A DNA stretch of 64,000 nucleotides from positions 25,968 through 89,967 of the IMG/VR virus record IMGVR_UViG_3300043411_001777; one strand, 5' to 3'. Below the pieces are notes generated by a model that made no database searches, was not told where the DNA came from, and saw only the letters and a program-made list of their open reading frames with translations. Positions 1 through 64,000 of the stretch are shown here, piece by piece. The position numbers and the translations under genes are program-made. Positions within the stretch are counted from its first letter, which is position 1; the number at the start of each line of letters is the position of its first letter. This DNA comes from a virus.

Positions 1-129
1 GATCACCGTCGGTTCTTCAACATGGACGAAGCGTACAAGGACTACAATGCCATGTGCGACGTGCTCCAGCCCCTTGACCTCTTCTTCGAAGAGTGCACGG
101 GCTGGTACGCGGCCGTTTACAAGGGCTAA
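1..129 (+). CDS. 3' end of a CDS running in from upstream (partial; ...EECTGWYAAVYKG*)
   Basis: Frame 1 is open from the window edge to TAA at 127-129. It was not in the ORF track because it has no start within the window. Confidence 0.35.
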   Translation, partial: DHRRFFNMDEAYKDYNAMCDVLQPLDLFFEECTGWYAAVYKG

Positions 130-134
130 GGAGC

Positions 135-216
135 TTTATCCTCATTGAGGATAAAAGCCTCCCGATATGCATCGGGTTTATCCCTCATTGAGGATAAAAG
201 CCTCCCGATATGCATC
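135..216. repeat. Two tandem copies of a ~42-bp unit (tttatcctcattgaggataaaagcctcccgatatgcatc), each carrying an 8-bp-arm palindrome tatcctcaTtgaggata. The first copy also has the hairpin cccgat-atgc-atcggg.
   Basis: Read directly from the sequence. Copy 1 is 135-173 and copy 2 is 177-216, with one inserted c. It lies in the convergent gap between the + CDS ending at 129 and the - CDS ending at 178. Confidence 0.8.
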
Positions 217-411
217 AGGGTCCCATTCGCCTCGGTTGTACCCGATGGCCTCCACAACATCAAAGCCAACAGCTTCGGTGCACGGATTGTTGTTTGCGTC
301 ACGCCAGCCCCCAAAACGGGCTTGGGCAATCCGGCCGTCATTCAACTCGTATATTAAGTGGCAATTGTCTCGGACATCCTTGGGGCCAGTTATGATGTAA
401 TTGATATACAT
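178..411 (-). CDS. hypothetical protein (77 aa)
   Basis: ORF with a protein-like composition. Its stop lies inside the tandem repeat, and it abuts the upstream minus gene at 416. Confidence 0.4.
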   Translation of the reverse strand: MYINYIITGPKDVRDNCHLIYELNDGRIAQARFGGWRDANNNPCTEAVGFDVVEAIGYNRGEWDPDAYREAFILNEG

Positions 412-415
412 GGGG

Positions 416-697
416 TTAAGCCTTCACAGAAGGGATGCCATAGCCGTGAGCATCCCGCCAAGCGGCTTGCTCCGGTGACCAAGCTCTGAACCGAGTATAG
501 GTCTCGTATTCCTCTTTTGGAATAGGAAAGACTTCATCCGCCGCAATGCACCCCGTAATCCGGATTGGATATCCGCGATCATCTATCCCGTAGTCATAAG
601 TGACGTACAGGTTGGTGGGCCCACCCGTAGTTACATGAGTAACCACCCCAAATGAGCCTTGACAACCTTTAACCATAAAGGTGTCGCCGACTTTCAT
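416..697 (-). CDS. hypothetical protein (93 aa)
   Basis: ORF in a tightly packed minus-strand operon. Its start overlaps the stop of the gene at 694. Confidence 0.5.
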   Translation of the reverse strand: MKVGDTFMVKGCQGSFGVVTHVTTGGPTNLYVTYDYGIDDRGYPIRITGCIAADEVFPIPKEEYETYTRFRAWSPEQAAWRDAHGYGIPSVKA

Positions 698-1254
698 GGG
701 GTAACCTCTGCCGGAACCGGCTCCATATTGAGGATCACGCTCTTAACAGCAATGGGCTGATCCGAGATATGGATGATCTGGCCCCCTGACGGGTAATGCT
801 GGTGGTATACATCGGACTGGTCAAACCAGAACAGATACTCAGATGAGGACCCATAGGTTCCGTCATCCCCCAACACCTCACTGGTACGAAGGTCCCTTCC
901 TCCAATGTGGATTGGGATTCCCATCATAGAGTAGTCAACATTCCGACCATCGGTAGCCGCAACGGAATTAGGAGTAAGGCGCTTGCTTCCGCTGGTGACC
1001 TTGCCCTTGACCGTCGAGTAAATCAAAACCTGGCCTGAGTAGGCTGAGATCACATACAGGTGTTTGATTGACCCAGGCTTATTGTCTTCTGTTAAGCGCC
1101 TACCGACATTCCGCTGCTCGACGGTGAGCCCGTCCGAGCCGGTCTGAACCTGGACGTCAGCTTTACTGACGCCAGAGGCGGACTTGAGGGTGTCGTTGGG
1201 GGTCTTAGCACCACAAGCGATGAGCAACAGAGAGAACAGGATTGCGTACTTCAT
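694..1254 (-). CDS. putative lipoprotein (186 aa)
   Basis: Internal Met gives MKYAILFSLLLIACGAKTPND, a signal peptide plus lipobox (LIAC). The ORF-track N-terminal extension is probably not translated. Confidence 0.55.
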   Translation of the reverse strand: MKYAILFSLLLIACGAKTPNDTLKSASGVSKADVQVQTGSDGLTVEQRNVGRRLTEDNKPGSIKHLYVISAYSGQVLIYSTVKGKVTSGSKRLTPNSVAATDGRNVDYSMMGIPIHIGGRDLRTSEVLGDDGTYGSSSEYLFWFDQSDVYHQHYPSGGQIIHISDQPIAVKSVILNMEPVPAEVTP

Positions 1255-1273
1255 TTCGGATCCCTTTTTTGGC

Positions 1274-1537
1274 TTACTTATTGCCGCGCATTTGATTGAC
1301 GGGATTGTCCCAGATATCCCCATCCTTTCGGATGGCTAGCTTCTCATATGGGATCTTTTCGGTCCCGATGGAGAAAATCTGCCACCACTTGGGGTCTTCT
1401 TTGCTCTTGACGTCACTGGACAAAATCCAGTGACCGAGCCTCGCCTTTTCGGCCTCAATCCAGGCTACTGTTTGGAGAACGTCGGTTTCCCGGTCGTTTT
1501 TTAGAACGCACTGGACTAACAGGGTGTCTTTCTTCAT
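1274..1537 (-). CDS. hypothetical protein (87 aa)
   Basis: ORF; its start overlaps the stop of the 1537-2007 gene. Confidence 0.45.
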   Translation of the reverse strand: MKKDTLLVQCVLKNDRETDVLQTVAWIEAEKARLGHWILSSDVKSKEDPKWWQIFSIGTEKIPYEKLAIRKDGDIWDNPVNQMRGNK

Positions 1538-2007
1538 TACTTCTCCACAAAACGCTGGGGAGGCAGATCCTCCCCCGACTTGGCGAATTCCCAGTTGAAC
1601 TTTGAGCTGGCCGCATTGTACTCAGCGACCAAGCCGTTATAGCTGGCCTTAATACCGGCCAATTCTGAGGCCCAGACGTTGTACTGCTCGCGATCCGACC
1701 TAGGCCATTGCCCTCGGGGCACACCAGCGTACGAGGCCTCTAAGGCCTGGCATTTCGCCTCCGCGATTGCGACATCGCGTTCCTTCTTTTGGAGGACTTG
1801 GGAGGCGTCCTTGAACCATTCGTACTTCCGCAGTGAAGCTCGGGGTCCGAACTCCTCTTTGGCGACTTGAGCGGCTTCACCACACCACCCAAAGCCGTAC
1901 GAAAGTCCGCCGATAACAGCGGCAATGATTGCACCGAGGATGATCACTCGAAGTGCGATTTGAAGGGGTCCTTTTTCAGCCGCGCGCTCATATGAATCCC
2001 AGCTCAT
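1537..2007 (-). CDS. membrane-anchored protein (156 aa), N-terminal TM helix then charged helical region
   Basis: Hydrophobic stretch LRVIILGAIIAAVIGGLSYGF followed by a Lys/Glu-rich segment. It sits upstream of a lipoprotein gene, so a spanin-like pair is possible but unproven. Confidence 0.5.
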   Translation of the reverse strand: MSWDSYERAAEKGPLQIALRVIILGAIIAAVIGGLSYGFGWCGEAAQVAKEEFGPRASLRKYEWFKDASQVLQKKERDVAIAEAKCQALEASYAGVPRGQWPRSDREQYNVWASELAGIKASYNGLVAEYNAASSKFNWEFAKSGEDLPPQRFVEK

Positions 2008-2008
2008 G

Positions 2009-2290
2009 TTACCACCCTTCTACAGTGTAAGTGTTTAACCCGGCATAAGTTAGGGTACAGCCCGACCCTTTAAGCCATTGCGTTAGGGTTTCGATTTCCT
2101 CAGGGGCAAGCTCACCAAGCTTTACTTCTGCCTGCCCCTCTCCGTTTACAATGGCAATTCGGACGGCCTCACCGATTAGCGTTTTGGCTTGGGCTAGGGG
2201 TGAGAAAAGGTTGGCCCAATCGTATTTCGCTTTTGCGATGATAGCGCTTAGGTCGTGCGGATCCGGGTCAATGCCGAGGATCATAGTCAT
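2009..2290 (-). CDS. hypothetical protein (93 aa)
   Basis: ORF adjacent to its neighbours. Confidence 0.5.
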   Translation of the reverse strand: MTMILGIDPDPHDLSAIIAKAKYDWANLFSPLAQAKTLIGEAVRIAIVNGEGQAEVKLGELAPEEIETLTQWLKGSGCTLTYAGLNTYTVEGW

Positions 2291-2667
2291 AGGTTCACTT
2301 TCCAGGTTACGTGAGCTTCTACCCGGCCTTGCTTGCGGATTTCAGCCAGTTCCGCCTGCATACGGTCCTGGTATTCGTGGTGCGCTTGCTGGATTTCATC
2401 GAATTCCGCTTCATCCTCGGATATGAGGGTCTGGTAACAGTCTTCCAGCGCGGCCTGGAACTCAGCCGGAGGCATGGTGGCCTTGGCTTTTGCTCGGTTC
2501 GCGGGGTTCGTGAGCGTCCGGTTTACGGGAAAGCTGTCGTCACTGTGCCTGCCCGTATGCTCGTCGTACCCTGACGATTCCCAGAACCAGTTGTCACCAC
2601 GTTTGACGAGCTTAAGCGCGGCGCAGTTATCGTCGAAGACTTTACGGACGTTGTAGGTCAGAAACAT
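2287..2667 (-). CDS. hypothetical protein (126 aa)
   Basis: ORF with a 4-nt start/stop overlap with the 2009-2290 gene. Confidence 0.5.
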   Translation of the reverse strand: MFLTYNVRKVFDDNCAALKLVKRGDNWFWESSGYDEHTGRHSDDSFPVNRTLTNPANRAKAKATMPPAEFQAALEDCYQTLISEDEAEFDEIQQAHHEYQDRMQAELAEIRKQGRVEAHVTWKVNL

Positions 2668-2852
2668 TGGTTTACCTCAGACAAATGATAGCCTCAATGT
2701 AGAGCCACTTACCCGGTCACTCGGCACCTCTCTCGTTAACTGAACAGTGTTCAGCGACCTTTTCGTTGGTCGTAGTGTTGACGATAGTGCCATAGGACAA
2801 GCCGTAGACAACGGCTATTAGATGGATCATTTTAGACAGAAGAGTCTTGAGT

Positions 2853-3251
2853 TTACATTTCATGATAGGCTCCAAAGGGAAGTAGGAGAGGCGGATTTGC
2901 CTCTCCTACTTCTAAAGAGGTTTCAGACCCTGTTTTTGTCACTTTGTGACCTGTCAAATTCAGAAGAACGTCATCTTTCCACCCCGCTTGTGTGCGCTGA
3001 ATGACCACAATCCCATAGCCGGGGCAGTAGTTGGGGTTTCCACCGCGGAAAAAGGTATGCCCCCAGAGAATAGAAGCTTTAGCATTTTCCGTTAAGTAAC
3101 GGATCTCGGCAAGCTTCATTCCCAGAGTGGCATTTTCTGCCAACTCACGCGGCAAAAGGTGACTTTCGATTAGCGTGACCTTGTCTTCCGTCCCACCATT
3201 CGGACAAGAGGTAAGCAAATCCACCCGAGCTTGAAGTTCAGTGTAGTTCAA
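2853..3251 (-). CDS. hypothetical protein, paralog of 3248-3541 (132 aa)
   Basis: N-terminus MNYTELQARVDLLTSC...LIESHLLPRELAE aligns with the N-terminus of the 3248-3541 gene. Confidence 0.5.
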   Translation of the reverse strand: MNYTELQARVDLLTSCPNGGTEDKVTLIESHLLPRELAENATLGMKLAEIRYLTENAKASILWGHTFFRGGNPNYCPGYGIVVIQRTQAGWKDDVLLNLTGHKVTKTGSETSLEVGEANPPLLLPFGAYHEM

Positions 3252-3541
3252 TTGGAATCTCCCAAAGTGGAAATGAAGGTCAGGAAATTGATTGGCTTTC
3301 TGGGCGTGACGGTAATTGGCTCTTTCCAGCCAAATAGGATACTGCTCCGATCTGGGCCGCGAGACCTAAGATAGGTGGTTGTAAAAACACACTGGGAGCA
3401 CTCATCTAGAACGGACACTTCGGCAATCTTAGCCCCATCAGGAGCCCTTTCCGCCTCATCCTCAGGTAAAAGGTGGCTTTCAATTAGCGTGCACGCAGTG
3501 CTCACGCTCTCTACTCTAGACTTTAGAAGGTCGTAGTTCAT
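3248..3541 (-). CDS. hypothetical protein, tandem paralog of 2853-3251 (97 aa; C-terminal half diverged or possibly decayed)
   Basis: MNYDLLKSRVESVSTACTLIESHLLPEDEAE matches its neighbour, but the C-terminal half is unrelated. Confidence 0.45.
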   Translation of the reverse strand: MNYDLLKSRVESVSTACTLIESHLLPEDEAERAPDGAKIAEVSVLDECSQCVFTTTYLRSRGPDRSSILFGWKEPITVTPRKPINFLTFISTLGDSN

Positions 3542-3921
3542 CCTGATTTCGCCTCGTCAAACAGACGCTGAATCTCCAGCGTACTCATTGTATTGAGCTG
3601 ACCCACAACCTTGGAAAGTAAGGCCCTTACGAAGGCATGGTTGACACAGTCATCGTAGTCAACCTTAAAGTCGAATCCGTACGGGCCTTTTACCCTAATG
3701 ACCTTGTCCGTATCCTTAAAAGGGACAACAGTGAAACTGCCCTCCGGCTCAGAAAGTGCGGACAACTCCCTCAACCGCTCGCTACGGATCGAATCTAGCT
3801 CGTCCGTGATGTGGTCAAGACAGTGCTTGGACAACCTTTCCACATGGCGAATTGTTGCCAACGCACATTCAACCTCATACAGCAGCTCATCCTCGTCTTC
3901 GCCGATTACATACTTCATCAC
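3538..3921 (-). CDS. hypothetical protein (127 aa)
   Basis: ORF with ATGA-type overlap. Confidence 0.5.
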   Translation of the reverse strand: MMKYVIGEDEDELLYEVECALATIRHVERLSKHCLDHITDELDSIRSERLRELSALSEPEGSFTVVPFKDTDKVIRVKGPYGFDFKVDYDDCVNHAFVRALLSKVVGQLNTMSTLEIQRLFDEAKSG

Positions 3922-4109
3922 TTGCGAGCCTCCATTGGAGTAACTTGTAGGTAGGCATCAGTGCGGCCCCATGCATCGATCTGCACACCCGTTCCGTCTG
4001 TGAACCGAAGGATTAGCTTTTCCCAGTCGAAATACTCGACCGAGTACAGAGTCTTCCCCATGAGGGGACGTAACTCTACGGTGTCGATAATCGGCCGCAT
4101 ACCGTCCAC
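3918..4109 (-). CDS. hypothetical protein (63 aa)
   Basis: Small ORF filling the gap; it overlaps at both ends. Confidence 0.4.
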   Translation of the reverse strand: MDGMRPIIDTVELRPLMGKTLYSVEYFDWEKLILRFTDGTGVQIDAWGRTDAYLQVTPMEARK

Positions 4110-4111
4110 GG

Positions 4112-4486
4112 TTATCCCCCAATCAGCTCAATCTCGTAAACCTCAAAGAAGAACGACCGGTCTTCCTCAGGAATCGTCTGGAACTGCTCCAGCTTCATCT
4201 CCTTGAAGATTTGTGGCAGATCACCCAACTCTTCCGCAGAGGCGAACACAGCGTGCTTAGTAAAGCTTAGCTCGCTCAGATCGTAGCCGTAGCGGCTCCA
4301 CTCATCTGAGTCAAACTCCTTGCACTTTGCAAGGTTGCGTCGATCACAATCCGATTGTGCAGTCACTAAATCCGAGAACCCGGCAATGGGGATACCGCAG
4401 CCATTACCGTCCCCACTGGGATAGTAGGTCTCGTCGTTATACTCGAAATCCTTTTCCAGCACCACGTACGCCGTCTTAGTCGACAT
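4112..4486 (-). CDS. hypothetical acidic protein (124 aa)
   Basis: ORF. Confidence 0.5.
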   Translation of the reverse strand: MSTKTAYVVLEKDFEYNDETYYPSGDGNGCGIPIAGFSDLVTAQSDCDRRNLAKCKEFDSDEWSRYGYDLSELSFTKHAVFASAEELGDLPQIFKEMKLEQFQTIPEEDRSFFFEVYEIELIGG

Positions 4487-4844
4487 CTACAGCCCTTCCT
4501 AGGTCAATTACCAGTTTCTTGGGGACAACCTTGCCACCCATCCAATTCTCCATGGGGAGGTTCCGGAAGCACTCTTCCAGAGTAGGGATGCACCCCATAT
4601 CCTCCAACACATGCTGCTCACCAATATCTCGGACGGAAACCATTTTGCCGTCCGAATTCGTAAGGTACACCCCGAATTGCTGCTCTAGCAGAAAGATCCC
4701 GAAGGCATTATGCAGCAATGCGCGATGGCGCATATCGGGCACATGCGCCTTTGTCTGATCAAACCAGTTGTGGATTGGAAGATAGTCTTCCAGAGAGCCC
4801 CCGTATTTGTGAACAGAGGCTCGCGCGTGTTGTAGGGGCTTCAC
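4476..4844 (-). CDS. hypothetical protein (122 aa)
   Basis: ORF. Confidence 0.5.
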   Translation of the reverse strand: MKPLQHARASVHKYGGSLEDYLPIHNWFDQTKAHVPDMRHRALLHNAFGIFLLEQQFGVYLTNSDGKMVSVRDIGEQHVLEDMGCIPTLEECFRNLPMENWMGGKVVPKKLVIDLGRAVDVD

Positions 4845-5113
4845 GGCCTATCCTTGATCCTACCAATTTCGCCATAGGGCAGATACGCAAAGCGTGCTAT
4901 CTTTGCGCGGCTTCGCCAATGCTGTGAATTGCACTTAGGACACAGGTTATCGGGTTCTGCCAATTTATTGGCGAGCACATCCCGAGCGCCAGTCAGCCCC
5001 AACTTTGTCGCGAACTCGATTAGGAGCTGCAATTGATCCGCAGTCGAGTATTGAACCGGTTTCCGCTCCCCCAAAAGATTGAGAAGGGCGTTAGCCTGAG
5101 GATCGAAATTCAT
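4841..5113 (-). CDS. hypothetical protein (90 aa) with CPKC motif
   Basis: ORF. Confidence 0.45.
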   Translation of the reverse strand: MNFDPQANALLNLLGERKPVQYSTADQLQLLIEFATKLGLTGARDVLANKLAEPDNLCPKCNSQHWRSRAKIARFAYLPYGEIGRIKDRP

Positions 5114-5430
5114 GCGGGCTCCCCAAAGACATTGGCCCGCAACCGGTCCGCCTTCATAACCGCTGGGGCTCGGTCACCTGTTGATGCGAGCTGGGCTTGC
5201 ACCCGCCCAATCCAATAGGTTCTACCCTCATTCAGGGCGTTAACCCTGAATGTTTCGCGTAGCAGCTCCAAACTCCGTGGATTACAAGCTTCAGGAATAC
5301 GGGCCTGCCTATTCTCTTCGGCCTGTTCCGCCTTAAATCGTGCGGATTCCTCAGGAGTCATTGGGAATGGGCAGCCACGCCAATCAAGGTCGCGGTCATG
5401 CATCCCCCGGGCTTTCTTCTTAGACTTCAT
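5110..5430 (-). CDS. hypothetical protein (106 aa)
   Basis: ORF. Confidence 0.45.
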   Translation of the reverse strand: MKSKKKARGMHDRDLDWRGCPFPMTPEESARFKAEQAEENRQARIPEACNPRSLELLRETFRVNALNEGRTYWIGRVQAQLASTGDRAPAVMKADRLRANVFGEPA

Positions 5431-5819
5431 GCTCGTCCTTGTCGAATCCGCTTAAGGAAAACCAACTCTCTTTCGCGACCTAGCTTTTTCTTTGCTTCAA
5501 CAGGAAGCAGCCTAGCTCGTTCTAGGGTGGTCATGGCTTGAATCTCAACTTCACGGAGCCGGGGGCCGGCAGCGTCCATTTCCAGATCGTACTTGAACAT
5601 TGTGATTGCCGAGAGACGGTCCTTACTCCTGGAGTAAGTGAAGGCTTTGCCTTCCCACTCAAAGTGAATAGAACCAGCACTTCGGCACCAGTAATAGCCG
5701 TTTTTTCCGATGATGGGGCAGTCCATTGGACTGAGCCTCATGTACTCATCGTCAGGAAGACTCTCCTCTGCCCACTCTTGGGCGTACCAAGGTACGTCGA
5801 GTCTCTTATAATAGCTCAT
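5427..5819 (-). CDS. hypothetical protein (130 aa)
   Basis: ORF. Confidence 0.5.
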   Translation of the reverse strand: MSYYKRLDVPWYAQEWAEESLPDDEYMRLSPMDCPIIGKNGYYWCRSAGSIHFEWEGKAFTYSRSKDRLSAITMFKYDLEMDAAGPRLREVEIQAMTTLERARLLPVEAKKKLGRERELVFLKRIRQGRA

Positions 5820-5857
5820 ACAGGCAGCGTCTCCACTACTAAGCCGTTGAGCAGGCT

Positions 5858-6202
5858 TTACTCAAGTTCCTGAGCCAGGCGTGACAGTGCCAAGCTCAAA
5901 TCCGCCAGCCCATTGTTGAACTGACAGACAAGTTCCGTGTCACCAGTGACACACTGGAGTGTGTTCCGCACTCCACACAACGCTAGGCGTGCATCATTGA
6001 TGCGCATCAGTGCCTTCTTGGCCTCAGTCTGAGTTGTAGCCAGATTCAGGTCCACAGTAGCTGATCTCAGATCACCCAGCCCATTGCTGAATTTAACAAC
6101 AAGGTCCGTGCTACCAACGGTAATCCCGAGTGTGTTTCGCACCTCACACAAAGCCTGATGTGCGCACAGGGCTTTCTTTGCTTCATTCTGAGTCGAGTCC
6201 AT
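5858..6202 (-). CDS. hypothetical protein with two internal ~50-aa tandem repeats (114 aa)
   Basis: TQNEAKKALCAHQALCEVRNTLGITVGSTDLVVKFSNGLGDL repeats as TQTEAKKALMRINDARLALCGVRNTLQCVTGDTELVCQFNNGLADL. Confidence 0.5.
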   Translation of the reverse strand: MDSTQNEAKKALCAHQALCEVRNTLGITVGSTDLVVKFSNGLGDLRSATVDLNLATTQTEAKKALMRINDARLALCGVRNTLQCVTGDTELVCQFNNGLADLSLALSRLAQELE

Positions 6203-6259
6203 AGCACCCTCCTTGGTTCGAAGGGACTACCCTAACCCCAATCCAGGTTAGCCAGAAAA

Positions 6260-6964
6260 CTAAGCTGGTTCGCCTTTTGCACAGGAAATGGCCTTTTCGA
6301 CCTTGGTGAGGACGATATCGATCAATCGATCGGCAATTTGCAGTCTCTCTGTAATTGCGTTACAGATCATTGCATCGCAAAACAGCATGCTCGTCGCACC
6401 AGTCGGTGCAGACGGATTAGTTGCGCATAGCAGCATTCTTGCTGTGGACCTGTTTAGGGGATAGGTAAAGTGTGGCTCTAAACCTTGGACGGATTTGTGA
6501 ATTCGCCCCCATTCTTGTTCCGGCACGTATTGACTCTGCGCCGCCTGGTCACAAAGTGTGATCACTTCTGTGAATACCTCGATTAAGAGGTGCGGAACCT
6601 GAGGTTGTACAGCACGAAGAATTGCTGCCCGAATAGCGAATTCCAACTCCCGCCATTCTTGGCTAGTTAATAGTTGCCAATCAGCAGCCAGCTTACGATA
6701 GCGCCGTACCACCTCGGGCCAATACTCTAAGCTTCCAGAGTCGTTAAGGTAAACGGTTAAACTCGCAAACCAATTCGGCATTACCTCCGTTGGGCAGGAA
6801 ATTGTGGATTGCCCGCCCCCCGCCTCAGGCGACAATGCTGTAAGAAGGCAGGCGGTATCTCCATCCCGGCCCCAATGCCCACGAACAAGCATTTTCGTTT
6901 GGATGAACTTGTCAAGCCGGGCTAAACGTTCAGGGAACTTCACTTCGACCCTCCCAGGTGTCAC
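6260..6964 (-). CDS. hypothetical protein, member 1 of a 3-copy family with conserved ACLLxAL-PE-G...CP(A/T)EVMP-W motifs (234 aa)
   Basis: Clear paralogy to the 7599-8258 and 52599-53609 genes (ERxxRLDxFI...ACLL(T/A)AL(S/A)PE...CPxEVMPxW...WPxV(I/V)RRY). Confidence 0.6.
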   Translation of the reverse strand: MTPGRVEVKFPERLARLDKFIQTKMLVRGHWGRDGDTACLLTALSPEAGGGQSTISCPTEVMPNWFASLTVYLNDSGSLEYWPEVVRRYRKLAADWQLLTSQEWRELEFAIRAAILRAVQPQVPHLLIEVFTEVITLCDQAAQSQYVPEQEWGRIHKSVQGLEPHFTYPLNRSTARMLLCATNPSAPTGATSMLFCDAMICNAITERLQIADRLIDIVLTKVEKAISCAKGEPA

Positions 6965-7126
6965 AGACTTGACGGCCGGCGCTGTGAATCCCGAGTTTAA
7001 GCGAGACGCAATAGCGCTGTCGGTAACAGTTACTCCCGTAAGTCACATCGCGGCCAGTTGCATAGGATGCAAACTTGCAGCTATCACACGCCGAGGGTTC
7101 CGGCTTTGTATGCCAATCCATGTAAT

Positions 7127-7645
7127 TCATTCGTCCTTCCAAAAGATGACGTCGCAGTCCCTACACCGACCCGAGCCAACAGCCCCTACTCGGCATGAAC
7201 ACGAAGACGTTTTCCCGTGCTCAATACAGCACTTCTCACACCAATTACCCCACCATTGGATATCCCAGCTAATCTCATCCCTACACCGATAGCAGTAACG
7301 TGGGCCTCGGGTCCTAACCCACTCAGCATAGCGGGCTTTGGCCTCTGAGGGCAATTGGATGTCCTCAGGCACAGGTAGGGTGCCCTTCTTGAGCCAGGCC
7401 CAATAGCAGGGTTCCTCAGGAGGAACCCTGAGGCCGAAACCACCCCCACTCATAGACCATCGGAGGGTGTTGAGGTTGTTTCCCCACGGGTATGCAGTTC
7501 CGATGTAAATTCCGTCGACTTCCATTACGACGGCAATCCGTGAGTCATAACCCACGGTTTCAACATCGGGGATAGGGCCGAACTGCCATTCAAGGTTGCT
7601 AGGAAGCATAGATTGCTTTTTCGAGGGTTGTGAGAATTGCATCAA
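7127..7645 (-). CDS. Cys-rich hypothetical protein (about 160-172 aa; start uncertain)
   Basis: ORF with a C-terminus rich in CxxC motifs. The listed start overlaps the gene at 7599, so an internal Met is possible. Confidence 0.4.
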   Translation of the reverse strand: MMQFSQPSKKQSMLPSNLEWQFGPIPDVETVGYDSRIAVVMEVDGIYIGTAYPWGNNLNTLRWSMSGGGFGLRVPPEEPCYWAWLKKGTLPVPEDIQLPSEAKARYAEWVRTRGPRYCYRCRDEISWDIQWWGNWCEKCCIEHGKTSSCSCRVGAVGSGRCRDCDVIFWKDE

Positions 7646-8258
7646 TCAAGCCGTCTGCCTCACCATTAAAACACCACAACTCTGCTTTGGAGGCGGCACT
7701 ACACACGGTCCCTGAATCTCCTACCAGGATGCAGTCCCGGTAAACTCTGTCATAGCCGGCTATTCTGCCCGACTCTGAGTTAAAATCCCAGCCGCGACCG
7801 AAGGTAAGATCCATTACCTCTGGCCCCGAACTCGCCAATTCAAACACCGCAATGGCCTCTAAAACACGGCTGCGAAGAGGTTCCTTCATTCCTGGAGAAT
7901 TGGCAATCTCACGAAGAATGGTGCTGCGGACCTTATATTCGAGCCGCTGCCAATCCTCAGCAGTCAGCTTTTCCCAGCGTCGGGCTAATGATGCATAACG
8001 TCGGATGACGGTGGGCCACTGGTTCTCTCCGCCTGCGTCGTCAATCCAAGGTGTGAGGTATGCTAGCCATAGCGGCATCACTTCGGCAGGGCATTTAGTA
8101 GCCTCCCCATCCTCTCCAAGGCCAACCTCTGGTGCGAGGGCTGCCAGAAGACAGGCAAGTTCTCGCCCCTTGCTATCCGTATAGCCCCAATCCTTGCGGA
8201 TAAGCCTGTTTTCGGCAATGAAAAGGTCGAGACGATCGCAGCGTTCAGTGTGATTCAT
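7599..8258 (-). CDS. hypothetical protein, member 2 of the CPxEVMP family (219 aa)
   Basis: Paralog of the 6260-6964 and 52599-53609 genes. Confidence 0.6.
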   Translation of the reverse strand: MNHTERCDRLDLFIAENRLIRKDWGYTDSKGRELACLLAALAPEVGLGEDGEATKCPAEVMPLWLAYLTPWIDDAGGENQWPTVIRRYASLARRWEKLTAEDWQRLEYKVRSTILREIANSPGMKEPLRSRVLEAIAVFELASSGPEVMDLTFGRGWDFNSESGRIAGYDRVYRDCILVGDSGTVCSAASKAELWCFNGEADGLIDAILTTLEKAIYAS

Positions 8259-8626
8259 TAGTTGTAATCATTCCCACGAAGATTAGGAGCGAGCTTCCGC
8301 AAGAGGTCCATGAGATAGGACACGATCGTGAAGTGCTCGTCCCCCAAAACGACGACCACGTCATCGGACTCCGTATCAATTGGGACTCCGCTACAGTATT
8401 CGTTATAGCTCAGGTCAGCAGCAATCTTCAGCTTCTGCTCCTTGTTGACTGCCACCGTGGCACATTTTGCCCGATGCCACAGATCCTCACCCACAAAACC
8501 GTCCGCAATCTCGAACTTCGCAAGGAAATCCTGGATTTCGGGGTTGTTGAACAACTCCCGGGGAACGTGGTACACGACCGAACTGGAATTCGTGACGAAT
8601 CCGATGTTAATGCCAAGCTGCTTCAT
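8258..8626 (-). CDS. hypothetical protein (122 aa), immediately downstream of the radical SAM gene
   Basis: Internal ATG (MKQLGINIGF...) at 8626 lies 2 nt after the radical SAM stop at 8628-8630. The ORF-track N-terminal extension overlaps the radical SAM gene and looks non-coding. Confidence 0.5.
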   Translation of the reverse strand: MKQLGINIGFVTNSSSVVYHVPRELFNNPEIQDFLAKFEIADGFVGEDLWHRAKCATVAVNKEQKLKIAADLSYNEYCSGVPIDTESDDVVVVLGDEHFTIVSYLMDLLRKLAPNLRGNDYN

Positions 8627-8627
8627 T

Positions 8628-9746
8628 TCACTTATTCCGGTTGTGCTCTGCGAAGGCGCAGAGCAGATAATGCACATCGTGCGGTGTTGTACAACGATTG
8701 TTGAACTTGCACTCGTAACAGGCATCCCCATTGGGTTCACCACAAGTGTACAGCTTCTCCCACAGAACCTGAGACCGGGTGTCCCACACCGTGGGGCCCT
8801 CCTTCCATGGAGGATTAAAGCTGGAGTTTGAAATTCGACCCTTCGCGTCAAAATAGCACGCGAACCGGCCCTCACTTCGCATAGCGAAGTCCGTATTGAC
8901 CCCCAGCTCGGGCCTGGAAATGAAGTAAGGCATCAGACCCTCACTGAAAGCGACCTGATACCCAGCTTCCTGAGCCTCACGCAATGCGGCTGGAAACTCC
9001 CTATGATAGACCGCCTTACTCGGCAGACCTTTATGCGAAGCACGGCCCACATCCGGGTAATAGGCCAGCAAAACGAGGTTCAGCGGACCGATATCCGGCT
9101 TACGCGAAATGAGCGCCCGCAGATTCGCGCAAACATCCTGATCGAAAATCAGGTGCACGTTCAACTGGATTTTAGGCAGCTTGACCCGTAGGTCACAGTA
9201 ATGCTTGACGAACCAGTCGAGGCCCTTGAAAGCGTGATAGGTCATGGCGACCCCACCACACACTTCGTTCGTGGCCTCCACGACTTCTGGGGTGAGCTTC
9301 AACCCTGCGGTTGTGTAGTTAGGCACCGTCCCCAACTCGCGCACGCTTCGGAGGATTTCGGGGAAATCGGGATGTAGGGTGGGCTCACCCCCACCAATAG
9401 CCATTTGGTAAGGCGGGGTGTCGAAACCCTTAATTACCTGAGCAGCCAGATCCTTTGGAGCGTGCTTAGACTTAGGCAGGCTGTCCATGTAGCAGTATGG
9501 GCAATTCACGGGGCATTTGCCCGTAATTTTGAGGTCTACCGTCTCTGGTACGGGTGAAAAGGCTTCCCTCCTCCAACCAAAGCGTTCGTTGAACGCTTCG
9601 CGGTCTTCTCGCTTGTAGGTGCCCCAGAAGTCTCCGTAGTAGTCCAGCTTAGGTACTTCCACTTCACGGACAATAATGCCAGTCTTTTCGTCGAAAGACG
9701 ACCGGTAGAAGCACTTATCGCCGAGCTTGAATTCCATTGTACGCAT
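8628..9746 (-). CDS. radical SAM enzyme (372 aa) with a ~75-aa N-terminal extension and a C-terminal 4-Cys cluster
   Basis: CxxxCxxC (CPVNCPYCY) is followed by the GGGEP SAM-binding motif. The C-terminal CGEPNGDACYECKFNNRC suggests an auxiliary Fe-S site. Confidence 0.8.
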   Translation of the reverse strand: MRTMEFKLGDKCFYRSSFDEKTGIIVREVEVPKLDYYGDFWGTYKREDREAFNERFGWRREAFSPVPETVDLKITGKCPVNCPYCYMDSLPKSKHAPKDLAAQVIKGFDTPPYQMAIGGGEPTLHPDFPEILRSVRELGTVPNYTTAGLKLTPEVVEATNEVCGGVAMTYHAFKGLDWFVKHYCDLRVKLPKIQLNVHLIFDQDVCANLRALISRKPDIGPLNLVLLAYYPDVGRASHKGLPSKAVYHREFPAALREAQEAGYQVAFSEGLMPYFISRPELGVNTDFAMRSEGRFACYFDAKGRISNSSFNPPWKEGPTVWDTRSQVLWEKLYTCGEPNGDACYECKFNNRCTTPHDVHYLLCAFAEHNRNK

Positions 9747-9909
9747 TATTGTTCCGTTGTCTCTGACAAGAGATGAGTCTGGTTGTCGGCTAAGACACGT
9801 TTATGGTAAGCGGTAGCCGTTTCGTTCACGAAGGGTTCAACCGCTGTCTTATACGTTAGACGGTGAATGGTTCCGTCAGGCTGACGGGCCCGCCAAATCC
9901 AGGTCCGCA

Positions 9910-10323
9910 TTACTTGATTACCTTCAAACTATCATCGGTAAGCTGCCAAACGGTGAATCCGTTCGACCAGCAGATCCGCACTTCGGCGGTTCGCTCATTA
10001 CTGCCGGGGTGCGCACGGCGCACTTCGACGATGATTCCCGTGTCGTGATCCTCGCCCTCGCCCTCGCCGGCTTCAACACGCATACCGACATGCCACCCAC
10101 TGAGCTGGGTCAGCTCACCAGAATCCGTCTCCGCACACCAACGGCTGTAAGCGTCCTCTTCACCAGCAAGCAGACGACGGCCCAGGTCAGCCACATCCGA
10201 TTCGGATGCTGTGTAGTCAAGGCCCGTCTCATCGGCGCGGTAAATGTAGTGGCCACCGAAGCGGCTTGCGTGAAGCCGCTCAACACCTTCAGCGAGCTGA
10301 TCGAAGAACTGAGATTCAAACAT
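9910..10323 (-). CDS. hypothetical protein (137 aa)
   Basis: Start chosen at MFESQ, which has AAGGAG 8 nt upstream. Confidence 0.5.
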   Translation of the reverse strand: MFESQFFDQLAEGVERLHASRFGGHYIYRADETGLDYTASESDVADLGRRLLAGEEDAYSRWCAETDSGELTQLSGWHVGMRVEAGEGEGEDHDTGIIVEVRRAHPGSNERTAEVRICWSNGFTVWQLTDDSLKVIK

Positions 10324-10400
10324 TGTGGACTCTCCTTGTCTAAGGAACCACAACGGGGCCTTTTTTTAGGGGCCGATCTTCGTTCGTGCCAAAGGCATTC

Positions 10401-11090
10401 TCACTTCTCGTCCAGATCTAAGCGGGTAAACCGCTTGAGCTTGGGAATTGGAGGCTTAACCCCAGTCCCCTTGCAAATCGCACAAGGGTCCCACCCATAG
10501 GAATGGGCCGTGTCCTTTCCACCTTGGCCGTCACAGCCAGAACACGTCTCGGGCTCAGGCTTAGGAGCAGCCATCTTGGTTTCTGGTGCAATCTCGGCCG
10601 TCTTGAAGGGCTCGGGTTCGGCTTGAAGGCTTTGAATAGCCAACCCTTCAAAGATAGACTTCTCGTATTCGATTACATCAGGGTCTTCTTCCACAGTTTC
10701 CGGCCATTCCTTAACCAGAGGGCAAGCATACCAGTCAGGAATCTCATCTTCCGGGACAGCCTCACACCAAGGCTCCACCGTTAGGAGGTAACCTCCCTTC
10801 CACTTATTCAATAAGTCACGCGCCTCCTCCTGATTAGCGGTCTCCCACTGGACTAACCCGCAATCATCAAGCACGAGAAACTTGCCTTTCTTTTTGTTGT
10901 GCTCAAACAGGTGAAGGCTCACGTTATTGCGCACCAAAGCGTATGCCTTCCCGGCAGGAGGGAGAATGTCATTTTTCTTTGCTACCTCTAGAAAGTCTTT
11001 GAAAAGGTTAGCATCTAGCTGATTTGCAGCTTGCAGAACCCGTTCCCAATCTGCGGCGATACGAATGCGGTCATCTTCGGTCATCATCAA
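10401..11090 (-). CDS. hypothetical protein with a C-terminal DnaJ-type CxxCxGxG zinc finger (229 aa)
   Basis: CSGCDGQGG...CAICKGTG. Confidence 0.5.
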   Translation of the reverse strand: MMMTEDDRIRIAADWERVLQAANQLDANLFKDFLEVAKKNDILPPAGKAYALVRNNVSLHLFEHNKKKGKFLVLDDCGLVQWETANQEEARDLLNKWKGGYLLTVEPWCEAVPEDEIPDWYACPLVKEWPETVEEDPDVIEYEKSIFEGLAIQSLQAEPEPFKTAEIAPETKMAAPKPEPETCSGCDGQGGKDTAHSYGWDPCAICKGTGVKPPIPKLKRFTRLDLDEK

Positions 11091-11656
11091 AGCCCTGCCT
11101 TTTGTGCTGCTTCTTCTAGAACCACACTAGCCCAACTCCACCAACAGGCGGTTTCAGCCATCGGTTCGTGTGGAGACAAAGGGTCCTCGGAGGAGCCCTC
11201 ATTAGGGTTGCTACAGTAGAGCTGCCCGTCCCCGAAACGTTCTGCTAACCAACGAGTAATACCCCAAGCGGCCCCATGGTCCCCGTAATCGAAACCGATG
11301 GCTTGGGGGTTACGGATATAGCTTAGGTGCTCGTTTTCGTTCTCTGAATCATTAGTTGCAGGGCCGATGTAGGTTAGAGAACTGACGAAAATTTCCTCTA
11401 ACTCATCTGCCCACCGCTTATTCCGGTAGGTAAACTCAGAAAACCGCCAGAGGCGGCTATACTTTTCTTGCACAAGAGCCAATGCCTTATGCCCGACCTT
11501 TTCCCCTCGCTTGTCTTTCTTCATTCTGGCGAGGTTTAGCGCGGCATGCAGAGGGCCAACCTCATCGAGAAAAGGTTGGCGGAAAGCATGAAGGAACTCC
11601 AGAACTTGCTTGCGTTTGTTGGAGTCCGCGATTCGCGTTGTGATGGTTTCGCCCAT
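11087..11656 (-). CDS. hypothetical protein (189 aa)
   Basis: ORF with overlapping start/stop. Confidence 0.5.
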   Translation of the reverse strand: MGETITTRIADSNKRKQVLEFLHAFRQPFLDEVGPLHAALNLARMKKDKRGEKVGHKALALVQEKYSRLWRFSEFTYRNKRWADELEEIFVSSLTYIGPATNDSENENEHLSYIRNPQAIGFDYGDHGAAWGITRWLAERFGDGQLYCSNPNEGSSEDPLSPHEPMAETACWWSWASVVLEEAAQKAGL

Positions 11657-11970
11657 TATGGCTTAACCTTGTACTTTTCGCAGCAGCGCCAAATCCCATC
11701 CTCGTGCTTTTCAAGGCAGTTGCATTCCTGCACAGGAGCTGCCATTTGCTCGGGCCGGATTTCGAATTTCTGGACATTATACCAGATCCCCAAAATCATA
11801 GCAAAAGCACCGGAGAATGCAATCACATATACGTGAGCCTTGAACCAAGGCCAGCGACGGAACGGACGGTGCAAGGAACGATACGTGTTGTCGAGCCACA
11901 TAAAAAGGATGAGGCTCACGAGAAACAGAATACCAGCCGAACCGAACACGGGTGTAAACCAAGGATACAT
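11656..11970 (-). CDS. membrane protein, 2 predicted TM helices (104 aa)
   Basis: Two hydrophobic stretches: GILFLVSLILFMWL and VYVIAFSGAFAMILGIWY. Confidence 0.5.
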   Translation of the reverse strand: MYPWFTPVFGSAGILFLVSLILFMWLDNTYRSLHRPFRRWPWFKAHVYVIAFSGAFAMILGIWYNVQKFEIRPEQMAAPVQECNCLEKHEDGIWRCCEKYKVKP

Positions 11971-12329
11971 TACGGATTCGCCTTTTGTAGGAGGGCTTCG
12001 ATCGCGTCGAGCTGCGCGTTGACATCAGAAGGTAATGAGCTAACCTTTCGCATCGCGGTTTCTAGGTCCGAAGGATCAGGATCCCGCAGCGAAAAGTACA
12101 CTGTAATGTCCGTCGCAGCCACGAGCCGGTAATCCTGCATATGAAGGAGGTTTGCCACGTCGACCAATCGGTATGTGGCTTTCGTCAAATTGCCGTTGAT
12201 GGTTTCAACCAGACCGTATAGCCCTAGGCTGACGGCTACAACCGGCATGCCCCGCACAGCCGCACGGATTTCCGCAACGTTCTCCGGAGAGAGGTTAAAG
12301 TCCCAATCTTCTTTCCAGTCGCTACTCAT
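11970..12329 (-). CDS. hypothetical protein (119 aa)
   Basis: ORF. Confidence 0.5.
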   Translation of the reverse strand: MSSDWKEDWDFNLSPENVAEIRAAVRGMPVVAVSLGLYGLVETINGNLTKATYRLVDVANLLHMQDYRLVAATDITVYFSLRDPDPSDLETAMRKVSSLPSDVNAQLDAIEALLQKANP

Positions 12330-12332
12330 TTC

Positions 12333-12617
12333 TCACCTGGCGTCAGCACAAACAGAAAGAGCCCCCTGGGGTCGGCCAGCCGTACGCGGGCAGCCATACT
12401 GCACAAGTACCCGCTGCACCGTGCGTCGTGAGGCATCATAAGTGCAGCCCTGCGAAAGAAGCCACACGCCAAACAGATCGGCCAATGCCCGTACAATGCG
12501 AGGTTCGGATGAGAGTCCGTGCATACGGACGTGCTCGGCGCCGTTCAACGGGCACGTCTGAAGCCAACGGGTGAACCGCCGCAAGGCGGATGCTTCTCGG
12601 GTTGCACGCAAATTCAT
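12333..12617 (-). CDS. hypothetical protein (94 aa)
   Basis: ORF with an Arg-rich, less protein-like composition. Confidence 0.3.
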   Translation of the reverse strand: MNLRATREASALRRFTRWLQTCPLNGAEHVRMHGLSSEPRIVRALADLFGVWLLSQGCTYDASRRTVQRVLVQYGCPRTAGRPQGALSVCADAR

Positions 12618-12906
12618 TTCAACACCTCATCAGACCAGATAGGCCTACGAACTCGAAAGTCGGGAACCGTCACACCCAAAACTTCATAGCCCCCGTCTGA
12701 TTCTTCCACCCGAACATTCCAAAAGGGAACTTTTGGGTGGCCTAATGACCAGAGCTTAACCACTTCAATAGCGGCGTAGGAACTCGTAATAGCCCTGACT
12801 ACGGCGGCTTTTCAAGATAGCCAAAGAAGCCTTGGCCAACTTTACTGGCGTGGAGGCGTCATAGTATCCAGTTCCATACTTTTCATGGACTACAAGAATC
12901 AGCATT

Positions 12907-13611
12907 TCAGTCCACCTGTTCCAAGAGCATCCTGACTCCCTTAAATAGGGAGTCCAGTTCGTCAGAGAAACGCCGAGCCTTTTCGGAAGGCGTCACAACC
13001 TTTACCTGAGGTGTATACCGGCTCAGCTTCTCGATTGAGCGGTTGAGATTGCACCGAGCTTCAAATTCTGAGGCCAGCTTCATCTCAACCGTTTGGAAGA
13101 TCCAGGGCCGATTCGCAAACCGCTCCATAATGGACTTTCGAGTCGCCATAAAGGCGTCCTCAGACACCCACGCGAATTCTTTACGGATATTCGCCTCGTA
13201 TTGGTCGAATACCTCACGGGGAGCCGCGAAGATGGAAAGGTCACAATCCAAGACGATTTTAGCCGCTGGGTTTGCAACCACATCCTCCCGATGCCGGGTG
13301 GCCAAGATCAACTCGGCTACCAAGGCCCATTCGGGCATTGAAGCTCCGCGCATGAACTGGACCGCCAATTCGGCGGACTGTTCCTCACTCCCTGGGGACC
13401 TCACGTCCAACACAAGGTCGTGAAACCACAGCGCCAATTCAATGGCACGGCGACGATTTGGGCTTGGGAAGATCCGGTCCAAGGTGGCAAAGCACATCTC
13501 TAGGTGTGAGAGCGTGTGGTAATGCCGATGAGGCTGACGGTAAGCCGCCTCAATCGTGGCATAGAAATCCGCATGCTCTTCCCCAACCGTTTGAACCCAA
13601 CGCTTAAGCAT
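12907..13611 (-). CDS. HD-domain phosphohydrolase-like protein (234 aa)
   Basis: H..H...(27 aa)...HD arrangement (RHYHTLSHLE ... LALWFHDLV), typical of the HD superfamily. Confidence 0.55.
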   Translation of the reverse strand: MLKRWVQTVGEEHADFYATIEAAYRQPHRHYHTLSHLEMCFATLDRIFPSPNRRRAIELALWFHDLVLDVRSPGSEEQSAELAVQFMRGASMPEWALVAELILATRHREDVVANPAAKIVLDCDLSIFAAPREVFDQYEANIRKEFAWVSEDAFMATRKSIMERFANRPWIFQTVEMKLASEFEARCNLNRSIEKLSRYTPQVKVVTPSEKARRFSDELDSLFKGVRMLLEQVD

Positions 13612-13829
13612 TAGTCACGACCCCAATCATTTTTGACGTCGAAAACGATAACCCGATTGGGGTCGTCGTAATCCGGAGCATATTGAGCGAGCTTCGACTC
13701 ACCTTTTACCGCGTGGACCAGCATGAAATCATAATCGCGAGCAAGGCAAAGCCCATGCTGGTTGCACAGGGCATTATAGGCCTCAAGGAACGCATTTACC
13801 CGATCGTTTTCCATGATTCTAACCTCCAC
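13611..13829 (-). CDS. hypothetical protein (72 aa)
   Basis: ORF with an ATGA overlap onto the HD gene. Confidence 0.45.
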   Translation of the reverse strand: MEVRIMENDRVNAFLEAYNALCNQHGLCLARDYDFMLVHAVKGESKLAQYAPDYDDPNRVIVFDVKNDWGRD

Positions 13830-13866
13830 AGAAGCTACCTAAACAGCTCCCGAAGTTAGGATCTTT

Positions 13867-14781
13867 TCAGTAACCACCCTGAAAAGGTTTAACCACACCC
13901 TCTGCCAATGCAGAATGGAAGCGGTCAGGATATCCCTCTTCGTACATAGACTGTACAGTCTCGAAATTCTCCCACGCGAATTCACGAAACCACCCCGAGG
14001 TGATACTCGTGCACACCTTCTCATGGGCGATGTTGAAGCTCAACCGACGGTCAACACCGAAATTGAACGGGATCTGACTCCGCTCCAAAGCAAGCACTTG
14101 AGTCTCCTCAAGGACCGCCAAGAGCTGGATTTCCTTTGGCTGCTTTCGGAAGAGCTTTTTGCTGCTCAACACTTCCTGCCCATCGACCGCGAAGAACCAG
14201 TAAGCCGGCTTATCGAGGTGCTGGACCGCAATGTGCAAAGTGTCGTGATCGTACTTGTACGGCACCCCATCCCCATTGAAGAATTCCCCCTTGGAACGCT
14301 TCAGATTCGGGTGCTGGTAGGAAAGGGTTTCCTTTTCCCGAAGCTTTGGCCAATCCCCAAGAGGAGCCAAGTCCGGAGACAGCTCCCTCAGCTTGAGGAT
14401 GTCCCCCATCGTCTTACGGAAGAAGGGGGAATCCTTCTTATACCGGTGCCCAAGCTTCAGCGCTAGGAGTACCGAAAGAGGGGGGAGGTATGCCGAGATG
14501 TTCTTGCCATTTACAGGCACGGTGACAACAGGCCAGCTCTCCGTCCGGGCCATTTCCAGAAGAGTTGCAGCAGTGGACCCGGACCAGGCCAATTCCAAAT
14601 CCAGGATCTGGCCAGGAACGGACAATGCCGCATGATTCTCGTCAATGACGTGGAGGCCCGCTTCCAGGAAATTCTGGAGAGCAGGCAAACGGATTCCTTC
14701 GATGATGAAGTCTAGGTCGAGAGGGGTTCGGCCGAGATCAACACCGTGTCGCAAACACGCTTCACTTCCGACGAGCAACAT
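13867..14781 (-). CDS. Pol-beta-superfamily nucleotidyltransferase-like protein (304 aa)
   Basis: N-terminal GS-x9-DLDF (LVGSEACLRHGVDLGRTPLDLDFII) minimal NTase motif, followed by a helical C-terminal domain. Confidence 0.45.
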   Translation of the reverse strand: MLLVGSEACLRHGVDLGRTPLDLDFIIEGIRLPALQNFLEAGLHVIDENHAALSVPGQILDLELAWSGSTAATLLEMARTESWPVVTVPVNGKNISAYLPPLSVLLALKLGHRYKKDSPFFRKTMGDILKLRELSPDLAPLGDWPKLREKETLSYQHPNLKRSKGEFFNGDGVPYKYDHDTLHIAVQHLDKPAYWFFAVDGQEVLSSKKLFRKQPKEIQLLAVLEETQVLALERSQIPFNFGVDRRLSFNIAHEKVCTSITSGWFREFAWENFETVQSMYEEGYPDRFHSALAEGVVKPFQGGY

Positions 14782-14785
14782 ACGT

Positions 14786-15121
14786 TTAGCACCTTAGCGA
14801 GCTGGGCAGCCAGGTCCCAGCAACAAGCGCCCCTTGATTGTGGGGGTTAAAATAACCGTCCAAATAGTTCATCGGATCTCCAAATTGGAGATCCGTGAAA
14901 TCCACATCAATTAGAACCTTGTGCTTTTCGCATAATTCCTGCACTTCGGAACCCGTTTCTGCGATCTTCGCCAGAGCATTCAGGTATTCGGAAGCAGGGT
15001 TTTCTAATTCCTTAGCCCTCTTAACCAGAGCGTAAAGCTCCTTGAGCTTGGTTTCAAGCTCAGGTTTGATGGCTTCTGGTACGGGTGCGGACAATTCAAA
15101 GTCTATACCGGCCATGATCAC
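14786..15121 (-). CDS. paralog family P, member 1 (111 aa); conserved N-terminal F-L-SAPVP-E and C-terminal AG(T/V)W(L/I)PSSxxC-COOH
   Basis: Aligns with four other tandem paralogs. The C-terminus is VAGTWLPSSLRC. Confidence 0.6.
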   Translation of the reverse strand: MIMAGIDFELSAPVPEAIKPELETKLKELYALVKRAKELENPASEYLNALAKIAETGSEVQELCEKHKVLIDVDFTDLQFGDPMNYLDGYFNPHNQGALVAGTWLPSSLRC

Positions 15122-15663
15122 TTCCTTAGTGGTTCTCTGGTTGATTTGAACCCACCCTTGCCGCGTCGTGCGAATTGGCGAGGCGTGGTCAATGCTTCCT
15201 CAACAGGCCAGCCGTGCTCGATTCGGTCAAGAAGAGCTGAGTAGCTGAGCCCAATCTGCTTCGCCCACTTGTTGAGTGTTTGAGTAGTCCCGTTCATCGT
15301 AAGCATTCGTGGCTGTCGAGAGGGAGTGGAAACAGCCTTGTCATGGTCCCATCCGCGATAAACTCGCCCCTTAACCAGATTCCTGGTCAAGCCCTTTTCC
15401 CTCTCGACCTCTCGAAATCCTCTCTTCCTGTTGTCGACCCTAACTCGCTTTGTGTACTTCAAACATCCACACGACTTGTTTCTGAACAAGTCGTGGTATG
15501 TGAGCATGAAGTGCACACCGCAAATGCACTTCATTTCACAGACAGCGTATTTCTTGGTTGCCTTGGCTCGATTCAGCCCAAGGAATGTGGTTGTTGTGAA
15601 CGGTTTGAACCCCTTGGCCGGAAGAATGGGGGTCGGCCGCTTCTCTTTCTCCACGCTCAGCAC
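15118..15663 (-). CDS. homing-endonuclease-like DNA-binding protein (zinc-finger region plus C-terminal HTH) inserted in the paralog array (181 aa)
   Basis: Cys cluster CEMKCICG...SCGC. The C-terminal TLNKWAKQIGLSYSALLDRIEHGWPVEEAL resembles the HTH tail common in phage HNH/homing endonucleases. No clean HNH catalytic motif was seen. Confidence 0.4.
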   Translation of the reverse strand: MLSVEKEKRPTPILPAKGFKPFTTTTFLGLNRAKATKKYAVCEMKCICGVHFMLTYHDLFRNKSCGCLKYTKRVRVDNRKRGFREVEREKGLTRNLVKGRVYRGWDHDKAVSTPSRQPRMLTMNGTTQTLNKWAKQIGLSYSALLDRIEHGWPVEEALTTPRQFARRGKGGFKSTREPLRK

Positions 15664-15986
15664 CGCATTGAACTATGGAGCCAGGTTCCTGCAACACGGG
15701 CTCCCCTTACCATATCCGACTCGTAGTCGTCGTAATCCTCCCTCCGACCGAAATCGTAATCGGTGAAACTTGCGTCAAGGACGACCCCGTAGCCCTTTGC
15801 AAGCTTCTCCAGCTTTCGAGCTTGCTCAGTGACTTCCTCGCAAGCTGCCTCATAGGTGTGAACCCCCTTCTCGGCCTCGCGTGCCTTCTGCACTGCGGCG
15901 AACAGCTCCTTAACCTGGGCTTCCAGGGTGGCGGAGACTTCGTTGGGGACGGGAGCGGACAGAGAAAACGTTGGCGTATCAGACAT
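15657..15986 (-). CDS. paralog family P, member 2 (109 aa)
   Basis: MSDTPTFSLSAPVPNEV...FTDYDFG...ARVAGTWLHSSMRC. Confidence 0.6.
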   Translation of the reverse strand: MSDTPTFSLSAPVPNEVSATLEAQVKELFAAVQKAREAEKGVHTYEAACEEVTEQARKLEKLAKGYGVVLDASFTDYDFGRREDYDDYESDMVRGARVAGTWLHSSMRC

Positions 15987-15998
15987 AGATTAAACCTC

Positions 15999-16358
15999 TT
16001 AGCAGCGGTATGAACTGGGAACCCAAACACCGGCCAGAACCGCACCGGCCATGGTGTCGAAGTAGGTGAAAGAGTCGTTTCCGAATGGGGTGTATTTGGA
16101 AAAGCTAACGTCAACGACCACATTGTGGTCGTTTGCAAGGGTCTCCATTTTTTCTGCGACTTCTGCAACGTGGCGAACCGCTTTGATATAGCGGCTCATC
16201 AACCTATTAGCCGCTTCATGCGAATTCCTAGCCTCGGATTCCATCGCCTGAGCACCCTGCATAGCAAGGAGCAAAGCCTGAAATTGGGCTTCAAAGGTCG
16301 CTTTGACCTCTTCAGGAAGGGGGGCGGATAGGTTAAACGTGTGTGTTTCTTCTGACAT
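15999..16358 (-). CDS. paralog family P, member 3 (119 aa)
   Basis: FNLSAPLPEEV...VLAGVWVPSSYRC. Confidence 0.6.
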   Translation of the reverse strand: MSEETHTFNLSAPLPEEVKATFEAQFQALLLAMQGAQAMESEARNSHEAANRLMSRYIKAVRHVAEVAEKMETLANDHNVVVDVSFSKYTPFGNDSFTYFDTMAGAVLAGVWVPSSYRC

Positions 16359-16368
16359 TCGGTCTTCC

Positions 16369-16689
16369 TTAGCAGGACATTGAGCTAGGAAGCCAAACCC
16401 CGGCTAGGCTGGCCCCGGAAGCCTCGTCGGCTTGACCCCAAAAATAGTCTGGGTGCCCAAAGACATAATCGGAGAAATTCGTCTCAACGAATGCTTTGTG
16501 TTTGTTCAAGAATGCGTGAAGGTCTGTGCCTAGATTGGCTACCTTCTTAAGGGTCTTGAACAGTTCCGCCTGTTCCTGAGCTTTCTGAACTTCCGCGTAC
16601 AAGGCCTTAACCTTGGCCTCCAGCTCAAGCTGGATTTCGGGGGAAAGGGGGCCCTTATTTGCTTCTACTGTAAAAGTCAGCGGTTCCAT
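16369..16689 (-). CDS. paralog family P, member 4 (106 aa)
   Basis: LTFTVEAN...FSDYVFG...SLAGVWLPSSMSC. Confidence 0.6.
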   Translation of the reverse strand: MEPLTFTVEANKGPLSPEIQLELEAKVKALYAEVQKAQEQAELFKTLKKVANLGTDLHAFLNKHKAFVETNFSDYVFGHPDYFWGQADEASGASLAGVWLPSSMSC

Positions 16690-16692
16690 AGA

Positions 16693-17013
16693 TCAGCACT
16701 CCATCGAGCTAGGAATCCAAGTACCTGCGATACGGGCACCTGTGCCCTCATCATGATCGAAGTATGACTTTCCATTGAATGGATAGTCACAGAAATTCGT
16801 TTTCACGTTGAGCTTGTGCTCAGCAGCGAAAGCGTTAAGCTTTACGCCCAGCGCGGCCACCTCATGGAGGGCCTCGAAATAGCCCTCCAAAGCTTTAGCC
16901 TTTTGGACAGCAGCGAACAGTCCCTTAACCTGCGATTCCAGCTCCGCCTGTACGGCGGGGGTAATCGTGGTTCCAGAGTCATGCCCCAGAGTAAACGTAG
17001 GAGTATCAATCAT
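16693..17013 (-). CDS. paralog family P, member 5 (106 aa)
   Basis: Start MIDTPTFTL aligns with the N-terminus of member 2. Its ATG lies 2 nt after the tnpB stop (TGAaaATG). The C-terminus is IAGTWIPSSMEC. Confidence 0.6.
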   Translation of the reverse strand: MIDTPTFTLGHDSGTTITPAVQAELESQVKGLFAAVQKAKALEGYFEALHEVAALGVKLNAFAAEHKLNVKTNFCDYPFNGKSYFDHDEGTGARIAGTWIPSSMEC

Positions 17014-17015
17014 TT

Positions 17016-18281
17016 TCAGCCTTTGTCGCAAGAAGTTCCGCAAGATAATGACCGTTGCTCCAAACTACCCCGATCAGGGTTCTGTTTCGATTCCTGCTTC
17101 AACGAAGATTGCCGGCTATCCGGGCTTACACCCCCTCCACAAGCGTTTTGAGCCTCCGGCCAACTGGCGGCGGCTAGGATATTGATCGCTGCATTCGTGT
17201 CCGCGTTGCAGCCAAAACCACAACTCAAACACTTAAACACCGACTGGGAAGCCCGATTACCAGCGTCAACGTGCCCACACGATGAGCATCGCTGACTTGT
17301 GTATTGCGGCGGAACAGCCACAATTTCACAACCGTAACGCTTCCCCTTATACTCAAGCTGACGCCGAAACTCTCCTAACGACGCATCATGCATTACACGG
17401 TTCAGCCCACGCTTTCGCGTGCCTCCAGACTTCACCATGTTCTTAACCTTCAAAGCCTCAATTGCAATTTGACCGTGGCTTTTGGTCAACATTGTTGATG
17501 CCTTATGTAAGGCATCTCTTCTTACGTTCCGTACCCTGCGGTGCAAACCGGCTCGCTTGGCCTTCGCCTTGCGGCGGTTGTTGCTCTCAGGCTGCTTACG
17601 GCTCAACGCCTGGTCGAAACGCTTCAGTTTTTTCTTGACTTTCCCAAGCGCCTTCGGGTTCTCAATCATGGTGCCATCGGAGAGCGCCGCCAGTATGGCC
17701 ACGCCCATATCGAGACCGACGGACGGAAATCCATTTGGTTCGGCTTCGGGAAAATCCGGTCCGACAACTGAAACGAACCATCGTCCGCAGTCCTCGGTGA
17801 TTGACGCCTGAGAATGCTTGCCGAGAGGAAGGTATCCTTTCTCTCCCGGCATGAGTCGAACACGGCCCAAGCTGGGCAACTTGATACTGTCCTCACGAGC
17901 GATGATGTGGTCTGTTAACCTGAAGCCGCCGATTCCACGGTTCTTGTTCTTAAACTTTGGGTAGCCGGGTTTTTCGCCTTTCTTGACGCGGTCGAAGAAG
18001 CGTTTGAAGGCTTGGTCAAGGTCACGTAGGGCTTCTTGGGGAGCGCATTTGCTGGCTTCGTACATCCAAGGCACGCCACCATCTTCGATGGGTTTCTTTT
18101 TGAGAAGGTTCAATTCGCGGTGAAGGTCGATCGCGCTGGGGGTTTTGCCCGTCGCCTTGTAAGCCTCTTGCTTTTTCGCCAGTCCCCAATTCCAGGCCCA
18201 TCGGGCATTGCCGGCTGCTTGAAGCATTTGGCGCTTCTGCCCTTCGGAGGGCCGAAGTTCTGCTCGGTAAGCGATTCTCAT
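17016..18281 (-). CDS. tnpB: TnpB-type RNA-guided endonuclease (IS200/IS605 OrfB family; 421 aa), catalytically intact
   Basis: Helical N-terminal region, RuvC-I D (VGLDMGV), RuvC-II E (IAIEAL), zinc ribbon CSSCGH...CLSCGF, RuvC-III D (NADTNAAINI), and an extended C-terminal tail. No tnpA neighbour. Confidence 0.85.
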   Translation of the reverse strand: MRIAYRAELRPSEGQKRQMLQAAGNARWAWNWGLAKKQEAYKATGKTPSAIDLHRELNLLKKKPIEDGGVPWMYEASKCAPQEALRDLDQAFKRFFDRVKKGEKPGYPKFKNKNRGIGGFRLTDHIIAREDSIKLPSLGRVRLMPGEKGYLPLGKHSQASITEDCGRWFVSVVGPDFPEAEPNGFPSVGLDMGVAILAALSDGTMIENPKALGKVKKKLKRFDQALSRKQPESNNRRKAKAKRAGLHRRVRNVRRDALHKASTMLTKSHGQIAIEALKVKNMVKSGGTRKRGLNRVMHDASLGEFRRQLEYKGKRYGCEIVAVPPQYTSQRCSSCGHVDAGNRASQSVFKCLSCGFGCNADTNAAINILAAASWPEAQNACGGGVSPDSRQSSLKQESKQNPDRGSLEQRSLSCGTSCDKG

Positions 18282-18321
18282 GTGTTAGTGTTACCGAAAA
18301 TATAGCCTAACAAGTTGGGGC
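17016..18321 (-). mobile_element. Possible tnpB-only IS200/IS605-like element or domesticated copy. Ends cannot be placed: 40 nt upstream and 2 nt downstream of the tnpB ORF are all that is non-coding.
   Basis: Based on gene content only. No LE/RE hairpins were identified. Confidence 0.3.
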
Positions 18322-18675
18322 TCAAAAGCTATAATCGTGATACGCCTGGCGGAACCCCAGACCAAGGCGGGTTCCACTATTGATCCCCTCACCCTTCTTA
18401 ACCCAATACCCATTCTTCCGGAGCGTGAACGTATAGACTGTCCCCTTTGGGTCCGGGGCGTACGAATACGACTGACTGTCGCTCATTCCGTTCCCGTCCG
18501 TTCGGGTAGCAGTGTCCTCCTGCACCTTGATCGTCTTGCCGTTCTTGGCGACCTCGATCACCGTACAAGCGTGACGGTCACTGTAGAAGAGCAGCGTTGC
18601 TCCCTGACCCACCTCCGGAGCCGGCTGGGTGGAATCTTCCATGATACGGTTCATAATACTTCCAAAGACGCGCAT
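18322..18675 (-). CDS. hypothetical protein (117 aa)
   Basis: Start at MRVFGS, with GGAGGTG 8 nt upstream. It is the first gene of the minus block after the divergent region 18676-18779. Confidence 0.55.
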   Translation of the reverse strand: MRVFGSIMNRIMEDSTQPAPEVGQGATLLFYSDRHACTVIEVAKNGKTIKVQEDTATRTDGNGMSDSQSYSYAPDPKGTVYTFTLRKNGYWVKKGEGINSGTRLGLGFRQAYHDYSF

Positions 18676-18779
18676 GTCTATCACCTCCAAACATGGAACC
18701 ACGAAGGACCACGAAGTTAGGGCCCTAAATTCTGCCTTGGTCGTGGTTTGATAGCTGTAACGAACAAAGGTTCTCCATA
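18676..18779. promoter_or_regulatory. Divergent intergenic region, likely carrying promoters for the minus block (18675 downward) and the plus block (18780 onward)
   Basis: The only strand switch here. 104 bp without ORFs. Confidence 0.35.
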
Positions 18780-19214
18780 ATGAGTGTTGAGTTTACAGGG
18801 TTCTACTCAGGTAAGGTTCATCGGGCGATTAAGCCCAAGCCGAACCTGATGCCCTTTATCTGTTCCATCCGAAGCCCAGCTCTAGACGAGGGCTTTTTCC
18901 GCTTCCTTAATGCTGATGGCAAACCTATTTCAGGCCCGCTCGCCCTCAGCTCCCCGATCGAAGTCCCAGCGTGGGAAACCAACCACTCGTTTGTGGTCTT
19001 GTCTCACCCACTAGATACAACAGGGTTCGGTTTTTTCAACCACCGGCTGGTGGCTCAAAAGCTGTTTCCCCAGCATAGGCAGGCTCCGGCATTCGGTATT
19101 TACCGGCCCGGTACGTTCGACCCTGACCTTAAGGTATCCCTGAGCGTATTCGGTGACGTCCTGGTTTTTCCGCTGATTATCAGCAATACCCTCTTGGAGC
19201 TTGCCAAGCAATGA
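18780..19214 (+). CDS. hypothetical protein (144 aa)
   Basis: ORF; first gene of the plus block. Confidence 0.5.
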   Translation: MSVEFTGFYSGKVHRAIKPKPNLMPFICSIRSPALDEGFFRFLNADGKPISGPLALSSPIEVPAWETNHSFVVLSHPLDTTGFGFFNHRLVAQKLFPQHRQAPAFGIYRPGTFDPDLKVSLSVFGDVLVFPLIISNTLLELAKQ

Positions 19215-19425
19215 TGCGTTTTTTGGTTGTTTTCGCGCTGTTCGTTTCGTGTGATACGGATTACACAGATGAGCCTCAGTGTAAGGACGGTGAAGTCCAA
19301 TGCCGAAGGGCGTGCGTACCTCTGTCGGATGTGGATCTGGTTATCGAGTGTCGAGGGAACCTGCCCTAAAACAATTCCTGTTAGTGGGTAGTCCCTCCGT
19401 AACAGGGAATCAGGAGAAAACGAAA

Positions 19426-19770
19426 ATGCGTGAGATTTGCACAACTTGTGGCTTTGAGAAGAAGGCTGTTCACATTCACGGGGATGAGTGGGACGTTCAT
19501 TGCTCTGACTTCTGTGCTGAAGTCGGATATACACACCGCAAGGCTTTCCTCACCCTTAAAGCTGGGGAATGGGGTTATTTTCCGTGCGCGAAGTGCGGGA
19601 CCATCCTAGAGGACATTTACTCGGGTCCGGAAGCCCCGCTTAAGGAGCGCATCTGTTCCGGATGCCACAAGAGGATTCGCTTTGAGCTAACCCGCGAAGC
19701 TTTGGAAAGGGCCCTGCCCTTCCTGCCGGAAGCTGATGCAGCCCTTGCTCGTGAAGCTCTGGATTTTTGA
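19426..19770 (+). CDS. zinc-finger protein (114 aa)
   Basis: Start MREICTTCG, with CAGGAG 9 nt upstream. Cys pairs CTTCG...CSDFC...CAKCG...CSGCH. Confidence 0.5.
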   Translation: MREICTTCGFEKKAVHIHGDEWDVHCSDFCAEVGYTHRKAFLTLKAGEWGYFPCAKCGTILEDIYSGPEAPLKERICSGCHKRIRFELTREALERALPFLPEADAALAREALDF

Positions 19771-19812
19771 AAATGGCTTTTGAGGCGCAATTCAAACAGA
19801 GGGTTCAGGAAA

Positions 19813-20157
19813 ATGGCAACAGTTAGAGAGGCTTTCGCGTCCTACAAGGAAGCACTCGCAATGCGCATGGTGGCGCTTAAGCAGCATGACTACTATAGCG
19901 CCCTAAACTTTGCGGGGGTCTTAAGCCCCTACACACCCGACGAAATCAAGAAAGCCCAGGACGCTAGAACAGCGTTCTCTAATGCGGACCGGGCGTACCT
20001 GCGGGCGGTATCCGCGCTCGCAGAAGCCTTAGACGAGGCTGGGTTCGGGGATCCTGGCGACGATTGGATAGGCAATATGGCCCGATTGGAAGAGGAAGCC
20101 GGAGGATTTCCCGGTGTCACAGGCGGATTAGTCCGACGATCGAAGAAAAAGGGCTAA
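19813..20157 (+). CDS. hypothetical protein (114 aa)
   Basis: ORF; an internal Met start is preferred. Confidence 0.45.
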   Translation: MATVREAFASYKEALAMRMVALKQHDYYSALNFAGVLSPYTPDEIKKAQDARTAFSNADRAYLRAVSALAEALDEAGFGDPGDDWIGNMARLEEEAGGFPGVTGGLVRRSKKKG

Positions 20158-20185
20158 ACAATTCCACTGCCCCGGTCCCTAATAC

Positions 20186-20680
20186 ATGAGCATCACCTTC
20201 TCAACGGAAATTAGTCGCCAGGTCGAAGAGGCCTGTTACTGCGTTGACGGTAACCCGGATCCCGATTGCCGTTGGTGCAAGGGCACGGGGGTTGAGGTTC
20301 GTGACGAACCCCTCGCCAGTGTGAATTTCAGCAACACCAATGTCGGAATGATCTTCCAGGCATTGGAGCTTCCTTCCGAGGAATGGGGCCAGTGGACTCT
20401 GGCTCAGATCCCTGGGATCCGTCGCAAGATCGTTCTTGCAATGCAGAAGCGTGCGGCCCTTGAGGATCTCGTCTACTCGGATTTCGAGGAAATGACTCGG
20501 GGCCGGGTGGAGGTGTCGGACAACACTTGGATGAAGGCGGGCCCTTCCAAGCTGGGAGGCACTGGGGCTCGGCTGGTTCTGTTTGAGAACACTGCGGATG
20601 ATCTGGTGAATCGTTTGATTCGCCTGAATTCCGTTCTGGCGGACGCGCAGGAGAATTCCTGTGGTGTTACTTGGAGTTGA
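20186..20680 (+). CDS. hypothetical protein (164 aa) with an N-terminal CxxxGxxDxDCxWCKGTG zinc-finger-like motif
   Basis: ORF. Confidence 0.5.
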   Translation: MSITFSTEISRQVEEACYCVDGNPDPDCRWCKGTGVEVRDEPLASVNFSNTNVGMIFQALELPSEEWGQWTLAQIPGIRRKIVLAMQKRAALEDLVYSDFEEMTRGRVEVSDNTWMKAGPSKLGGTGARLVLFENTADDLVNRLIRLNSVLADAQENSCGVTWS

Positions 20681-20683
20681 GCC

Positions 20684-20872
20684 ATGGGTTTCTTGTTCGT
20701 TAAAGGGGAGTGGATAAAAATCAAAGAAGGAGCACCCTCTTTCCAAGATGCAAAGGGGGTTATCGTCTATAGGCGTCAACCTCTGTACGACTCCACATCG
20801 AATACTTACGATGTTAAGATCGGTGACGAAATCGTAACTGATATCCCCGAAGACTGGATTTCCAAAACCTAG
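20684..20872 (+). CDS. hypothetical protein (62 aa)
   Basis: Small ORF in operon context. Confidence 0.4.
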   Translation: MGFLFVKGEWIKIKEGAPSFQDAKGVIVYRRQPLYDSTSNTYDVKIGDEIVTDIPEDWISKT

Positions 20873-20884
20873 TGGAGTTGAGTC

Positions 20885-21214
20885 ATGAATGCTGAGTGGA
20901 CCGATGTGGCTGGTGATATCGAGTGGCGTGGCATTACCCTTACCTTCGATGAAGGGGACTCGAATTACCTCGATACTCCGGTTTGGAGTGTGTCACGGAG
21001 TTTCCCTGGACGTGGCCTTCCCAGTAGCTTTTCTCGAATTGAGGTTAGTTACAACCAAGACACCCTCTTTTTCGAGGCTACTGCCCTTGGCCTTAACACA
21101 AGGGGTCGGGGCGTAGGGCCAACTCCTCAGGAAGCGCTAGAAGCCGCTCTGGCGCAGATTATAAGCTCCGTTCGGATTTTCCAGGATTGGGTCACCGAAA
21201 CGGCGGCAAGCTAA
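20885..21214 (+). CDS. hypothetical protein (109 aa)
   Basis: ORF. Confidence 0.5.
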   Translation: MNAEWTDVAGDIEWRGITLTFDEGDSNYLDTPVWSVSRSFPGRGLPSSFSRIEVSYNQDTLFFEATALGLNTRGRGVGPTPQEALEAALAQIISSVRIFQDWVTETAAS

Positions 21215-21438
21215 TGGCAAAGCACTCCACCCTAAATTGGACCCCAAACCCAGAGGCCGCACAAAAGGCGCGGGTTAGAGCCGTGCAGGTCCACAATGCA
21301 GCCCTTGCAAGGGGCCTCTTTTTCAGCAAGGAATGTGCTGCCCTTAGCATCGCGCTAAAGGACCTTCGCGCCTACAACCCCGATTCTATCAGTGAGCTTA
21401 ACAAACTCGCGGATGAGCTGGAAAAACGACTCTTATGA
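21214..21438 (+). CDS. hypothetical protein (74 aa)
   Basis: ATG overlaps the previous stop (TAATG). Confidence 0.45.
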   Translation: MAKHSTLNWTPNPEAAQKARVRAVQVHNAALARGLFFSKECAALSIALKDLRAYNPDSISELNKLADELEKRLL

Positions 21439-21647
21439 AGCCATGGTCCGCCACCTACAGGTTCAATAAGCGCTCCAGTCGCACTATCTTGATAGATACT
21501 TTTCACAGCGGGCATCGGAGCTGGTCGCGTTACGGCGAACGCCTGATCGCCCCTCTGCGGAATTGGAAATCTTCACGGCTTAAAGTTTAGGGGCTAAGTT
21601 GAGGCGTTCCTTGGGTCTTTCTATCAGAATCGATCAGAGGATTTACT

Positions 21648-21878
21648 ATGGGCCAGCCAATTCCCCACTATTTCGTCCTTAATGGACACACCCTCGGCTA
21701 CGTATACGAGGGCCACAGTTCTTGGTTCAACATCCTTCACGCCAGCGTGTTGAAGGGCAGCAACTACGACCGATTGGGCGGTCCAGTTCCTATCGGGGCA
21801 CTGGATATTCTCGTCCCGGCTACGTTGGCTGACTTCGATGCCTTCCGGGTTTTGGCGCCACCCTTCATGCGCTCATGA
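21648..21878 (+). CDS. hypothetical protein (76 aa)
   Basis: GAGGA lies upstream. The end overlaps the kinase gene start (ATGA). Confidence 0.45.
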   Translation: MGQPIPHYFVLNGHTLGYVYEGHSSWFNILHASVLKGSNYDRLGGPVPIGALDILVPATLADFDAFRVLAPPFMRS

Positions 21879-22273
21879 AGTTCGTTCTCGTTGCCGGTCT
21901 GCCCGGAAGCGGCAAGACCTTTTATGCCAAGGCTCGTTCTTCGGCAGAAGGTCTCCTCTTGATCGATGATCCACGACCGGAAACGGGCGGGTTCGGAGCG
22001 GCTGTTGAAGGCCTTCAAGGCCACAAGGGTGCGGTCATAACCGACCCTTGGTTCTGCTCACCTGTGACCCGAGCCGCCGCTGAAAAGGTCATCCGGACCG
22101 CTTTCCCGGAAGCGGTTTTTGAATGGGTGTTCTTTGAGCCTGACGTTGAGGCCTGTGCAAAGAACTTGTGGCGACGCGCTACGCAGGGGGACACCCGCAA
22201 GGTGACGCTGCAAGCGTTTGTTAGTGTGTACGTCCTGCCACCTGGAGTTGAGAGACTTCCGGTGTGGAAATGA
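21875..22273 (+). CDS. P-loop NTPase/kinase-like protein (132 aa)
   Basis: Walker A motif GLPGSGKT at the N-terminus. Confidence 0.6.
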   Translation: MKFVLVAGLPGSGKTFYAKARSSAEGLLLIDDPRPETGGFGAAVEGLQGHKGAVITDPWFCSPVTRAAAEKVIRTAFPEAVFEWVFFEPDVEACAKNLWRRATQGDTRKVTLQAFVSVYVLPPGVERLPVWK

Positions 22274-22304
22274 GAAAGGGCCCAATCGGGGCCTTTTCTT
22301 CGTT

Positions 22305-22649
22305 CTACTTGCCCGCTTCAAACTCGCAGTAGTGCCAACTCTCTCCGTTATGGAAAAGCATTGTGCAGCCATCAACCGGCAGACAACGCCAATCGTACTT
22401 GGCATCCGGTTCCCGAACCAGCATCGGACAGCTATCCTCGTCATACCAAGAGTAGGACGCGAGGTGTCTATCCTGGTGGTATATCCCACCTATCGCAGTA
22501 TGGGTTAGCAGGTATGCAGTAAAAACCCCCAGCGTGGCCCAAACCCAATTGATTCCCACCTTCCTTTTGGCTCCCAACCATAGGAGTCCGAAGAACAAGA
22601 GTAGGAAAAGGAAACTGGGAATCCAACCATAAGTGATAAAATCTTTCAT
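22305..22649 (-). CDS. membrane protein (114 aa)
   Basis: Internal Met start MKDFITYGWIPSFLFLLLFFGLLWLG, with 2 hydrophobic segments. The upstream part of the listed ORF uses a TTG start and overlaps other frames. Confidence 0.45.
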   Translation of the reverse strand: MKDFITYGWIPSFLFLLLFFGLLWLGAKRKVGINWVWATLGVFTAYLLTHTAIGGIYHQDRHLASYSWYDEDSCPMLVREPDAKYDWRCLPVDGCTMLFHNGESWHYCEFEAGK

Positions 22650-22659
22650 CGGAAACCTT

Positions 22660-22857
22660 TTACGGAAGTCGCTCATGCCGTCGAGCATGGCAGTCACAGA
22701 CGCAAAGCCCAAATGGGCCACCTTTCTTCTTGGTACAGGTATAGAACCCAGGCAAATCCTTGGGCTTACACCGGCACCCAGAAACTGGCTTGACGACAAC
22801 CTTGTAAATGCTAAGGATTGCCGAGGTTACGACAATCCCCAAGATTACCTCAATCAA
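22660..22857 (-). CDS. small membrane protein (65 aa)
   Basis: N-terminal hydrophobic helix IEVILGIVVTSAILSIY and a Cys-rich tail. It competes with a plus-strand ORF that is more likely spurious. Confidence 0.3.
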   Translation of the reverse strand: MIEVILGIVVTSAILSIYKVVVKPVSGCRCKPKDLPGFYTCTKKKGGPFGLCVCDCHARRHERLP

Positions 22858-23098
22858 CGATCCACCCCTCCGAGAGGAATTCCCCTAGGTCCAGCTCTTC
22901 GAACGTACAGCCCAAAGCCTTCTCTGGATCAAGCAACTGCGCGTCAAAGGCTACTTCCACCTTTGTAGGGTCCTTTGCTGGACGTAGGAAAGCATAGCGG
23001 GTCCCCCCGCCTGGACGGCTTTGCTTTGGGTTGACCACAAATAAGTAACGGCTAAGCCAAGCCTCAGGGTTGACGATAATATCGCGAGTATCGCTCAC
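22850..23098 (-). CDS. hypothetical protein (82 aa)
   Basis: ORF. Confidence 0.45.
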   Translation of the reverse strand: MSDTRDIIVNPEAWLSRYLFVVNPKQSRPGGGTRYAFLRPAKDPTKVEVAFDAQLLDPEKALGCTFEELDLGEFLSEGWIVD

Positions 23099-23109
23099 TT
23101 GAGTCTGCC

Positions 23110-23484
23110 TCAGGGACGCTTTAGAGCGTCAACCTTCTTGAGGAATGCGAACAGCTCTTGCAAGTCAACGGACTTCACCCCGTAGCTTGAGCTGTTGCCG
23201 TAGTAGTCGACATCCCTATCACTATCCTCGACTACTACCGTCTTGATTAGCTCCTTGTAGGCACGATGCGTTAGATCCGGAGCCCAACGATAGAGGATTT
23301 CGTCCAAATCCCTAAACTCGGGTTCGGGTTCCCCATCACGAGGATACTCGGCCACACCGCCGTAGCAATCCCCACCCCCGATACCACCCTTAAACCAGCG
23401 AATGCTGATATTCGGGTAACCCCGACTGGCCCAACCCCTTTGGGTTAAGTCGGCTAGGAAGTCTTCAAACGTGAATTCGTTCAT
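23110..23484 (-). CDS. hypothetical protein, paralog of 23763-24179 (124 aa)
   Basis: Shared motifs F-DLD-(I/V)L---AP-L---AY--L...YYGN with its paralog. Internal Met start MNEFTFEDF. Confidence 0.5.
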   Translation of the reverse strand: MNEFTFEDFLADLTQRGWASRGYPNISIRWFKGGIGGGDCYGGVAEYPRDGEPEPEFRDLDEILYRWAPDLTHRAYKELIKTVVVEDSDRDVDYYGNSSSYGVKSVDLQELFAFLKKVDALKRP

Positions 23485-23491
23485 ATCAGCC

Positions 23492-23761
23492 TCAAAGAGC
23501 CATATCGGCCGGGTTAGCGGTAAACCCGTTGAGAACGTTAAGGAGAATCTCCTGAGCCTCAATCAGGGAGGGCCAGGAGTCTTTACTTACCCAGAGCTGG
23601 GTTCCAGCTCCCTGCCGGAAATCAGAATCGGGCTTGCCGTAAAGGAAGCAGTTCCAACCGCTAGCTCGCTGCTTAACGATCAGGGTGTAGCGGGTCTTGC
23701 CCACCACCACAATCTTACGACATTCAATCTGCTCCCAACCATCCAAAGACTTGATTTCCAT
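23492..23761 (-). CDS. hypothetical protein (89 aa)
   Basis: Internal start MEIKSLDGW, placed to abut its neighbours. Confidence 0.4.
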   Translation of the reverse strand: MEIKSLDGWEQIECRKIVVVGKTRYTLIVKQRASGWNCFLYGKPDSDFRQGAGTQLWVSKDSWPSLIEAQEILLNVLNGFTANPADMAL

Positions 23762-23762
23762 C

Positions 23763-24179
23763 TCAACCTCCAAATCCTGGCACGTTCTCACACAGAAAGT
23801 CGTAAAGCTCCCGGAGCGTGATCCACTCTTCACGGTAATCCGTGCAGTTCCCGTAATACTCGTTCTCCGAGTATTCATGCTGATGAACGAGAGCGACAAG
23901 CTTCCGGTACGCCGAGAAAGACAGGTTAGGGGCTAGCTTAAGCAGCACCGTGTCTAAGTCGGTAAACGCAGGCGGAGGACCCTCCTTCCACCAAGGTTGT
24001 GGGTTGGAACTATCCCAACAACTCCCGCCGCTGACGCCCCCAAGCTCCCAACGAGTCCCTAGAACGGGCTCGGGGAAGCGGTCGTAACATTCCTTGCTGG
24101 AACGGCCATACCTGGCCCCCCAAGGAGCCTCCCCCAGTCCCAACGAAGCACACTCAGCCACGAAAGTTTTGAAATCCAT
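23763..24179 (-). CDS. hypothetical protein, paralog of 23110-23484 (138 aa)
   Basis: MDFKTFVAEC...FTDLDTVLLKLAPNL...YYGNCTDY. Confidence 0.5.
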   Translation of the reverse strand: MDFKTFVAECASLGLGEAPWGARYGRSSKECYDRFPEPVLGTRWELGGVSGGSCWDSSNPQPWWKEGPPPAFTDLDTVLLKLAPNLSFSAYRKLVALVHQHEYSENEYYGNCTDYREEWITLRELYDFLCENVPGFGG

Positions 24180-24252
24180 GCCAAGTCTACCCGCCACCGC
24201 CAACGGCTTAGCCCATCTTTTAATCCCCTATACCTCTTCGGGGTAAGAGGGC

Positions 24253-25983
24253 TTGATGAAACGATATGCCGGCCACCTCCCAGAGGACTTTTGGCCCAAA
24301 CAAGAGAGCGAACTCAATAAGCTTTTAGCGTTAAGAGTACCCCATTACCCAGGGTCTGTTTACGGGGAAATGTTCAGCCTATTGTTTTTCAACAAGCAGT
24401 TGAAAACCACCCTCGGGACCAACAATCCCGAAGTTGTTAAACTGTGTCAATCAATGCATGATAGCATTGTAGAACATGCTGATAGGTTTGTGGCATTTCA
24501 AAATGAGATTGATGATGCTGGCAAGCCTAATAACCTTGGTGCATTCATTGCTGGGGACATCATTTCGAGGGTTGCCGAACTTTATGCAAAGCAATTCAGA
24601 ACCTTGGGGGACTGTCTAACAGAGGCTTGGCGTCTAAACATAATGGCTGTGGTTCAGCGCGCGGGTAAGCTGAAAAAGCAGGCTCCCCCCGAAGTTCTAG
24701 CCGCATACAAGGCCAAGGACTTCCAAACGGTTAGGGATTGGCTTGAGTCTGTTGCCACTTTGGGCCTGGCCTCTACACCCAAATACCTCATGGTTTACGT
24801 GTTTGACTACGTTGGGCCGTCTTTCCAGCTCTTGTTTGAGCAGTTGAAGGATGCTCTGGCAAAGCAAGCAACCTCCGGAGAGGATGATATATACCGCGAG
24901 TTTGACATGAATGGGTTGAAGGTTGTCATAGACGACACTACGGTCACCCCGGCTCAAACTCGGCAATATGTGAAATACATCGACGAGGCTTACAACCGGT
25001 TTCGCGCTAAGGGCATGGGGAAGATTTGGTATGGCACCCTCTTCATCTCCTGTAAAGCCTGTGGAGGAGTCAATAACCTAAACCCAGAACTAGGAACCGC
25101 AGCCCATTACAACATCCCCAAGGATTGGGTTCGGATATTCGAGCGGCCTGGCGCAGAGATAACGGAGTATATCGCGCACGAGCTAGGGCATCGCTACTGG
25201 TTCAAGAAGATGAGCCAGTCTCAGCGGACCAAATTTGAGCAATTGATTAGGGTCTACGACCGGCCCCACCCCAAACTAGCCCCAGACCGCTTGGACATCA
25301 AACAGTTAGATTCTGCCCTCGTATCGATGCGTGACCTTGCCACGAAGCTTTATTTCGAGTTGGAGGGTCACTTAAAGGTCTTCATGAAGACCCGAATAGC
25401 ACGGCCCAAGGCCATTGCGCAATTTACCAAACTTTTCGAGCAGGAAGTCAAGAAGTACGATGCAGGGTTGCGCGAAATCATTAGCGATCTAAGCACGCTC
25501 GCCCTCGTCAGGGAATACGAGAAGGCAGAGGGCTGGAAATCAAAAGCGAAGATGGACGAGGTTTTGCAGCAGTTAACACAAGCCGTGTCTGACCTTAACA
25601 TCAGGACTTTGCCGGAAGAGGATTTCAAGGCTCTTCGAGAGAAATGGGTGTGGTATGCGGCATCCCGGGCTGAAAATGCCAAGCTCTTCCTTTTTTCTTA
25701 TCTCTCCGGGGCGTCGGTCTATATTGAGAAAGAACAGCGTAGAGTTGAGTTGGACCGTCTCCATGAGAGAGAGGAGGCTTTCCTAGCGGATCCACGGCCG
25801 GTTATCCCGGTAAGTGACTACGGGAAGAACAACGCAGCGGAGGCTTTTGCCGAAGTGTTTGCATGGTACATCATGGGTAAGGACTTGACATCCGACCAGA
25901 AGGATTCGTTCCGTGCGGTGTTGGCAGGGAGCACCCTGGCACAGCGCATTGCTGCATTGTGGAGACGTAAGCATGGACATTGA
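24253..25983 (+). CDS. large protein with a C-terminal HExxH zincin-like metallopeptidase module (576 aa); paralog family Z, member 1
   Basis: IAHELGHRYWF with an E about 19 aa downstream. The C-terminal NAAEAFAEVFAWY motif is shared with the 25973-27400 and 55525-56607 genes. Confidence 0.6.
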   Translation: MMKRYAGHLPEDFWPKQESELNKLLALRVPHYPGSVYGEMFSLLFFNKQLKTTLGTNNPEVVKLCQSMHDSIVEHADRFVAFQNEIDDAGKPNNLGAFIAGDIISRVAELYAKQFRTLGDCLTEAWRLNIMAVVQRAGKLKKQAPPEVLAAYKAKDFQTVRDWLESVATLGLASTPKYLMVYVFDYVGPSFQLLFEQLKDALAKQATSGEDDIYREFDMNGLKVVIDDTTVTPAQTRQYVKYIDEAYNRFRAKGMGKIWYGTLFISCKACGGVNNLNPELGTAAHYNIPKDWVRIFERPGAEITEYIAHELGHRYWFKKMSQSQRTKFEQLIRVYDRPHPKLAPDRLDIKQLDSALVSMRDLATKLYFELEGHLKVFMKTRIARPKAIAQFTKLFEQEVKKYDAGLREIISDLSTLALVREYEKAEGWKSKAKMDEVLQQLTQAVSDLNIRTLPEEDFKALREKWVWYAASRAENAKLFLFSYLSGASVYIEKEQRRVELDRLHEREEAFLADPRPVIPVSDYGKNNAAEAFAEVFAWYIMGKDLTSDQKDSFRAVLAGSTLAQRIAALWRRKHGH

Positions 25984-27400
25984 ATTTGTTATCCACGACC
26001 CGGATATGACAGACCGTAGGGGTGTTGACCGTGGGTATCACGTGGCCCGGATTGATGCTTTCGTAGATAGTGCAAGCTTTCCAGAAATGGAGGAGCCTCC
26101 CAATCCACCCGCCTCTGTCCCAGAAGGGAAGGTGCACATCGGGTTCATCAAATTCACTTGGATCCCTAAAAAGGAATGGCAACGCATAGTCCCCACCGTT
26201 TGGCATTATTCTTACCTTTTCAGGGGGTACCATAAATTTGAGGGTTACGTCAAAGACGGCAAACAGGAGAGTCTTTACAAAGCCATCCTTTACGATCTGA
26301 TTTGGGACCCAACCATAGGACCAGATAAGGCTATTACGAAGGCGAAAAAAAAGCTTATGCCGGATATGCTGAAATTCAAGTCTCAGATTGTTGACAAACC
26401 CTTTGTGGACTACATCCGTGTTTCCCCAGAGGTTCAGCGCCAAGGGGTTGGGACACAGCTCTACATCCAAGCAGCCAAATACCTAGCCACCAAAGGATTG
26501 AAGCTCCACGCATCCACTTTGCAGTCCGACGCCGCTAAAGCCTCTTGGGAGGCCATGAAACGGAAAGGTCTCCCCGTCAAGAAATACAAGAAGCGCGTCA
26601 CACTGGACTATCGAAAGCTTGCGGCCTTGTACCTCACCAAACGAGCCTCGCAATTCCAGGCTGAAATGGGGAAACTTGAAAGGCTGACTCAGCCCCTACA
26701 GACCAACCCCGGAAACGCTGGGGCCGTGTTTGACAGTTTGGACCATATCACGAAGCTGCTCAATATGCTGGAGGCGGCTAACACCGATCCAAAGCTCGAA
26801 ACGGCGATTGACAGCACTCGGGGGTATTGGCGAAAACAGTCCGAAAAGCTGCGTTCTAATGACGGCATGGCCGAAGTAGGTCAGGCCTTGACCACTGCAC
26901 ATATGGGGCTGGAGACGTTGATTAAACGCATTCAGACGGCTGCGACCCCTGAGATTCGCATTGATGGGGTGCAGATCCACAATACGGCAAACGCTCCCGA
27001 AGAGCATTTCAGGCCATTCATCAGTAAGGCGCTGTCTCTTCTAGGGCCCTTTAGGTCTTGCCCTATTCATATCGTGAGGAAGGATCAGGTTCCTATGACC
27101 GTGGGGCATCCTGGGGCCTATTACAAGGCCAGCGAGGACAACATTTATTTCGTTTGGCCTGTTCCCGATGAGCGGGATGCGGTAGAACGGTTGCTACACG
27201 AGATCGGACATCGGGTCTGGTTCAAAAACCTGAACTCCGAACAGCGGTCCGATTGGGAAGAGGCTTTTGGCTCCTACGCATTTGAAACCCCCTATGCAAG
27301 AATTTCCCCGAAAGAGGAATTTGCAGAGGTTTTCGCTCATTGGAGGCTCAAAAAAGCCATCCGTGAGAATGCCCTGCGTATGGAAATAGCAACCCGTTAA
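25973..27400 (+). CDS. GNAT-like N-terminal module plus HExxH zincin-like module (475 aa); paralog family Z, member 2
   Basis: VSPEVQRQGVGTQLYIQAAKYL resembles the GNAT acetyl-CoA motif A. LHEIGHRVWF and the EEFAEVFAHW tail follow. Start MDIEF overlaps the previous stop by 11 nt. Confidence 0.6.
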   Translation: MDIEFVIHDPDMTDRRGVDRGYHVARIDAFVDSASFPEMEEPPNPPASVPEGKVHIGFIKFTWIPKKEWQRIVPTVWHYSYLFRGYHKFEGYVKDGKQESLYKAILYDLIWDPTIGPDKAITKAKKKLMPDMLKFKSQIVDKPFVDYIRVSPEVQRQGVGTQLYIQAAKYLATKGLKLHASTLQSDAAKASWEAMKRKGLPVKKYKKRVTLDYRKLAALYLTKRASQFQAEMGKLERLTQPLQTNPGNAGAVFDSLDHITKLLNMLEAANTDPKLETAIDSTRGYWRKQSEKLRSNDGMAEVGQALTTAHMGLETLIKRIQTAATPEIRIDGVQIHNTANAPEEHFRPFISKALSLLGPFRSCPIHIVRKDQVPMTVGHPGAYYKASEDNIYFVWPVPDERDAVERLLHEIGHRVWFKNLNSEQRSDWEEAFGSYAFETPYARISPKEEFAEVFAHWRLKKAIRENALRMEIATR

Positions 27401-27416
27401 CCCTTGGGGGGTCACA

Positions 27417-27635
27417 GTGGTATCCTGGCGCACAGAAGATAACGAAAGTGTCGATATGGGCAAAGCTCTCATCATCAGCGAGACCAATTCCGCTATCCTA
27501 GCCAAGCTCGAATCCAAGGAGGAGATTTGGATCCCGAAGTCCGTCGTTCATGACGACTCTGAGGTTTCGTCGTTGGATGACGAAGGGGTCTTGATTGTCA
27601 AGCATTGGTGGGCGGAGAAAAATGGCTGGGCCTGA
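27417..27635 (+). CDS. hypothetical protein (72 aa)
   Basis: ORF. Confidence 0.4.
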   Translation: MVSWRTEDNESVDMGKALIISETNSAILAKLESKEEIWIPKSVVHDDSEVSSLDDEGVLIVKHWWAEKNGWA

Positions 27636-27647
27636 GTAAACCATTTA

Positions 27648-27974
27648 TTGAGCCCCCTCAGCATGGCTGACCCAAAGAAAATCGCGAAACTTTACATGGA
27701 CAACCAGGCTAACCTTTACAGGCGTGCGGGTATAACTCCCATGGTCATTAAGTACGATCTAGCCAAGAAAGCTTGGGTTTACGAAGCCGGGGCAAAGTCT
27801 GGGGACCTTGGGATCACCAGCAAAACGGTTTCCATCACCACTATGCGTAAGAAACTCGCACAGATCCTCGGAAAAGACTTCCCTTCCGCTGCGCGAAATG
27901 ACGATGCGTGGACCTTCCGCATGGAAGGATATTCCGCAAAGAGCGAATTCGCAACGTACACTTATTCCGGGTGA
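27648..27974 (+). CDS. hypothetical protein (108 aa)
   Basis: ORF. Confidence 0.45.
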   Translation: MSPLSMADPKKIAKLYMDNQANLYRRAGITPMVIKYDLAKKAWVYEAGAKSGDLGITSKTVSITTMRKKLAQILGKDFPSAARNDDAWTFRMEGYSAKSEFATYTYSG

Positions 27975-28203
27975 CCCCTTGCCAATACAATCAGGCCCAC
28001 GTGTTGAACTCTCGTGCTATTCCTGCCAATTTCACAAGCAGGAGCGGTATCGAGTCCAGGGTGACTCCGGCTACAACCATTCCTGCACGAAGCTAGGGAT
28101 TGCCTTACCAGAGGTTCCAGGATGCCCGCCAGACCCCAAGTGCCCGTTCATCCTAGAGGCACTTGGGGAAGCTGTAATCGGGGTCGCAGCGATGAAGAAA
28201 GCC

Positions 28204-28464
28204 CTAATCGGGGTCGGCTAGATCGTGAATCGCCGATAGGTCCAACTTCTGGATCGCCTCTTCGACATTGGATCTAGGGGTGCCCATGTGGTCATGCTCT
28301 TCGAGCGCTTGAAGTGCGGGCTGAATCATCCGGAGCATGCCTCCCACCCGGCATTCAGTCTCCTCAATCTCACGCTTGACTCGTTGAAGGATGCCAGCCA
28401 CCAGATCCCCATCGGGACCGAAGGTCTTGAGGCGCTCCATCATGTAGTTTACATAGCTGTCCAT
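28204..28464 (-). CDS. hypothetical protein, paralog of 28464-28805 (86 aa)
   Basis: Shared F(G/S)PDG-LVA--L--V--E(I/L)E motif. Confidence 0.45.
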   Translation of the reverse strand: MDSYVNYMMERLKTFGPDGDLVAGILQRVKREIEETECRVGGMLRMIQPALQALEEHDHMGTPRSNVEEAIQKLDLSAIHDLADPD

Positions 28465-28805
28465 TACCCTTCCTTGAACTTAGGGAGCTGTGGCAACACC
28501 GCTTGAATTGCGCTCGTTACAGCTTCACGAGTCCAATCCGCAGAAACGTACCATTCTACGGTCTTAAACACAGGCCGGATGGTCTGAAACAGAACCTCAG
28601 GGGAAATCCAAGCATCATCCTCGGAATGCTCATCCTTTTCCGATTCCAACTCGGAAAGGACCCACTCCAATGCCTCAGCAACTAATGCGCCGTCAGGACT
28701 AAAATCCCGCAGAAACGTGGCCATATCCCTGGCATCACGTCGCGTGTTCGCGTCGAAAGATTCGACCGTCTTGTAACAGAGATAATTGTAGGCGCCACCG
28801 CTCAT
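28464..28805 (-). CDS. hypothetical protein, paralog of 28204-28464 (113 aa)
   Basis: MATFLRDFSPDGALVAEALEWVLSELES. Confidence 0.5.
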   Translation of the reverse strand: MSGGAYNYLCYKTVESFDANTRRDARDMATFLRDFSPDGALVAEALEWVLSELESEKDEHSEDDAWISPEVLFQTIRPVFKTVEWYVSADWTREAVTSAIQAVLPQLPKFKEG

Positions 28806-28850
28806 TGGGATCCTCCTGGAACATAGAGAGGACCCACATAGCGGTGAAAG

Positions 28851-29300
28851 TTAGTCCTTTATCAGCTTGATTCCGAACGTGGGCCCGACTCGGAGTAGTG
28901 TGAGCGGGCCCAGGTTGAATTGGCCCGTTGTCTGGTCGGCCAGCTCACTGTTCAGCTCCACGTGCTTCAAGAACGAATTCCAAAGCCCCTGAGCAGCTTC
29001 CATTGTCATGGAGAAACGCTGTGAGATCGCCGCAACCAACTCGTCCCCTAGATAGATTATCCTCCCCGGATAGGAATAGCGCCGACGTGCTGCCCGAGAC
29101 TCTGGCTCAGGCAGGATAGACAGGTACGCCTGACCCTTCACTTTCCCGAAGCAAAGCGAAACGGGAGCGTGCATTTCCAACGTGGACGTATCCCAGATAA
29201 TGCTTTCGATTACCGAGGTTACGTGATAGACATCGGGATTTGAGTCCACGTTAATCGTCCTTCTCGTCCAAGTTCTCTTCCAGAGACTGTTCATCAGCAA
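28851..29300 (-). CDS. hypothetical protein (149 aa)
   Basis: ORF. Confidence 0.5.
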   Translation of the reverse strand: MLMNSLWKRTWTRRTINVDSNPDVYHVTSVIESIIWDTSTLEMHAPVSLCFGKVKGQAYLSILPEPESRAARRRYSYPGRIIYLGDELVAAISQRFSMTMEAAQGLWNSFLKHVELNSELADQTTGQFNLGPLTLLRVGPTFGIKLIKD

Positions 29301-29430
29301 GGACCTTTTTAGGAAGGTGCACTTTATGCGCGGTTGAGGTTCCGTTTCGGATAGCCTTAACCTCGGCTAGAGCCCCCTCAAACATATTATCACCAAGAGG
29401 CTTTGGCGTTGCCCTAGACTTCTTCTTCAT
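29251..29430 (-). CDS. small basic protein (59 aa)
   Basis: Internal start MKKKSRATPKPLG. Low confidence. Confidence 0.3.
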   Translation of the reverse strand: MKKKSRATPKPLGDNMFEGALAEVKAIRNGTSTAHKVHLPKKVLADEQSLEENLDEKDD

Positions 29431-29710
29431 CGTCGTCTCCCTCTTCGTCTCCCTCTTCGTCTCCATCCACGGTTTCTCCTTCACACCCGGGACCATATAC
29501 GGTCACCGAATCCCCAGAACGGGGATCCTCTTCATACCCCCATTCATGCTCCAGTAACTGCCCTTCACCATTGTGAAATGCCCGATAGGCGTCAAACTTC
29601 GTTGAACCTTCGGGAAGGTCCACCGTAAGCTCCGCCTCGCCCTTAATGGGGACGACCACCGTCCACCGCACGAATCCGGGCTTGACCCCCGGCCGTATTT
29701 CTGGAATCAT
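29414..29710 (-). CDS. hypothetical protein with a strongly acidic C-terminal tail (98 aa)
   Basis: ...GETVDGDEEGDEEGDDDEEEV. Confidence 0.45.
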   Translation of the reverse strand: MIPEIRPGVKPGFVRWTVVVPIKGEAELTVDLPEGSTKFDAYRAFHNGEGQLLEHEWGYEEDPRSGDSVTVYGPGCEGETVDGDEEGDEEGDDDEEEV

Positions 29711-30129
29711 ACCTTCGTCCCTCTTACCACAGCAGTGACCAACTTCCCGTCATACTTGCCCGGGAAGTTCGCTGCGAACCACGCATGCGCAGCTCCCGGG
29801 GTCGAGAGCCCATTTTCCTGGACGAGATTACGGATCTCATCCTCTGAAAGCTGAGCCGGCGTTGCCGGAAGCAACGGCCTGAGAATATCATTCTCAGCGC
29901 GAAGCTGCTCCGCAGTCTCTCGCTTCGACTCGTCGGAAGCGATGGCTTTTAGGGTCAGCTCGTTGTTTTCGATGGCCTTACGGATGGTGCCAGCGACCAC
30001 CTTATCCTCAGGATTCTTATCCTGACGGGACGCATCCCCAATCACCACGCCAAGGACATCTCGCTTGAGCGCGTCCTTGGACTTAATGGCTTCGATTCGA
30101 AGAGCTTTGATTTCGTCAAACAGCGACAT
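29707..30129 (-). CDS. GatB/YqeY-domain protein (140 aa)
   Basis: MSLFDEIKALRIEAIKSKD... and the C-terminal FPGKYDGKLVTAVVR match the YqeY fold signature. Confidence 0.6.
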   Translation of the reverse strand: MSLFDEIKALRIEAIKSKDALKRDVLGVVIGDASRQDKNPEDKVVAGTIRKAIENNELTLKAIASDESKRETAEQLRAENDILRPLLPATPAQLSEDEIRNLVQENGLSTPGAAHAWFAANFPGKYDGKLVTAVVRGTKV

Positions 30130-30922
30130 TTGCCTTACTCCTGGCGGCATATTCCGAAACGGCTGCCACCACAATACTTGGATCACAATTGTACAGGTCT
30201 GCCGAGCTAAAAGGGTTCAGCTCCATCAGGAAAAGCTTATCGTCACACCGACACACGTCCAGTACGTAAACACCAGCGTCTACGTCAAGTTCGCGTGCAA
30301 TTTCCTCTGCAAAAGCCCAAGGATTATAATTCCAGGGGTTATGGTCCTCATACAGGGGCATCCCCGGCTTGTTGTCCTTGTACCCGCTTCCAGTGACGAC
30401 CTTTCTGTCAACCACTACGAACCGGTATTCGGTTCCCACGTTGCGGACGGGAGACACGATGATCGGAATGTTAAGATCATCGTAGTAAACCCCGTAATCC
30501 AACAGCTTAAGGAGAGCACCTATCGTAGGGGCATCTACCTTACTCACCACCCGCCCGCTGAATTCCTTGTCTGGCCGGTCAGGACGGACAAAGACACTTT
30601 CTGAGGCCCCCACCGCCTCAAAGTAGACCCCAGGCCCTGGGAGGGAGACAAATTGGTTTACCGTCGTCTGCACCCACGGCTGTTGAAGCGACCACTTACC
30701 CGCCTTTGGGTAATACGAAGAACAGTTGAAATCGAAGGTGCCGAAATTCGACCCGACTGAACGCTTAGAGCCTTCAATGCTCCCGCGATATACACGGGGG
30801 ATTTCCTCGGAAACTGTTGTGGCTGCCTTTACTGGCCCCATCCACTGATGGCCTTGGCGCTCAATCTCAGCCTTTAGGCTGGTGTGCTCGTTGAAGACAC
30901 CCTTTTCCAGAACCCAAAGCAT
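30116..30922 (-). CDS. ATP-grasp-fold enzyme (268 aa)
   Basis: C-terminal YVLDVCRCDDKLFLMELNP is the typical ATP-grasp Mg/ATP motif (E-x-N). The start was chosen to avoid a 44-nt overlap. Confidence 0.55.
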   Translation of the reverse strand: MLWVLEKGVFNEHTSLKAEIERQGHQWMGPVKAATTVSEEIPRVYRGSIEGSKRSVGSNFGTFDFNCSSYYPKAGKWSLQQPWVQTTVNQFVSLPGPGVYFEAVGASESVFVRPDRPDKEFSGRVVSKVDAPTIGALLKLLDYGVYYDDLNIPIIVSPVRNVGTEYRFVVVDRKVVTGSGYKDNKPGMPLYEDHNPWNYNPWAFAEEIARELDVDAGVYVLDVCRCDDKLFLMELNPFSSADLYNCDPSIVVAAVSEYAARSKANVAV

Positions 30923-30923
30923 A

Positions 30924-31478
30924 TCAGACCCCTGCCTCAAAATCGATTTCGTCGATCGGCTGGACAATCATCCAAGCCGTTTCAGTCGCAGAATTGTTCT
31001 GCGTTTCCTTTACAAGGACCCCATCCTTGTAAAGCAACGATACCTTTCCATCTGTCCACTCCAAGGATTTGGAGAAAGCGTTCACCACGGCGAGCCCGGC
31101 CCCTACTCCAGGGTTTCCTTTATCCTCACACTGACAGGCATGCATTTCCTCCAGCATTACTCGGATAGGCGTCCGCTCCATCCCTGGCCTTTTGGTGGAC
31201 AGGTCGGGCAGCCCTGTAAAGGTGAAGAAGATTTCCCGGCTTTGCTTGTAGACCTTCACCTTCACCTCAAAACCGATCCTCTGAGGAGAGAAGAAATTGT
31301 CTAGGGTTGCCATTACGATCTGACGTACCCCTTCCCGCTTGTAATTCGCGAGGTACATATCAGGGCGCTTACGGATGGCATCGATGGAAGAAAGCAGTTT
31401 CAAGGTAGGTCTCCTACAGGAGGGTACCAACGACAAGCCCCAACTTAGGGTTCCAAGTTGGGGCTTGTCTGCGCACAA
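30924..31478 (-). CDS. GyrB N-terminal (GHKL ATPase)-like fragment protein (184 aa), likely degenerate
   Basis: LSSIDAIRKRPDMY is like GyrB RKRPGMYIG, and GVGAGLAVVNAFSKSLEW is like GyrB GVGASVVNALS. The N-box/G1 motifs are not evident. TTG start. Confidence 0.35.
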   Translation of the reverse strand: MCADKPQLGTLSWGLSLVPSCRRPTLKLLSSIDAIRKRPDMYLANYKREGVRQIVMATLDNFFSPQRIGFEVKVKVYKQSREIFFTFTGLPDLSTKRPGMERTPIRVMLEEMHACQCEDKGNPGVGAGLAVVNAFSKSLEWTDGKVSLLYKDGVLVKETQNNSATETAWMIVQPIDEIDFEAGV

Positions 31479-31493
31479 AACGGGGAGCTGGGT

Positions 31494-32453
31494 TTATGGC
31501 TCTACAAAGGGCTGGTCCGCTGCTTCCTTAGCAGCCTCCACACGCTTGATCAACTCGGCATTGATCGCCTGGTCCATCCATGCTGAGGTGTTCAAAGGCT
31601 TGGTCATACCCTCATTATAGGGTACGAAGAAGACGTTATTATCCCCAGCAGCAGCCTTGCCCATGGTCTGAATCTGCTCGTAGGCGATGAACTGGGGCGT
31701 GATAGAGGCCCCCAGGATGGCATTGGCGTCCGCCACGGACTGAGCGTCCAACAAGCGCTTCTGCGCCTGAATCTGGGCAACCTTGAGATCCGCCTGGGCC
31801 TCTGCAACCTGTGCTTCACCCCGAGCACGCGCTGTCTCAATCTCCACCACCTTCTTAGCCCGAGCTTCCTGGGCATCGGTCACCACATCGGGAAAATCCA
31901 GGTCTGTCAGACTGACCCGCTTGATCTTCACCATACCGTGCTGGGAACTCGCCGTGACTGCCGCCTGTACCTCTTCGATAACAGAGGCGCGAGACTTCAC
32001 CAACTGATCCGTCGAATACCTCGAAATGACCTTCTGGGCTTCCTGAGCCGCATTCGGAATCACATAGGTCTCTGCCAACTGATTGAGCGTGATAACATAG
32101 GGTTCCCCACTAGCGCGAGGGGTCTGTTCCGGCTTCAAATCCTGAAAGGCATTCTTTACGGCCTCTACATCGTTGAGGTCCAACGAAATCAGAATGTCAA
32201 GCGTGAACTTGAAATTCAGAGAATCGTTGCACAACACATCCATCGGAATCTTGAAGTTCTCATCCGTGGTTTCCATGAGATACATGCGACAGCGCCCAAT
32301 GCATGTATGATTTCCAGGCTGGAGAATCCCAGGGTCGAAACCGCTGGGCTCCCGCAACCGACCGATATGGCCCGCAGGCACCGGCTCCGTGCAAGCCGAA
32401 AGAACGAAGAGCAGACCGAAAATAGCGAGCAGACGATACATATTATTCAGCAT
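31494..32453 (-). CDS. SPFH/band-7 (prohibitin/HflC-like) lipoprotein (about 315-319 aa)
   Basis: Signal peptide plus lipobox MYRLLAIFGLLFVLSAC. A central SPFH-like region is followed by an Ala/Gln/Glu-rich coiled coil. Confidence 0.6.
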   Translation of the reverse strand: MLNNMYRLLAIFGLLFVLSACTEPVPAGHIGRLREPSGFDPGILQPGNHTCIGRCRMYLMETTDENFKIPMDVLCNDSLNFKFTLDILISLDLNDVEAVKNAFQDLKPEQTPRASGEPYVITLNQLAETYVIPNAAQEAQKVISRYSTDQLVKSRASVIEEVQAAVTASSQHGMVKIKRVSLTDLDFPDVVTDAQEARAKKVVEIETARARGEAQVAEAQADLKVAQIQAQKRLLDAQSVADANAILGASITPQFIAYEQIQTMGKAAAGDNNVFFVPYNEGMTKPLNTSAWMDQAINAELIKRVEAAKEAADQPFVEP

Positions 32454-32730
32454 CCTTATTACGCAGGTTCTTGAACTGGTTACGGAATTCATTGTATTCT
32501 CGGCCTACAGGAACCTCTTCCTTAGGCTGAGGTGGGACGACAACAACAGGACGAACAGCGGCTTCCTTTTCCTTGTGGTCATCCACAAAGATGGGGTTTG
32601 GGGGCTCCACATTAAACGTTTTGGACGGTTGGATTTCCCCTGCCGTATTCATGCAGAAATACGCGCCAATGCTGGCGGGAACGATGGCGAAAACAACTAC
32701 TGTCCAAAAAACGCCCACATACTTAATCAT
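32443..32730 (-). CDS. small membrane-anchored protein (95 aa), possible NfeD-like partner of the SPFH protein
   Basis: N-terminal TM helix VGVFWTVVVFAIVPASIGAYF and a Pro/Val-rich C-terminus. Confidence 0.4.
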   Translation of the reverse strand: MIKYVGVFWTVVVFAIVPASIGAYFCMNTAGEIQPSKTFNVEPPNPIFVDDHKEKEAAVRPVVVVPPQPKEEVPVGREYNEFRNQFKNLRNKDAE

Positions 32731-33431
32731 GGCTGGCCTTTAGCTTGAAGGTATCGCGCTAGAAACGCGCTGGGGCTCTCACTGATTAGTCCCAGTGCCT
32801 TACGTGCTCGTGTGCGAGCCTCGTTTTTAGCGATATCGGGTTCCTGAGCACTTGTATTCGAGTTGAGCTTGCTGGTTGCCCTATCGGCCCGAGCCTGGAG
32901 GTAATCAGTAAGCGTCTGATTTGCGGCCCTAACCTTGTCTTCAAGACCACGCTGTGGTCGTTGTAGATCATAAATCAACGCACGGACACGCTCGCGCTCA
33001 TCCTCGGCCTTATTGAGGGCCGAACGGGCTGCCTTTATGGCAGGGTCAGTCAAAGTGAAGTGTTGCCGGATCTCCGACAAAGCTTCCTCGAATGGGGACT
33101 TTGTATAGCTGGCCGCATTGGACGCCTTCAATTGGCGGTGCTCAGTCCACTTCCACCCCGACTCCAGCTCCAGCATCTCAACCAATGCCGGTGAGAAATC
33201 GTCGCCGACCCCACCTTCAAGTACAGAGATGCCCACAGCCACGAGTCGGGCGGCGTAGACCTCCTTAAGGTGTTGGCGAGCATCAACAGCATCCTTGTCT
33301 GCATTGGCTTGAGCCTGAACCAGCTTGGCTAGTTGACTGGCGTAGACTGGATCCTCTTGCAGAGCTTTCAGCGCCTGTTGTGCACTGTCTAGAACAGCTT
33401 GCAGTTCCGCTTCTCGCTTTGGAATCGTCAT
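32727..33431 (-). CDS. hypothetical coiled-coil protein (234 aa)
   Basis: ORF. Confidence 0.5.
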   Translation of the reverse strand: MTIPKREAELQAVLDSAQQALKALQEDPVYASQLAKLVQAQANADKDAVDARQHLKEVYAARLVAVGISVLEGGVGDDFSPALVEMLELESGWKWTEHRQLKASNAASYTKSPFEEALSEIRQHFTLTDPAIKAARSALNKAEDERERVRALIYDLQRPQRGLEDKVRAANQTLTDYLQARADRATSKLNSNTSAQEPDIAKNEARTRARKALGLISESPSAFLARYLQAKGQP

Positions 33432-33460
33432 AACCGCTACTACCTTGCTAGAGTCGAGGT

Positions 33461-34372
33461 TTAGGTCGAAATCTCGTAGTTGCAGACGAAAACCTCATCC
33501 GTAACCGGTTTCGCCTTACGAGCGACTTTCCCGTAATTGTAATCCATGACGTGAAGATGGAAACCTTCTGCCAAGAGCTTTGTTACCACAAGGGGATTAT
33601 CGTCGCTATCCGCCCGATAGACATTGGACAAGCCGACACTATCACCCCTCTCGTTCAAACGCATGCACGTATCGTACAGGGTTAGGTCTTGGGTACGCCC
33701 CCAGAAAGTGTTGTACCCAGCCCCATTGTGGGCTCCCGAGTAGGGAGGATCCATATACACCATGGACCCTTCGGGAATGGGCACCTGATCGAAGGGGAGG
33801 CTGTGATAGCTCAGCTTATGCTGATGGGGCTGGAGGTGTTTACGGAAAGCAGTGATTTTCTCTTGGGTCCGCGAATTGAATGAGCGCTGTCCCCAAGTCT
33901 GATTGAACCCCATATTCAGGTTGAACCGGAGCATGTTGTTGGTGCAACTCAGCATAAGGGCGTAGAGCCGAGCGGGAGATTTCTCCCTGTTGTACTCAGC
34001 CCGTAATGCATTATATCCGTTTTGGGTTAGAGCTGTAGCACAAAAAGCCTTTACAAGCTCGACAAAGCCCGGGTCCTGGATTAAGGCTTTGTGTGCTCCG
34101 ACCAAGTCCCCAATGAGATCGTTGACTATGACGTGTTCGTATCGGTCAATGACATTGGTGTAGACAGCCCCACCTCCCGTGAACAAGTCGACAAAGGTGG
34201 AGGGCTTAGGGTCGAATTTGGGGATGAGTTGGTTTAGGAGAAGGAATTTGCTTCCGGTGTAGTTGAAGGGCGGTTGGACGTAATCCGGACTTTCAGAGAG
34301 GAAGGCGAGCAAATCTGTCACAACAGATCCCCATTGCTGTCTACCGAGACATCCTTTCCGCATCTGGCACAT
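33461..34372 (-). CDS. DNA N6-adenine methyltransferase, Dam-like D12 class (303 aa; N-terminus uncertain)
   Basis: FNYTGSKF, FTGGGAVY (SAM-binding) and catalytic DPPY (MVYMDPPYSG). Confidence 0.8.
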   Translation of the reverse strand: MCQMRKGCLGRQQWGSVVTDLLAFLSESPDYVQPPFNYTGSKFLLLNQLIPKFDPKPSTFVDLFTGGGAVYTNVIDRYEHVIVNDLIGDLVGAHKALIQDPGFVELVKAFCATALTQNGYNALRAEYNREKSPARLYALMLSCTNNMLRFNLNMGFNQTWGQRSFNSRTQEKITAFRKHLQPHQHKLSYHSLPFDQVPIPEGSMVYMDPPYSGAHNGAGYNTFWGRTQDLTLYDTCMRLNERGDSVGLSNVYRADSDDNPLVVTKLLAEGFHLHVMDYNYGKVARKAKPVTDEVFVCNYEIST

Positions 34373-34587
34373 TGTACGTGCGAGCTACACCCGTCGAATT
34401 CTAGGTATTTACCTCGGGTATGCCAGCCCAACTTTTGGCACAGCCACGACCAGCTCAGCCCCTTTTTGTTGGCGTAGTAGCTGAGACGGTCGACTAGCAT
34501 CAAAAGCATCAAAATGCTACAGAAGAGGCCGATGATGTACAACCCCCACATAGGAATCTGAGTGCTCACTTCCATTCCCCTTCCCAA
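34318..34587 (-). CDS. small membrane protein (89 aa)
   Basis: Hydrophobic helix LYIIGLFCSILMLLMLV. Its 3' end overlaps the putative methyltransferase N-terminus, so one of the two starts is wrong. Confidence 0.3.
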   Translation of the reverse strand: MGRGMEVSTQIPMWGLYIIGLFCSILMLLMLVDRLSYYANKKGLSWSWLCQKLGWHTRGKYLEFDGCSSHVQCARCGKDVSVDSNGDLL

Positions 34588-34865
34588 TCGATCGGAGCGG
34601 CATCATAGGCAGCCTGAACCCGAGCTAAAAGCTCGGACAAAGGCTTCATTGAGTCCCAAGGAGTCTCAGGGCATTTGGTGCTCCGAGGAAACCTCTCCCG
34701 GAGGCCGAGAGTTTGAGCTTCCTCAAACCCATGATGGGCTTGGAACAAGCTCAATTCCACTTCCCCAGTTTCAGGGGTCCAACATGGAATTGCGCACCAC
34801 CCCTGAACAGCTAAGTTCGTAGCCGCAGTTTCCAGCTCTTCGGGGGTGTCAAAAGTCAGGGGCAT
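34566..34865 (-). CDS. hypothetical protein (99 aa)
   Basis: Internal start MPLTFDTPEEL. Confidence 0.4.
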   Translation of the reverse strand: MPLTFDTPEELETAATNLAVQGWCAIPCWTPETGEVELSLFQAHHGFEEAQTLGLRERFPRSTKCPETPWDSMKPLSELLARVQAAYDAAPIDWEGEWK

Positions 34866-35050
34866 GCAGTTTCCGCAGCCGCAGCCGCACACTTCTTCTT
34901 CCGGCGATCATGGAAGAACTTGGTGACTCCCGCAGCGCCCAGAAGGGCGCTGCCCAGCACAGCCCCATGGAAAGGGCAGGGGCAGATCACGAACCCCATC
35001 ATAAACGTTCCAAAACCAGCAGCACCCGTCTTAACCTTCGACATACTCAC
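34856..35050 (-). CDS. small Cys-containing membrane protein (64 aa)
   Basis: FMMGFVICPCPFHGAVLGSALLGAAG. Confidence 0.35.
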   Translation of the reverse strand: MSMSKVKTGAAGFGTFMMGFVICPCPFHGAVLGSALLGAAGVTKFFHDRRKKKCAAAAAETACP

Positions 35051-35056
35051 AACTCC

Positions 35057-35311
35057 TTACAGCATCTTCGTTAGAAGAGAGACCACTTGCTCTTTGGCCT
35101 CTTTGATGGAGACCGCTTTTCCTGCAATGGGTTCGATATTGTATCCTGGGATTTCCAGGATGAACCAAAACGGACCCACGTTACCACTCCCACTATCACC
35201 TACAGACGCTACCGTCTTACCCTTCACTTTTAGGTGGTATTCCCCCTTTCCTATAGAAGAAAAGAGCACGGGGGCGAAATACGAAGTGGTTGGATAATAG
35301 GACCAAGTCAT
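35057..35311 (-). CDS. hypothetical protein (84 aa)
   Basis: ORF. Confidence 0.45.
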   Translation of the reverse strand: MTWSYYPTTSYFAPVLFSSIGKGEYHLKVKGKTVASVGDSGSGNVGPFWFILEIPGYNIEPIAGKAVSIKEAKEQVVSLLTKML

Positions 35312-35319
35312 CTCATTCC

Positions 35320-35742
35320 TTAGATTCGCTTCAATGCGAAGGTTCCGTCGAAGGTTGCGTCCGGAATTTGCTCACACAACCAACGGCTAGCGCTGTTCTC
35401 ACCCTTCCCAGTATAGTACGTTACCACCCAAGAGGTGGGGCCTAACTTTTCGAGTATCTTCCACCGGTACTGGTTGACTACCAGCCATTCCGCAGTCAGC
35501 TCAAAAACCGTATGGGAGATCCCCGCCCCTTCCTCAATAAGAGTGTACCAAGGATAGCTGAAACTGAGAGGTGGGGGTTCCGGCAGAGGCTCTTTACCCT
35601 CAAGAAGCCGGGCAAGAAGCGCAGACTTTGAAGCGTCAATGTTCAACGACCACAGAGACCCGGGAAAGGGAATACCGTTTTGGGCGCGGATTTCCAACCA
35701 CCGGAGAAGGGCGTTAATGTCGGCAGAACGGGTCTCAAGCAT
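35320..35742 (-). CDS. hypothetical protein (140 aa)
   Basis: ORF. Confidence 0.5.
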   Translation of the reverse strand: MLETRSADINALLRWLEIRAQNGIPFPGSLWSLNIDASKSALLARLLEGKEPLPEPPPLSFSYPWYTLIEEGAGISHTVFELTAEWLVVNQYRWKILEKLGPTSWVVTYYTGKGENSASRWLCEQIPDATFDGTFALKRI

Positions 35743-36150
35743 TCAATAGTCCTTCCTGTTCCAATAATCAGCCTCGTAGTCCGGACCGTAATCAGGATCT
35801 CTCCGAGCCCGCTCTCTTACCTGCCACGACCTTCGAGCCTGCTCTTTTACCTGCAACCGAGTTGGACGGCTTGCGTCGATATGTGCGGGTTCACCCAGAC
35901 GTGAGGCCATTTCACGCCGCATCTTGAGAATGACGGGAAAACACTCTTCTGGCGTGATGGTGGTGTTATAGGTCATACTCATTTCTAACGCACGCCGCTC
36001 CAAAAGCAGGATGGAGTTGGTTAAATGGCTGGTCTTCATATCGGTAAACAGGATCTGTCCGCCCCCGCTAGGGGACCAAAAATCCCGTTCGTAGGCGAAT
36101 TCTACACGAAGAGACGCGATCATGGCTTGAAGATGCAAGGGCAAGGACAT
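35743..36150 (-). CDS. hypothetical protein (135 aa)
   Basis: ORF abutting 35742. Confidence 0.5.
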   Translation of the reverse strand: MSLPLHLQAMIASLRVEFAYERDFWSPSGGGQILFTDMKTSHLTNSILLLERRALEMSMTYNTTITPEECFPVILKMRREMASRLGEPAHIDASRPTRLQVKEQARRSWQVRERARRDPDYGPDYEADYWNRKDY

Positions 36151-36170
36151 AGGGCCTCCTTTGAGGCCTT

Positions 36171-36401
36171 CTACCCAGAAGTTCGCCCGGTAAGCTTAAC
36201 CGTATTGCACTTGGGGCAAGCCACGGCATGATGATTTGTAGTGTAGCCGTACTCATCCGTAGACGAAAACGCATTCAAGGAAAGGAATTCGGTGTCCCCT
36301 TGCAGGACGTCCCTCCCGAAATTCTTCAACTTGCGCCATTCATACACGTAACCGCACACACAGGTTTCCGTGAAAGTCTGGGTCTCGATATCGTATTTCA
36401 T
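36171..36401 (-). CDS. zinc-ribbon protein (76 aa)
   Basis: CVCG...CPKC. First gene of the minus block; the divergent gap 36402-36455 follows. Confidence 0.45.
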   Translation of the reverse strand: MKYDIETQTFTETCVCGYVYEWRKLKNFGRDVLQGDTEFLSLNAFSSTDEYGYTTNHHAVACPKCNTVKLTGRTSG

Positions 36402-36455
36402 TCAGCACCTCCTGACTAAGGAACCGAAGAGGCCCCCAAATTTAGGCCCCTAACT

Positions 36456-36656
36456 TTGAAAACCTCGGCGGTAGCTTCTTTGGAGGCACTGAGTATGAAC
36501 GTCGCATTTATTTCTGACCTAACGGACGATTTGAACCCTGGGCAGTTCCAGTTGCTAATCTGTCACCTGTTTTCGGTGCAGAACCCCACGGCGATTCGGC
36601 TTCGGGCTGCAATTAAGGCTTGGCGAATGAGCGCTGGCCTGGCCAAGGATTGTTGA
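36456..36656 (+). CDS. hypothetical protein (66 aa)
   Basis: ORF; first in the plus block. Confidence 0.4.
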   Translation: MKTSAVASLEALSMNVAFISDLTDDLNPGQFQLLICHLFSVQNPTAIRLRAAIKAWRMSAGLAKDC

Positions 36657-36657
36657 A

Positions 36658-37020
36658 ATGTCTTACGAAGGTTATGCTCAGGTGCTCTGCGACAACGGGC
36701 ATCTATACGAGACCGGTGATGACTACATGCCTCAGGAGGATTGCCCCCACTGTGGCCGACCCCCTTGTTGGGTCAACCCGGTGAACGATACGAATTGTGA
36801 TGCGGTCGGGCGCATCCCCGAGGAGCTGTTCAAGCTCCTCTTCTTGGACAAGAACACGGACCCACCGACCTTCTTCGTTCCTACGGAAGACGAGTGGAAG
36901 GCTATCATCCACATGCATAAGCATGATGGCGGCACCCCGCTCATTCCAATCCACCCCGAACTACTGAATAAGTTGCTCGCTCAACACGGGAAGTCGTTCA
37001 AGGGAACGCATTTCCGGTGA
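36658..37020 (+). CDS. hypothetical protein (120 aa) with CPHCG motif
   Basis: ORF. Confidence 0.5.
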   Translation: MSYEGYAQVLCDNGHLYETGDDYMPQEDCPHCGRPPCWVNPVNDTNCDAVGRIPEELFKLLFLDKNTDPPTFFVPTEDEWKAIIHMHKHDGGTPLIPIHPELLNKLLAQHGKSFKGTHFR

Positions 37021-37041
37021 GCCTTAGAAAGGAGAAATGAA

Positions 37042-37251
37042 GTGATTCAGCGTGACCAGCAGATTATTGACCATGTGGCTAAGATTCGTCCTGATATGCT
37101 GCCCGCCGTCAAGGCGATTGTTGAGAACCCCTACGGTAATCAGCAATATCAGGCAATGCATGTTCTGATGATCTTCGGGTTCGAGGCCGGACGCCAGTTC
37201 CAGACCGAGAACCCGAATACCGAGCTGAACAACCCGAATGTGTACCTGTGA
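37042..37251 (+). CDS. hypothetical protein (69 aa)
   Basis: ORF. Confidence 0.45.
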   Translation: MIQRDQQIIDHVAKIRPDMLPAVKAIVENPYGNQQYQAMHVLMIFGFEAGRQFQTENPNTELNNPNVYL

Positions 37252-37469
37252 GCCAAATCTTGAATCCTCAAGAAGAGGCGGCTTTGTGGGAAGACGTAGT
37301 TGCACTACGGACGCGGCTCAGGGTGTTTCAAACAACGCTTGTTAGCCAGCGTATTAGCCCGAACCTCCAATTTCATTTGGGGGACGCGCTATACCAACTC
37401 AACGAGTTGGTGGCTGCCTGGAAGTGGCGTCTGGACGCAAACCCGGGAAAGGCTGATGTTTCAGGATGA
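37248..37469 (+). CDS. hypothetical protein (73 aa)
   Basis: ORF with start/stop overlap. Confidence 0.45.
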   Translation: MSQILNPQEEAALWEDVVALRTRLRVFQTTLVSQRISPNLQFHLGDALYQLNELVAAWKWRLDANPGKADVSG

Positions 37470-37651
37470 AACCCATCAGTTGGCTGCCTGACTACCAGAA
37501 CATGACTGACGAGGAATTGCTGACTGCTCTTGAAGAGGAAAAAGCAGCCGTCAAAAGGCTGGAGAAGCTCTCCAAGTGCTCTTATGCACACCTCACTCAA
37601 GCACTAGAGTCTGCATTCCACGAGGAATTGGCAGCAAGGAAAAAGGTCTAA
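37466..37651 (+). CDS. hypothetical protein (61 aa)
   Basis: ORF with an ATGA overlap. Confidence 0.4.
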   Translation: MKPISWLPDYQNMTDEELLTALEEEKAAVKRLEKLSKCSYAHLTQALESAFHEELAARKKV

Positions 37652-37911
37652 TGGCACACATTCAACTCGACGTTACTGGAATCCCTGGTGTGGGAAAGAC
37701 CGCCATCATTCAGGTCATGACCGAAGCGCTAATAGCTAAGGGCATTGACGTCCACTTCTGTGACAGCCCGATTGACCCGAGCCCAAGCCCATTCCCATCG
37801 GAGCGTATTCGGACCCCCGAAGAGCTTGATCGGGTGGTCCAGTCGATCATTTCCACCGGGACGGCGGTGTTTGTCGTGGAACGAACTACACACCCTCATG
37901 GTGTCAAGTGA
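37651..37911 (+). CDS. small P-loop NTPase (86 aa)
   Basis: MAHIQLDVTGIPGVGKTAIIQ Walker A motif. The start overlaps the previous stop (TAATG). Confidence 0.5.
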   Translation: MAHIQLDVTGIPGVGKTAIIQVMTEALIAKGIDVHFCDSPIDPSPSPFPSERIRTPEELDRVVQSIISTGTAVFVVERTTHPHGVK

Positions 37912-38105
37912 AAGCCTCAGTGTGGGCGGATATTCGCCATAATCCAGATGGAACAATGTCTTGGGGCGTGGAATGCGACAACCCAGCCCTTACTATTGAC
38001 GGGCACTTCTTAACCGTCATCCCGGGTGACGCCACTGAGCAAACCCGTAAACAGGCCGAACACCTCGTCGAATCCCTCAAAACCTTTTCCATTGGAAAGC
38101 GCTAA
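37908..38105 (+). CDS. hypothetical protein (65 aa)
   Basis: ORF. Confidence 0.4.
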   Translation: MKASVWADIRHNPDGTMSWGVECDNPALTIDGHFLTVIPGDATEQTRKQAEHLVESLKTFSIGKR

Positions 38106-38107
38106 CA

Positions 38108-38494
38108 ATGTTCACTGAGCTGCTCCGTGAAGCCGAGCTTCGCAAGGACTGCGCTAATCCACCCGAAGCGGCTTTTTATGAAGGTCGGATTACTGCATTT
38201 GAGGAAATGATTGCGCTCTTCAACCCTAAACCGACAACAGAAGTCCAGCGGAAAGAAATGCTGGCCCAACTCCGGAAAGTTCACCAGGAACTAGGTAAGG
38301 CTATTCGGGAACTTCGGTTTCCTATTAACGTCCCTGACGACCCGGCTCAGCATGATGTGCACACCAGCCACTGTTGTTTCGTGCATCATTGCAAGTATGG
38401 GGATGACGATTGTCCAGTTGTCCTAGGGCAAAAGAAGCAGGAATACCCGTGTGAAACGTGTGGGTGGGAATCAGACGAAGGAATAGAATACTAA
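38108..38494 (+). CDS. hypothetical protein with a Cys/His-rich C-terminus (128 aa)
   Basis: HCCFVHHCKYGDDDCP...CETCG. Confidence 0.5.
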   Translation: MFTELLREAELRKDCANPPEAAFYEGRITAFEEMIALFNPKPTTEVQRKEMLAQLRKVHQELGKAIRELRFPINVPDDPAQHDVHTSHCCFVHHCKYGDDDCPVVLGQKKQEYPCETCGWESDEGIEY

Positions 38495-38522
38495 CTCCTC
38501 ATCCCGGTCGGGTATCTAAAAC

Positions 38523-38780
38523 ATGAAGACCTACACCACAGTTTACAACTACGGGTTCGGACAGAAGGTGGAGACCATGGTTTTCGAGATCGACCGGTAC
38601 GTTTGTACCGAAAACATCGAATACCTGTTGTTCTACACGGATTCCGATCCGACTCATCGTGTCCGTCTCCGCGATTTGGATGCGAACGAGAACGTGGGGA
38701 TTTACTTCTTTCGCGGTGCACCCGAAAAGGCTCGCGCTAAGTTCGACGAAATCGTCAGCAACGTAAAGAGCTACGAATAG
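38523..38780 (+). CDS. hypothetical protein (85 aa)
   Basis: ORF. Confidence 0.45.
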   Translation: MKTYTTVYNYGFGQKVETMVFEIDRYVCTENIEYLLFYTDSDPTHRVRLRDLDANENVGIYFFRGAPEKARAKFDEIVSNVKSYE

Positions 38781-38823
38781 GGTAGATTGTATCGCGCAAT
38801 TCAGCGCGATACGGGAATGAGTC

Positions 38824-39207
38824 ATGGAACACTGCGAAGTAGTGGATATGCTAGGGGCGACGATTGTCAGCATCTCTGGCATGCAGGATGAAAGCGAAGC
38901 GGTCATCTTTACGGCCCAAGATGGTCGTAGCTGGCATATGTGGTATCAGCCGGATTGCTGTGCACGATGCTATATCGTGCAGATTGACGGCGACGTTCAG
39001 GACTTGATCGGGTCCCCGCTCCTCATGTCCGAAGAAATCAGCAACGAAGGCGCGTCAGCGCCCGAAGGCTACTACGAGTCTTACACCTGGACCTTCTACA
39101 AGTTTGCGACCATTAAGGGATATGTCACCCTGCGGTGGTTAGGAAGCAGCAACGGCTATTACAGCGAGTCAGTTTCATTCGCCCGTGTTGCTCCTGATAT
39201 GAATTGA
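38824..39207 (+). CDS. hypothetical protein (127 aa)
   Basis: ORF. Confidence 0.5.
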   Translation: MEHCEVVDMLGATIVSISGMQDESEAVIFTAQDGRSWHMWYQPDCCARCYIVQIDGDVQDLIGSPLLMSEEISNEGASAPEGYYESYTWTFYKFATIKGYVTLRWLGSSNGYYSESVSFARVAPDMN

Positions 39208-39223
39208 AACCCTGGGAGGGTTC

Positions 39224-39526
39224 ATGAGCGTTCCTCTTTCGCATTGGTTTGCCGCGTGTGAAGACACGGGCTTAGAAGAGCCCAGTTGGTCGAATAACAG
39301 TTTCCCAGCCATATGGGAACGCGGAAAGACCGATGGGGTTAATTGGGTTCTTGCCGTACACCTCTTCTGTGATGAAGCGCATGCTATGCTTCATCCGGAC
39401 CCGGGTGCTTTCGATAATCCACAGGATGTCCCCAATACTATTCCTGTCGGAACGTACAAAACCCCCGCAGCGCTTCGTAAAGCGCTATGCAAGCTGGCAA
39501 AGCCCAAGCCCGGAGACGATTCGTGA
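39224..39526 (+). CDS. hypothetical protein (100 aa)
   Basis: GGGAGGG RBS upstream. Confidence 0.5.
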   Translation: MSVPLSHWFAACEDTGLEEPSWSNNSFPAIWERGKTDGVNWVLAVHLFCDEAHAMLHPDPGAFDNPQDVPNTIPVGTYKTPAALRKALCKLAKPKPGDDS

Positions 39527-40269
39527 ACAGAATTCCTGTACAAGACCTACCTGTTCCGCGCCTTGAACTCTACTGGCGGCCCCTTACAAAGGATGGCGCC
39601 TTTGGCGACGGTTATGGGAATAACTGGGTTGTGGAATACAACCTCGTCAAAACCTTCTTTTCCAAGCAGGAAAAGACGCCCCTCGGGGCTACGAAAATCA
39701 GCCGACACCGCCACCCAGTAGATGCCGACGATGACACCATCGATACCCCGATTCGGGATGGGTGCCATATCAAATATGATAGTTTCGAACTCAAGCTCCC
39801 CGCTTTCGCTCGATGTGAGGGGTTTGATTGGGCTGTCGCAATCGAGCCGCGAGAATACTTACCTTACCCCGAAGAGGAAACTACTCCCCTGGGGGAAATG
39901 GCAAATCCTCTGGAGGTTTGGGGTCTCGTGGCCGATATCAGCCGGCTAAAGGTTGCTTACAACGGAAGTAGCGAGCCTCTAGAGCTTGAAGTTTTGGAGA
40001 AAGCGCATTCTCTTCTGCGAGACCTCTGTCGGGCTATTGAGTCTCAGTGGGCGAGCAAGGGGCGGGTTGATCCCGATCTGCATATCGCCTATGTGGCTGC
40101 TAAGCGCTACGTTGACCCGGATTTCGAAAAGAGGGAGCTAGACAAGGAATCGCTCATGCGTAACAAGATCCGCGAAGCTTTCAGCCACAGTTCAGTGGGC
40201 TGGGATAAGGATTTGGAGGACGAGCTGCTTGTTATCATGGCTAAGAATGCCGATACCAGCGGTACATAG
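39523..40269 (+). CDS. hypothetical protein (248 aa), GTG start overlapping the previous stop (GTGA)
   Basis: The ORF-track start at 39487 would overlap the gene at 39224 by 40 nt. An in-frame GTG sits at 39523. Confidence 0.45.
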   Translation: MNRIPVQDLPVPRLELYWRPLTKDGAFGDGYGNNWVVEYNLVKTFFSKQEKTPLGATKISRHRHPVDADDDTIDTPIRDGCHIKYDSFELKLPAFARCEGFDWAVAIEPREYLPYPEEETTPLGEMANPLEVWGLVADISRLKVAYNGSSEPLELEVLEKAHSLLRDLCRAIESQWASKGRVDPDLHIAYVAAKRYVDPDFEKRELDKESLMRNKIREAFSHSSVGWDKDLEDELLVIMAKNADTSGT

Positions 40270-40272
40270 GGT

Positions 40273-40539
40273 ATGAACAGTGATCTGCTACTTACCCTCT
40301 CCCGCCTTTTTAGCCGCAGCCCGCGATGGGAGGCGTGTTTCTGGTCTATAGGGATGCAGAATATGGCAGCAAAGTTTGGCCTGCCGACCCTATTCAAGGA
40401 GGCCGCCTATGAAATCTTCATGGACGACTTCAAGCTAAGCTCAACTGATGTCGACCTAATCCGTCGCCATTGCAGGGCTCTTGCCAAGACTGGGGTTATT
40501 GACCACACCCTGACTTGGAATTTGGAAGTGCCGGGCTAA
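40273..40539 (+). CDS. hypothetical protein (88 aa)
   Basis: ORF. Confidence 0.45.
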   Translation: MNSDLLLTLSRLFSRSPRWEACFWSIGMQNMAAKFGLPTLFKEAAYEIFMDDFKLSSTDVDLIRRHCRALAKTGVIDHTLTWNLEVPG

Positions 40540-40604
40540 CTCTTAGCCCCCCTCCGGGTAATACCTTTGTGGGCCAAGAAAGGCCCCAGAGAAAAGGAGG
40601 GATC

Positions 40605-40850
40605 GTGTTCTACACGCTGACAGAGGACGAATACCAGGCGCTACTCAACTCCGCGAAGGAGGCGAAAGCAGCAAATGCGAAGAAACTGCAAGCCTTCTGC
40701 ACGCGCGTGGCCGACGAATTGCCTGTGATCTGGAGGTCGGAGGGCACGCCGAGGCCCTGGGGATGCATCCTAACTCAGGGCAGCGGGTACTGCGACTCGT
40801 GCCCCGCGAAGGATGTTTGCCCGCACCCCCGAAAGCACTGGAGCAAGTGA
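40605..40850 (+). CDS. hypothetical protein (81 aa) with CDSCP motif
   Basis: GTG start 8 nt after GGAGGG. Confidence 0.4.
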   Translation: MFYTLTEDEYQALLNSAKEAKAANAKKLQAFCTRVADELPVIWRSEGTPRPWGCILTQGSGYCDSCPAKDVCPHPRKHWSK

Positions 40851-41152
40851 TGAAGCGCGATCTGTCGAAGTTGATGGAAGGATTGGAGATCAAGGTGTCC
40901 CAGGGCCGCAATGGCAGGTGGTACGCTTACGTGGCCGCCCCCCATGCGTGGGGCAACGTCTTCGGTCAGTATGCTATGGAGGATCCAGGCAAGAACTGGT
41001 GGAAGGACGCCTCCGGTGACACCGAGGACGAGGCACGCGAGAAGGCTTGCCAGCTCGCTGGCGTCGCATTCGGCAACCGCCTGGCCCAGGCCCTGGCACC
41101 CATCGCAGTGCCCGCGAAGGTCATCCCCGCGCCGAGCCAGGTTACCCTGTAA
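40850..41152 (+). CDS. hypothetical protein (100 aa)
   Basis: Start MKRDLSK overlaps the previous stop (TGATG). Confidence 0.45.
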   Translation: MKRDLSKLMEGLEIKVSQGRNGRWYAYVAAPHAWGNVFGQYAMEDPGKNWWKDASGDTEDEAREKACQLAGVAFGNRLAQALAPIAVPAKVIPAPSQVTL

Positions 41153-41355
41153 TGGCCTGCCACTACTGCAATCCAAAGGCAAGCTCTAAGCACGTCGAGT
41201 GCCCCGCCCATAAGCGGGACCGTCTCCGCTGGGAGCGAGAACAGGCCGAAGAGGAAGAAGACTACAAGCGCCATGCTTGGGCTTCCGAAGCGGGCCTCAT
41301 CCCAGCCGTTTACGACACTATGAGCGGTGGCAGTTTCCTGATGCCTAACTCTTAG
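41152..41355 (+). CDS. small zinc-binding protein (67 aa)
   Basis: MACHYCNPK...ECPAHK. The start overlaps the previous stop. Confidence 0.4.
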   Translation: MACHYCNPKASSKHVECPAHKRDRLRWEREQAEEEEDYKRHAWASEAGLIPAVYDTMSGGSFLMPNS

Positions 41356-41376
41356 GCCTGCAAGGGTAGTTAGATC

Positions 41377-43110
41377 GTGAACGAAGAAATCCCAGAGAAC
41401 CTCCCCGCCATTGTTGACGTGATTCGTGCCGAAACCGTCGCGGATACAAGCGAACCCGTCGCAATTGGCCAGTGGTTCTGGCGCCGGGCCAAGCCCGAAC
41501 GCTATCTCGTCTGCGTTACCCATGTAGGTTCAAACTTCGCTATGGTTGAAACCGTGGGAGGCCGAACCGAACGAATTCTATTGGAAGATTGGGAACGCCA
41601 TTGTCGAAAGGCAAAGGCCCCTAATCGCTATATCGACACCCAGGTTGGCTTCCACAAGGAACGAGTGCAAGAGCTTCTGTCCGAAGTGCAGGCCGTCACG
41701 GCCCGACTCGGACTTCAGCCTACTGAAGCGCTCGGCAATAGCACGTCCAGCACCAGCCTCGCAGTCGTGCATGGTGTGGGTGACGTCCAGGCCCACAAGC
41801 TCGAATTGATCGAGGCGAAGAGCAAGACACTCCCCGAGCTTTTCAAGGAAATCGAGGGCCAGCATGCCGCTATGGCCATGTGGATGAAAGCCTCACTCAT
41901 CCCCATGAAGGCAATTGCAGCTCAGGCTAGGCAGGCAACGTCGAGCATTGACAGTCGGATCATGATGGTCGAGCTATACGCGGGCTTGACTGAGGAACTG
42001 ACCCAGATCCTGGACGGGGAGCCCGCCCCAAATGACACGCGCATCCACCTGTTTCAGCGCCAGCATTACATGGATGAGGAATGCCTGGCTCAATATGAAG
42101 CCGGGGGCATGGATTTCCGTGGCATCGGTGCTTTTGACAAGTGGCTTGCCCGCCCCCAAAACCTGAATCGTATCCTGCCTTTCCCACGCAGTATCGTTGC
42201 ATTTCAGGTACGCCGAAAGGCTAAGGATTACGGCGAGGCCCGCTCACTGTCTGAAGCGATCCGCTTCTGGGAAATGGGAGAAGCCGACAAGCTGACGTTC
42301 CTGTATATCCGAAACGGAGATACCCTTCACCGATTGAGCACGGCTGTTGAATTCGGCGAGAATCTTTTCCCGGACCATGAGAATGAGGAACTTCTGGGCG
42401 AGGGTCCGAAGTGGATCGTACAGAGTAGCTTTGGATTCGAGAGGGTCATTTCAGAGCGCGAGCATGACGCAGTCATGCTAAAGCGGGAAGAAGAAAACGC
42501 AAAATACAAGCGTGAGCTGGCGGCGTGGAAATCAGAGTCTGAAAAGACGCGCAGTCATTTTGAGCCATATAAACCATATGGGCGGGACACCCATGTTCCC
42601 CTCTCACGTGACAGCGTCTATTACGATGATGCTATGCGGTCGATGGCGGAGAGTGCGGTTGCACACAACCGGATTGCCGTCGTAATCCAGGGGCTTCTGG
42701 ACCGCTCGATTGCGCTCCACCCTCACCCTCCCTGGCAGCTTTGGACCCCGGAAGGTTTTACGGGCGCGCTGGAACTCGTTTTTGACGCGTCCCGGGGCAT
42801 TGCTAATGGGGAGCCGCCGAACTTTGAGGCGTACTTTGCCCGGCTTGGAGAGAGCATTAAGGCTGGCTCCATGGTGATTGGAGCGCAGGAGCTGTGGGAA
42901 CGCGCAGAAGCTGAAAAGGAAAACGACCGGCGACGGAGAAGTTATCGATACCGTTCGGACGAGTGTTACGAGAAGTCCAGTTTCCCTATGGGGGAAGCCC
43001 TCCAAAGAAGTACGGATGCAACAACGTTCACTGCGGTAATCCGTTCGCCTACGTCGAAAAGGACTGTCCAACTTCGTGCCCAAGGTGTGGCGCCAGTATG
43101 GGACGGCTAA
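41377..43110 (+). CDS. large hypothetical protein (577 aa) immediately upstream of rtcB. Its C-terminal ~50 codons overlap an alternative-frame zinc-ribbon ORF.
   Basis: Long ORF with no recognisable motifs. Confidence 0.5.
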   Translation: MNEEIPENLPAIVDVIRAETVADTSEPVAIGQWFWRRAKPERYLVCVTHVGSNFAMVETVGGRTERILLEDWERHCRKAKAPNRYIDTQVGFHKERVQELLSEVQAVTARLGLQPTEALGNSTSSTSLAVVHGVGDVQAHKLELIEAKSKTLPELFKEIEGQHAAMAMWMKASLIPMKAIAAQARQATSSIDSRIMMVELYAGLTEELTQILDGEPAPNDTRIHLFQRQHYMDEECLAQYEAGGMDFRGIGAFDKWLARPQNLNRILPFPRSIVAFQVRRKAKDYGEARSLSEAIRFWEMGEADKLTFLYIRNGDTLHRLSTAVEFGENLFPDHENEELLGEGPKWIVQSSFGFERVISEREHDAVMLKREEENAKYKRELAAWKSESEKTRSHFEPYKPYGRDTHVPLSRDSVYYDDAMRSMAESAVAHNRIAVVIQGLLDRSIALHPHPPWQLWTPEGFTGALELVFDASRGIANGEPPNFEAYFARLGESIKAGSMVIGAQELWERAEAEKENDRRRRSYRYRSDECYEKSSFPMGEALQRSTDATTFTAVIRSPTSKRTVQLRAQGVAPVWDG

Positions 43111-43157
43111 CCGAATCCGAAATACTCTACTATGTAGAGTTTGTTCCTGGAGACTAG
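42963..43157 (+). CDS. zinc-ribbon ORF (64 aa) in an alternative frame. It is either a separate overlapping gene or the true C-terminus of the 41377 gene reached by a frameshift.
   Basis: CNNVHCGN-x15-CPTSCPRCG, GTG start. It ends 2 nt before the rtcB ATG. Confidence 0.35.
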   Translation: MLREVQFPYGGSPPKKYGCNNVHCGNPFAYVEKDCPTSCPRCGASMGRLTESEILYYVEFVPGD

Positions 43158-43159
43158 AA

Positions 43160-44386
43160 ATGCGTGTAATTCAGTCCAATGAGATGCGAGTCCCCGTCAA
43201 GATTTGGGACGGCGGCGGAAACGTTCCTTTCGAGGACGCCGTTATCGGGCAGATTTCCAATGCTGCCACCCTTCCCATCATCCACAACCATGTTGCGCTT
43301 ATGCCCGACGGGCATTTTGGCATCGGAGCCGCGGTCGGATCAGTAATCCCCACCGTCAACGCCATCATCCCTGCGGCTGTAGGCGTGGACATTGGTTGCG
43401 GTATGGCTGCGGTTCAGACTTCCCTGAACGCCTCCCAGCTTCCAGACTCACTCGCTGCACTTCGCTCTGCGATTGAGCAGGCGGTTCCCCATGGCCGTTC
43501 CGACAACGGTGGGTCGAATGACGTGGGGTCCTTCCGGGGCAACTCCCTTCCTGCAACCCACGCAAAGGCATGGGCGGATGAACTGGCCGTGGGGTACGCA
43601 AGGATCGCATCGAAGTATCCCAAGCTCGGCTCTGGTAATTCGGCCAACCACCTCGGAACTCTCGGAACCGGTAATCATTTCACAGAGTTGTGCCTTGACG
43701 AGTCGGGCCAGGTTTGGGTGATGCTGCATTCGGGAAGCCGCGGGGTTGGTAACCGTTTCGGTATGCATTTCATCGCCTTGGCGAAGGAGGATATGATCAA
43801 GGCTGGCCTGACGGCGGTCGACAAGGATCTGTCCTACTTGACCGAGGGGACCCAGCATTTCAACGATTATGTTGAGGCCGTGGATTGGGCGCAGAAGTAC
43901 GCCCGAATCAACCGCCAGCTCATGATGGGGGAGGTTATCCGCGTGATGCGTGATTTCCTCCCACCATTCACGCTGACCGAGATGGCGGTCAACTGCCACC
44001 ACAACTATGTGGCGCGCGAGCACCACTTTGGACAGGATGTCTGGCTCACCCGTAAGGGGGCTGTTTCTGCTGCACAAGGGCAGTTGGGCATCATCCCTGG
44101 ATCGATGGGTGCCAAGAGCTTCATCGTTCGTGGGAAGGGCAACCCCGAGTCCTTCCATAGCTGTTCGCACGGTGCGGGTCGGTCTATGTCTCGGGGTGAG
44201 GCCAAGCGCCGTTTCTCACTTGAGGACCACGAGAAGGCCACTGTTGGGGTGGAGTGCCGAAAGGATGTCGGAGTCATTGATGAGACCCCGGCTGCGTACA
44301 AGTCGATTGACAACGTTATGGCGGCTCAGACGGATCTCGTCGAGATTGTCTACACACTCAAGCAGGTTCTTTGTGTGAAGGGGTAA
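43160..44386 (+). CDS. rtcB: RNA 3'-phosphate/2',3'-cyclic-phosphate ligase RtcB (408 aa)
   Basis: Start MRVIQSNEMRVPVKIWD, with GGAGA upstream. The protein also carries the RtcB hallmarks HNHVALMPDGHFGIG, GCGMA, GTLGTGNHF, LHSGSRGVGN and CHHNY. Confidence 0.85.
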   Translation: MRVIQSNEMRVPVKIWDGGGNVPFEDAVIGQISNAATLPIIHNHVALMPDGHFGIGAAVGSVIPTVNAIIPAAVGVDIGCGMAAVQTSLNASQLPDSLAALRSAIEQAVPHGRSDNGGSNDVGSFRGNSLPATHAKAWADELAVGYARIASKYPKLGSGNSANHLGTLGTGNHFTELCLDESGQVWVMLHSGSRGVGNRFGMHFIALAKEDMIKAGLTAVDKDLSYLTEGTQHFNDYVEAVDWAQKYARINRQLMMGEVIRVMRDFLPPFTLTEMAVNCHHNYVAREHHFGQDVWLTRKGAVSAAQGQLGIIPGSMGAKSFIVRGKGNPESFHSCSHGAGRSMSRGEAKRRFSLEDHEKATVGVECRKDVGVIDETPAAYKSIDNVMAAQTDLVEIVYTLKQVLCVKG

Positions 44387-44389
44387 CCT

Positions 44390-44662
44390 ATGCGAACCAT
44401 GAAGCCATTTACCCAACCGGCCACGACTAAAATGGTCACAGACCGTGTGATTTGTGACGTGTGCAGGAAGGATATCCCGAATCCGGGTTGGTACGAAAAG
44501 CAGGAATGCCAGGTTTCTATGGAAACGGGGTCCACATATCCCGAATGTGGAGACCTTGAAAAGGTCGAATTCGATATCTGTGTCCCGTGTTTCACGGAAA
44601 AGCTGATTCCTTGGTTCGCGGCCTTTAACGCCCCCCCTAGGGTTTTGGACACGAGTTACTGA
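44390..44662 (+). CDS. zinc-finger protein (90 aa)
   Basis: CDVC...CVPC. Confidence 0.45.
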   Translation: MRTMKPFTQPATTKMVTDRVICDVCRKDIPNPGWYEKQECQVSMETGSTYPECGDLEKVEFDICVPCFTEKLIPWFAAFNAPPRVLDTSY

Positions 44663-44845
44663 TGATGACGGGAAGTTTGACCTCTACGACGTTTACGGTA
44701 ATAGTCCCGAGACCTACATCCCGAACGTGGATGTTTCGCTCTCGTACAAGAAGCGCCTCCGCCTATTGAATGAGGCTGCTAAACCTTGGATCAAGCAAGT
44801 AATTCGGGAGCAGTTTCCAAACCTCCAATGGGAGTGGGATACATA

Positions 44846-45229
44846 ATGTGGGTGAAATTCTACGCGGATAGCGGCCGATATGCCTATGAAGAGAAATACT
44901 TCTGGGAAGACAACCCCGACCCTGAGGCACTATCCTCCGAATTAGAGGATTGGGCCGATCGGGCGAGCAGGAACTGGGAACGGGTTTCGGCAGGCTATGA
45001 TCTGCTGGAAGCTCTCCCGCCTGAGGTTCATGCGGATTTGCTTGAGGAGTTTACGCGACGTAAGGCATACGCCGAGAAGATGTTAGCGCATCTTGCTGAG
45101 GTTCCTCCACCACCCCGTAAATATGGGGCTAGAATGCCACAGCCTCTACAAGAAACAGTTGGAGACCGCCCAACAGCCCAGGATTTGGCGCAGCTAGTGA
45201 AAGAGATGGTGGACGAGGATGACGAATGA
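44846..45229 (+). CDS. hypothetical acidic protein (127 aa)
   Basis: Start MWVKFYAD, with GGGAGTGGG upstream. Confidence 0.45.
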   Translation: MWVKFYADSGRYAYEEKYFWEDNPDPEALSSELEDWADRASRNWERVSAGYDLLEALPPEVHADLLEEFTRRKAYAEKMLAHLAEVPPPPRKYGARMPQPLQETVGDRPTAQDLAQLVKEMVDEDDE

Positions 45230-45398
45230 TCTCCTCTACGACGAGGTGCCGTTCGATCTACACGCGGCCCTCATCGAAGCATACTTCGACTACATAGCTG
45301 AGCTGTTCCGCAACAGATTCAGGCACCTCCAACCCATTTCGGTTGAGGTTGACTTTGGCGACAAATGGGGTTGGACAAATGACGCAAACAACGGGTAA
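45219..45398 (+). CDS. small ORF (59 aa, MTNDLLYDEVPFDLHAALIEAYFDYIAELF...), below the ORF-track threshold
   Basis: Protein-like translation. Its ATG overlaps the stop of the 44846-45229 gene (ATGacgaATGA). Manual translation. Confidence 0.3.
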   Translation: MTNDLLYDEVPFDLHAALIEAYFDYIAELFRNRFRHLQPISVEVDFGDKWGWTNDANNG

Positions 45399-45693
45399 TG
45401 TCGAAAACCCGGCTCTTCTTATCCAAAGCGCTTTCTTCCTTGCCAAAGCAAAGAAGACGCTCAAACGCTATTCTGAGTTAGATCAGATCGTTGAAGGCCC
45501 CCCGCAAGGGATTCTCAAGGCAGAGGCCGACTTCATAGAGGGCCAACGCGGCCTAAGGCACCTTTGCGGAAAGAACCTGCATTCCAAGCTCAAAGACCTT
45601 CCCGACGAGTTGCTTGAAACGTGGCTTTTGGCTGGGGAGGAACTCAGCAACGCCTGCGCCAAAATTAGAAACGACCGAAAGGGCAGCACATGA
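45379..45693 (+). CDS. hypothetical protein, paralog of 45690-45998 (104 aa)
   Basis: C-terminal ...LLAGEELSNACAKIRNDRKGST compares with ...ALAGEQIHKICTQIRNDRKDNK. Confidence 0.45.
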   Translation: MTQTTGNVENPALLIQSAFFLAKAKKTLKRYSELDQIVEGPPQGILKAEADFIEGQRGLRHLCGKNLHSKLKDLPDELLETWLLAGEELSNACAKIRNDRKGST

Positions 45694-45998
45694 CCAATGA
45701 TATCCCAAACGGGTATTTCCGACAGGATATGACTGCTCCTAGCATTGGGGGCATAGACCCAGTTCTTCTTGCTCATTTCGCGTACTTCTTTGCTAGAGCA
45801 ACAAAACGCCTCGCAACCGCCACTGTTCCCCAAGAACTTCAAGAAGCGGATTCCTCCGCAAGTTTCCACGGGCGAAGACTACGCTCAATCCTCGGAAAGC
45901 TTCCGAATGATGACTTACTTGAAAGATGGGCGCTAGCCGGCGAGCAGATTCACAAGATTTGCACCCAAATCAGAAACGACCGAAAGGACAACAAATGA
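45690..45998 (+). CDS. hypothetical protein, paralog of 45379-45693 (102 aa)
   Basis: Tandem paralog; its stop overlaps the purA-like start (ATGA). Confidence 0.45.
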   Translation: MTNDIPNGYFRQDMTAPSIGGIDPVLLAHFAYFFARATKRLATATVPQELQEADSSASFHGRRLRSILGKLPNDDLLERWALAGEQIHKICTQIRNDRKDNK

Positions 45999-47128
45999 TC
46001 AGTTTCGCGGACATTGTAGTAGACCTCCGTTACGGCGACTGTGGCAAAGGCGCCGTAGTTTACGAGCTTTGCAAGGACCCCCGTTACGACATCGTCCTCC
46101 GGTGGAATGGGGGGTCCAACGCTGGCCACACGATTTACCACAATGGGGTGAAATTCGCCACCCACCTCATTCCCACTGGAATCTTCCACGGTAAGCTTTG
46201 TGTGATCGGGTCCGGTTGTGTGGTTAACCCGCGCAAGTTTTTTGAGGAGCTTGAGTCCCTTCGCAATATGGGCATTGAAACCGAGGGTAAGGTTTTCATT
46301 GCCAAGAACGCCCATATTGTGACCGAAGAGCATATTGCCTCCGAACAAGCCGAATCCAAAATCGGCACCACTAAACAGGGGATTGGCCCTGCCTACGCTG
46401 CAAAGCACGCCCGTACTGGCATTCGAGCAGAGTCCGTCCCCGAGCTGGCACCTTACCTCGTTGACCTCTATGAGCTGTTCTACAGCTCAACACCCTATGG
46501 AGTCCTAGCCGAAGGGGCACAGGGGTTCGACATTGATATTGACTGGTGTGCAGAATACCCTTTTAGCAGCTCATCCATTGCGACCGTTGCAGGAGCTATT
46601 CAGAATGGCATTCCTTGGGACAAGGTTCGCAAGGTGTTCGGGGTGGCTAAGGCTTACGACACTTATGTGGGCTCCCGGGACTTTGAACCCAAGAACGCGA
46701 TTTTCCAAAAGCTGCGCGAGCTGGGCTCTGAATTTGGGGCTACTACAGGCCGTCCTCGCCAGTGCAATTGGTTGGACCTATATGGGTTGACCAAGGCGAT
46801 CGAAGTGAACAGCGTTACAGACGTGGTCATTTCCAAGATGGATATCCTACGGGAGCTGAACAAACAGACTGACAACCAGAACTGGTGCTTTGCGCATAGC
46901 CGCGAATCCCTTCCTGGGGAGGATTCATTCGTGGCTTATCTCAGCGATCACCTTATGAAGCTGCAAAGCGTGAAACGCCTCCATTGGAGGAATTCGCCAA
47001 CAGATTCAATGGGGAATGGGACGATGTTCTGTCGGGGCACAAGCCGAACTGACAAAACGCAATTAGAAATCATGCGTGACATTCTCCGTCAAGAGCAATT
47101 TAGGTACATTTCCAAGGAAGGGCTATGA
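45995..47128 (+). CDS. purA: short adenylosuccinate synthetase-family protein (PurA-like; 377 aa); PurZ candidate not excluded
   Basis: GDCGKGA P-loop (PurA GDEGKGK), NGGSNAGHT, GIGPAYAAK, GATTGRPRQCNWLDL, and SKMD (a TKLD-like guanine motif). It is about 50 aa shorter than bacterial PurA. AAAGGA RBS. Confidence 0.8.
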   Translation: MISFADIVVDLRYGDCGKGAVVYELCKDPRYDIVLRWNGGSNAGHTIYHNGVKFATHLIPTGIFHGKLCVIGSGCVVNPRKFFEELESLRNMGIETEGKVFIAKNAHIVTEEHIASEQAESKIGTTKQGIGPAYAAKHARTGIRAESVPELAPYLVDLYELFYSSTPYGVLAEGAQGFDIDIDWCAEYPFSSSSIATVAGAIQNGIPWDKVRKVFGVAKAYDTYVGSRDFEPKNAIFQKLRELGSEFGATTGRPRQCNWLDLYGLTKAIEVNSVTDVVISKMDILRELNKQTDNQNWCFAHSRESLPGEDSFVAYLSDHLMKLQSVKRLHWRNSPTDSMGNGTMFCRGTSRTDKTQLEIMRDILRQEQFRYISKEGL

Positions 47129-47631
47129 CCTCAGTATTCCTGGATTCTGATGGTGTTTGCGCTGATTTTGACCGCGGATTCCCTGAAATCTTTGGCATTG
47201 ACCACCGGTCAATCCCAGAAGAAGAGATGTGGCGGCTGGTTGCGGAACTCCCAACCTTTTTTGATGAGCTGCCTCTTATGCCAGATGCAGAAGAGCTGTT
47301 CAATGGGTTGCGGGACTACGATCCTATTATCCTAACCGCATGCCCTAAGGCTTGTTTTCAAGCGGCTGCAATCGCTAAGAAACGATGGGTTCGGCGGCAC
47401 TTCGGGCTTCATGTAAGAGTGCTTCCGGTTTGGGGTGGGAAGAATAAACCCCTCTACATGCACCAGCCTGGGGATATCCTTATTGACGATTGGCAGGACA
47501 ATATCACGGCTTGGAACGCTTTTGGCGGAACTGGCATCCTGCACTTGGATGCAGCTTCCTCGCTTGAGGTTGCACGTATGTCCTTAGCCTATGACACGGA
47601 TAGGGCAGCCCGTCGACGGGTTCGGGAGTAA
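47125..47631 (+). CDS. HAD-superfamily 5'(3')-deoxyribonucleotidase-like protein (NT5C family; 168 aa)
   Basis: N-terminal FLDSDGVCADF (the DxDx(V/T) motif I of HAD, as in deoxyribonucleotidases). Confidence 0.65.
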   Translation: MTSVFLDSDGVCADFDRGFPEIFGIDHRSIPEEEMWRLVAELPTFFDELPLMPDAEELFNGLRDYDPIILTACPKACFQAAAIAKKRWVRRHFGLHVRVLPVWGGKNKPLYMHQPGDILIDDWQDNITAWNAFGGTGILHLDAASSLEVARMSLAYDTDRAARRRVRE

Positions 47632-47634
47632 GGT

Positions 47635-48387
47635 ATGGATTCAAAGTTTCGTGTTCTTCCTCCCGAGCACCTACTTTCTACGGGGCTTCTGTTCGAGATC
47701 AACAGAGCCGTCCTGCACAAGTTCGGACTGGCCCTCGCATACACCACGGACGACACTGATGCGTCCAAACCAGCCTATCTGTCTATCCTAAAAGTGGATG
47801 ACCCCGAGGGGCTAATCTTCGGCGAAGACCTACGTTCTTCGGGCTACCGCAAGTACAAGGACTTTCTTAACGAAGAAACCCCTAAGCTTGCGTGTCGTCT
47901 GGGTACCTTTGGTTGGCTAGATCAGCCTGGGAATGTCGTGACTAAGATAGAGCAATTTACAGGGGAGTACCGTTGGTTGTCCAACTTCTTCGATGTCGAA
48001 GTGGTTTTGGATGGCGTGACGTACAGCTCCACTGAGCACGCTTACCAAGCGGCGAAGACTCTTGACCCGATTGAGCGGGAACGTGTCCGATTGGCCCCCA
48101 CGCACGGGGCCTCCAAGCGGGAGGGGCGAAAGATTACCCTCCGCCCCGGCTGGGACAGCATCAAAAACGATGTCATGTTGGACCTTCTTCGGCAGAAGTT
48201 CGCGCGTCCGGACTTGAGGCGGCTTCTCGACGAGACTGGGGAAACTCAGCTTGTTGAGGGCAATCACTGGCATGATGTGTGGTTTGGCGTGTGTAGCGGC
48301 AAGTGTCGTAGTCCTCATGCTAAGCCTGAGGGTGCCAATCATCTAGGCCGAATGCTCATGCAGGTCCGTGACGAGAACAGGAAATGA
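47635..48387 (+). CDS. NADAR (YbiA/DUF1768)-domain protein with an N-terminal extension (250 aa)
   Basis: YRWLSNFFDVEVVLDGVTYSSTEHAYQAAK ... GWDSIKNDVMLDLLRQKFA ... ETGETQLVEGNHWHDVWFG matches the NADAR signature. Confidence 0.7.
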   Translation: MDSKFRVLPPEHLLSTGLLFEINRAVLHKFGLALAYTTDDTDASKPAYLSILKVDDPEGLIFGEDLRSSGYRKYKDFLNEETPKLACRLGTFGWLDQPGNVVTKIEQFTGEYRWLSNFFDVEVVLDGVTYSSTEHAYQAAKTLDPIERERVRLAPTHGASKREGRKITLRPGWDSIKNDVMLDLLRQKFARPDLRRLLDETGETQLVEGNHWHDVWFGVCSGKCRSPHAKPEGANHLGRMLMQVRDENRK

Positions 48388-48677
48388 AACCGATTACACC
48401 CCAAGAGGTTGTCCGCAAGGTTAAACCTATCCCTCCCGAAATCATTGAGGCTTTCAATGATTTGATCAGGGAGAACATTTCCGGTAATTCGGCCAAAGTC
48501 CTGCTGCGACAAGCTATTTCACGGATAGCCCAGAAGACTGGGTTTAACGAACAAAAGATTCTTCGTTGTTGGTGGTTAGACAACGTGGAACCCATCTTTC
48601 GAGAAGCAGGTTGGGATGTGACATATCGGGACTCACACTACTACGAATCGTATTACCTTTTCACGGTGAAGAAGTGA
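48384..48677 (+). CDS. hypothetical protein, paralog of 48674-48982 (97 aa)
   Basis: KPITPQEV...IPPE(I/V)IE(A/V)FNDLI(R/A)EN(I/F)SGNSA...FTVKK. Confidence 0.5.
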   Translation: MKPITPQEVVRKVKPIPPEIIEAFNDLIRENISGNSAKVLLRQAISRIAQKTGFNEQKILRCWWLDNVEPIFREAGWDVTYRDSHYYESYYLFTVKK

Positions 48678-48982
48678 AACCAATTACACCCCAAGAAGTA
48701 GCTGACCGCAAGGTTAAGTCTATCCCACCCGAAGTCATTGAGGTTTTCAATGACTTGATTGCGGAGAACTTTTCCGGCAATTCCGCAACCGTCACGGTGA
48801 CTCAAGCAGTCACCCGCATCAAAAAGAGGATGGGGAGGCGGACTAATGATGAACAAATCGTTGAACGGGGCTGGTTGGACATTGAGCCTATCTTTCGAGA
48901 AACGGGTTGGGATGTGGTATACGACCAGCCTGGGTACAACGAATCCTACGAGGCGAACTACACTTTCACGGTGAAGAAGTGA
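48674..48982 (+). CDS. hypothetical protein, tandem paralog of 48384-48677 (102 aa), GTG start overlapping the previous stop
   Basis: GTGA overlap. The protein ends TFTVKK. Confidence 0.5.
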   Translation: MKPITPQEVADRKVKSIPPEVIEVFNDLIAENFSGNSATVTVTQAVTRIKKRMGRRTNDEQIVERGWLDIEPIFRETGWDVVYDQPGYNESYEANYTFTVKK

Positions 48983-49446
48983 TGGCGTGGACCTCCAACC
49001 TCAAAATCCTCGAAATGAACCTGTTTGACGCCCCAAAAGGGGCTTTGCTGGTTCATGCCTGTAATTGCATGGGCCGATGGGGGAGCGGTATCGCCAAGGT
49101 CTTCGCAGAGAAAAAGTCGAAGGCTTACGTTGAATACCAACACCTCTGTTCAAGGGGCGTAACCCCAGGTATGGCCGACATTCTTTCTGAGAATGTCGGC
49201 GTCCTCTTCACCTCCAAGGGCTACGCCAGCACCGTTGACAGTCCAGCTCAGATCCTGACAGCGACACGATTGGCCGTCAATGACCTTCTGGCCAAGTGTC
49301 GCTCGGAAGGGCTGTCGCTGGTGTACTCCAACAAGTTCAATTCCGGGCTGTTCAAGGTCCCCTGGGTGGACACTGAGAAAGTGCTGGCAGAGGTTCTGTC
49401 GGGTTACCCTGAAATCGAATGGGTGGTTTGTGACTACACCGGCTAA
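48982..49446 (+). CDS. macro-domain protein (ADP-ribose binding/hydrolase; 154 aa)
   Basis: LVHACNCMGRWGSGIAKVF matches the macro N-x(2)-G-x(2)-G-x-G-(I/V)-A motif. Confidence 0.75.
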   Translation: MAWTSNLKILEMNLFDAPKGALLVHACNCMGRWGSGIAKVFAEKKSKAYVEYQHLCSRGVTPGMADILSENVGVLFTSKGYASTVDSPAQILTATRLAVNDLLAKCRSEGLSLVYSNKFNSGLFKVPWVDTEKVLAEVLSGYPEIEWVVCDYTG

Positions 49447-49621
49447 CGATTTAACCGTTTTGCTTGGTAAAAACACGGCTGAGCTGCACCTTTGGTGTGC
49501 TCAGAACGAGATGAGCTTTCGGGTGTGGCGAGGCCTACTCGCGACCACGGTAGTGGCCAACCGAGTCAATGTCGTTTTGGACGACAACGGTCGTGTTACA
49601 CAAGTTCTCGGAATTGGATGA
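49430..49621 (+). CDS. possible small protein (63 aa from GTG)
   Basis: An open frame continues for 64 codons after the macro gene; start unclear. Weak evidence. Confidence 0.2.
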   Translation: MTTPANDLTVLLGKNTAELHLWCAQNEMSFRVWRGLLATTVVANRVNVVLDDNGRVTQVLGIG

Positions 49622-49679
49622 TTTGACCCTAAGTAGAAATTACCTGTGGGTACTACCACTAGGTATCTAACAACGTGAG

Positions 49680-50210
49680 GTGCGGGTGGAATTAGAATTG
49701 CATGAGCCTTGGGTCCCTGATCTGGGGCAACTACAGCTCCCTACTCTAAAAGGAGAGTTGTTCAGTGTACGTGACCTGTCACTGGCTGATTATGGGCTCG
49801 ACGAACTGTTTAATGTAGCGCAAGAGGTTTGCTCCGCCTGTGAGGCGTGGACCCCTGGTAATACGAAAGCCAAAGTAGCCTTTATGAAGGCAGGCCGATC
49901 GCTTTTCCACCGATGGTCAAAGCGTTCCAAACGAAATCAGTTGCCTAGTATGTATGAGGGGTCTCTCACCCATTCTGGGGATGTATTCCTCGAATACGAT
50001 GAATTTGGGTTACACTTAAACCCGTGGGGGCCGGCTTATGCTGACCAGCCTTCTGGTTTCGGTTCGCCCTACAAGGTTTGTGCACGTCGCTATGGGTCTA
50101 ACGTAAACCTTTGGATGACACCGTTTTACCTGACGTTAATTACGTACGACCAGCTACGGGCGCTGGCGTTGCAAACTCCCCAGAATGAGCTTCAAAATGA
50201 AGAAGAGTAA
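49680..50210 (+). CDS. hypothetical protein (176 aa)
   Basis: GTG start next to GAGGTG. Confidence 0.45.
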   Translation: MRVELELHEPWVPDLGQLQLPTLKGELFSVRDLSLADYGLDELFNVAQEVCSACEAWTPGNTKAKVAFMKAGRSLFHRWSKRSKRNQLPSMYEGSLTHSGDVFLEYDEFGLHLNPWGPAYADQPSGFGSPYKVCARRYGSNVNLWMTPFYLTLITYDQLRALALQTPQNELQNEEE

Positions 50211-50523
50211 TATCCACGCTCATCTCACGGAGGCAGGTATCACCCCTCCTTCGGAGATCGAATACCACGCGAAGGTGCGCGAGATCGCGTATTTCCTGGG
50301 GTGTACTGATGCTGAAACGGTGGCTCTGATTCGCGATGATCGCGATCGTCTGCTGGAAATTCATGATCTGGCCTCAACCTGGAATGAAATGTGGCGGTCG
50401 CAGACCTACTGCCCGAGTGATCGGGCTCAACTGCTGGTGATGCTTTCAGCCCCCATCATCAATCACGGTGCGGTGCTGGCGAAGTTCTCAGAGATCACGA
50501 ATAGCGGGCTAACTTCCATCTAG
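50185..50523 (+). CDS. hypothetical protein (112 aa)
   Basis: ORF. Confidence 0.4.
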   Translation: MSFKMKKSNIHAHLTEAGITPPSEIEYHAKVREIAYFLGCTDAETVALIRDDRDRLLEIHDLASTWNEMWRSQTYCPSDRAQLLVMLSAPIINHGAVLAKFSEITNSGLTSI

Positions 50524-50540
50524 ATCGTGGTTCTCTAACC

Positions 50541-50858
50541 ATGATGGGATATCAATCAGCGTTAGAGTGGCTTGGTGGTGCTGGGGCCTTTACCGTGATG
50601 ACGGGTGGTAGGATCATGCGGGCTGGGGATAATCTCCTCATCCTGAAGTTCCCACGTCCGGGAGCGGGAAAGCCTAACTACTGCGAAATCGAATACATGC
50701 CAGGCCCGGATCTCTACAAGATGACCTTCAAATCGGTCCATGGGATCAATGCGAAGACTCTTGTGGAGGAAGACGGGATTTACGGAGATTCGGTCAAGGG
50801 CTTTTTCGAGAGCACTACGGGTCTTTACCTGAGTGTTCCGAAGATCCGTAGGGCGTAA
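50541..50858 (+). CDS. hypothetical protein (105 aa)
   Basis: ORF. Confidence 0.45.
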   Translation: MMGYQSALEWLGGAGAFTVMTGGRIMRAGDNLLILKFPRPGAGKPNYCEIEYMPGPDLYKMTFKSVHGINAKTLVEEDGIYGDSVKGFFESTTGLYLSVPKIRRA

Positions 50859-50870
50859 GGGAGAACTCTC

Positions 50871-51047
50871 GTGTATATCGAGGGCAAGACAATTGAGCGC
50901 GTTGTAAAGCGCTCTGAGCCGGATTTCGAGGTTCTAGAACTGCACTTCACTGATGGAACCTCGGTTGAAGTCGGTTCTCAGTATCGCGGGTCCGAGGGGT
51001 ATTCACTACTGGAAACCTCTGATATCGATGAAACTAAGGGTCTTTGA
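50871..51047 (+). CDS. small ORF (58 aa, VYIEGKTIERVVKRSEPDFEVLELHFTDG...), GTG start
   Basis: GGGAGA lies 7 nt upstream of the GTG. Manual translation. Confidence 0.3.
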   Translation: MYIEGKTIERVVKRSEPDFEVLELHFTDGTSVEVGSQYRGSEGYSLLETSDIDETKGL

Positions 51048-51068
51048 CTGTAAGTTAAGGGGCATAAA

Positions 51069-52046
51069 ATGACGGTCGAATCTAGGACACTGATTCAGTG
51101 GCTCCAGGCGCATGGCTTTACGGAGGTGCCGAAGGCCGGGTCTAGTCACCATAAGTGGCAACACGAAAGCACAAAAGCTAAGGTCACGGCTATTCCAACG
51201 CAACGGGAAATGACCCCAAACACACTCACCCTCTGTTTGCGTGAAATCCAACGTGCGGGTTTCCGAAAGCAGGCAGTCCGAAAGGAATTATTCGCGATGC
51301 AAGCAGGCTCTGCAAAGTTGCAAGTTAGCACTATCGACCTGAAGAAGCCAGTTGAGGCCCCAGTAGCTCAATCGGCTCCGTTGATTCAGGCGGAAACCTC
51401 GGCTCCGTCGGCTCCAGTAACCACGGCTAACGTGGCCTCACCCTCTCCTCTCCAGAGCCGTGTTGATGCTGTGCTCAGGCGTGCAGGCGAAGTCATTGGT
51501 CTACCGGCCTTCGCGAAATTCAAGACCACACCAGAGACGGTTGGGCTTTTGACGGCTCTCCTTGAGATCCTGACTCAGGTGGAGGATCTCTTTTTGGAGA
51601 CCGCGTTGAAGGCTGAGGCTCCCAAAACGGAGCTTGCGCCCCTTCCCACATTTACTATGGTCCCCACCCCCTTTGCACTCCCTACCAAGCTCGTTCCCAT
51701 TGGGATCCTCACGGAGGAACACCTTCGGGATGAGGCGCGGTCCCTTCAGCTCCCTAATGGGATGCCGCTGAATGAACTTCGTGAACAGGTTCGAGAGCTT
51801 CTTCTCACTGAAAAGTGGCTCCCTCTCGGGTCAACTTTTCCGGGGTATGAGCTGTCAAATCACAAGCGAATCCGCTCCTATCGAGAGCGAGGATTTCCAA
51901 CCACGCATCGCCGAAAGCTTGCTAAGATTCGGATGCCCGTCGAAGGACGGATTACCCTTCGTGGTCCGGACAAGAAAACCACCAATATCCTGTTGACCAA
52001 CATGGATGCCCTTTGGGCAGATTTGGAAAAGTCAGCGGCCCGGTAG
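51069..52046 (+). CDS. protein with an N-terminal HicA/YcfA-like domain fused to a low-complexity linker and a basic C-terminal domain (325 aa)
   Basis: LIQWLQAHGFTEVPKAGSSHHKWQH...KVTAIP....TLTLCLREIQRAGF matches the HicA toxin fold signature (GSHH). An Ala/Pro-rich linker follows. Confidence 0.5.
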   Translation: MTVESRTLIQWLQAHGFTEVPKAGSSHHKWQHESTKAKVTAIPTQREMTPNTLTLCLREIQRAGFRKQAVRKELFAMQAGSAKLQVSTIDLKKPVEAPVAQSAPLIQAETSAPSAPVTTANVASPSPLQSRVDAVLRRAGEVIGLPAFAKFKTTPETVGLLTALLEILTQVEDLFLETALKAEAPKTELAPLPTFTMVPTPFALPTKLVPIGILTEEHLRDEARSLQLPNGMPLNELREQVRELLLTEKWLPLGSTFPGYELSNHKRIRSYRERGFPTTHRRKLAKIRMPVEGRITLRGPDKKTTNILLTNMDALWADLEKSAAR

Positions 52047-52058
52047 TATAGTATAGTA
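52044..52058. repeat. (TAGTA)x3 pentanucleotide repeat. It includes the stop codon of the 51069-52046 gene and lies upstream of the GAGAGGA RBS of the next gene.
   Basis: Read directly from the sequence: tagtatagtatagta. Confidence 0.8.
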
Positions 52059-52074
52059 TAGAGAGGACCCCATC

Positions 52075-52602
52075 ATGGCCAAGAAAACTGCTCCCATTTC
52101 AACCGAACCCAAGCTCCTAAAGGAGCCCGCAAAGCCCCACGATCCGAGCACGGATCCGCTTCCCGAACGGACTTATCAAGAAACAACTCTTGGGGATAAC
52201 TTGCTGTACCTTTCTGAGAGTGAGATGGGCCGGCTTTCTGCGGAAACCAAGCAGCTTCTGATCGAGGCACTCAATACCCATGAAATCGGTATTGAGTGCC
52301 TCGGGGAATCTTCCTATTCGTCCCCGTCCATCACCTTCCGGAAAGTGGAAACGAAGGAGGTGCTCAACCCTTGGTATACTGGGGCTCTAAAAGAGCGCGA
52401 GCGGCGGATTGCGAAGTATCAGAAAGCCCTTTCTCTTTACAAAGAGAAACTAGCCGCTTGGGAAGCACAGGCACCCTTGCGGAAGAAGCTCGAAAAGGAA
52501 AAGAAGGAGAAGGCTGAGGCGGCAGCAAAGGCTGAGCGCCAGCGCAAGTACGAAAAGTCCAAGAAGGATTACCTTGCCTTGAAGAAGGAATTCGAGCAAT
52601 GA
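52075..52602 (+). CDS. hypothetical protein with a Lys/Glu-rich coiled-coil C-terminus (175 aa)
   Basis: ORF with a GAGAGGA RBS. Confidence 0.5.
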   Translation: MAKKTAPISTEPKLLKEPAKPHDPSTDPLPERTYQETTLGDNLLYLSESEMGRLSAETKQLLIEALNTHEIGIECLGESSYSSPSITFRKVETKEVLNPWYTGALKERERRIAKYQKALSLYKEKLAAWEAQAPLRKKLEKEKKEKAEAAAKAERQRKYEKSKKDYLALKKEFEQ

Positions 52603-53609
52603 CGGACCCCTACGATGAATGGTTCGCCAACAATATGCACGTACTCCAAGAGTACGGTTCCGGATATATTGCAATCCACCACACAAAGGGTGTCCGTGCT
52701 TTTGGCGCGACTTCTGCGGAGTTTAAGCAGGCGTTAGAGAAACTGGACCCGAACGAGGGGCCCGACCTTCTTACCACTCACACAGACGTCTACTTGTCAA
52801 GCCCTCCTCTGCCCTTCTTTTCCGGGGCTCTCCCGACCTTTGAAGGCCCCCAAGCTCCTGAATTGGCAATTCCAGACGCAAAACAAACTCGTGACCTGAA
52901 CATGAGCGAGCGCTGTGCTAGACTCGACCAGTTTATCGCAGAGGGGCGGCTCGTCCGTGGAAAGTGGGCCGAAACAATAGACGGCAAAGAGTACGCCTGC
53001 CTTCTCGCAGCCCTTTCGCCTGAAGCGGGGCGGTTTTTTAGCCGGGCATCTTGTCCCGCTGAAGTAATGCCCGCCTGGCTTGCTCACCTCACCGTTTGGA
53101 TGAATGATGCGGGGACCGAAGAACAGTGGCCTACGGTCATTAGACATTATGCGTCGCTAGCTAAACGCTGGCACGTTCTATCTCCAGAAGATTGGGACAC
53201 CCTCGAAAATACCCTTAAGGTTGAGATACTTAAGCTATGCCTAGGGCATGCAGGCCCAGCTTCCGAATACGGAGAAAAAGCTATCTCGCTTTATGAGCGT
53301 AGGATGGCTAAGGAACAGATAGACCCAGAGGAATGGCTGAACCTCCGCGTTGAAACGTCTTATTTCACGCGGAAGAATTCCGGCCCACCCTGGCGAGCGG
53401 CCTTTGCTGTTTATTATGCAACCCGCTTCGACGACGGTTGTAGACTGAGCATCTACGGCGCAGGCAGTCTAGCTTCTATGGCGCGACACACTTGCGGGGA
53501 TAATCTTCCCGTTGACACCCTCATCTTCATGATCCTCGACGAACTCGAAAAAGCCATTTCCGGCAAGTCGTGCGGTCCCTACTGCTGCGGAGTATTTCCC
53601 GATGAGTAG
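52599..53609 (+). CDS. hypothetical protein, member 3 of the CPxEVMP family, with a ~100-aa N-terminal extension (336 aa)
   Basis: SERCARLDQFIAEGRLVRGKW...ACLLAALSPEAG...CPAEVMPAWLAHLTVWMNDAG...WPTVIRHYASLAKRW. Confidence 0.6.
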   Translation: MTDPYDEWFANNMHVLQEYGSGYIAIHHTKGVRAFGATSAEFKQALEKLDPNEGPDLLTTHTDVYLSSPPLPFFSGALPTFEGPQAPELAIPDAKQTRDLNMSERCARLDQFIAEGRLVRGKWAETIDGKEYACLLAALSPEAGRFFSRASCPAEVMPAWLAHLTVWMNDAGTEEQWPTVIRHYASLAKRWHVLSPEDWDTLENTLKVEILKLCLGHAGPASEYGEKAISLYERRMAKEQIDPEEWLNLRVETSYFTRKNSGPPWRAAFAVYYATRFDDGCRLSIYGAGSLASMARHTCGDNLPVDTLIFMILDELEKAISGKSCGPYCCGVFPDE

Positions 53610-54324
53610 TGTCCTCCAATTCCATCTGCCACCAGACTCAACTCCAGAATTGCGGGCCGTGATGCGTGCAATCACGGATGGTGTGCCACTAATCCCTCCG
53701 CCTGGCTCCTCCGAAGAGGAAATTGCTAGGATGGAAGCCGGTGTCATCAAAGGTCGGGCAATGCTGGCCGAAAGCCTTAAAAAGATTGAGGCAACAGGCC
53801 CCAGTAAGACTGATCACATTGTGATCAGCGGCACACGTCGGGGTCGACCCACACTCGGGTTCGCATGCATGAACTGTGGTCAGGAATACATTTTCGAGGG
53901 GGCCCAGAGCATGCCCATCGATGTATTTGCGGGTGCCAGTAAAGGCTTCACCAAGACGCACCGCAAGTGCAAACCGAGTGAGGCTGGTAGGGCTCGGTTC
54001 ATTTACACCAACACTTGGGAGTGGTTCAATTCCTGGGATTGCGGGACTTCATCCTGCGTCATTTACTGTGTATTCAATAATACTTACCCAGATAAACTCG
54101 GGATTCCATCCGACTCTTCCGACCTGGGACGTTGTATCCGTCTTCTAGACGTTGCCCCTAACGAATGGCGCGAGAGCATGCATCGTGTTGCGGATAAATA
54201 CCCGGAATGGCGGCCCTTAGTTGACAACTGGGCTGAGCTGGAAGCGCTCTATCGTGAAGAGGCACCGAACCACACCGGGCCGACACCGAAAACCAACACT
54301 CGACTAAAGGAGTTGGGATGCTAA
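53602..54324 (+). CDS. hypothetical protein (240 aa)
   Basis: ORF with overlapping stop/start. Confidence 0.5.
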   Translation: MSSVLQFHLPPDSTPELRAVMRAITDGVPLIPPPGSSEEEIARMEAGVIKGRAMLAESLKKIEATGPSKTDHIVISGTRRGRPTLGFACMNCGQEYIFEGAQSMPIDVFAGASKGFTKTHRKCKPSEAGRARFIYTNTWEWFNSWDCGTSSCVIYCVFNNTYPDKLGIPSDSSDLGRCIRLLDVAPNEWRESMHRVADKYPEWRPLVDNWAELEALYREEAPNHTGPTPKTNTRLKELGC

Positions 54325-54866
54325 GCCAACTGCAAGATATCATTAAGCACCAACTTCCGGGCCTGCTCGAATCCCACCACATTTGGGATAGCCTGTGCAT
54401 TAACAAACGACTCCCCCGCACATACCGGGTGTGGACCCTACTCGGGGACCTGCGGCTGTGCCTTCACAAATTCGACCCCTGTGATACCCACGAGGCGTTC
54501 GACCACCCGCACCCATGGCCTGGGGCCTTCGTCATCCTGGACGGGGCTTACAAGATGCGTGTGGGCTATTCCAAGGACCGCGAATCCGGGCCGGAACACG
54601 TCGCCGAATTCTACATGCCACGGTATTCGGGGTACGAGATCACAAACCCACTAACGTGGCACGCTGTGATCCCTCAGGCCACCACATACACGGTAATGCT
54701 CAACTCCCCGCCTTTTGCGAGAGACGTGGCCCATACTCAAGTGCGGATCCCCCAAGGGGAGGATCTCGACCGGATGACTCCGATGGAGCTTCAAGAGCAT
54801 CTCGACAAGTTCAAGCTCTTTGCTTGTATGTATGAGATGTTTGGGGTGGTTAAGTCAGATCCCTAG
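54318..54866 (+). CDS. hypothetical protein (182 aa)
   Basis: ORF; last gene of the plus block. Confidence 0.5.
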   Translation: MLSQLQDIIKHQLPGLLESHHIWDSLCINKRLPRTYRVWTLLGDLRLCLHKFDPCDTHEAFDHPHPWPGAFVILDGAYKMRVGYSKDRESGPEHVAEFYMPRYSGYEITNPLTWHAVIPQATTYTVMLNSPPFARDVAHTQVRIPQGEDLDRMTPMELQEHLDKFKLFACMYEMFGVVKSDP

Positions 54867-54877
54867 TCAGATCCCTA
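54854..54877. repeat. Perfect 12-bp tandem duplication gtcagatcccta x2. It contains the stop codons of both convergent genes (TAG at 54864-54866; TGA on the minus strand at 54867-54869).
   Basis: Read directly from the sequence. Confidence 0.8.
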
Positions 54878-55223
54878 ACCCAGAGAGAATCTTTTCGCCT
54901 GCATCGATTAGGTGTAGGCGAACGAAATCGAGATAGGTAATCAGCTCCGAATAGGAGCTGACGGCAGCCTTTTTAACAACGGGCTTACCCAGAAGAGTGC
55001 ATGAACATTGGCAAGTCCCCATCGGAACTCCGAAAAGGGACTTCGTGCTGATGTTGATTGACAACTGGAATTCCCAAAAGTTGAGGGTGTAGACTTCACA
55101 CCCAATACCCACTTGGGTAGCCATTTTGGCTGTTGGGAACCTATCACGGATGATTTGTCGGGCTTCTTCAGGGAGCATGCCTGGTTCTACCCGATCAACT
55201 TTTGCTGCACTCCAGAAATCCAC
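54867..55223 (-). CDS. hypothetical protein (118 aa)
   Basis: ORF. Confidence 0.45.
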   Translation of the reverse strand: MDFWSAAKVDRVEPGMLPEEARQIIRDRFPTAKMATQVGIGCEVYTLNFWEFQLSINISTKSLFGVPMGTCQCSCTLLGKPVVKKAAVSSYSELITYLDFVRLHLIDAGEKILSGLGI

Positions 55224-55519
55224 TGAAACTCCGTTTCGAGCGCCTGAAGCCGCTCAATGATTGGCAATGAGGTACTGTTGCGCTTAAGAGCTGGGGTTAG
55301 GTCGTTTATCGCTTGAAGCATTTTCTTCACCCGAACCTGCTGATTGTGTTCCAGTTCAAAGAACCAATCGGCTGTGATTTCGGAAGTCTTACCCAAGAGA
55401 CCCTTAGTCTGTTTGAGCTTTAGACTCCCCCTGAAAAAGCCCAAGTTTCTAAGGAGATGGGCGTTATCATGGTTCAGGTATGTCGAAATAGCCTTTTTCA
55501 AGGGTTGGGCTTTTCGCAT
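55187..55519 (-). CDS. stand-alone duplicate of the N-terminal domain of the adjacent zincin-like gene 55525-56607 (110 aa)
   Basis: GKTSEITADWFFELEHNQQVRVKKMLQAINDLTPALKR...LQALETEFQW compares with GNSSQITADWYHGMGPQQRTRVKKMLQEVWNLTHAVKR...LNDLVLEFKW. Confidence 0.45.
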   Translation of the reverse strand: MRKAQPLKKAISTYLNHDNAHLLRNLGFFRGSLKLKQTKGLLGKTSEITADWFFELEHNQQVRVKKMLQAINDLTPALKRNSTSLPIIERLQALETEFQWISGVQQKLIG

Positions 55520-55524
55520 CCAAG

Positions 55525-56607
55525 TTACCTCAGGTTTTCCATGATCTCTTGGATTTCCGGATGCAGAGGCCTGCCCAGCACAAAATGCTTAAATGCTTCC
55601 GCGAAGTTTTCCTTCACAGAAGTCCCCCCATATGGGGTGACCGCGATGGGAGCCCGTAACACCTCTTTTGTGGGCAACGTGTCTGGCAAAAGCGGGATAA
55701 TCTCCGCCACAAGAGTTGCGTCCAACGTTGGGTCTTTCACTGCGGCACGCACGAGCTTACCAAGCTCAACCCATGGGGGTGTTCGCTCAATAACATCCAA
55801 GATTTTCCCCATTAGGGGAGTTGAGGTGGCTTTGCCGCCTTTACGGACTGACTGTACAACACGCAATTGCTGCTCAGCTTCAGCACGCTTCATTTGCGGT
55901 GTGATCTCCAAAACCTTATACACAGGTTCAGTGGACAACTCCACAAACCGCCTGCGCGTTTCCAAGTCCTTCCAAAAGCGATAGTCATACCGATGACCAA
56001 ACTCGTGAATAATCGTCCCCACATCCTCCGCAGACCGAGTGGCCTTCAAACTCAAATAGACCACATCCTTATCGGGAAAGTAAGAGGCGTTGGTTCTGCC
56101 CCCAAGACTTTTGGTAATGAACACCTTACAGGATAAGAGTGCGGCAGGAAAGCCCCGTAAGCTATTAGCTGCGGCCTCCAAACATTCCAGAGCTTTCGCA
56201 GCATTCGCTTTGCTAACGCCAGGCATAAGGTTGACAATAAAAGGCCCGAATTCGAATTGGTCTGACTCCGTCTTCACCTTAGGTGCTAGCCACTTGAACT
56301 CAAGCACCAGATCGTTAAGGCGAGCAATTGTATCGGGATAGGTTTCTTTCCGTTTTACGGCGTGGGTAAGGTTCCAAACCTCTTGGAGCATTTTCTTGAC
56401 CCGCGTTCTTTGTTGGGGCCCCATTCCATGATACCAATCAGCAGTGATTTGGGAGCTGTTTCCGAAGAAGCCTTCTGAGGTATAGATTTGAAGGAGCGCT
56501 TCCAAAGCAGTAAACGCCTTTAGCACAGGCCCGTTGATGCCCTCAGATTGATAATCTGGAATTGCATCAGCCAATTGCTGATACGGAGTTTTAGCTGTTT
56601 TTCGCAT
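55525..56607 (-). CDS. HExxH zincin-like metallopeptidase-fold protein (360 aa); paralog family Z, member 3
   Basis: IIHEFGHRYDY and the C-terminal ENFAEAFKHF tail are shared with the 24253-25983 and 25973-27400 genes. Confidence 0.6.
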   Translation of the reverse strand: MRKTAKTPYQQLADAIPDYQSEGINGPVLKAFTALEALLQIYTSEGFFGNSSQITADWYHGMGPQQRTRVKKMLQEVWNLTHAVKRKETYPDTIARLNDLVLEFKWLAPKVKTESDQFEFGPFIVNLMPGVSKANAAKALECLEAAANSLRGFPAALLSCKVFITKSLGGRTNASYFPDKDVVYLSLKATRSAEDVGTIIHEFGHRYDYRFWKDLETRRRFVELSTEPVYKVLEITPQMKRAEAEQQLRVVQSVRKGGKATSTPLMGKILDVIERTPPWVELGKLVRAAVKDPTLDATLVAEIIPLLPDTLPTKEVLRAPIAVTPYGGTSVKENFAEAFKHFVLGRPLHPEIQEIMENLR

Positions 56608-56621
56608 ACAAATTACCTCAA

Positions 56622-57170
56622 TTAGGGGATCCGGTCGGCAATTTGCCCACCCTTCATCGTCCGCAACTCACCCGTACTGCTCGCAGACCAAGTCGTCTGA
56701 TCTTCTAGCGTCCAGCCTAGCTGGAACACCCCGGATAGGTCCACAGGCTCGTCCATGAGCACAACGGGAGTGCTGGAAGGTCCGATTGCCCCGCCAGTAA
56801 TCACATTCATTTGAAGATCAATCCTACCTGTTGCAATATCACCAATGGCGGTGATATTGAGAGACCCCTCAAAGTAAATCTGACCCGAATCTGCAAAATC
56901 GAATAAGGCCAACTCCGCCCCAGCGGTCAGCGCCGCTGAGGCCAAACCCGCACGTAACCGCAATCTACAGCCGTCACCAGGGTCCACGACCAACTTGATC
57001 CAGCCGGCAAAGCAAAGCCGGTTATCCACAACCGCGGGCATCCCCGTTAGCACACAGGTAAATGCGGTCTCCGCGCTCACGTTGGTAATGGTGGAGGAAG
57101 CCCCACCATCCAAATGGAACGGTATCGAGGCTAGTATGTATTCTAGAGAACCGCCGTTAAAGGTTGCCAT
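56622..57170 (-). CDS. hypothetical Gly/Ala/Thr-rich, probably beta-rich protein (182 aa)
   Basis: ORF. Its composition resembles fibre or beta-helix segments, but this is speculative. Confidence 0.45.
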   Translation of the reverse strand: MATFNGGSLEYILASIPFHLDGGASSTITNVSAETAFTCVLTGMPAVVDNRLCFAGWIKLVVDPGDGCRLRLRAGLASAALTAGAELALFDFADSGQIYFEGSLNITAIGDIATGRIDLQMNVITGGAIGPSSTPVVLMDEPVDLSGVFQLGWTLEDQTTWSASSTGELRTMKGGQIADRIP

Positions 57171-57220
57171 TTTTAGGAACTCCCCCCTAAGCCTTCAAAA
57201 GGGATAAGAGGAATACCATG

Positions 57221-57640
57221 TTACGGCTGCTCTAAAGACACAGCCTGCCAATCAGGCCACACCGCACTCAACTCAGCAACGAGCGAACCCATAGCATCAT
57301 AAGCCTCATCACTGTCATTGTCCATAAAGGAGGAGACAGAATGTGCCAGCTTTAACAACGTCTGAATACGTTTCTGCGCAGTTGGCCGGTCCGGCTTCGC
57401 TGACCGGACCCGATCAGCATTGATGATGAGCTGCTCACGCTCCTTAACCAACCGTTTTAACTGCACCTTCTTTTTGTCGACGGCGAACGTAGCACTGTTC
57501 CACCACGTGGAACCAGGCCTCCCCAAATCAGAGGCCCCTATCTTGGCGTCATTTAACTGACGGGTAATGTCGGCAATGATGCGCTCAAGTTCAGCAATTT
57601 CCGCGTCTTTCCGCTTCAACGCAGTAGGTAGATCGGTCAT
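57221..57640 (-). CDS. hypothetical protein with an N-terminal coiled coil (139 aa)
   Basis: ORF. Confidence 0.45.
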   Translation of the reverse strand: MTDLPTALKRKDAEIAELERIIADITRQLNDAKIGASDLGRPGSTWWNSATFAVDKKKVQLKRLVKEREQLIINADRVRSAKPDRPTAQKRIQTLLKLAHSVSSFMDNDSDEAYDAMGSLVAELSAVWPDWQAVSLEQP

Positions 57641-57657
57641 GTTTAGGGGTAATCCGT

Positions 57658-58638
57658 TTAGAGTAGGTCGGAAACATCCGACTCAAGTATAGCGCCATCC
57701 GCTGATGATATGCAATAAGGAGAAAACCAAATCCGCTCCTTATGCCGGTTTTTCGCATTCCCCTCATCCGAGGACTGCCCATACGCTCGGGTGGCCGAGT
57801 AGCTAAAACAACGCCACGACGACGGCATTTCATGCTCACCATCGTATCCGCACAACGCAATTCTTATTCGGGGGTCTTCCCCGTGCTCCAGAGCCCATTC
57901 CCGAACCTTAGCCGATAGGTCCGGTTCTTCGTGGGTGTATAGGCCCGCATAGGTGCCCTCATCCGAGTAAGGCGGGTCTAGGAACACCCCTACAGTCTTG
58001 CCTCTGTAGAGAGCCCCCGTAGTGACTACCCGAGACCAATCCCCACAGCACACCCTGACGTGCCGTAGCCGCTCCCTGAGCGAAAACAGATAGTCCCACA
58101 CGTCCTGCGTAGGTCGGTTGATGCCAACGCCTGTAGTGACGAGATTGGGGAGCTTACGGCGAACCCCGGGCGTGCCTTCCGGAGCTGGGACTTTACGGCT
58201 GTCTAAGACTCGGCCATTATCAATGTACCAGGGGCCTTTTCCGCTGCACCAGGCCGCGCCGATCCATGAGGAGATTCCCCATACCCACAGCCCAGCAACC
58301 TGACTGTCAAAATAGAAGGGGTCAGCCTCTAGCTTTGCAATCCGTGCAGCCCCCTCGTTCACTAGCCAAAGGTGGGTGGCGATTAGATCCGTCTCATTGA
58401 CGGGACGATCAGCCCAGACGGCAACCCCTTCCGGGTCATGTTGAATCGCCCGGAAGAAATTGCAAATGAAGCCGTTCAGGTCATTTACGGTTTCAATGCG
58501 TGGTTTGTGGGGTCGTGCCAACAAAACGGCACCCGACCCCACAAACGGTTCCGCATAATGGTCTACGTCACCGAGAGCCCTCCAAACTTCGGCCCCCACA
58601 CGACTTTTACCACCGAAATAGGCAAATGGAGAGCGCAT
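57658..58638 (-). CDS. DNA N6-adenine methyltransferase, Dam-like D12 class (326 aa)
   Basis: FAYFGGKSR, EPFVGSGAV and catalytic DPPY (VFLDPPYSDEG). Confidence 0.8.
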   Translation of the reverse strand: MRSPFAYFGGKSRVGAEVWRALGDVDHYAEPFVGSGAVLLARPHKPRIETVNDLNGFICNFFRAIQHDPEGVAVWADRPVNETDLIATHLWLVNEGAARIAKLEADPFYFDSQVAGLWVWGISSWIGAAWCSGKGPWYIDNGRVLDSRKVPAPEGTPGVRRKLPNLVTTGVGINRPTQDVWDYLFSLRERLRHVRVCCGDWSRVVTTGALYRGKTVGVFLDPPYSDEGTYAGLYTHEEPDLSAKVREWALEHGEDPRIRIALCGYDGEHEMPSSWRCFSYSATRAYGQSSDEGNAKNRHKERIWFSPYCISSADGAILESDVSDLL

Positions 58639-59003
58639 TAGGGCCGAACGAGCTTCGTCACGTCTGAAATCTCACCCGTCATTTGACGGGAAAGGTCTTC
58701 CCAGGAAATGCCGTTCTCTTTCCAATTTTCACCCGTAACCCACCACTTAGAGCCTAGCTTAATCGCTACGTAACGGTAGGTCCGGCTTGAAAATTGGGGA
58801 GTACGACGCCAAAAAATGACGTCTTCATGCCGATAGATATCTTCGCCGAGAGGTGAGGCACGCTTAGCGTGCTCCAACTCAACTTGAAGTCGATTTCTCT
58901 GCCGGAGAGATTTGGCACGGAATTCTTCTGCCCTTTTATTGAATTGCAAGGCCTCGATTTCCAAATCATGCAAAGCCTTGTTAAGTTGCTCAACCTTGGT
59001 CAT
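58638..59003 (-). CDS. hypothetical protein (121 aa)
   Basis: ORF with an ATGA overlap. Confidence 0.45.
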   Translation of the reverse strand: MTKVEQLNKALHDLEIEALQFNKRAEEFRAKSLRQRNRLQVELEHAKRASPLGEDIYRHEDVIFWRRTPQFSSRTYRYVAIKLGSKWWVTGENWKENGISWEDLSRQMTGEISDVTKLVRP

Positions 59004-59967
59004 TTGGCACTTCCTTAAGGTACTTATTCCACTGCTTAAAGGGGATCATGAAGCCCGCCGCGTTCTTGTGCCCACCACCTCCAAATGAAGTGGCAATCTT
59101 GCTAACGTCGGCGCGGTCACAAGACCGCAAAGACACCTGAGCCATAGGCTCTCCGTCCTTGTAGTGAAGATACCACACCACACCGAAAGGCGCGTCCAAG
59201 GCCAAGACGTTTCCGATTTCGGACTGGTAATGGGCAGAACATACAGCGGGAACCAACCAAGGACGCTTTCGCCAGAAAGCCCACCAGGGCTTATGCCCTA
59301 GTCGAATCATTCCCTTATGCTTCACGGAACGCTTAACCTGCTCCTGCTCTGCCTTATAAAGAGCCGTACCGATCAGCTTGGCATTTTCAAATGCCCCCAG
59401 TGCCTGCATCTCTTCGTATGCCGGGATCGAAAAATCCAGGTTAACGAGAAACGAGTTGATTTCCTTTGAATCTGGGAGCTTCCACGTCCAAAGGTCGCGA
59501 TCCTCGGCATAGGCAATGAACCAAGGGACCTCTTCACCAGGGAAGAAGTGCTCCCAGCACATCCCACAACCAGAATGATCCATATCGAACTTGCAATATG
59601 GCAAGTCCCCAAGCTTTTCCTGCGCCGAAATGTGGTGGTCCAGACAAATGAAGGACTGCGCCCTGGCGTTCCAGGTATCCATTGCTTCGCGGCCTAGGGT
59701 CACATCCGCCATAATGACGTGCTTGCCAACAGGGTCCGCTTTAGGGGTCACCCCTGGAATTGTCGGGACCAGCTCGATATTGGCGTCAGGCACCCCCATT
59801 TTCCGGAGGAAGAGAACGATGACCAAAGCTGACATCATCCCGTCAGTACAGTTCTTGTGGAACGAAATAAGGTAAAGGTCGTTAGGGTGCCAATTTCTAT
59901 TTACCACGGTCAAGTCCTTAAAAGGATGAGAGAAACACATTCCAGCCCAGTATTGGGGGAAACTCAT
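58990..59967 (-). CDS. DHH-DHHA1 family phosphoesterase (NrnA/RecJ-like; 325 aa)
   Basis: DHH motif I LISFHKNCTDGMMSA, motif III ICLDHH, and the DHHA1 GGGHKNAAGF. Confidence 0.7.
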   Translation of the reverse strand: MSFPQYWAGMCFSHPFKDLTVVNRNWHPNDLYLISFHKNCTDGMMSALVIVLFLRKMGVPDANIELVPTIPGVTPKADPVGKHVIMADVTLGREAMDTWNARAQSFICLDHHISAQEKLGDLPYCKFDMDHSGCGMCWEHFFPGEEVPWFIAYAEDRDLWTWKLPDSKEINSFLVNLDFSIPAYEEMQALGAFENAKLIGTALYKAEQEQVKRSVKHKGMIRLGHKPWWAFWRKRPWLVPAVCSAHYQSEIGNVLALDAPFGVVWYLHYKDGEPMAQVSLRSCDRADVSKIATSFGGGGHKNAAGFMIPFKQWNKYLKEVPNDQG

Positions 59968-60235
59968 TAGGGTTATGCTTTTTTCCTGTCTCTTTCCAGA
60001 GACAAATGACCTTCACCATAAGCTGTTTGCAGGGGTGGTTCCTGGTGTATTCCTTGATCAGGAAATCAAGGAACTCCGAGGTGGGCTTACTTTGTAAAGC
60101 GGGTCCGATAACCACACCCAAATTGTCCGAGCCCACTAATTGGTGGCCATCCCACCAACGGCAATCCGGGCTTATGGAGCCATAGATAACCTTTTCCCAC
60201 CACCAATCCTGCAACCAAATGATCTCAGGTCCCAC
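59918..60235 (-). CDS. hypothetical Trp-rich protein (105 aa)
   Basis: ORF. Confidence 0.4.
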   Translation of the reverse strand: MGPEIIWLQDWWWEKVIYGSISPDCRWWDGHQLVGSDNLGVVIGPALQSKPTSEFLDFLIKEYTRNHPCKQLMVKVICLWKETGKKHNPNEFPPILGWNVFLSSF

Positions 60236-60527
60236 TGTTCCAATCCGGGCGTAAGTCTACCAGAGCCTGGAACTGCTGGCCCGAGCCGAGGCACAAAAAC
60301 CATTGCCACTTGGGCAAAAGCAATAGCCCAACCTCGTCCTCCACTAAGAAGTGCTCCGGCAGGGGTACCACGAGCGTTCCTAGCGGAACTACAGGTGTGT
60401 AGCCTTGGTCTACTACCCGGAGGAAAGTTTTGGCGGCCGTCTTCACAAGAACGGCTATGTGGGCCGCTCTTTCCTTTAGTAGGGGAGACGGCTGGGAACG
60501 CTCTTCTTTGGTTAGAAACCACGACAT
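60225..60527 (-). CDS. hypothetical protein (100 aa)
   Basis: ORF; first of the minus block before the divergent gap 60528-60596. Confidence 0.4.
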   Translation of the reverse strand: MSWFLTKEERSQPSPLLKERAAHIAVLVKTAAKTFLRVVDQGYTPVVPLGTLVVPLPEHFLVEDEVGLLLLPKWQWFLCLGSGQQFQALVDLRPDWNSGT

Positions 60528-60596
60528 AAGCTCACCTCAGCCGGATTCTACCCAAGTAGGGCTAAAGCCTGCCATACCTCGGGTAGCATAATTCCT

Positions 60597-61154
60597 ATGC
60601 GTGAAATAAGACGTGTCTTCACAACGAACATCCTCTGCTGGTCCGATGGAATTAGGCTGGAAGGGCAGAATATCGTATTTGGAAGCCTTTTCGGCCCAAG
60701 AAATGCAGTTCGGGCTATCTGGGCTTACCTTGTAATGAAGAAGTCCGCGGAAGTTACAATTGAGGGCCTCGACAATTACTTCAAGCTCGACACTTCCAAG
60801 TACCTCACCATCCAAGCCCCGCTTGATAAGCGCGGCGGCGGATTACACCTAACGATGCTTCAAAGCGAAGCCACTAATCAGCTCTCTGCTTGGAGCAAGA
60901 GTTTTTACCAGCTCGGGTCTGACACCTATCCCTGGCCTTTCGGGGAAACTCCGTGGGACAGCTTTTGGGGTAAGCTGACACGTATGTGTACCGTACCCTT
61001 GCGCCCGGCATGGAAAGACCAAATGTGGGAAATCGGTCGCCAATCTGGACTGATTACCGAACTCGACGGTTTTGGGGTCCCCGTCTTTAGCGTGTCGACC
61101 GACAATTGGTTTAAGGTCGTGATGCATAACATCCAAGCTGGAGTGCTCGTATGA
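60597..61154 (+). CDS. hypothetical protein (185 aa), co-transcribed with the methyltransferase-helicase gene (ATGA overlap)
   Basis: ORF. Its stop overlaps the next start. Confidence 0.5.
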   Translation: MREIRRVFTTNILCWSDGIRLEGQNIVFGSLFGPRNAVRAIWAYLVMKKSAEVTIEGLDNYFKLDTSKYLTIQAPLDKRGGGLHLTMLQSEATNQLSAWSKSFYQLGSDTYPWPFGETPWDSFWGKLTRMCTVPLRPAWKDQMWEIGRQSGLITELDGFGVPVFSVSTDNWFKVVMHNIQAGVLV

Positions 61155-64000
61155 CGCGTCTCGCGGCCACCCTAAAAATGCTGTATTACCCCACCCAAGA
61201 TCGAATCCTCGATCTTTTGGGTGAATACATAACCTTCACTAAGCCCTATTGGGTGAAAGAGCAAAAGCTCTTCCTTTTGGACCCTTGTTGTGGTGACGGT
61301 GCTGCGCTGAGCTTTCTTGCAAGCATTTGGTCCTCTTCGATTCCTACTGAAACGTGGGGCATTGAACTCCACGAGGAACGAGCTAAGAAGGCCAAGCTGC
61401 TGCTTGATCATGCCTATCACGGCAGTATGCACCAAGCCCTAATTACGGGCAAGTTTCACTGTGTCCTCCTAAACCCACCTTACGACTCTGGAGGTGAAGG
61501 GGAGCGCCAGGAAGTTCAATTCCTGCAAGACGCAACCCCATGGCTTGCCCACAATGGGATGCTCATTCTCATCATCCCGAGAAAGATTCTCCGCTTAGAC
61601 TCTTTCCGCCAGCATATGGGGGTTCACTACTCCTACGTAGACGTTTTCGACTACCCCTCTCCCGAAAAGGAGCAATTCAATCAGGTTGTTGTAATCGCAC
61701 GTCGCGATACCCATGGCTATTACCAGCGGGGGGTTCCGAATATCGACGCACCCTTCTTCCCAGAGTTGGGGAGCAAGAATTTCAATTGGGAAACTCCCCG
61801 AATTGACGAACGCCCCAAAGTTCGGGTGGTGAATTTCGATCCTGAGGAATGGGTCGATAAGCTCCCTGGCTATAGCACCCAGCAATGGCAGCGGGCAATG
61901 CTGGACCAATCGGCGCAAGCCCATACGCCTTTGATGATGCCACGCCCAGGTCACCGGGCACTGCTGCTTGCGGCAGGGCAGCTAAACGGCTATGAGCTGC
62001 GGCCTGGGTTGCTTGTTAAGGGCAGTTCAGAAAAGACCAAGCTGGTCATCCCGCAAGGGGATGAAGTTCTAGAACGGGAGAAGATCGTTACTCGAATCTC
62101 CCAGCTCGATATCACCAATGGTGTATTTGACACTTGGCTCGTTCACGAGCATCAGGATAAGACCGTTCAATGGTTCTTGGAATACGGCGACGATCTATCA
62201 AAGGCGATCATCGCAACCCACAAGCCCCTTTTCAACGGAGACACCACACCGTGGGCCCCTGAGCTGGCCAAATTGCGGGCTCCTGGAATCCTCCCCGGAA
62301 AGACAACCCCCGAGTTTTTCCAGCTTCAAGTTGAAGCCGCTTGCGCTATCGCTTTGAGGTGGCGAAAGCACAAAAACACTAATGTTTCCGGAGAAATGGG
62401 TGTCGGCAAGACCACCCTCGGAATTGTCGCCTCAGAAATTTCCAAGCACAAGAAAACGATTGTCGTTTGCCCTTCCCACCTCGTAAAGAAGTGGGTTCGG
62501 GAATGCGCGATCATTACGGGACAACCTGGGGTTGCATTTCTGGCAAAGAAGCTCTCCGATGTCGACCGGTTTTTCGCGCCCGGCGCTCCCGCTCGATTCC
62601 TGATTATTAGTAAAGAAACCGCTAAGTTGGGGGCCAAGTGGCGCCATGCTTTCCACGTTAAAACTTCCCTTCATCGGAAGTGGCGTTGGGACGGTCCCGA
62701 GAAAGTCCAGGAAAAGCTCACTTATGTGAGTGCACACTGCCCTACCTGCGGAGAAACGCCGTTCTTTGCGGAGGAAACCGCAATCCAAGTCAGCCTAGAA
62801 CAGGCTCTCCAGAACAAGACAAAGGGGAAATGTCAGGCTTTGACCCCCGTCAAGTATGGCGTCACCACGGCGGAGGGGGCCGCTGTAGCTCCCGTGTTCC
62901 CGATCCCGCCCAAAAAGGACGACGATGACCCTCGCCATCGCTGTTTCAGCTCGCTTTGGCAGAGTGAGCCTTTGTCTGCAAAGGGGACAAAGCGTTGGGC
63001 GTTGGCAAAGTACGTCAATACGCATTACCCCCGCCAATACAGTCTGATTACAGACGAAGCACACATTCTTGCGAAGTCGGATTCGGATCAGGCCCGTGCG
63101 GTCCAGCTACTGGAATCCCAAGCGGTAAAGACTCTTTCAATGACGGGGACGATCTACAGCGGCCGTGCTAGCGGGCTGTTCCATCTTCTCTATAAGACGG
63201 ATGGGGCTTTCCGACTCCTGTACAAGTACGATGAGACTCAGCTCTTTGTTGAGCATCATGGGCTGTTTGAAAGGGTCTTCAAGGAAGAAGAATACACGTC
63301 AACGTACGGCTATAAGAAGGGGAAAGGAAGTGGCCGGTTGCGGGAGATTCCGGGAATGTCTCCTGGAATGATTCCGCTATTGCTCCCGTCAACGATCTTC
63401 CTAAAGCTCAAAGACCTAGACGTAGAGCTTCCTCCATATCGTGAAATCGTGGTCTCGCTCAACCATGATGGGGATGTGCTTCGACAGGCTCAACTGTTAA
63501 AGGATAACGCGCTCGCAGTGATGCGTAAGCATCCCGAGCTGTTGGGCCAATACCTAATGGCCTGTCTCGGTTATCCCGACGCCCCCGAGAACGAAGAGAA
63601 CATCGTTCTTAGGGACGAGGATGGGTATGAGGAAGTCATCGCGCACGCGGATGCGATCCCCAAGGAATCCTATCCTAAGGACCGTTATGTTGTAAACACG
63701 GTCAAAAACGAAAAGGAAGCTGGCCGTAGGGTGCTGGTGTTCTTCTCCCAGACTCATAAGCGTGATGCCCGAATGCGGGTCCAGCGTTTGCTGGAGGCCG
63801 AAGGGCTAAAGGTCGTAGTGCTCGACAGTAACGTCACGCCCGAAAAGCGTGAAGAATGGGTAGCAGAGCAAGTCGAAAAGGGTTTCGATGTCATGTTGAC
63901 CAATGGTCGGCTGGTCGAAACCGGCCTTGACCTTTTGTTTGCTCACACTATCATCCAATACGGTACAGAGTACAGCATCAATACGCTACGTCAAAGCATT
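61151..64000 (+). CDS. N6-adenine (NPPY) DNA methyltransferase fused to an SNF2/DEAD-like helicase (DarB-like polyvalent protein); 3'-partial, at least 950 aa
   Basis: N-terminal LLDPCCGDGA (SAM-binding) and LLNPPYDSG (catalytic). Downstream come Walker A GEMGVGKT, DEAH-box ITDEAH and helicase motif III MTGT. The frame is open to the window end. It is absent from the ORF track because no stop lies in the window. Confidence 0.85.
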   Translation, partial: MTRLAATLKMLYYPTQDRILDLLGEYITFTKPYWVKEQKLFLLDPCCGDGAALSFLASIWSSSIPTETWGIELHEERAKKAKLLLDHAYHGSMHQALITGKFHCVLLNPPYDSGGEGERQEVQFLQDATPWLAHNGMLILIIPRKILRLDSFRQHMGVHYSYVDVFDYPSPEKEQFNQVVVIARRDTHGYYQRGVPNIDAPFFPELGSKNFNWETPRIDERPKVRVVNFDPEEWVDKLPGYSTQQWQRAMLDQSAQAHTPLMMPRPGHRALLLAAGQLNGYELRPGLLVKGSSEKTKLVIPQGDEVLEREKIVTRISQLDITNGVFDTWLVHEHQDKTVQWFLEYGDDLSKAIIATHKPLFNGDTTPWAPELAKLRAPGILPGKTTPEFFQLQVEAACAIALRWRKHKNTNVSGEMGVGKTTLGIVASEISKHKKTIVVCPSHLVKKWVRECAIITGQPGVAFLAKKLSDVDRFFAPGAPARFLIISKETAKLGAKWRHAFHVKTSLHRKWRWDGPEKVQEKLTYVSAHCPTCGETPFFAEETAIQVSLEQALQNKTKGKCQALTPVKYGVTTAEGAAVAPVFPIPPKKDDDDPRHRCFSSLWQSEPLSAKGTKRWALAKYVNTHYPRQYSLITDEAHILAKSDSDQARAVQLLESQAVKTLSMTGTIYSGRASGLFHLLYKTDGAFRLLYKYDETQLFVEHHGLFERVFKEEEYTSTYGYKKGKGSGRLREIPGMSPGMIPLLLPSTIFLKLKDLDVELPPYREIVVSLNHDGDVLRQAQLLKDNALAVMRKHPELLGQYLMACLGYPDAPENEENIVLRDEDGYEEVIAHADAIPKESYPKDRYVVNTVKNEKEAGRRVLVFFSQTHKRDARMRVQRLLEAEGLKVVVLDSNVTPEKREEWVAEQVEKGFDVMLTNGRLVETGLDLLFAHTIIQYGTEYSINTLRQSI

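Follow-up and report, generated by a model that had tools for sequence, protein, structure and literature searches.

Insertion sequences of the IS607 family have neither terminal inverted repeats nor target duplications and end in GG (PMC13565253, PMC6188088), the GG terminus being typical of these elements (PMC13565253). They insert beside a GG, and their transposase TnpA, a serine recombinase with an N-terminal HTH and a C-terminal resolvase catalytic domain, is encoded next to tnpB. The left end of the IS1535 type depends on phased motifs that bind TnpA and span about 60-80 bp (PMC6188088). The characterized IS607 TnpBs are associated with a RAGATH-18 RNA. The IS200/IS605 family is marked by a Y1 HUH TnpA and by subterminal LE/RE hairpins, together with a TAM rich in A and T. 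ISDra2, a member of this family whose TnpB is structurally described (PDB 8BF8, 8EXA and 8H1J), has a Y1 HUH TnpA, subterminal hairpins and a TTGAT TAM; its RNA scaffold begins within the 3' end of tnpB and its guide is taken from the flank (PMC8612924). In solo-tnpB elements of the IS1341 type the unit consists of tnpB and its RNA only, and both ends are recognizable. The free-standing homing endonuclease genes of phage T4 (Seg, Mob) also sit between conserved phage genes, and their products recognize the target by protein.

The locus described here lies within a window of 64,000 nucleotides, the whole stretch of phage DNA that was analysed. Its tnpB gene is found on the minus strand at 17016..18281 and, as defined by the ORF list, Pfam and invariant residues, encodes 421 aa counting the stop. 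It most probably represents a transposase-less ('solo') TnpB/omega-RNA element from a clade whose members, where complete, are insertion sequences of the IS607 type. In these, the serine-recombinase tnpA is located immediately 5' of tnpB: in L016/L018, L020 and L025 this tnpA carries MerR-HTH and Resolvase domains and its stop overlaps the tnpB start, and L022 and L023 carry tnpA remnants. The TnpBs of the tnpA-bearing relatives are 59-62% identical to that of the window. None of the four closest relatives (L003, L004-6 and L223, at 73-82% identity) has a tnpA, and each occupies a different site, tight between genes, in a phage-like contig. A tblastn search of the 64-kb window returned no serine-recombinase tnpA (best E 0.8), as an earlier sequence-only reading had maintained and in distinction to IS607/IS1535, and no second tnpB. 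The arrangement is no assembly artefact, since it recurs with identical sequence in an independent assembly (L002).

The encoded protein has the domain order of ISDra2 TnpB, namely an N-terminal HTH/REC region, a split RuvC and a zinc ribbon, with matches to HTH_OrfB_IS605, OrfB_IS605 and Cas12f1-like_TNB (PF12323, PF01385, PF07282) that each exceed their cut-off. Among natural proteins with a solved structure, ISDra2 TnpB is also the closest (E 1.4e-47 over residues 4-398), and is outscored by the AI-designed nuclease 9yyg (E 4.2e-56). In an alignment of 25 sequences, D191, E275 and D361, together with C332/C335/C351/C354, are invariant columns, which agrees with the earlier observation that all three RuvC residues (D/E/D) are kept along with the zinc ribbon (CxxC). 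A TldR, a nuclease-dead TnpB-like repressor, was considered and rejected, as retention of the triad speaks against such a derivative. At residue 276, which follows directly on the catalytic Glu, the protein has Ala (IEAL), where Asp is found in 106 of 110 homologues; judged from sequence, this D276A neighbour of the catalytic Glu may mean that activity is not guaranteed.

The covariance model R1, made from eight relatives with the window left out, matches the window over its full length at 17052..17180 on the minus strand (97.8 bits, E 2.8e-26), and this is the sole match in 64 kb. The scaffold of the omega-RNA (reRNA) is thus a 129-nt segment placed wholly within the 3' end of tnpB, where the sequence-only reading had suggested that it might lie when it proposed a covariance-model search. 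The consensus fold of nine sequences has 19 pairs, nine of them compensatory. More broadly, R1 matches 98 sites in 97 sources, and all listed matches in protein-anchored loci fall at or just beyond the end of the tnpB match. Across these 98 homologous sites, 27 of the 29 scaffold pairs show double changes and 92.9% of cells are paired; the covariation score, from an alignment fitted to the model, reaches 0.452, whereas shuffles score 0.128 and slid partners no more than 0.071. The folding check that had been proposed alongside gave no such signal, the single-sequence fold being no stabler than shuffles (z = +0.78). Positions 14000-19500, compared with Rfam 15 at E <= 1, returned no omega-RNA or RAGATH-18 family and only a spurious Alpha_RBS match, a difference from the characterized IS607 TnpBs. 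The locus is predicted to specify a structured RNA that overlaps the 3' end of tnpB and terminates at the right end, much as the ISDra2 scaffold begins within its own tnpB.

The right end itself is the terminus GAGCAACGG at 17052..17060 (minus strand), where the nucleotide similarity that independent copies show through the 3' end of tnpB ceases. Alignments of the 3' regions of the window, L003, L004, L022-L025, L223 and L224 all diverge directly past GAGCAACGG, which is common to the clade and ends the window element at 17052. The position of this terminus relative to the tnpB stop varies: it precedes the stop by 33 nt in the window, overlaps it in L004, and lies 4 nt after it in L003 and 20 nt after it in L223. 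In the window, tnpB has no in-frame stop inside the element, and the ORF continues for 11 codons into phage DNA, such that residues 1-410 are element-encoded and the final 11 codons (17051-17019) and stop belong to the flank. The protein extends 43 aa past the NACG motif; this had been considered unusually long, but it falls within the range of 102 homologues, whose tails are bimodal at about 27 and about 48 aa.

The tnpB stop (TGA, 17018-17016) is followed by two nucleotides, 'aa', and then by the ATG of paralog P5 at 17013, exactly as first reported, and this spacing is a chance outcome of the read-through. The apparent wedging of tnpB against P5 arises because the ORF reads through the right end into phage DNA; since the element terminates at 17052, the native spacer of 38 nt before P5 (17014..17051, minus strand) is intact. 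The statement that there is no room for IS ends is accordingly wrong for the right side, where the end sits within the ORF. In this clade, both the omega-RNA scaffold and the right end lie within the tnpB ORF, which may extend into host DNA. Close packing of a TnpB ORF against its neighbours is thus no sign that transposon ends are missing, and the right end should be placed by an RNA model rather than by the stop codon, both in annotation pipelines and by readers. The main value of the case is this clarification.

The ...AACGG of the right end is in keeping with the GG terminus of IS607 and differs from ISDra2. A repeat search over 16990-18340 found only chance-level short pairs as terminal inverted or direct repeats, and so the element shares with IS607/IS1535 the absence of terminal inverted repeats and target duplication. 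The guide is predicted to be TCATTATCTTGCGGAACTTC at 17032..17051 (minus strand), that is, the 16-20 nt directly 3' of the scaffold end, and it reads TCATTATCTTGCGGAA(CTTC) from 17051 to 17032. Its position is given by the scaffold end, and for its length the values published for TnpB were adopted (PMC8612924, PMC11061315). The scaffold and element end at 17052, and therefore the predicted guide derives from the 38 nt that precede P5 and not from the first ~16 nt of P5, as had been suggested for an element ending right at the stop. Its 20-mer is unique within the window, even at three mismatches, and would equal the target in a tnpB-less allele. The guide region also resembles tnpB codons 4-9 at 13/17 positions, which is regarded as chance.

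The left side is much less distinct. The spacer between the upstream-gene stop and the tnpB ATG (18282..18321, minus strand) is 40 nt long, as originally measured, and must hold the left junction, for which there are two candidates after a GG: GTTAGG/CTATAT and TTTTCGG/TAACAC, the slash marking the junction. No hairpin and no minus-strand promoter-like site were found in this spacer. The sequence-only reading had argued that hairpins of the LE/RE kind do not fit here, but IS200/IS605 was the wrong yardstick: IS605-style hairpins are not expected, because close relatives carry an IS607-type serine-recombinase tnpA. Membership of the IS200/IS605 family was rejected on the lack of a hairpin in this spacer and on the serine recombinase of the tnpA-bearing relatives. 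Nor is there a phased TnpA-binding left end of ~60-80 bp as in IS1535, with at most 40 nt before the ATG and none of it conserved among relatives. Among the tnpA-less copies in the window, L003, L004, L223 and L224, at least four of which are in phage-like contigs, there is no conservation 5' of the tnpB start codon. Because the left side is so short and unconserved, the element may no longer be mobilizable by transposase. The left flanks of relatives yield only a G-rich or GG tendency as a TAM, the boundaries in those relatives being uncertain themselves. Unlike IS1341-type elements, with which it shares a unit of tnpB and RNA only, the window element thus has a recognizable right end alone.

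On either side of the element, the phage genes appear native. The upstream gene (18322..18675, minus strand) encodes a protein of 117 aa (PHROG 19789/33370) whose C-terminus is native, its homologues sharing the terminal motif ...AY(H/Y)DYSF. Downstream, the 38-nt spacer is not part of the stretch that the copies of the element have in common; it carries a Shine-Dalgarno-like AAAGG at 17024-17020, and TCTTGCG occurs in it twice as a direct repeat. It leads into P5 (106 aa, 16693..17013), the first of an array of five paralogs that continues on the minus strand with P4 (16369-16689), P3 (15999-16358), P2 (15657-15986) and P1 (14786-15121), as placed by the paralog alignment. The five are 35-48% identical and have in common xDTPTFxL in their N-terminal region and AG(T/V)WxPSSxxC in their C-terminal part. 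The description of five diverged paralogs with an ancestral P5 N-terminus is consequently upheld, as the N-terminal motif is common to all and the start and N-terminus of P5 are outside the element. No member of the paralog family was found outside this phage. Between P2 and P1 there is an HNH-endonuclease-like ORF of 181 aa (15118-15663, minus strand), which matches PHROG 3377 'HNH endonuclease' (7e-16) solely via its C-terminal part.

The comparison with tnpB-less phage genomes that had been proposed gave no boundary, as no search turned up an empty site. When P5 and the product of the upstream gene were looked up as exact proteins, the same phage alone was returned, and among 5.8 billion proteins the 117-aa protein had no relative above 64% identity. 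Its two closest IMG/VR loci (L007 and L008) are not syntenic, and three more distant relatives have no evident synteny as judged from gene tables. The 26 nt of the right flank have no exact match in the metagenome and viral contig collections, and 13800-19300 has no nucleotide match among GenBank phages. A bare 14-mer scan of viral contigs produced mostly chance matches, which were filtered. We infer the insertion and its left boundary rather than observe them, because the empty site was not found.

With this solo TnpB/omega-RNA element as the preferred reading, the protein would most likely serve as an RNA-guided nuclease for homing or retention. The element would have inserted, in the orientation of the operon, into a former spacer of ~50-80 nt between the 117-aa gene and the first paralog. 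By reference to characterized TnpB systems, tnpB would be co-transcribed with the operon, and TnpB would bind and trim the 3' part of its own transcript to give the omega-RNA, with the 16-20 nt past the scaffold (17051-17032) as guide. The complex would then cut element-less phage alleles that bear the guide sequence beside a TAM, and recombinational repair off the tnpB+ genome would copy the element into the cut allele. The element's own allele would be protected, since there the scaffold, and not a TAM, precedes the target. The outcome would be retention or homing among co-replicating or co-infecting phage genomes. Like Seg and Mob, tnpB lies between conserved phage genes, with an HNH-like ORF in the same region, and by analogy only it would cut alleles without the element (PMC13565253); it would differ in recognizing its target by RNA guide and TAM, not by protein.

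Three other explanations have been weighed against this one. That the element ends at the tnpB stop, 33 nt past the actual terminus, and draws its guide from P5 would accommodate a scaffold within the coding tail and a stop that abuts P5, but it is highly improbable, since the full-length R1 match terminates at 17052, the sequence past GAGCAACGG is unrelated in every other copy, and no relative has a counterpart of the 33 nt between 17051 and the stop. It is improbable, too, that tnpB is a decaying remnant, immobile and possibly inactive after loss of tnpA and the left end. The missing tnpA, the unrecognizable left end, the lost native stop with its 11 added flank-derived residues and the Ala beside the catalytic Glu can be taken in this way, stop read-through and D276A being read as relaxed constraint; against this, the ORF is uninterrupted and full length, every invariant family column is kept, the omega-RNA fits the family model end to end, and the sequence is identical across two independent samples.

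A rather unlikely reading, though less so than these two, is that the phage keeps TnpB to its own advantage, as a phage-adapted, transposase-independent RNA-guided cassette and not as a transposon component, either in the manner of a free-standing homing endonuclease or as a weapon against co-infecting related phages. The tnpA-less state of the four closest relatives, at different sites in phage-like contigs, the unconserved sequence 5' of the start codon, the shared operon orientation without a promoter-like site of its own and the second endonuclease-like ORF in the same array all point this way, and 'non-restorative homing' into co-infecting phages has been discussed as a concept (PMC13565253). 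However, the guide is plain flanking sequence, just as a transposon copy would have, and shows no retargeting; the transposon terminus is retained at the right end; the differing insertion sites across phages imply transposition of some form; and neither a tnpB-minus sibling allele nor a sign of benefit was found. A broader and speculative proposal, which we consider unlikely, is that the window copy belongs, together with its four closest relatives, to a phage-adapted lineage of minimal cassettes made up of TnpB and omega-RNA, which spread and persist without transposase and have their left boundary at about the start codon. If true, these cassettes would be RNA-guided counterparts of free-standing homing endonucleases, and would bias inheritance or exclude competitors in phage co-infection.

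The location of an active-looking TnpB in a phage had been called unusual, a view that does not survive wider comparison: homologues occur in 331 GenBank phage records and such proteins form PHROG 506, making the window TnpB a further example of an already known phage-borne type. What retains modest interest is the compact group of tnpA-less phage TnpBs with no recognizable left end. Homing between co-infecting phages by TnpB alone is so far mostly a conceptual idea, and this group offers a convenient natural system for asking whether TnpB alone drives it. The contigs of the closest relatives encode, among their phage-like genes, a portal protein, RusA, RNA ligase, Dam and DUF5131.

The 421-aa ORF listed on the minus strand at 17016-18281 is, by all testable criteria, a TnpB. 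It harbors three TnpB Pfam domains (HTH_OrfB_IS605, OrfB_IS605 and Cas12f1-like_TNB), and when it is aligned with 24 homologues, D191 (GLDMG), E275 (IAIEAL), D361 (NADTNAA) and the four zinc-ribbon cysteines are all invariant, in agreement with the RuvC triad and zinc ribbon that the sequence-only reading had recognized. The label "intact" needs a caveat because at residue 276 (17456-17458, minus strand), directly after the catalytic glutamate, Ala replaces the Asp of 106 of 110 homologues (IEAL versus IEDL). The coding tail after the NACG motif had been called unusually long, which it is not; at 43 aa it falls between the homologue clusters of about 27 and about 48 aa. Neither a second tnpB nor a serine-recombinase tnpA (transposase gene) was found in the 64-kb window, the latter as had been stated.

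The closest relatives of this protein, P0002 (81% identity, locus L003), P0003 (82%, L004-L006) and P0004 (73%, L223), are all encoded on phage-like contigs in which tnpB is tightly packed between genes. In an alignment of the 3' ends of these copies with those of more distant ones (L015-L025 and L224), nucleotide similarity runs through the end of tnpB and breaks off sharply past a common motif, (T)TTnGAGCAACGG, beyond which the sequence is unrelated in every aligned copy. The GAGCAACGG motif is overlapped by the TGA stop of tnpB in L004, and lies 4 nt past the stop in L003 and 20 nt past it in L223. In the window, the motif is found at 17060-17052 (minus strand), 33 nt ahead of the stop, and the element therefore has no in-frame stop of its own. 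The ORF instead takes 11 codons (SLSCGTSCDKG) from flanking phage DNA, up to a chance TGA at 17018-17016, which is followed by AA and then by the ATG, at 17013, of P5, the first of five paralogous genes downstream. Read-through past an internal right end thus explains the puzzle of a tnpB that abuts P5. The 38 nt at 17051-17014, which include an AAAGG ribosome-binding-like motif, belong to the phage's own DNA ahead of P5; both this leader and P5 lie outside the element, whose right end is 17052. P5 is untouched by the insertion and not IS-derived, in agreement with the first proposal that its N-terminus is ancestral.

Nine 3'-end sequences share a common fold of 19 pairs, with compensatory changes in nine of them. 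A covariance model built from eight relatives, with the window left out, gives a single, full-length match in the window at 17052-17180 on the minus strand (97.8 bits, E 2.8e-26) and 98 sites in 97 sources overall; among those listed for protein-anchored loci, the full-length matches coincide with the 3' end of the tnpB match or fall just beyond it. In the 98-sequence alignment, which was itself fitted to the model, standard pairs occupy 92.9% of cells, double changes occur in 27 of 29 pairs, and covariation scores 0.452, a value that none of 500 shuffles (0.128) attains and that compares with at most 0.071 for slid partners. The scaffold of the omega-RNA, the guide RNA of TnpB, is hence located inside the tnpB ORF, where the sequence-only reading had suspected it, and the conserved C-terminal peptide ...NACGxxVxP...KQE... 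of the protein alignment is its translation. That reading had called for folding as well as a covariance search; the single-sequence fold has no extra stability over shuffles (z = +0.78), so that the evidence is comparative and not thermodynamic. Rfam holds no matching family, and RAGATH-18 was not detected.

Since the scaffold ends at 17052, the predicted guide is the next 16-20 nt, TCATTATCTTGCGGAA(CTTC), at 17051-17032, a sequence that has no second occurrence in the window, even when three mismatches are tolerated, and that stops short of the P5 ATG. An element ending at the tnpB stop, with a guide drawn from the start of P5, had also been considered and is contradicted by these positions. 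The guide region at 17032-17048 and tnpB codons 4-9 at 18254-18270, read in the same orientation, agree at 13 of 17 nt (TTATCTTGCGGAACTTC / TTACCGAGCAGAACTTC), probably by chance.

Relatives with 59-62% identical TnpB (L016/L018, L020 and L025) carry an ORF that overlaps the start of tnpB and ends ...ARIYG(R/K/Q)R(S/A)A(E/K)(N/S)R.... This ORF, with MerR-HTH and Resolvase domains in L016 and Resolvase alone above threshold in L025, is an IS607-type serine transposase. Only a tnpA remnant is found in L022 and L023, and tnpB stands alone in the window, L003, L004, L223, L224 and L024. In L015 (3843-4004) and L021 (2760-2915), a small ribbon-helix-helix (CopG/Arc-like) gene sits immediately ahead of tnpB in the place of tnpA, which recalls the Arc repressors recently described for IS605 elements (bioRxiv 10.64898/2026.09.24.754181). 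IS607-family elements lack terminal inverted repeats and target duplication, have GG ends and insert at GG (PMC6188088, PMC13565253); the ...AACGG terminus of the window element fits such an end. Judged by its relatives, the element belongs to the IS607 lineage, and the subterminal hairpins of IS200/IS605 elements, which had been taken as a requirement, are therefore not expected here. At the protein level, the closest natural solved structure is ISDra2 TnpB (E 1.4e-47), in line with a report that TnpB clades are associated polyphyletically with Y1 or serine transposases (PMC10691335). Two IMG/VR viral contigs, L016 and L209, have nearly identical omega-RNA and right ends (…TTTTGTTAAACGG) within different flanks, which suggests recent mobility, within phage-like DNA, of the version of this clade that carries tnpA.

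The window element is not a complete IS607 element, since tnpA and a recognizable left end are missing. The TGA of the upstream gene ends at 18322, leaving the 40-nt spacer to the tnpB ATG that had been noted together with the 2-nt gap before P5; both distances hold. Because the C-terminus of the upstream protein (...AYHDYSF) is conserved in its homologues, the left junction must fall within 18321-18282. This spacer contains two GG dinucleotides (GTTAGG|CTATAT... and TTTTCGG|TAACAC...), but no hairpin or minus-strand promoter-like site, and nothing comparable to the TnpA-binding left end of IS1535, which spans some 60-80 bp (PMC6188088). No conservation 5' of the tnpB start codon is seen among the window, L003, L004, L223 and L224. 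A heptamer, GCCCCAA, followed by GG after 7-8 nt, occurs upstream of tnpB in the window (18315-18321, minus strand), L004 (~1421-1427) and L024; L223 (~4981-4986) has GCCCAA with GG 4 nt later, and L003 the reverse complement TTGGGGC. Present just upstream of tnpB in several tnpA-less copies that have no other similarity there, these sequences could mark the left end or a target site. No empty site was recovered: exact-protein look-ups returned only the same phage, a search of 5.8 billion proteins gave no relative of the upstream protein above 64% identity, members of the paralog family occur in this phage only, and neither the metagenome nor the viral contig collections contain the exact 26-mer of the right flank.

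What is shown for the window is a solo TnpB gene whose motif set is intact and whose 3' end contains an omega-RNA scaffold typical of the family, together with the right end of a transposon at 17052. In the most likely mechanism, modelled on characterized TnpB systems (PMC8612924, PMC10278001, PMC10055086, PMC11061315), tnpB would be transcribed together with the phage operon, and TnpB would trim the 3' part of the transcript to an omega-RNA carrying the 17051-17032 guide. The complex would then cut genomes in which the guide sequence follows a target-adjacent motif, that is, alleles without the element, and homologous repair from a tnpB-positive genome would restore or spread it. In a lytic phage, sister or co-infecting genomes would be the repair templates, which corresponds to the "non-restorative homing" that has been discussed conceptually (PMC13565253). 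The gene may, alternatively, represent a phage-adapted cassette that is independent of any transposase, a reading supported by the recurrence of tnpA-less phage copies without a common left end, or it may be a decaying remnant, in view of the D276A change, the loss of the stop and the absence of a left end.

Solo tnpB elements of the IS1341 type are common, as is the loss of tnpA. Homologues of TnpB occur in 331 GenBank phage records and form PHROG 506, so an active-looking phage-borne copy is not unusual, contrary to what was first thought, and TnpB in viruses has been noted (PMC10691335).

Logan SRR35185575 (locus L002), which was assembled independently, has the identical arrangement, so the layout is not an assembly artefact. 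The five paralogs downstream of tnpB (14786-17013, minus strand) encode proteins of 106-119 aa with 35-48% identity, an xDTPTFxL-type N-terminus, a C-terminal AG(T/V)WxPSSxxC and, in all five, a terminal Cys. They appear as an orphan family: a search of 5.8 billion proteins recovered only the five themselves, and an exhaustive HMM search added four weak, small relatives (100-110 aa). Between P2 and P1, and overlapping the ends of both, lies a 181-aa ORF (15118-15663, minus strand), uncalled by the gene caller of the Logan contig and without a Pfam match, which matches PHROG 3377 "HNH endonuclease" (7e-16) only over C-terminal residues 117-166, a DNA-binding-type segment. It is plausible, on these two cases, that the paralog array draws selfish nuclease genes.

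The window, which belongs to a phage-like contig of 206 kb, also carries an adenylosuccinate-synthetase homologue (Pfam PF00709, 2e-77; PHROG 1211, with a PurZ-type name), adjoined by genes for an RtcB ligase, an NT5C-like nucleotidase, and NADAR and Macro-domain proteins. These genes lie at 45926-47128 (plus strand), with 47125-47631, 47635-48387, 48907-49446 and 43076-44386. The homologue may be an auxiliary purine gene, or it may hint at a genome with 2-aminoadenine; in the latter case, it would affect how this DNA looks to any nuclease.

Follow-up and report, generated by a model that had tools for sequence, protein, structure and literature searches.

Diverged phage small proteins with a shared cysteine-terminated tail are encoded beside a MenT-like nucleotidyltransferase

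The window, i.e. the whole stretch of 64,000 nucleotides analysed here, carries on its minus strand a series of five small paralogous genes that is preceded by a solitary tnpB gene and followed by genes for a nucleotidyltransferase and a phosphohydrolase. From upstream to downstream, the following features are found:

17016–18281, minus strand: solitary TnpB, 421 aa, with HTH_OrfB_IS605, OrfB_IS605 and Cas12f1-like TNB domains
16693–17013, minus strand: paralog 1, 106 aa, ATG at 17013, C-terminus AGTWIPSSMEC
16369–16689, minus strand: paralog 2, 106 aa, C-terminus AGVWLPSSMSC
15999–16358, minus strand: paralog 3, 119 aa, C-terminus AGVWVPSSYRC
15657–15986, minus strand: paralog 4, 109 aa, C-terminus AGTWLHSSMRC
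15118–15663, minus strand: HNH-endonuclease-like ORF, 181 aa, phrog_3377 (E = 7e-16), between paralogs 4 and 5
14786–15115/15121, minus strand: paralog 5, C-terminus AGTWLPSSLRC
13867–14781, minus strand: nucleotidyltransferase, 304 aa, DUF7277 and DUF7275, phrog_2141
13611–13829, minus strand: 72-aa ORF between the nucleotidyltransferase and the HD protein, not a member of the small-protein family
12907–13611, minus strand: HD-type phosphohydrolase, 234 aa, phrog_19425

The five small ORFs encode proteins of 106–119 aa that share 33–47% pairwise identity (ORF listing and alignment), with paralog 5 measuring 109 aa if translated from the ATG at 15115 or 111 aa from the GTG at 15121. All five end in AG(T/V)W(L/I/V)(P/H)SSxxC directly before the stop codon, and the tryptophan, both serines and the terminal cysteine are among the invariant columns of the alignment. 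A profile built from the five copies retrieves only the same five from a six-frame search of the window (E = 1e-44 to 1e-52; best non-member match, E = 3). Alignment and profile search thus bear out the view of an earlier note on this DNA that the five copies form a genuine paralog family, while some details of that description have to be adjusted: the array is not strictly tandem, as the HNH-like ORF splits copies 4 and 5; the residue after the tryptophan can be valine in addition to leucine or isoleucine; and the 'SAPVP' segment held to be common to the N-termini occurs in three of the five copies and is missing from the other two.

The small proteins are acidic (pI 4.0–5.2) and helical. In the predicted model of paralog 4, the chain starts with a short strand, continues through a two-helix hairpin into a second strand and finishes, after a disordered linker, in a short helical tail; paralog 3 features a 15-residue insertion placed between its two helices. 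At the DNA level, the ATG of paralog 1 lies 2 nt behind the tnpB stop codon, few bases separate each paralog from the gene before, and 5 nt intervene between the end of paralog 5 and the start codon of the nucleotidyltransferase, which it directly precedes. Within the 25 nt before the start, TAAGG(A) is present at paralog 3, paralog 5 and the nucleotidyltransferase, and TAAGAGG at paralog 4. When scanned for promoters and terminators, the operon showed no more sites than shuffled sequence did. dN/dS between the paralogs is uninformative because dS is saturated (at least 1.8) or undefined, and it therefore lends no support to the diversifying selection suggested in the earlier note.

Searches of Pfam, NCBIfam, PADLOC and the PDB with the five proteins gave no significant match to a characterised family. 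A match of one paralog to Rpf1_C (20.2 bits, just below the cutoff of 21.2) was discarded as coiled-coil noise, because it covers the helical region only and does not recur in the other copies; no family search supports the name 'FdhE' that JGI gives to paralog 5. Fold searching with the paralog 4 model returned generic helical hairpins only. Among 1.84 billion cluster representatives, just four remote relatives were detected. A word-indexed protein search recovered the window's own proteins and nothing else, and its repetition with a nine-sequence profile added just these four. Among cultured phages, neither blastn of the locus nor tblastn of paralog 3 found a relative, and scanning IMG/VR with a pattern derived from the five-copy profile yielded nothing confirmed; the nine-sequence profile varied too much to be turned into such a pattern.

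The earlier note had not recognised the family, which agrees with the lack of matches to characterised families; it is, however, probably catalogued already, as the window proteins appear to be a long, divergent branch of the phage family PHROG 899. PHROG 899 is marked by a helical hairpin of acidic character and by a tail of the form W-x-x-S-S-x-x-C, and its members occur in hundreds of cultured phages, including T4-like, rV5-like, Otagovirus and jumbo phages, where they are annotated as 'hypothetical protein'. The PHROG 899 profile is matched weakly by four of the five window proteins (E = 1.2e-4, 9.6e-4, 3.2e-3 and 1.5e-2), each along the C-terminal end of the profile up to its final position; paralog 5 stays unmatched up to E = 0.1. 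Short-form members in cultured phages reach E values down to 1.4e-13. Examples of PHROG 899 are gp232, gp234 and gp235 of Escherichia phage tuntematon and three small proteins encoded just upstream of the enzyme in Citrobacter phage Moon. Like the window proteins, they combine the W-x-x-S-S-x-x-C ending with an N-terminal amphipathic helix and an acidic composition, and they are likewise encoded in tandem arrays beside the same nucleotidyltransferase. In contrast, the window proteins are longer (106–119 aa versus ~60–95 aa), and their hairpin is complete, with both helices, and accompanied by two short strands; the YGMGG motif is missing, and position –5 is occupied by Pro (His in one copy).

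The earlier note had made the weight of the C-terminal motif depend on its conservation elsewhere, and the cysteine motif is indeed kept in every distant homolog found. Across loci totalling ~318 kb, 51 of 53 members end in cysteine; among these 51, tryptophan occupies position –7 in 39, serine position –4 in 42 and serine position –3 in 40. The strict pattern W..S[SN]..C-stop is present in 38 of 5810 ORFs, compared with 0.04 expected from composition. In some relatives the cysteine is not final (two end in CW, one in CNGY), and three relatives harbor a second, internal tail motif. Five-copy arrays arose independently in the window and in the metagenomic locus L023, and identity within a genome (33–49%) is higher than between genomes (16–31%), which indicates that lineage-specific amplification has happened repeatedly.

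The nucleotidyltransferase consists of two domains. The N-domain, DUF7277, is a minimal nucleotidyltransferase of the MenT/ANT type with the motif LLVGSEA...DLDF, and the C-domain, DUF7275, is helical, comprises ~190 aa and carries the conserved string KVCTSITSGWFREFAWENF. These are the only Pfam families matched at E up to 0.1 (DUF7275, 1.8e-59; DUF7277, 6.7e-4); PADLOC, NCBIfam and a PDB sequence search gave nothing, and the literature searched on these two domains, and on C-terminal cysteines in phage proteins, yielded nothing relevant. Its AlphaFold2 model (mean pLDDT 95.4) has as nearest solved structures MenT1 and TglT/MenT3, which are tRNA-modifying toxins, and the aminoglycoside nucleotidyltransferase ANT(2''). 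The enzyme has the MenT-type fold, the catalytic signature hG[GS]x9-13Dh[DE]h and a third acidic residue, and in this way retains the catalytic G-S...D-x-D...E pattern of MenT/AbiEii proteins. Across 91 homologs, G5 and D24 are conserved and S6, D22, E61 and E63 are present in at least 90%, which suggests that the nucleotidyltransferase is probably catalytically active. By sequence, however, it falls outside the DUF1814/AbiEii family, and the extra conserved helical C-domain further distinguishes it from MenT.

This enzyme, mentioned in the earlier note as a neighbour only, is the most informative feature of the locus, because it stays linked to the small genes in phage families that differ widely. 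Sixteen loci encoding the full-length enzyme were compared, namely the window, nine loci from cultured phages (L007–L015) and six metagenomic loci (L005, L019, L021 and L023–L025). At 15 of these, family members are found within 5 kb, in the form of one to five tail-bearing ORFs that lie on the enzyme's strand and usually abut it; L019 has the enzyme and zero tail-bearing ORFs within 5 kb. In the opposite direction, loci found through the small proteins contain the enzyme within ~1.2 kb in four out of four cases. On a 368-kb metagenomic contig, five copies are located directly upstream of the enzyme. The phages with this linkage comprise three Straboviridae subfamilies, Stephanstirmvirinae, Otagovirus, Menderavirus, Busanvirus, Ackermannviridae and several jumbo phages. 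At most of the loci the small genes precede the enzyme; at BUDD and Moby they follow it. In three enzyme homologs whose N-domain is short, one from Vibrio phage nt-1 and two from actinophages, the conserved Cys within KVCTSITSGW is missing, and tail-bearing ORFs were not found near them. Both the enzyme and the small genes reside in early-gene-like regions crowded with small ORFs; hence, part of the synteny could be positional.

The conserved linkage to the enzyme suggests a two-part phage system. We see about an even chance that the MenT-like nucleotidyltransferase has its cognate partners in the small proteins encoded next to it, which would engage it via the tail, either as regulators or as acceptors. 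The five genes are lineage-specific duplicates within a widespread phage small-protein family, each encoding an acidic two-helix hairpin body followed by a C-terminal W-x-(P/S/A)-S-S-x-x-C; according to this model, the conserved tail would engage the enzyme, and the variable bodies would set the copies apart. In the slightly favoured version, the small proteins may act as antitoxin-like regulators or pseudo-substrates that restrain the enzyme, comparable to MenA1 acting on MenT1. In the other version, they may be true acceptors, with a nucleotide being placed on a Ser hydroxyl of the tail. Conceivably, the system would help the phage, at an early stage of infection, to take over the host or to counter its defences. 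An argument against the partner model is its stoichiometry, as one enzyme with up to five partners would be unusual for a toxin-antitoxin pair.

In Mycobacterium tuberculosis, MenT1 is neutralised by MenA1, a 68-aa helical antitoxin that contacts the toxin via a long helix and whose C-terminal residues are dispensable (PMC10435456). The phage loci resemble this system in that a small helical protein is encoded beside the enzyme. They differ in the number of partner copies (one to five instead of one) and in being carried by lytic phages rather than constituting a bacterial toxin-antitoxin locus. Moreover, the window's small proteins exhibit no similarity to MenA1 or AbiEi (COG5340) and represent no known type of antitoxin. 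Since the conserved part is here the C-terminal tail, i.e. the region that is dispensable in MenA1, the analogy fails to explain why the tail is conserved.

For the acceptor version, GlnD acting on PII and the MNT antitoxin acting on the HEPN toxin illustrate how a small protein whose gene lies close by can receive a nucleotide on one of its hydroxyl side chains. This parallel is conceptual only and extends to the same broad nucleotidyltransferase fold: GlnD, GlnE and MNT show no sequence or specific structural similarity among the top matches of the phage enzyme, and the small proteins differ from HEPN proteins in lacking the Rx4-6H motif and a Pfam HEPN match, with paralog 2 containing no arginine at all. 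That the enzyme covalently modifies the tail of these diversifying small proteins of large lytic phages, either by nucleotidylation of Ser or by formation of a ring at the terminal Cys, appears unlikely. If true, tail modification by a MenT-like enzyme would amount to a new pathway of protein modification that helps the phage to take over the host or to counter its defences.

Provided that the linkage is functional, these genes would make up an overlooked module in hundreds of well-studied phages, consisting of a relative of bacterial tRNA-poisoning toxins and one to five small proteins with an eight-residue tail in common. Carriers are E. coli phages of the phAPEC8 group and T4-like phages, therapy and biocontrol phages of Acinetobacter and Pseudomonas, and several jumbo phages; because culturable E. 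coli phages carry it, the module is directly testable. The role of the tail, once worked out, would provide a function for a large set of 'hypothetical' early genes and could reveal how a toxin-type enzyme is exploited or held in check by phages.

Alternatively, the small proteins could be independent host-takeover or anti-defence effectors, whose bodies bind various host targets and whose tail is a warhead or host-recognition peptide, with the enzyme's vicinity reflecting a shared early-gene region. We consider this rather unlikely, although small acidic helical proteins in diverged multi-copy arrays, amplified independently in two lineages, are typical of counter-defence families, the flanking regions are dense in small hypothetical ORFs, and at L019 no copy adjoins the enzyme. 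Contrary to what such effectors would predict, the two kinds of genes are adjacent in 19 of 20 loci from unrelated phage families, with varying genes in the rest of the neighbourhood and with the small genes on either side of the enzyme. In addition, the tail is near-invariant across phages of Escherichia, Acinetobacter, Pseudomonas, Xanthomonas and Ralstonia hosts as well as in soil metagenomes, and such constancy over very different hosts fits a phage-encoded partner better than fast-evolving host targets.

One enzyme flanked by several precursor-like genes is also reminiscent of the biosynthesis of ribosomally made, modified products. In that case, W-x-x-S-S-x-x-C would represent the core, in which, for example, an enzyme-activated Ser could be converted into dehydroalanine and then react with Cys to form a lanthionine-like ring. 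Ser and Cys are spaced i+3 or i+4 apart, as in lanthionine or AviCys rings, the doubled motif in three relatives recalls multi-core precursors, and hydroxyl acceptors are the targets of ANT- and MenT-type enzymes, also according to the descriptions of the matched structures. Nevertheless, we regard such precursors as very unlikely. The expected pattern is reversed, with an invariant would-be core and a folded and variable would-be leader of ~95 aa; the flanking genes contain no cyclase, dehydratase, protease or exporter families according to Pfam, PHROGs and NCBIfam; and to our knowledge, there is no precedent for dehydration driven by nucleotidylation. The only candidate maturase, a radical-SAM gene at 8628–9746 and thus 5 kb away, was rejected, since it has no SPASM match and is absent at the other loci.

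It is highly improbable that the family comprises virion, internal-head or scaffold proteins with the tail as packaging or processing signal: paralogous internal-protein families do occur in large myoviruses, and the genes of homolog P0013 and a Gp23-like capsid protein lie ~2.5 kb apart in opposite orientations, but structural PHROG or Pfam matches were not obtained, the family member ENKO_111 of the Klebsiella phage fENko-Kae01 is without the label 'identified with LC-MS/MS' borne by several of its neighbours, and all other loci have nucleotide-metabolism and early-type neighbours instead of structural modules.

Further genes around the array are associated with the module to differing degrees. 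The earlier note had assigned the nucleotidyltransferase, the HD protein and the upstream tnpB to a shared operon, and all three are encoded on the same strand, but tnpB does not belong to the conserved module: this mobile-element gene, directly upstream of the array, was found at none of the related loci read. Rfam gave zero matches in the whole window, so that no RNA partner of TnpB could be identified; tRNA genes were not found in the window either. The HNH-like ORF is likewise missing at all related loci read and is therefore probably a later arrival outside the module. HD hydrolases do occur near the module at BUDD, Moby, ACP17 and L025, yet their linkage to it is loose, as they belong to differing families and accompany it at some loci only.

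The comparison of related loci establishes a conserved gene pair, in which one MenT-like nucleotidyltransferase is combined with between one and five small, acidic proteins that share a conserved C-terminal tail. Its main value lies in a widespread, testable phage module rather than in something unique to the window, where the pair and its neighbours are arranged as follows (paralogs from ORF listing and alignment, TnpB from a domain search):

12907-13611, HD phosphohydrolase
13867-14781, minus strand, nucleotidyltransferase, 304 aa (Pfam DUF7275, E 1.8e-59; DUF7277, 6.7e-4; phrog_2141, 1e-87)
14786-15115, minus strand, paralog 5
15118-15663, minus strand, HNH-endonuclease-like ORF, 181 aa (phrog_3377, E 7e-16)
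15657-15986, minus strand, paralog 4
15999-16358, minus strand, paralog 3
16369-16689, minus strand, paralog 2
16693-17013, minus strand, paralog 1
17016-18281, minus strand, solitary TnpB gene (HTH_OrfB_IS605, OrfB_IS605 and Cas12f1-like TNB domains)

The five minus-strand genes encode proteins of 106-119 aa with 33-47% pairwise identity (MAFFT alignment), each of which terminates in AG(T/V)W(L/I/V)(P/H)SSxxC directly followed by the stop codon. A five-copy profile recovered only these same ORFs from the six frames of the 64-kb window (E 1e-44 to 1e-52) and no sixth member, the next match having E = 3. While these data bear out five paralogs with a common cysteine tail, the tandem series described in the earlier note is broken by the HNH ORF between copies 4 and 5, which shares 7 nt with the end of paralog 4 and resembles a free-standing homing endonuclease inserted into the array. 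Only a few bases separate each copy from its preceding gene. A TAAGG(A) string lies in the 25 nt ahead of the starts of copies 3 and 5 and of the nucleotidyltransferase, and copy 4 has TAAGAGG in the same interval. The TnpB stop codon is 2 nt ahead of the ATG of copy 1, so that a 3' guide RNA and a transposon end, if present, would extend into the array start; no TnpA was found near it in the phage genome, and Rfam gave no RNA family matching a TnpB-associated RNA. TnpB, previously placed in one operon with the array, and the HNH ORF are absent from all related loci read and are not part of the module. The HD phosphohydrolase is only loosely linked, because the HD proteins near the module belong to different families and occur at some loci.

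The small proteins had not been recognised as a known family, and Pfam, NCBIfam and PADLOC indeed returned nothing significant for the window members; PHROGs nevertheless links them to a catalogued family, phrog_899 ('unknown function'). Four of the five match its C-terminal end (E 1e-4 to 1.5e-2), in each case up to the last profile position, and the strong matches of the short form from cultured phages (down to E 1.4e-13) tie the long form of the window to this entry. The window encodes divergent, long-form relatives of a catalogued phage family lacking an assigned function. When 1.84 billion cluster representatives were searched exhaustively with HMMER, only four true remote relatives (101-110 aa) emerged, ending in AGTWVPSSLGC, FGCWMPSSMEC, AQTWVPSSIGC and AGVWLPSGMEESC. 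The motif, which the earlier note considered meaningful only if conserved in homologs elsewhere, is kept in all four, while the rest of the protein is merely 20-30% identical. Literature searches for DUF7275, DUF7277 and the tail motif turned up no relevant paper.

Among 53 tail-family members from about 318 kb of loci, 51 end in Cys and two in CW. In the Cys-ending members, W occupies position -7 in 39 of 51, and Ser positions -4 and -3 in 42 and 40, respectively; for the strict pattern W..S[SN]..C-stop, 38 occurrences stand against 0.04 expected from amino-acid composition. A few relatives carry one to three residues beyond the Cys, which shows that the usual free Cys carboxylate is not strictly required, and three short-form relatives contain an extra internal W-x-S-S-x-C copy. 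A distinct group, with no copy in the window, ends in W-(I/M)-P-S-S-(V/I)-C-W (L005, 2339-2683; L021, 455-781; L022, 271-597; truncated at the contig end in L006, from 1094). In the three complete cases it is the copy nearest the nucleotidyltransferase; L005, for instance, encodes a relative, then a more divergent second copy ending in HWIPSSVCW, then a homolog of the 304-aa protein. Three metagenomic loci (L005, 1585-1920; L006, 504-767; L021, 2113-2340) encode, near their long-form arrays, a small basic protein bearing the motif GKWGRGRWEHGT(K/R)KGPGRR, which was not seen in the window.

The linkage to the enzyme was read in both directions. Scanning all stop-to-stop ORFs around the enzyme in 12 cultured phages and 6 metagenomic contigs revealed tail-bearing ORFs on its strand in Pseudomonas psageK4e (5), Xanthomonas BUDD (4), Escherichia tuntematon, Citrobacter Moon and Stenotrophomonas Moby (3 each), Acinetobacter Berthold and Acidovorax ACP17 (2 each), Klebsiella fENko-Kae01 and Aeromonas AS-sw (1 each), as well as in the metagenomic loci L005 (2), L021 (3), L023 (5), L024 (1) and L025 (3). 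L019 is the sole full-length-enzyme locus with none within 5 kb. Conversely, tblastn searches that started from small proteins led to four loci (Ralstonia RsoM2USA and RSP15, Erwinia Kaldavass, Pseudomonas VCM), and each of them has the enzyme no more than about 1.2 kb away (profile E 1e-103 to 1e-129). At most loci the small genes lie upstream of it.

By tblastn, the window enzyme is matched in 721 records of cultured phages, and its database homologs number 1820. It is probably active, since the homologs retain a minimal nucleotidyltransferase signature, with G5 and D24 invariant and S6, D22, E61 and E63 at ≥90%. Cys257 of its C-domain (KVCTSITSGW) is near-invariant in the subfamily with tail-bearing neighbours and absent from three homologs whose N-domain is shortened, those of Vibrio nt-1 and of two actinophages (L016-L018), near which no tail-bearing ORFs were found. 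This distribution, in a small and phylogenetically non-independent sample, hints at thiol chemistry or a metal site shared with the small proteins' terminal Cys. RNA ligase genes, at some loci with polynucleotide kinase, lie no more than a few kb from the enzyme in several unrelated phages (L005, L014, L016, L027, L028), a setting that would suit an enzyme acting on RNA or on tRNA ends.

A model of copy 4 (9 sequences, mean pLDDT 76.6) predicts a short N-terminal strand, a hairpin of two long helices (residues 15-40 and 42-65), a second strand, a disordered acidic linker and a short helical tail bearing the motif; fold and sequence searches with the small proteins returned only generic or designed helical bundles. 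Predicted pI values are 4.6-5.2 for the window copies and about 4.0-4.5 for the relatives tested.

Across phages of unrelated hosts, conservation is much stronger in the tail than in the body, and the enzyme too is highly conserved; the most economical reading is that the enzyme may recognise the tail. The small proteins could then be acceptors, nucleotidylated on the tail serines, a model kept in play by the conserved Ser-Ser and by the fact that enzymes of this class direct their chemistry at hydroxyls. Alternatively, they may restrain the enzyme as antitoxin-like proteins or pseudo-substrates, which is slightly favoured given the MenA1/MenT1 parallel, the acidic composition and the prevailing upstream gene position. 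MenT toxins attach nucleotides to the 3' ends of tRNAs, and the helical, 68-aa MenA1 neutralises MenT1 (PMC10435456). MenAT1/AbiE is the nearest characterised system, with a common fold and catalytic motif; the phage enzyme, however, falls outside its sequence family, and the module differs in antitoxin type, partner copy number, an extra enzyme C-domain and lytic-phage carriage. As a rival to tail recognition, the small proteins could be independent anti-defence effectors whose synteny with the enzyme is merely positional. In another rival model they would be modified-peptide precursors, but searches of the flanking genes against Pfam, PHROGs and NCBIfam detected neither a maturase nor a protease or exporter, and gene contexts and the fENko-Kae01 proteomics annotations speak against virion components.

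Identity within arrays (33-47% in the window, 34-49% in the five-copy array of L023) exceeds that between genomes (16-31%), so five-copy amplification occurred independently in at least two lineages. No nucleotide-level repeat was found between the window copies, which argues for old duplications, and dS is saturated, so that dN/dS between them cannot show positive selection. On the 368-kb contig, a gene for a TonB-dependent receptor (L023, 221-2281) is located a few kb upstream of the five-copy array, and a similar beta-barrel fragment (L004, 1-792) is found on the short contig bearing the relative P0010; as such a gene is unusual for a phage, the nature of both contigs is uncertain.

The window is part of a 206,089-bp JGI contig whose gene content is that of a large phage, with RtcB, a PurZ-type gene, a radical-SAM protein and a DNA methyltransferase. 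Genes noted along the window are:

8628-9746, radical-SAM protein, no SPASM match
43076-44386, RtcB RNA ligase (phrog_1075, E 4.5e-144)
45926-47128, adenylosuccinate-synthetase-like gene, PurZ type (phrog_1211)
51069-52046, 325-aa ORF, N-terminus matching a 'toxin' PHROG (phrog_353)

The PurZ-type gene may point to 2-aminoadenine in the DNA. At 48381-48982 (plus strand), another and much younger tandem duplication comprises two units of ~295 nt with 78-90% nucleotide identity and covers ORFs at 48384-48677 and 48566-48982. Near the window start (140-219), a 37-nt sequence is present in two copies, 97% identical and spaced by 43 nt.

Follow-up and report, generated by a model that had tools for sequence, protein, structure and literature searches.

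Our analysis shows that an RtcB RNA ligase, a canonical short adenylosuccinate synthetase (PurA) and a HAD-family nucleotidase very likely form a run of co-directional accessory genes in a large tailed phage. The window, a 64,000-nucleotide stretch of viral DNA, is probably a fragment of such a phage, with a genome probably much larger than 64 kb and a host that we infer to be probably an alphaproteobacterium. All three genes lie on the plus strand where the first-pass annotation had placed them, and a separate gene call on the source contig (Logan SRR35185575_276006, 69,956 bp) returned identical coordinates for each. The earlier description of the locus as an RNA-repair and nucleotide-metabolism island holds for the genes present and fails as a conserved module, since the RtcB/PurA/NT5C adjacency recurs in 0 of ~30 related loci. 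Most likely, the three are independent accessory genes that are neighbors by chance, and not parts of one pathway.

The first gene (43160–44386) encodes a 408-aa RtcB RNA 3′-phosphate/2′,3′-cyclic-phosphate ligase that covers the entire PF01139 profile (E = 1.4e-124) and matches the PHROG family labeled “tRNA splicing ligase” (phrog_1075; E = 3e-143). The protein is 61% identical to RtcB of Caulobacter phiCbK-like phages and of Pseudomonas phage pf16, and homologs are present in 704 phage records. Alignment with the RtcB of P. horikoshii shows that the metal- and GMP-binding residues (D77, C80, N172/H173, H190 and H281), the H337 nucleophile within SHGAGR, and the IPGSMG motif are all retained, bearing out the earlier statement that every hallmark motif is present. 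Such an enzyme would most likely join RNA breaks that end in a 2′,3′-cyclic phosphate or 3′-phosphate and a 5′-OH, through a His337-GMP intermediate and with GTP as fuel, and in infection it could repair tRNAs or other RNAs cleaved by metal-independent host ribonucleases. RNA repair against tRNA-cleaving defenses is the published view of phage RtcB (PMC7824862). RtcB of phiCbK-like Caulobacter phages and of E. coli likewise has a full PF01139 domain, the metal/GMP residues and His337 as guanylylation site, but around the gene described here, whose product is of predicted activity, there is no gene for RtcA, archease, RlaP or a tRNA. Because the 64-kb window shows neither tRNA genes nor another RNA-repair partner adjoining rtcB, we propose the tRNA-repair role by analogy only.

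PurA had been described as lying two genes downstream of RtcB, but five small plus-strand ORFs intervene (44390–45998). These ORFs encode a Cys-rich, zinc-ribbon-like protein of 90 aa (44390–44662), proteins of 125 aa (44852–45229) and 59 aa (45219–45398), and tandem paralogs of 112 aa (45355–45693) and 102 aa (45690–45998) that are 38% identical (E = 2e-15). None could be assigned to a Pfam or PHROG family, the 90-aa product giving only a sub-threshold ZZ zinc-finger match. The last of them overlaps the start of purA by an ATGA.

The purA gene (45995–47128) encodes a 377-aa protein that we judge from its sequence to be a canonical, short-architecture adenylosuccinate synthetase. It matches PF00709 (E = 1.6e-77, 261 bits), and scores 254, 229 and 205 bits against NCBIfam PurA models and 163 bits, along a single collinear stretch, against the archaeal short model (PRK04293), with every NCBIfam score, those of PurA equivalogs included, falling under the curated or trusted cut-off. 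The protein is indeed about 50 residues shorter than bacterial PurA (55 residues relative to the long E. coli and Salmonella enzymes, with ~32% identity across the aligned 75%), mostly through internal deletion of the subdomain matching E. coli residues ~147–215 and not through plain truncation; its C-terminal hairpin is also shortened. P. horikoshii PurA (PDB 2D7U, 5K7X) shares this compact architecture and the GTP/IMP/hadacidin-type active site, but identity to it is only ~29%, and the phage protein adds a C-terminal extension of ~38 aa, unique to it and modeled with low confidence.

A phage-borne, shortened PurA homolog could also be a PurZ/PurZ0-type succino-amino-deoxyadenylate synthase, replacing adenine with 2-aminoadenine while the deoxyribonucleotidase translationally coupled 3′ of purA helps remove dAMP. 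PHROGs labels the family of our protein (phrog_1211) “2-aminooxy adenylosuccinate synthetase”, and an HD-like phosphohydrolase is encoded at 12907–13611. Structure and sequence comparisons point the other way. Against solved structures, sequence scores reach 188 bits for long bacterial/plant PurAs, 134 for P. horikoshii PurA, and 64, 47 and 43 for PurZ/PurZ0; the NCBIfam PurZ model gives 102 bits, its cut-off being 300. In a Foldseek search with an AlphaFold2 model (pLDDT 87.8), PurA chains (n = 33) occupy ranks 1–33 and PurZ/PurZ0 chains ranks 34–43, the highest target-normalized TM-score (0.79) being that with 5K7X, the short PurA of P. horikoshii. PurZ of phiVC8 and S-2L and PurZ0 of Archimedes and Wayne-like phages still share the fold, at a TM-score of ~0.7.

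The active site is likewise of the PurA type. Residues D15, K18, N42, H45, T125/T126, R140, Q176, V225, T250/T251, R253, R255, K281, D283 and S334-P335 are kept, so that every catalytic and ligand-contact residue is shared with the E. coli and Salmonella enzymes. In enterobacterial numbering, the kept residues Asp13, Lys16, Asn38, His41, Thr128/129, Arg143, Gln224, Val273, Thr300/301, Arg303, Arg305, Lys331 and Asp333 are also present in all 24 sampled members of the short-PurA family. The GATTGRPR aspartate/2′-OH loop is intact, with Arg303 and Arg305, and the guanine-specific Lys331/Asp333 pair is retained within SKMD (S280-K281-M282-D283), which aligns to the TKLD of enterobacterial PurA as first proposed. 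Asp13 is 99% conserved in PurA and replaced by Ser in 147 of 147 phage PurZ/PurZ0 sequences (PMC12884076). In PurZ and PurZ0, moreover, Thr128 is replaced by Ser and Thr271 by Ile, a loop of the TTVTK type stands where PurA has GATTGR, and the nucleotide-donor pocket has Phe/Gln, Phe/Asn or other residues at the positions of Lys331/Asp333; the phage protein shows none of these features. The PurZ signature has been given as S14, T262, F295 and Y298 in phiVC8 (preprint 10.1101/2025.10.22.683976) and as S23, T273 and Q308 in S-2L (PMC8342488); at the four phiVC8 positions our protein has D, G, K and I, and the signature is wholly absent.

Gene content agrees. PurZ and PurZ0 genes adjoin DatZ/MazZ/DpoZ or DutZ/DmtZ genes, but six-frame searches of the 64-kb window (phmmer --max) detected no homolog of MazZ, DatZ, DpoZ or DutZ (all E > 0.2), and the MazG, dUTPase, DUF550, YfbR-type HD and PolA Pfam families were absent from the window ORFs scanned. 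The HD-like protein shows no sequence kinship to DatZ, and its gene lies 32 kb away on the opposite strand. At least two N6-adenine methyltransferases of the D12 class are encoded in the window, along with a third methyltransferase domain (NPPY); these argue only weakly against 2-aminoadenine, because Dam-type enzymes can methylate it at low efficiency (PMC8342488). In a restriction-based metagenomic separation, most phage contigs carrying PurA-type genes fell among those with unmodified dA. The residue comparison, the phylogeny and, over the window, the MazZ/DatZ/DpoZ search that the first-pass annotation had proposed all come out on the PurA side, with PurA-type IMP, aspartate and guanine contacts, in line with its leaning towards a genuine GTP-dependent PurA-like gene. 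Overall, Asp13, GATTGRPR, Lys331/Asp333, the scores, the tree described below and the lack of a Z-cluster in the window exclude PurZ identity so far as sequence permits, and we regard 2-aminoadenine synthesis as extremely improbable.

In a neighbor-joining tree, the protein falls with 100% bootstrap support inside a large family of short PurAs (~330–380 aa), separated from PurZ plus PurZ0 by a split that also has 100% support; the tree was built without archaeal PurA sequences, and its deeper branching has bootstrap values of 30–45%. This family is plentiful in metagenomic phage contigs and in Patescibacteria/DPANN bins. The nearest homologs (50–60% identity) lie in phage replication/nucleotide modules with RecA, 5′-3′ exonuclease, DnaB, Dam, RNR, DUF7487, PurA, DHHA1 and ThyX, and include one Paceibacterota contig of cellular appearance. 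In related phages, this PurA clade recurrently has a DHH/DHHA1 phosphoesterase as its neighbor: in loci L007–L013 it adjoins PurA or lies at most four small ORFs downstream. Its counterpart here (58990–59967, minus strand; 325 aa; PF01368 and PF02272; phmmer E = 1e-68 to 1e-59 against the L007–L013 proteins) is 12 kb away.

Immediately after purA, as first noted, lies a gene (47125–47631) for a 168-aa NT5C-type HAD 5′(3′)-deoxyribonucleotidase, its start overlapping the purA stop by an ATGA. The protein matches PF06941 above the gathering score (E = 3e-8) and, over its full length, phrog_2643 (“5′-3′ deoxyribonucleotidase”; E = 2.7e-38). It carries HAD motifs I–IV (D7-x-D9, T71, K85/K86, D121-D122), is 41–48% identical to proteins annotated as deoxyribonucleotidases in phages of Rhizobium, Brucella, Sinorhizobium, Caulobacter and Xanthomonas, and shares the HAD motifs with mammalian cdN/mdN, although its similarity to the solved human and mouse cytosolic and mitochondrial enzymes is weak (E ~1e-3).

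The ATGA overlaps on both sides of purA could indicate a phage-specific two-step pathway in which a PurA-family enzyme acts on an altered substrate, such as dIMP or another 6-oxopurine nucleotide, together with the nucleotidase. The sub-cut-off equivalog scores and the unique C-terminal extension would fit, as would three substitutions that set the short clade apart from long PurAs (Arg272 to Tyr, Gly130 to Lys, Arg131 to Gln). The clade also departs from long PurAs by Lys18 to Ala. However, all known IMP contacts are kept, including Arg303 and Val273 at the 2′-OH, along with the aspartate and guanine contacts, and the same substitutions occur in Patescibacteria/DPANN-binned copies that would most naturally be the organism’s own PurA. 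Moreover, no related locus shows PurA–NT5C adjacency, whether approached from the PurA or the NT5C side. We therefore consider such a pathway quite unlikely.

The genes at 43.1–49.5 kb could instead form a counter-defense island, an idea we hold to be unlikely. RtcB would reverse tRNA cleavage, NADAR and Macro proteins would reverse DNA ADP-ribosylation of the DarT type or break down signals derived from ADP-ribose, and PurA would restore the adenylate pool after ATP/dATP deamination or depletion by host defenses. RtcB, PurA, NT5C, NADAR (PF08719, E = 4e-20) and Macro (PF01661, E = 5e-7), the last also matching DarG weakly, are co-directional and closely packed; jumbo-phage RtcB, Macro and NADAR are predicted to act against host RNase and immunity based on NAD+/ADP-ribose (PMC7824862); and megaphage LR756501 has a long-type PurA with an RtcB-like gene and a DUF2828/DUF7788 protein 2–4 kb away. 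Against this, the adjacency is seen on this contig alone, the single additional co-occurrence, from a 735-kb genome, could be coincidental, relatives carry PurA in replication/nucleotide-metabolism modules and not adjoining anti-defense genes, the host has its own PurA, and the literature we searched yielded no link between PurA and counter-defense.

As a canonical adenylosuccinate synthetase, the phage enzyme is predicted from its conserved residues to use GTP to phosphorylate the O6 of IMP, with Asp15 as base and His45 as acid, after which L-aspartate would displace the phosphate to give adenylosuccinate. Conversion to AMP would fall to the PurB of the host, since none was detected in the window. 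The net result would be to shift the IMP branch point to adenine nucleotides, feeding phage RNA and DNA synthesis, while the HAD enzyme, with its substrate inferred, would alter the nucleotide pool by removing the phosphate from (deoxy)nucleoside monophosphates. The RtcB ligase, the compact PurA and the deoxyribonucleotidase each fall into an already known kind of phage accessory gene.

Between 41.3 and 50.9 kb, the window carries a run of tightly packed, co-directional genes on the plus strand. Profile matches bear out the three enzymes that the first-pass annotation had named there: an RtcB RNA ligase (43160-44386, plus strand; 408 aa), an adenylosuccinate synthetase (PurA) homolog (45995-47128, plus strand; 377 aa), and an NT5C-type HAD phosphatase, described as a deoxyribonucleotidase (47125-47631, plus strand; 168 aa). 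RtcB matches PF01139 over profile positions 1-426 of 426 (E=1.4e-124) and phrog_1075, “tRNA splicing ligase” (E=3e-143); the PurA homolog matches PF00709 (E=1.6e-77); and the NT5C-type protein matches PF06941 (E=3e-8; 34.1 bits, cut-off 24.8) and phrog_2643, “5'-3' deoxyribonucleotidase” (E=2.7e-38). Coordinates are identical in the gene calls on record for Logan contig SRR35185575_276006 (69,956 bp), which contains the window. The spacing of rtcB and purA had been misjudged, with five small ORFs lying between them rather than one. A promoter and terminator scan of 40.5-50.5 kb gave counts not above those in shuffled sequence.

Shortened phage PurA homologs are often suspected of marking 2-aminoadenine (Z) genomes, and the first-pass annotation, while leaning toward a genuine PurA, had named PurZ as a possibility to exclude. 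We aligned the 377-aa protein with Salmonella PurA, PurZ of S-2L, phiVC8, BUCT555 and Bm1, PurZ0 of Archimedes and CallieOMalley, and its closest database relatives. In E. coli PurA numbering, the catalytic base Asp13 is kept in the P-loop G14-D15-C16-G17-K18-G19 (GDxGKG) and the catalytic acid His41 in N42-A43-G44-H45-T46 (NAGHT), along with Lys16 and Thr128. IMP-binding Asn38, Thr129, Arg143, Gln224, Val273, and Arg303 correspond to N42, T126, R140, Q176, V225, and R253, Arg143 being contributed to this site by the partner subunit; the IMP-binding Thr239 is S192, a conservative Thr-to-Ser change. The aspartate loop (Thr300, Thr301, Arg303, Arg305) reads G248-A-T250-T251-G-R253-P-R255, a pattern identical to the “TTGRPR” of plant and megaphage PurA. 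The guanine-specific (N/T/S)KxD element (Lys331, Asp333) is present as S280-K281-M282-D283, the SKMD motif picked out in the first pass. The C-terminal S-x-G-P element, where our alignment is less certain, corresponds to “NSPTD” (S334, P335) and is (S/G)P across the family. Asp13, Arg303, Lys331, and Asp333 are kept in 24 of 24 sampled relatives.

The positions that distinguish PurZ give the same picture. Asp13 is 99% conserved in PurA, and 100% of 147 phage PurZ/PurZ0 sequences have Ser there instead (PMC12884076); Ser also occupies this position in all six of our PurZ/PurZ0 references, and the window protein has Asp15. Arg303, which contacts the IMP 2'-OH and aspartate, is displaced in PurZ, and the PurZ-specific substrate contacts in S-2L are S23, T273, and Q308 (PMC8342488). 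In a preprint that separated dZ from dA metagenomic contigs experimentally, phiVC8 S14, T262, F295, and Y298 are the top residues separating the two (10.1101/2025.10.22.683976). The adenine-stacking and polarity residues of the donor pocket are F295, N297, and Y298 in phiVC8 and F306 and Q308 in S-2L (PMC8342488; 10.1101/2025.10.22.683976). The window protein lacks the dGMP 2-amino pocket and aspartate-loop signature (phiVC8 T262/S-2L T273), having G248 and a PurA-type GATTGRPR loop with R253, and lacks the PurZ donor-pocket residues, having K281, D283, and I284 (S-K-M-D-I). Aligned with PurZ and bacterial PurA, it carries the PurA residue at every diagnostic position examined.

Profile scores and fold comparisons rank PurA above PurZ. 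The NCBIfam PurA models score 254, 229, and 205 bits against the protein, all below their strict cut-offs, and the archaeal short-PurA model matches in one collinear stretch at 163 bits; the PurZ model NF038379 reaches 101.8 bits, with a cut-off of 300. The PF00709 match (261 bits, cut-off 27) is split into two stretches because of an internal deletion. Among PDB sequences, PurA scores up to 188 bits (P. horikoshii PurA, 134), phiVC8 PurZ 64, S-2L PurZ 47, and PurZ0 43. A Foldseek search of the PDB with an AlphaFold2 model (38-sequence alignment; mean pLDDT 87.8, pTM 0.85) placed 33 of 33 PurA chains above 10 of 10 PurZ/PurZ0 chains, the best target-normalised TM-score being 0.79 for the short P. 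horikoshii enzyme 5K7X. In a neighbour-joining tree (35 sequences, 323 columns, 200 bootstraps), the protein falls in a “short PurA” family with 100% bootstrap support, and a 100% bootstrap split separates this family from PurZ and PurZ0. The tree, whose deeper nodes are without resolution, decides whether the protein is a PurZ and not where its family originated; since it contains no archaeal PurA, the relation to P. horikoshii PurA is drawn solely from the profile and fold comparisons. Residues, profiles, fold ranks, and tree all fall on the PurA side, as the first-pass annotation had leaned, and by its sequence the protein is a canonical PurA, not a PurZ.

The protein is indeed short, because it has an internal deletion and its C-terminal hairpin is reduced, yet it also carries an extra C-terminal tail that the first-pass description did not include. 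This tail, at residues ~340-377, is a unique extension of ~38 aa not seen in aligned relatives, modeled at pLDDT 48-63 with a helix predicted at 356-375. S-2L PurZ has an extra C-terminal helix too, there reported to compensate for a deletion.

We searched all six-frame window ORFs of at least 40 aa for Z-cluster partners using phmmer with filters off, with S-2L MazZ and DatZ; phiVC8 DatZ, DpoZ, p26, p33, and p36; and Archimedes genes 49, 51, and 52 and both Dut-like proteins as queries. Within this 64-kb window of a probably larger genome, nothing matched below E=0.2 except PurA itself, and no MazZ, DatZ, DpoZ, DutZ, or DmtZ homolog was found. Pfam searches of 29 larger and 82 smaller window ORFs revealed no MazG, DUF550, dUTPase, YfbR-type HD, NDT, or PolA. 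A 234-aa HD-like protein with an H...HD...D pattern (12907-13611, minus strand) matches phrog_19425, “phosphohydrolase” (E=2e-22), and no Pfam family. We considered and rejected it as a DatZ analogue: it has no sequence relation to DatZ and lies 32 kb away on the opposite strand, and the synthetase is PurA, not PurZ. A homolog of this protein occurs in an IMG/VR locus that also has an NT5C homolog.

The window encodes two D12-class (Dam-like) N6-adenine DNA methyltransferases (33461-34372 and 57658-58638, both minus strand), and a third, NPPY N6-adenine methyltransferase domain is joined to an SNF2/DEAH-type helicase (GVGKT, DEAH) in a frame of more than 950 codons that runs off the window end (61130-64000, plus strand). 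This fusion product resembles large phage methylase-helicase anti-restriction proteins. Together the three domains lend weak support to an adenine genome. The Dam methyltransferases, considered as proof of one, were lowered to weak evidence, since methylation of Z by enzymes of the Dam type does occur, at low efficiency.

The window PurA has many relatives. In a large protein collection, 7,827 of 8,000 candidates scored matched it at E<=1e-10, and the best 120 of these share 49-61% identity with it and span 329-379 aa, some being named Parcubacteria, Kaiserbacteria, Patescibacteria, or Pacearchaeota adenylosuccinate synthetase. These matches document a very large short-PurA family whose active sites are intact. 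The sole GTDB match (58% identity), on a Paceibacterota contig, is flanked by genes for an FAD-dependent oxidoreductase and a nucleotidyl transferase, a cellular-looking context. The nearest clade is in phage contigs, with the recurrent order RecA, 5'-3' exonuclease, DnaB, Dam, ribonucleotide reductase, DUF7487, PurA, DHHA1 phosphoesterase, ThyX; one IMG/VR contig has the order exonuclease, DnaB, RNR, amidase, PurA, ThyX. The best match in 50,697 deposited phage records is the long-type PurA of the 735-kb megaphage LR756501, at 41.6% identity, so the short phage PurA clade is known from metagenomes only. Megablast of window 43.0-48.5 kb against the same 50,697 records gave zero matches, which suggests a phage without a close sequenced relative in that set.

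The window RtcB aligns full-length with P. horikoshii RtcB: D77, C80, N172, H173, H190, H281, and H337 correspond to P. horikoshii D95, C98, N202, H203, H234, H329, and H404, the Asp/Cys/His residues that bind the metals together with the nucleophilic His that takes up GMP to give RtcB-GMP. IPGSMG and SHGAGR, the latter holding H337, are kept, and the hallmark motifs recognized in the first pass are all present. RtcB homologs occur in 704 phage records, the closest, at 61% identity, in phiCbK-like Caulobacter phages and Pseudomonas phage pf16. No tRNA genes, as possible RtcB clients, are found in the 64-kb window, and Pfam searches of its 29 larger and 82 smaller ORFs found no PurB, archease, or RtcA. 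The NT5C-type protein has all of HAD motifs I-IV (D7-x-D9, T71, K85/K86, D121-D122) and shares 41-48% identity with annotated deoxyribonucleotidases from phages of Rhizobium, Brucella, Sinorhizobium, Caulobacter, and Xanthomonas; its putative preference for deoxyribonucleoside monophosphates is taken from the PHROG name, an annotation.

Upstream of rtcB is a 577-aa gene (41377-43110, plus strand) with homologs only among phages of Erythrobacter, Mesorhizobium, Flavobacterium, and Tunturiibacter; its product is 70-95 aa shorter than the homologs of Erythrobacter phage vB_EliS-L02 and Mesorhizobium phage Cp1R7A-A1. Over the 3' end of the gene, a different frame encodes a 64-aa zinc-ribbon-like product (42963-43157, plus strand), whose final residues are weakly like homologs of the 577-aa protein (“PGD”, E=0.5). 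The 577-aa gene may contain a frameshift, or may have been cut short at the site of an rtcB insertion. The stretch at 40-44 kb has a GC content of 0.56-0.57, versus ~0.52 nearby. The affinities of RtcB, the NT5C-type protein, and the 577-aa gene suggest a large alphaproteobacterial phage as the source; the window ORFs scanned yielded no structural hallmark gene.

Elsewhere, the window encodes a TnpB/IS605 OrfB-type protein with HTH, OrfB_IS605, and Cas12f-like TNB domains (17016-18281, minus strand), a predicted mobile-element nuclease inside the phage contig, together with a 325-aa protein with an N-terminal HicA-toxin domain (51069-52046, plus strand), a radical-SAM enzyme (8628-9746, minus strand), an R2K-clade ATP-grasp protein (30116-30967, minus strand), and an SPFH/Band-7 protein (31494-32492, minus strand). 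The Mesorhizobium phage, too, has an HflK/C-like gene, close to its homolog of the 577-aa gene.

The gene immediately following the nucleotidase encodes a 250-aa NADAR-domain protein with an N-terminal extension of ~100 aa (47635-48387, plus strand; PF08719, E=4e-20), and two small genes further on a 154-aa Macro-domain protein (48982-49446, plus strand; PF01661, E=5e-7, with a weak DarG match). Both are plausible erasers of DNA/RNA ADP-ribosylation or of ADP-ribose-derived signals. The PurA-NT5C-NADAR block is flanked by two tandem duplicate small-gene pairs on the plus strand, one 38% identical (45355-45693/45690-45998) and the other 60% identical (48384-48677/48674-48982).

We compared 13 PurA loci (from exact look-up, IMG/VR, GTDB, and the LR756501 phage record), 11 more from JGI metagenomes, and six loci reached through the NT5C protein. 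Adjacency of RtcB, NT5C, NADAR, or Macro genes with purA appeared in 0/13, 0/11, and 0/6, respectively, with LR756501 as a partial exception: within 6 kb (3419-9194) it encodes a DUF2828/DUF7788 protein and a 346-aa RtcB-like protein, both 2-4 kb away from the long-type PurA. LR756501 thereby adds one independent instance of RtcB near PurA to that of the window, but a single one in a 735-kb genome. The RtcB-PurA-NT5C adjacency is not conserved. An altered PurA substrate coupled to the neighboring nucleotidase has little support, with the adjacency absent from the other loci compared and the IMP-binding residues in place. It is also very improbable that the stretch from RtcB through PurA-NT5C-NADAR to Macro serves as a counter-defence island, with PurA and the DHH/DHHA1 partner conserved in its clade restoring adenine nucleotides after an ATP/dATP-deaminating or depleting defence. 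A comparative study of jumbo phages describes their RtcB, Macro, and NADAR domains as adapted to counter host RNases and immunity based on NAD+/ADP-ribose (PMC7824862). The loci compared here do not keep the genes together; if the island were real, PurA would be a new anti-defence gene class and not a plain metabolic booster.

The only conserved partner of PurA in the related loci compared is the DHH/DHHA1 protein. In loci L007-L013, which carry PurA-linked DHHA1 genes, that gene adjoins the short purA or lies within four small ORFs downstream; the window counterpart (58990-59967, minus strand; E=1e-59 to 1e-68 to those genes) is 12 kb from purA on the opposite strand. PurA and DHH recur together in this PurA clade, and an NrnA-like nucleotide salvage role for the pair is a guess.

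The best-supported reading is that RtcB, PurA, and the NT5C-type protein are independent accessory genes, all of already known kinds. The sequence shows which genes these are and that their residues are conserved; substrates and roles we infer. RtcB would seal 2',3'-cyclic-phosphate/3'-phosphate and 5'-OH RNA ends in a GTP- and Mn2+-dependent reaction, repairing cyclic-phosphate RNA breaks via a His337-GMP intermediate. The short PurA would convert IMP, L-Asp, and GTP to adenylosuccinate, GDP, and Pi, presumably relying on host PurB, and the HAD enzyme would trim (d)NMP pools.

The main value of these results is a clean negative: the residue-level and phylogenetic tests show a canonical PurA, and the contig should be kept out of any tally of Z-genome phages. 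Because phrog_1211 is labeled “2-aminooxy adenylosuccinate synthetase”, PHROG-based pipelines would mislabel this PurA as a Z-genome marker. Biochemistry on one member of the short-PurA family would decide how thousands of metagenomic genes are to be annotated.
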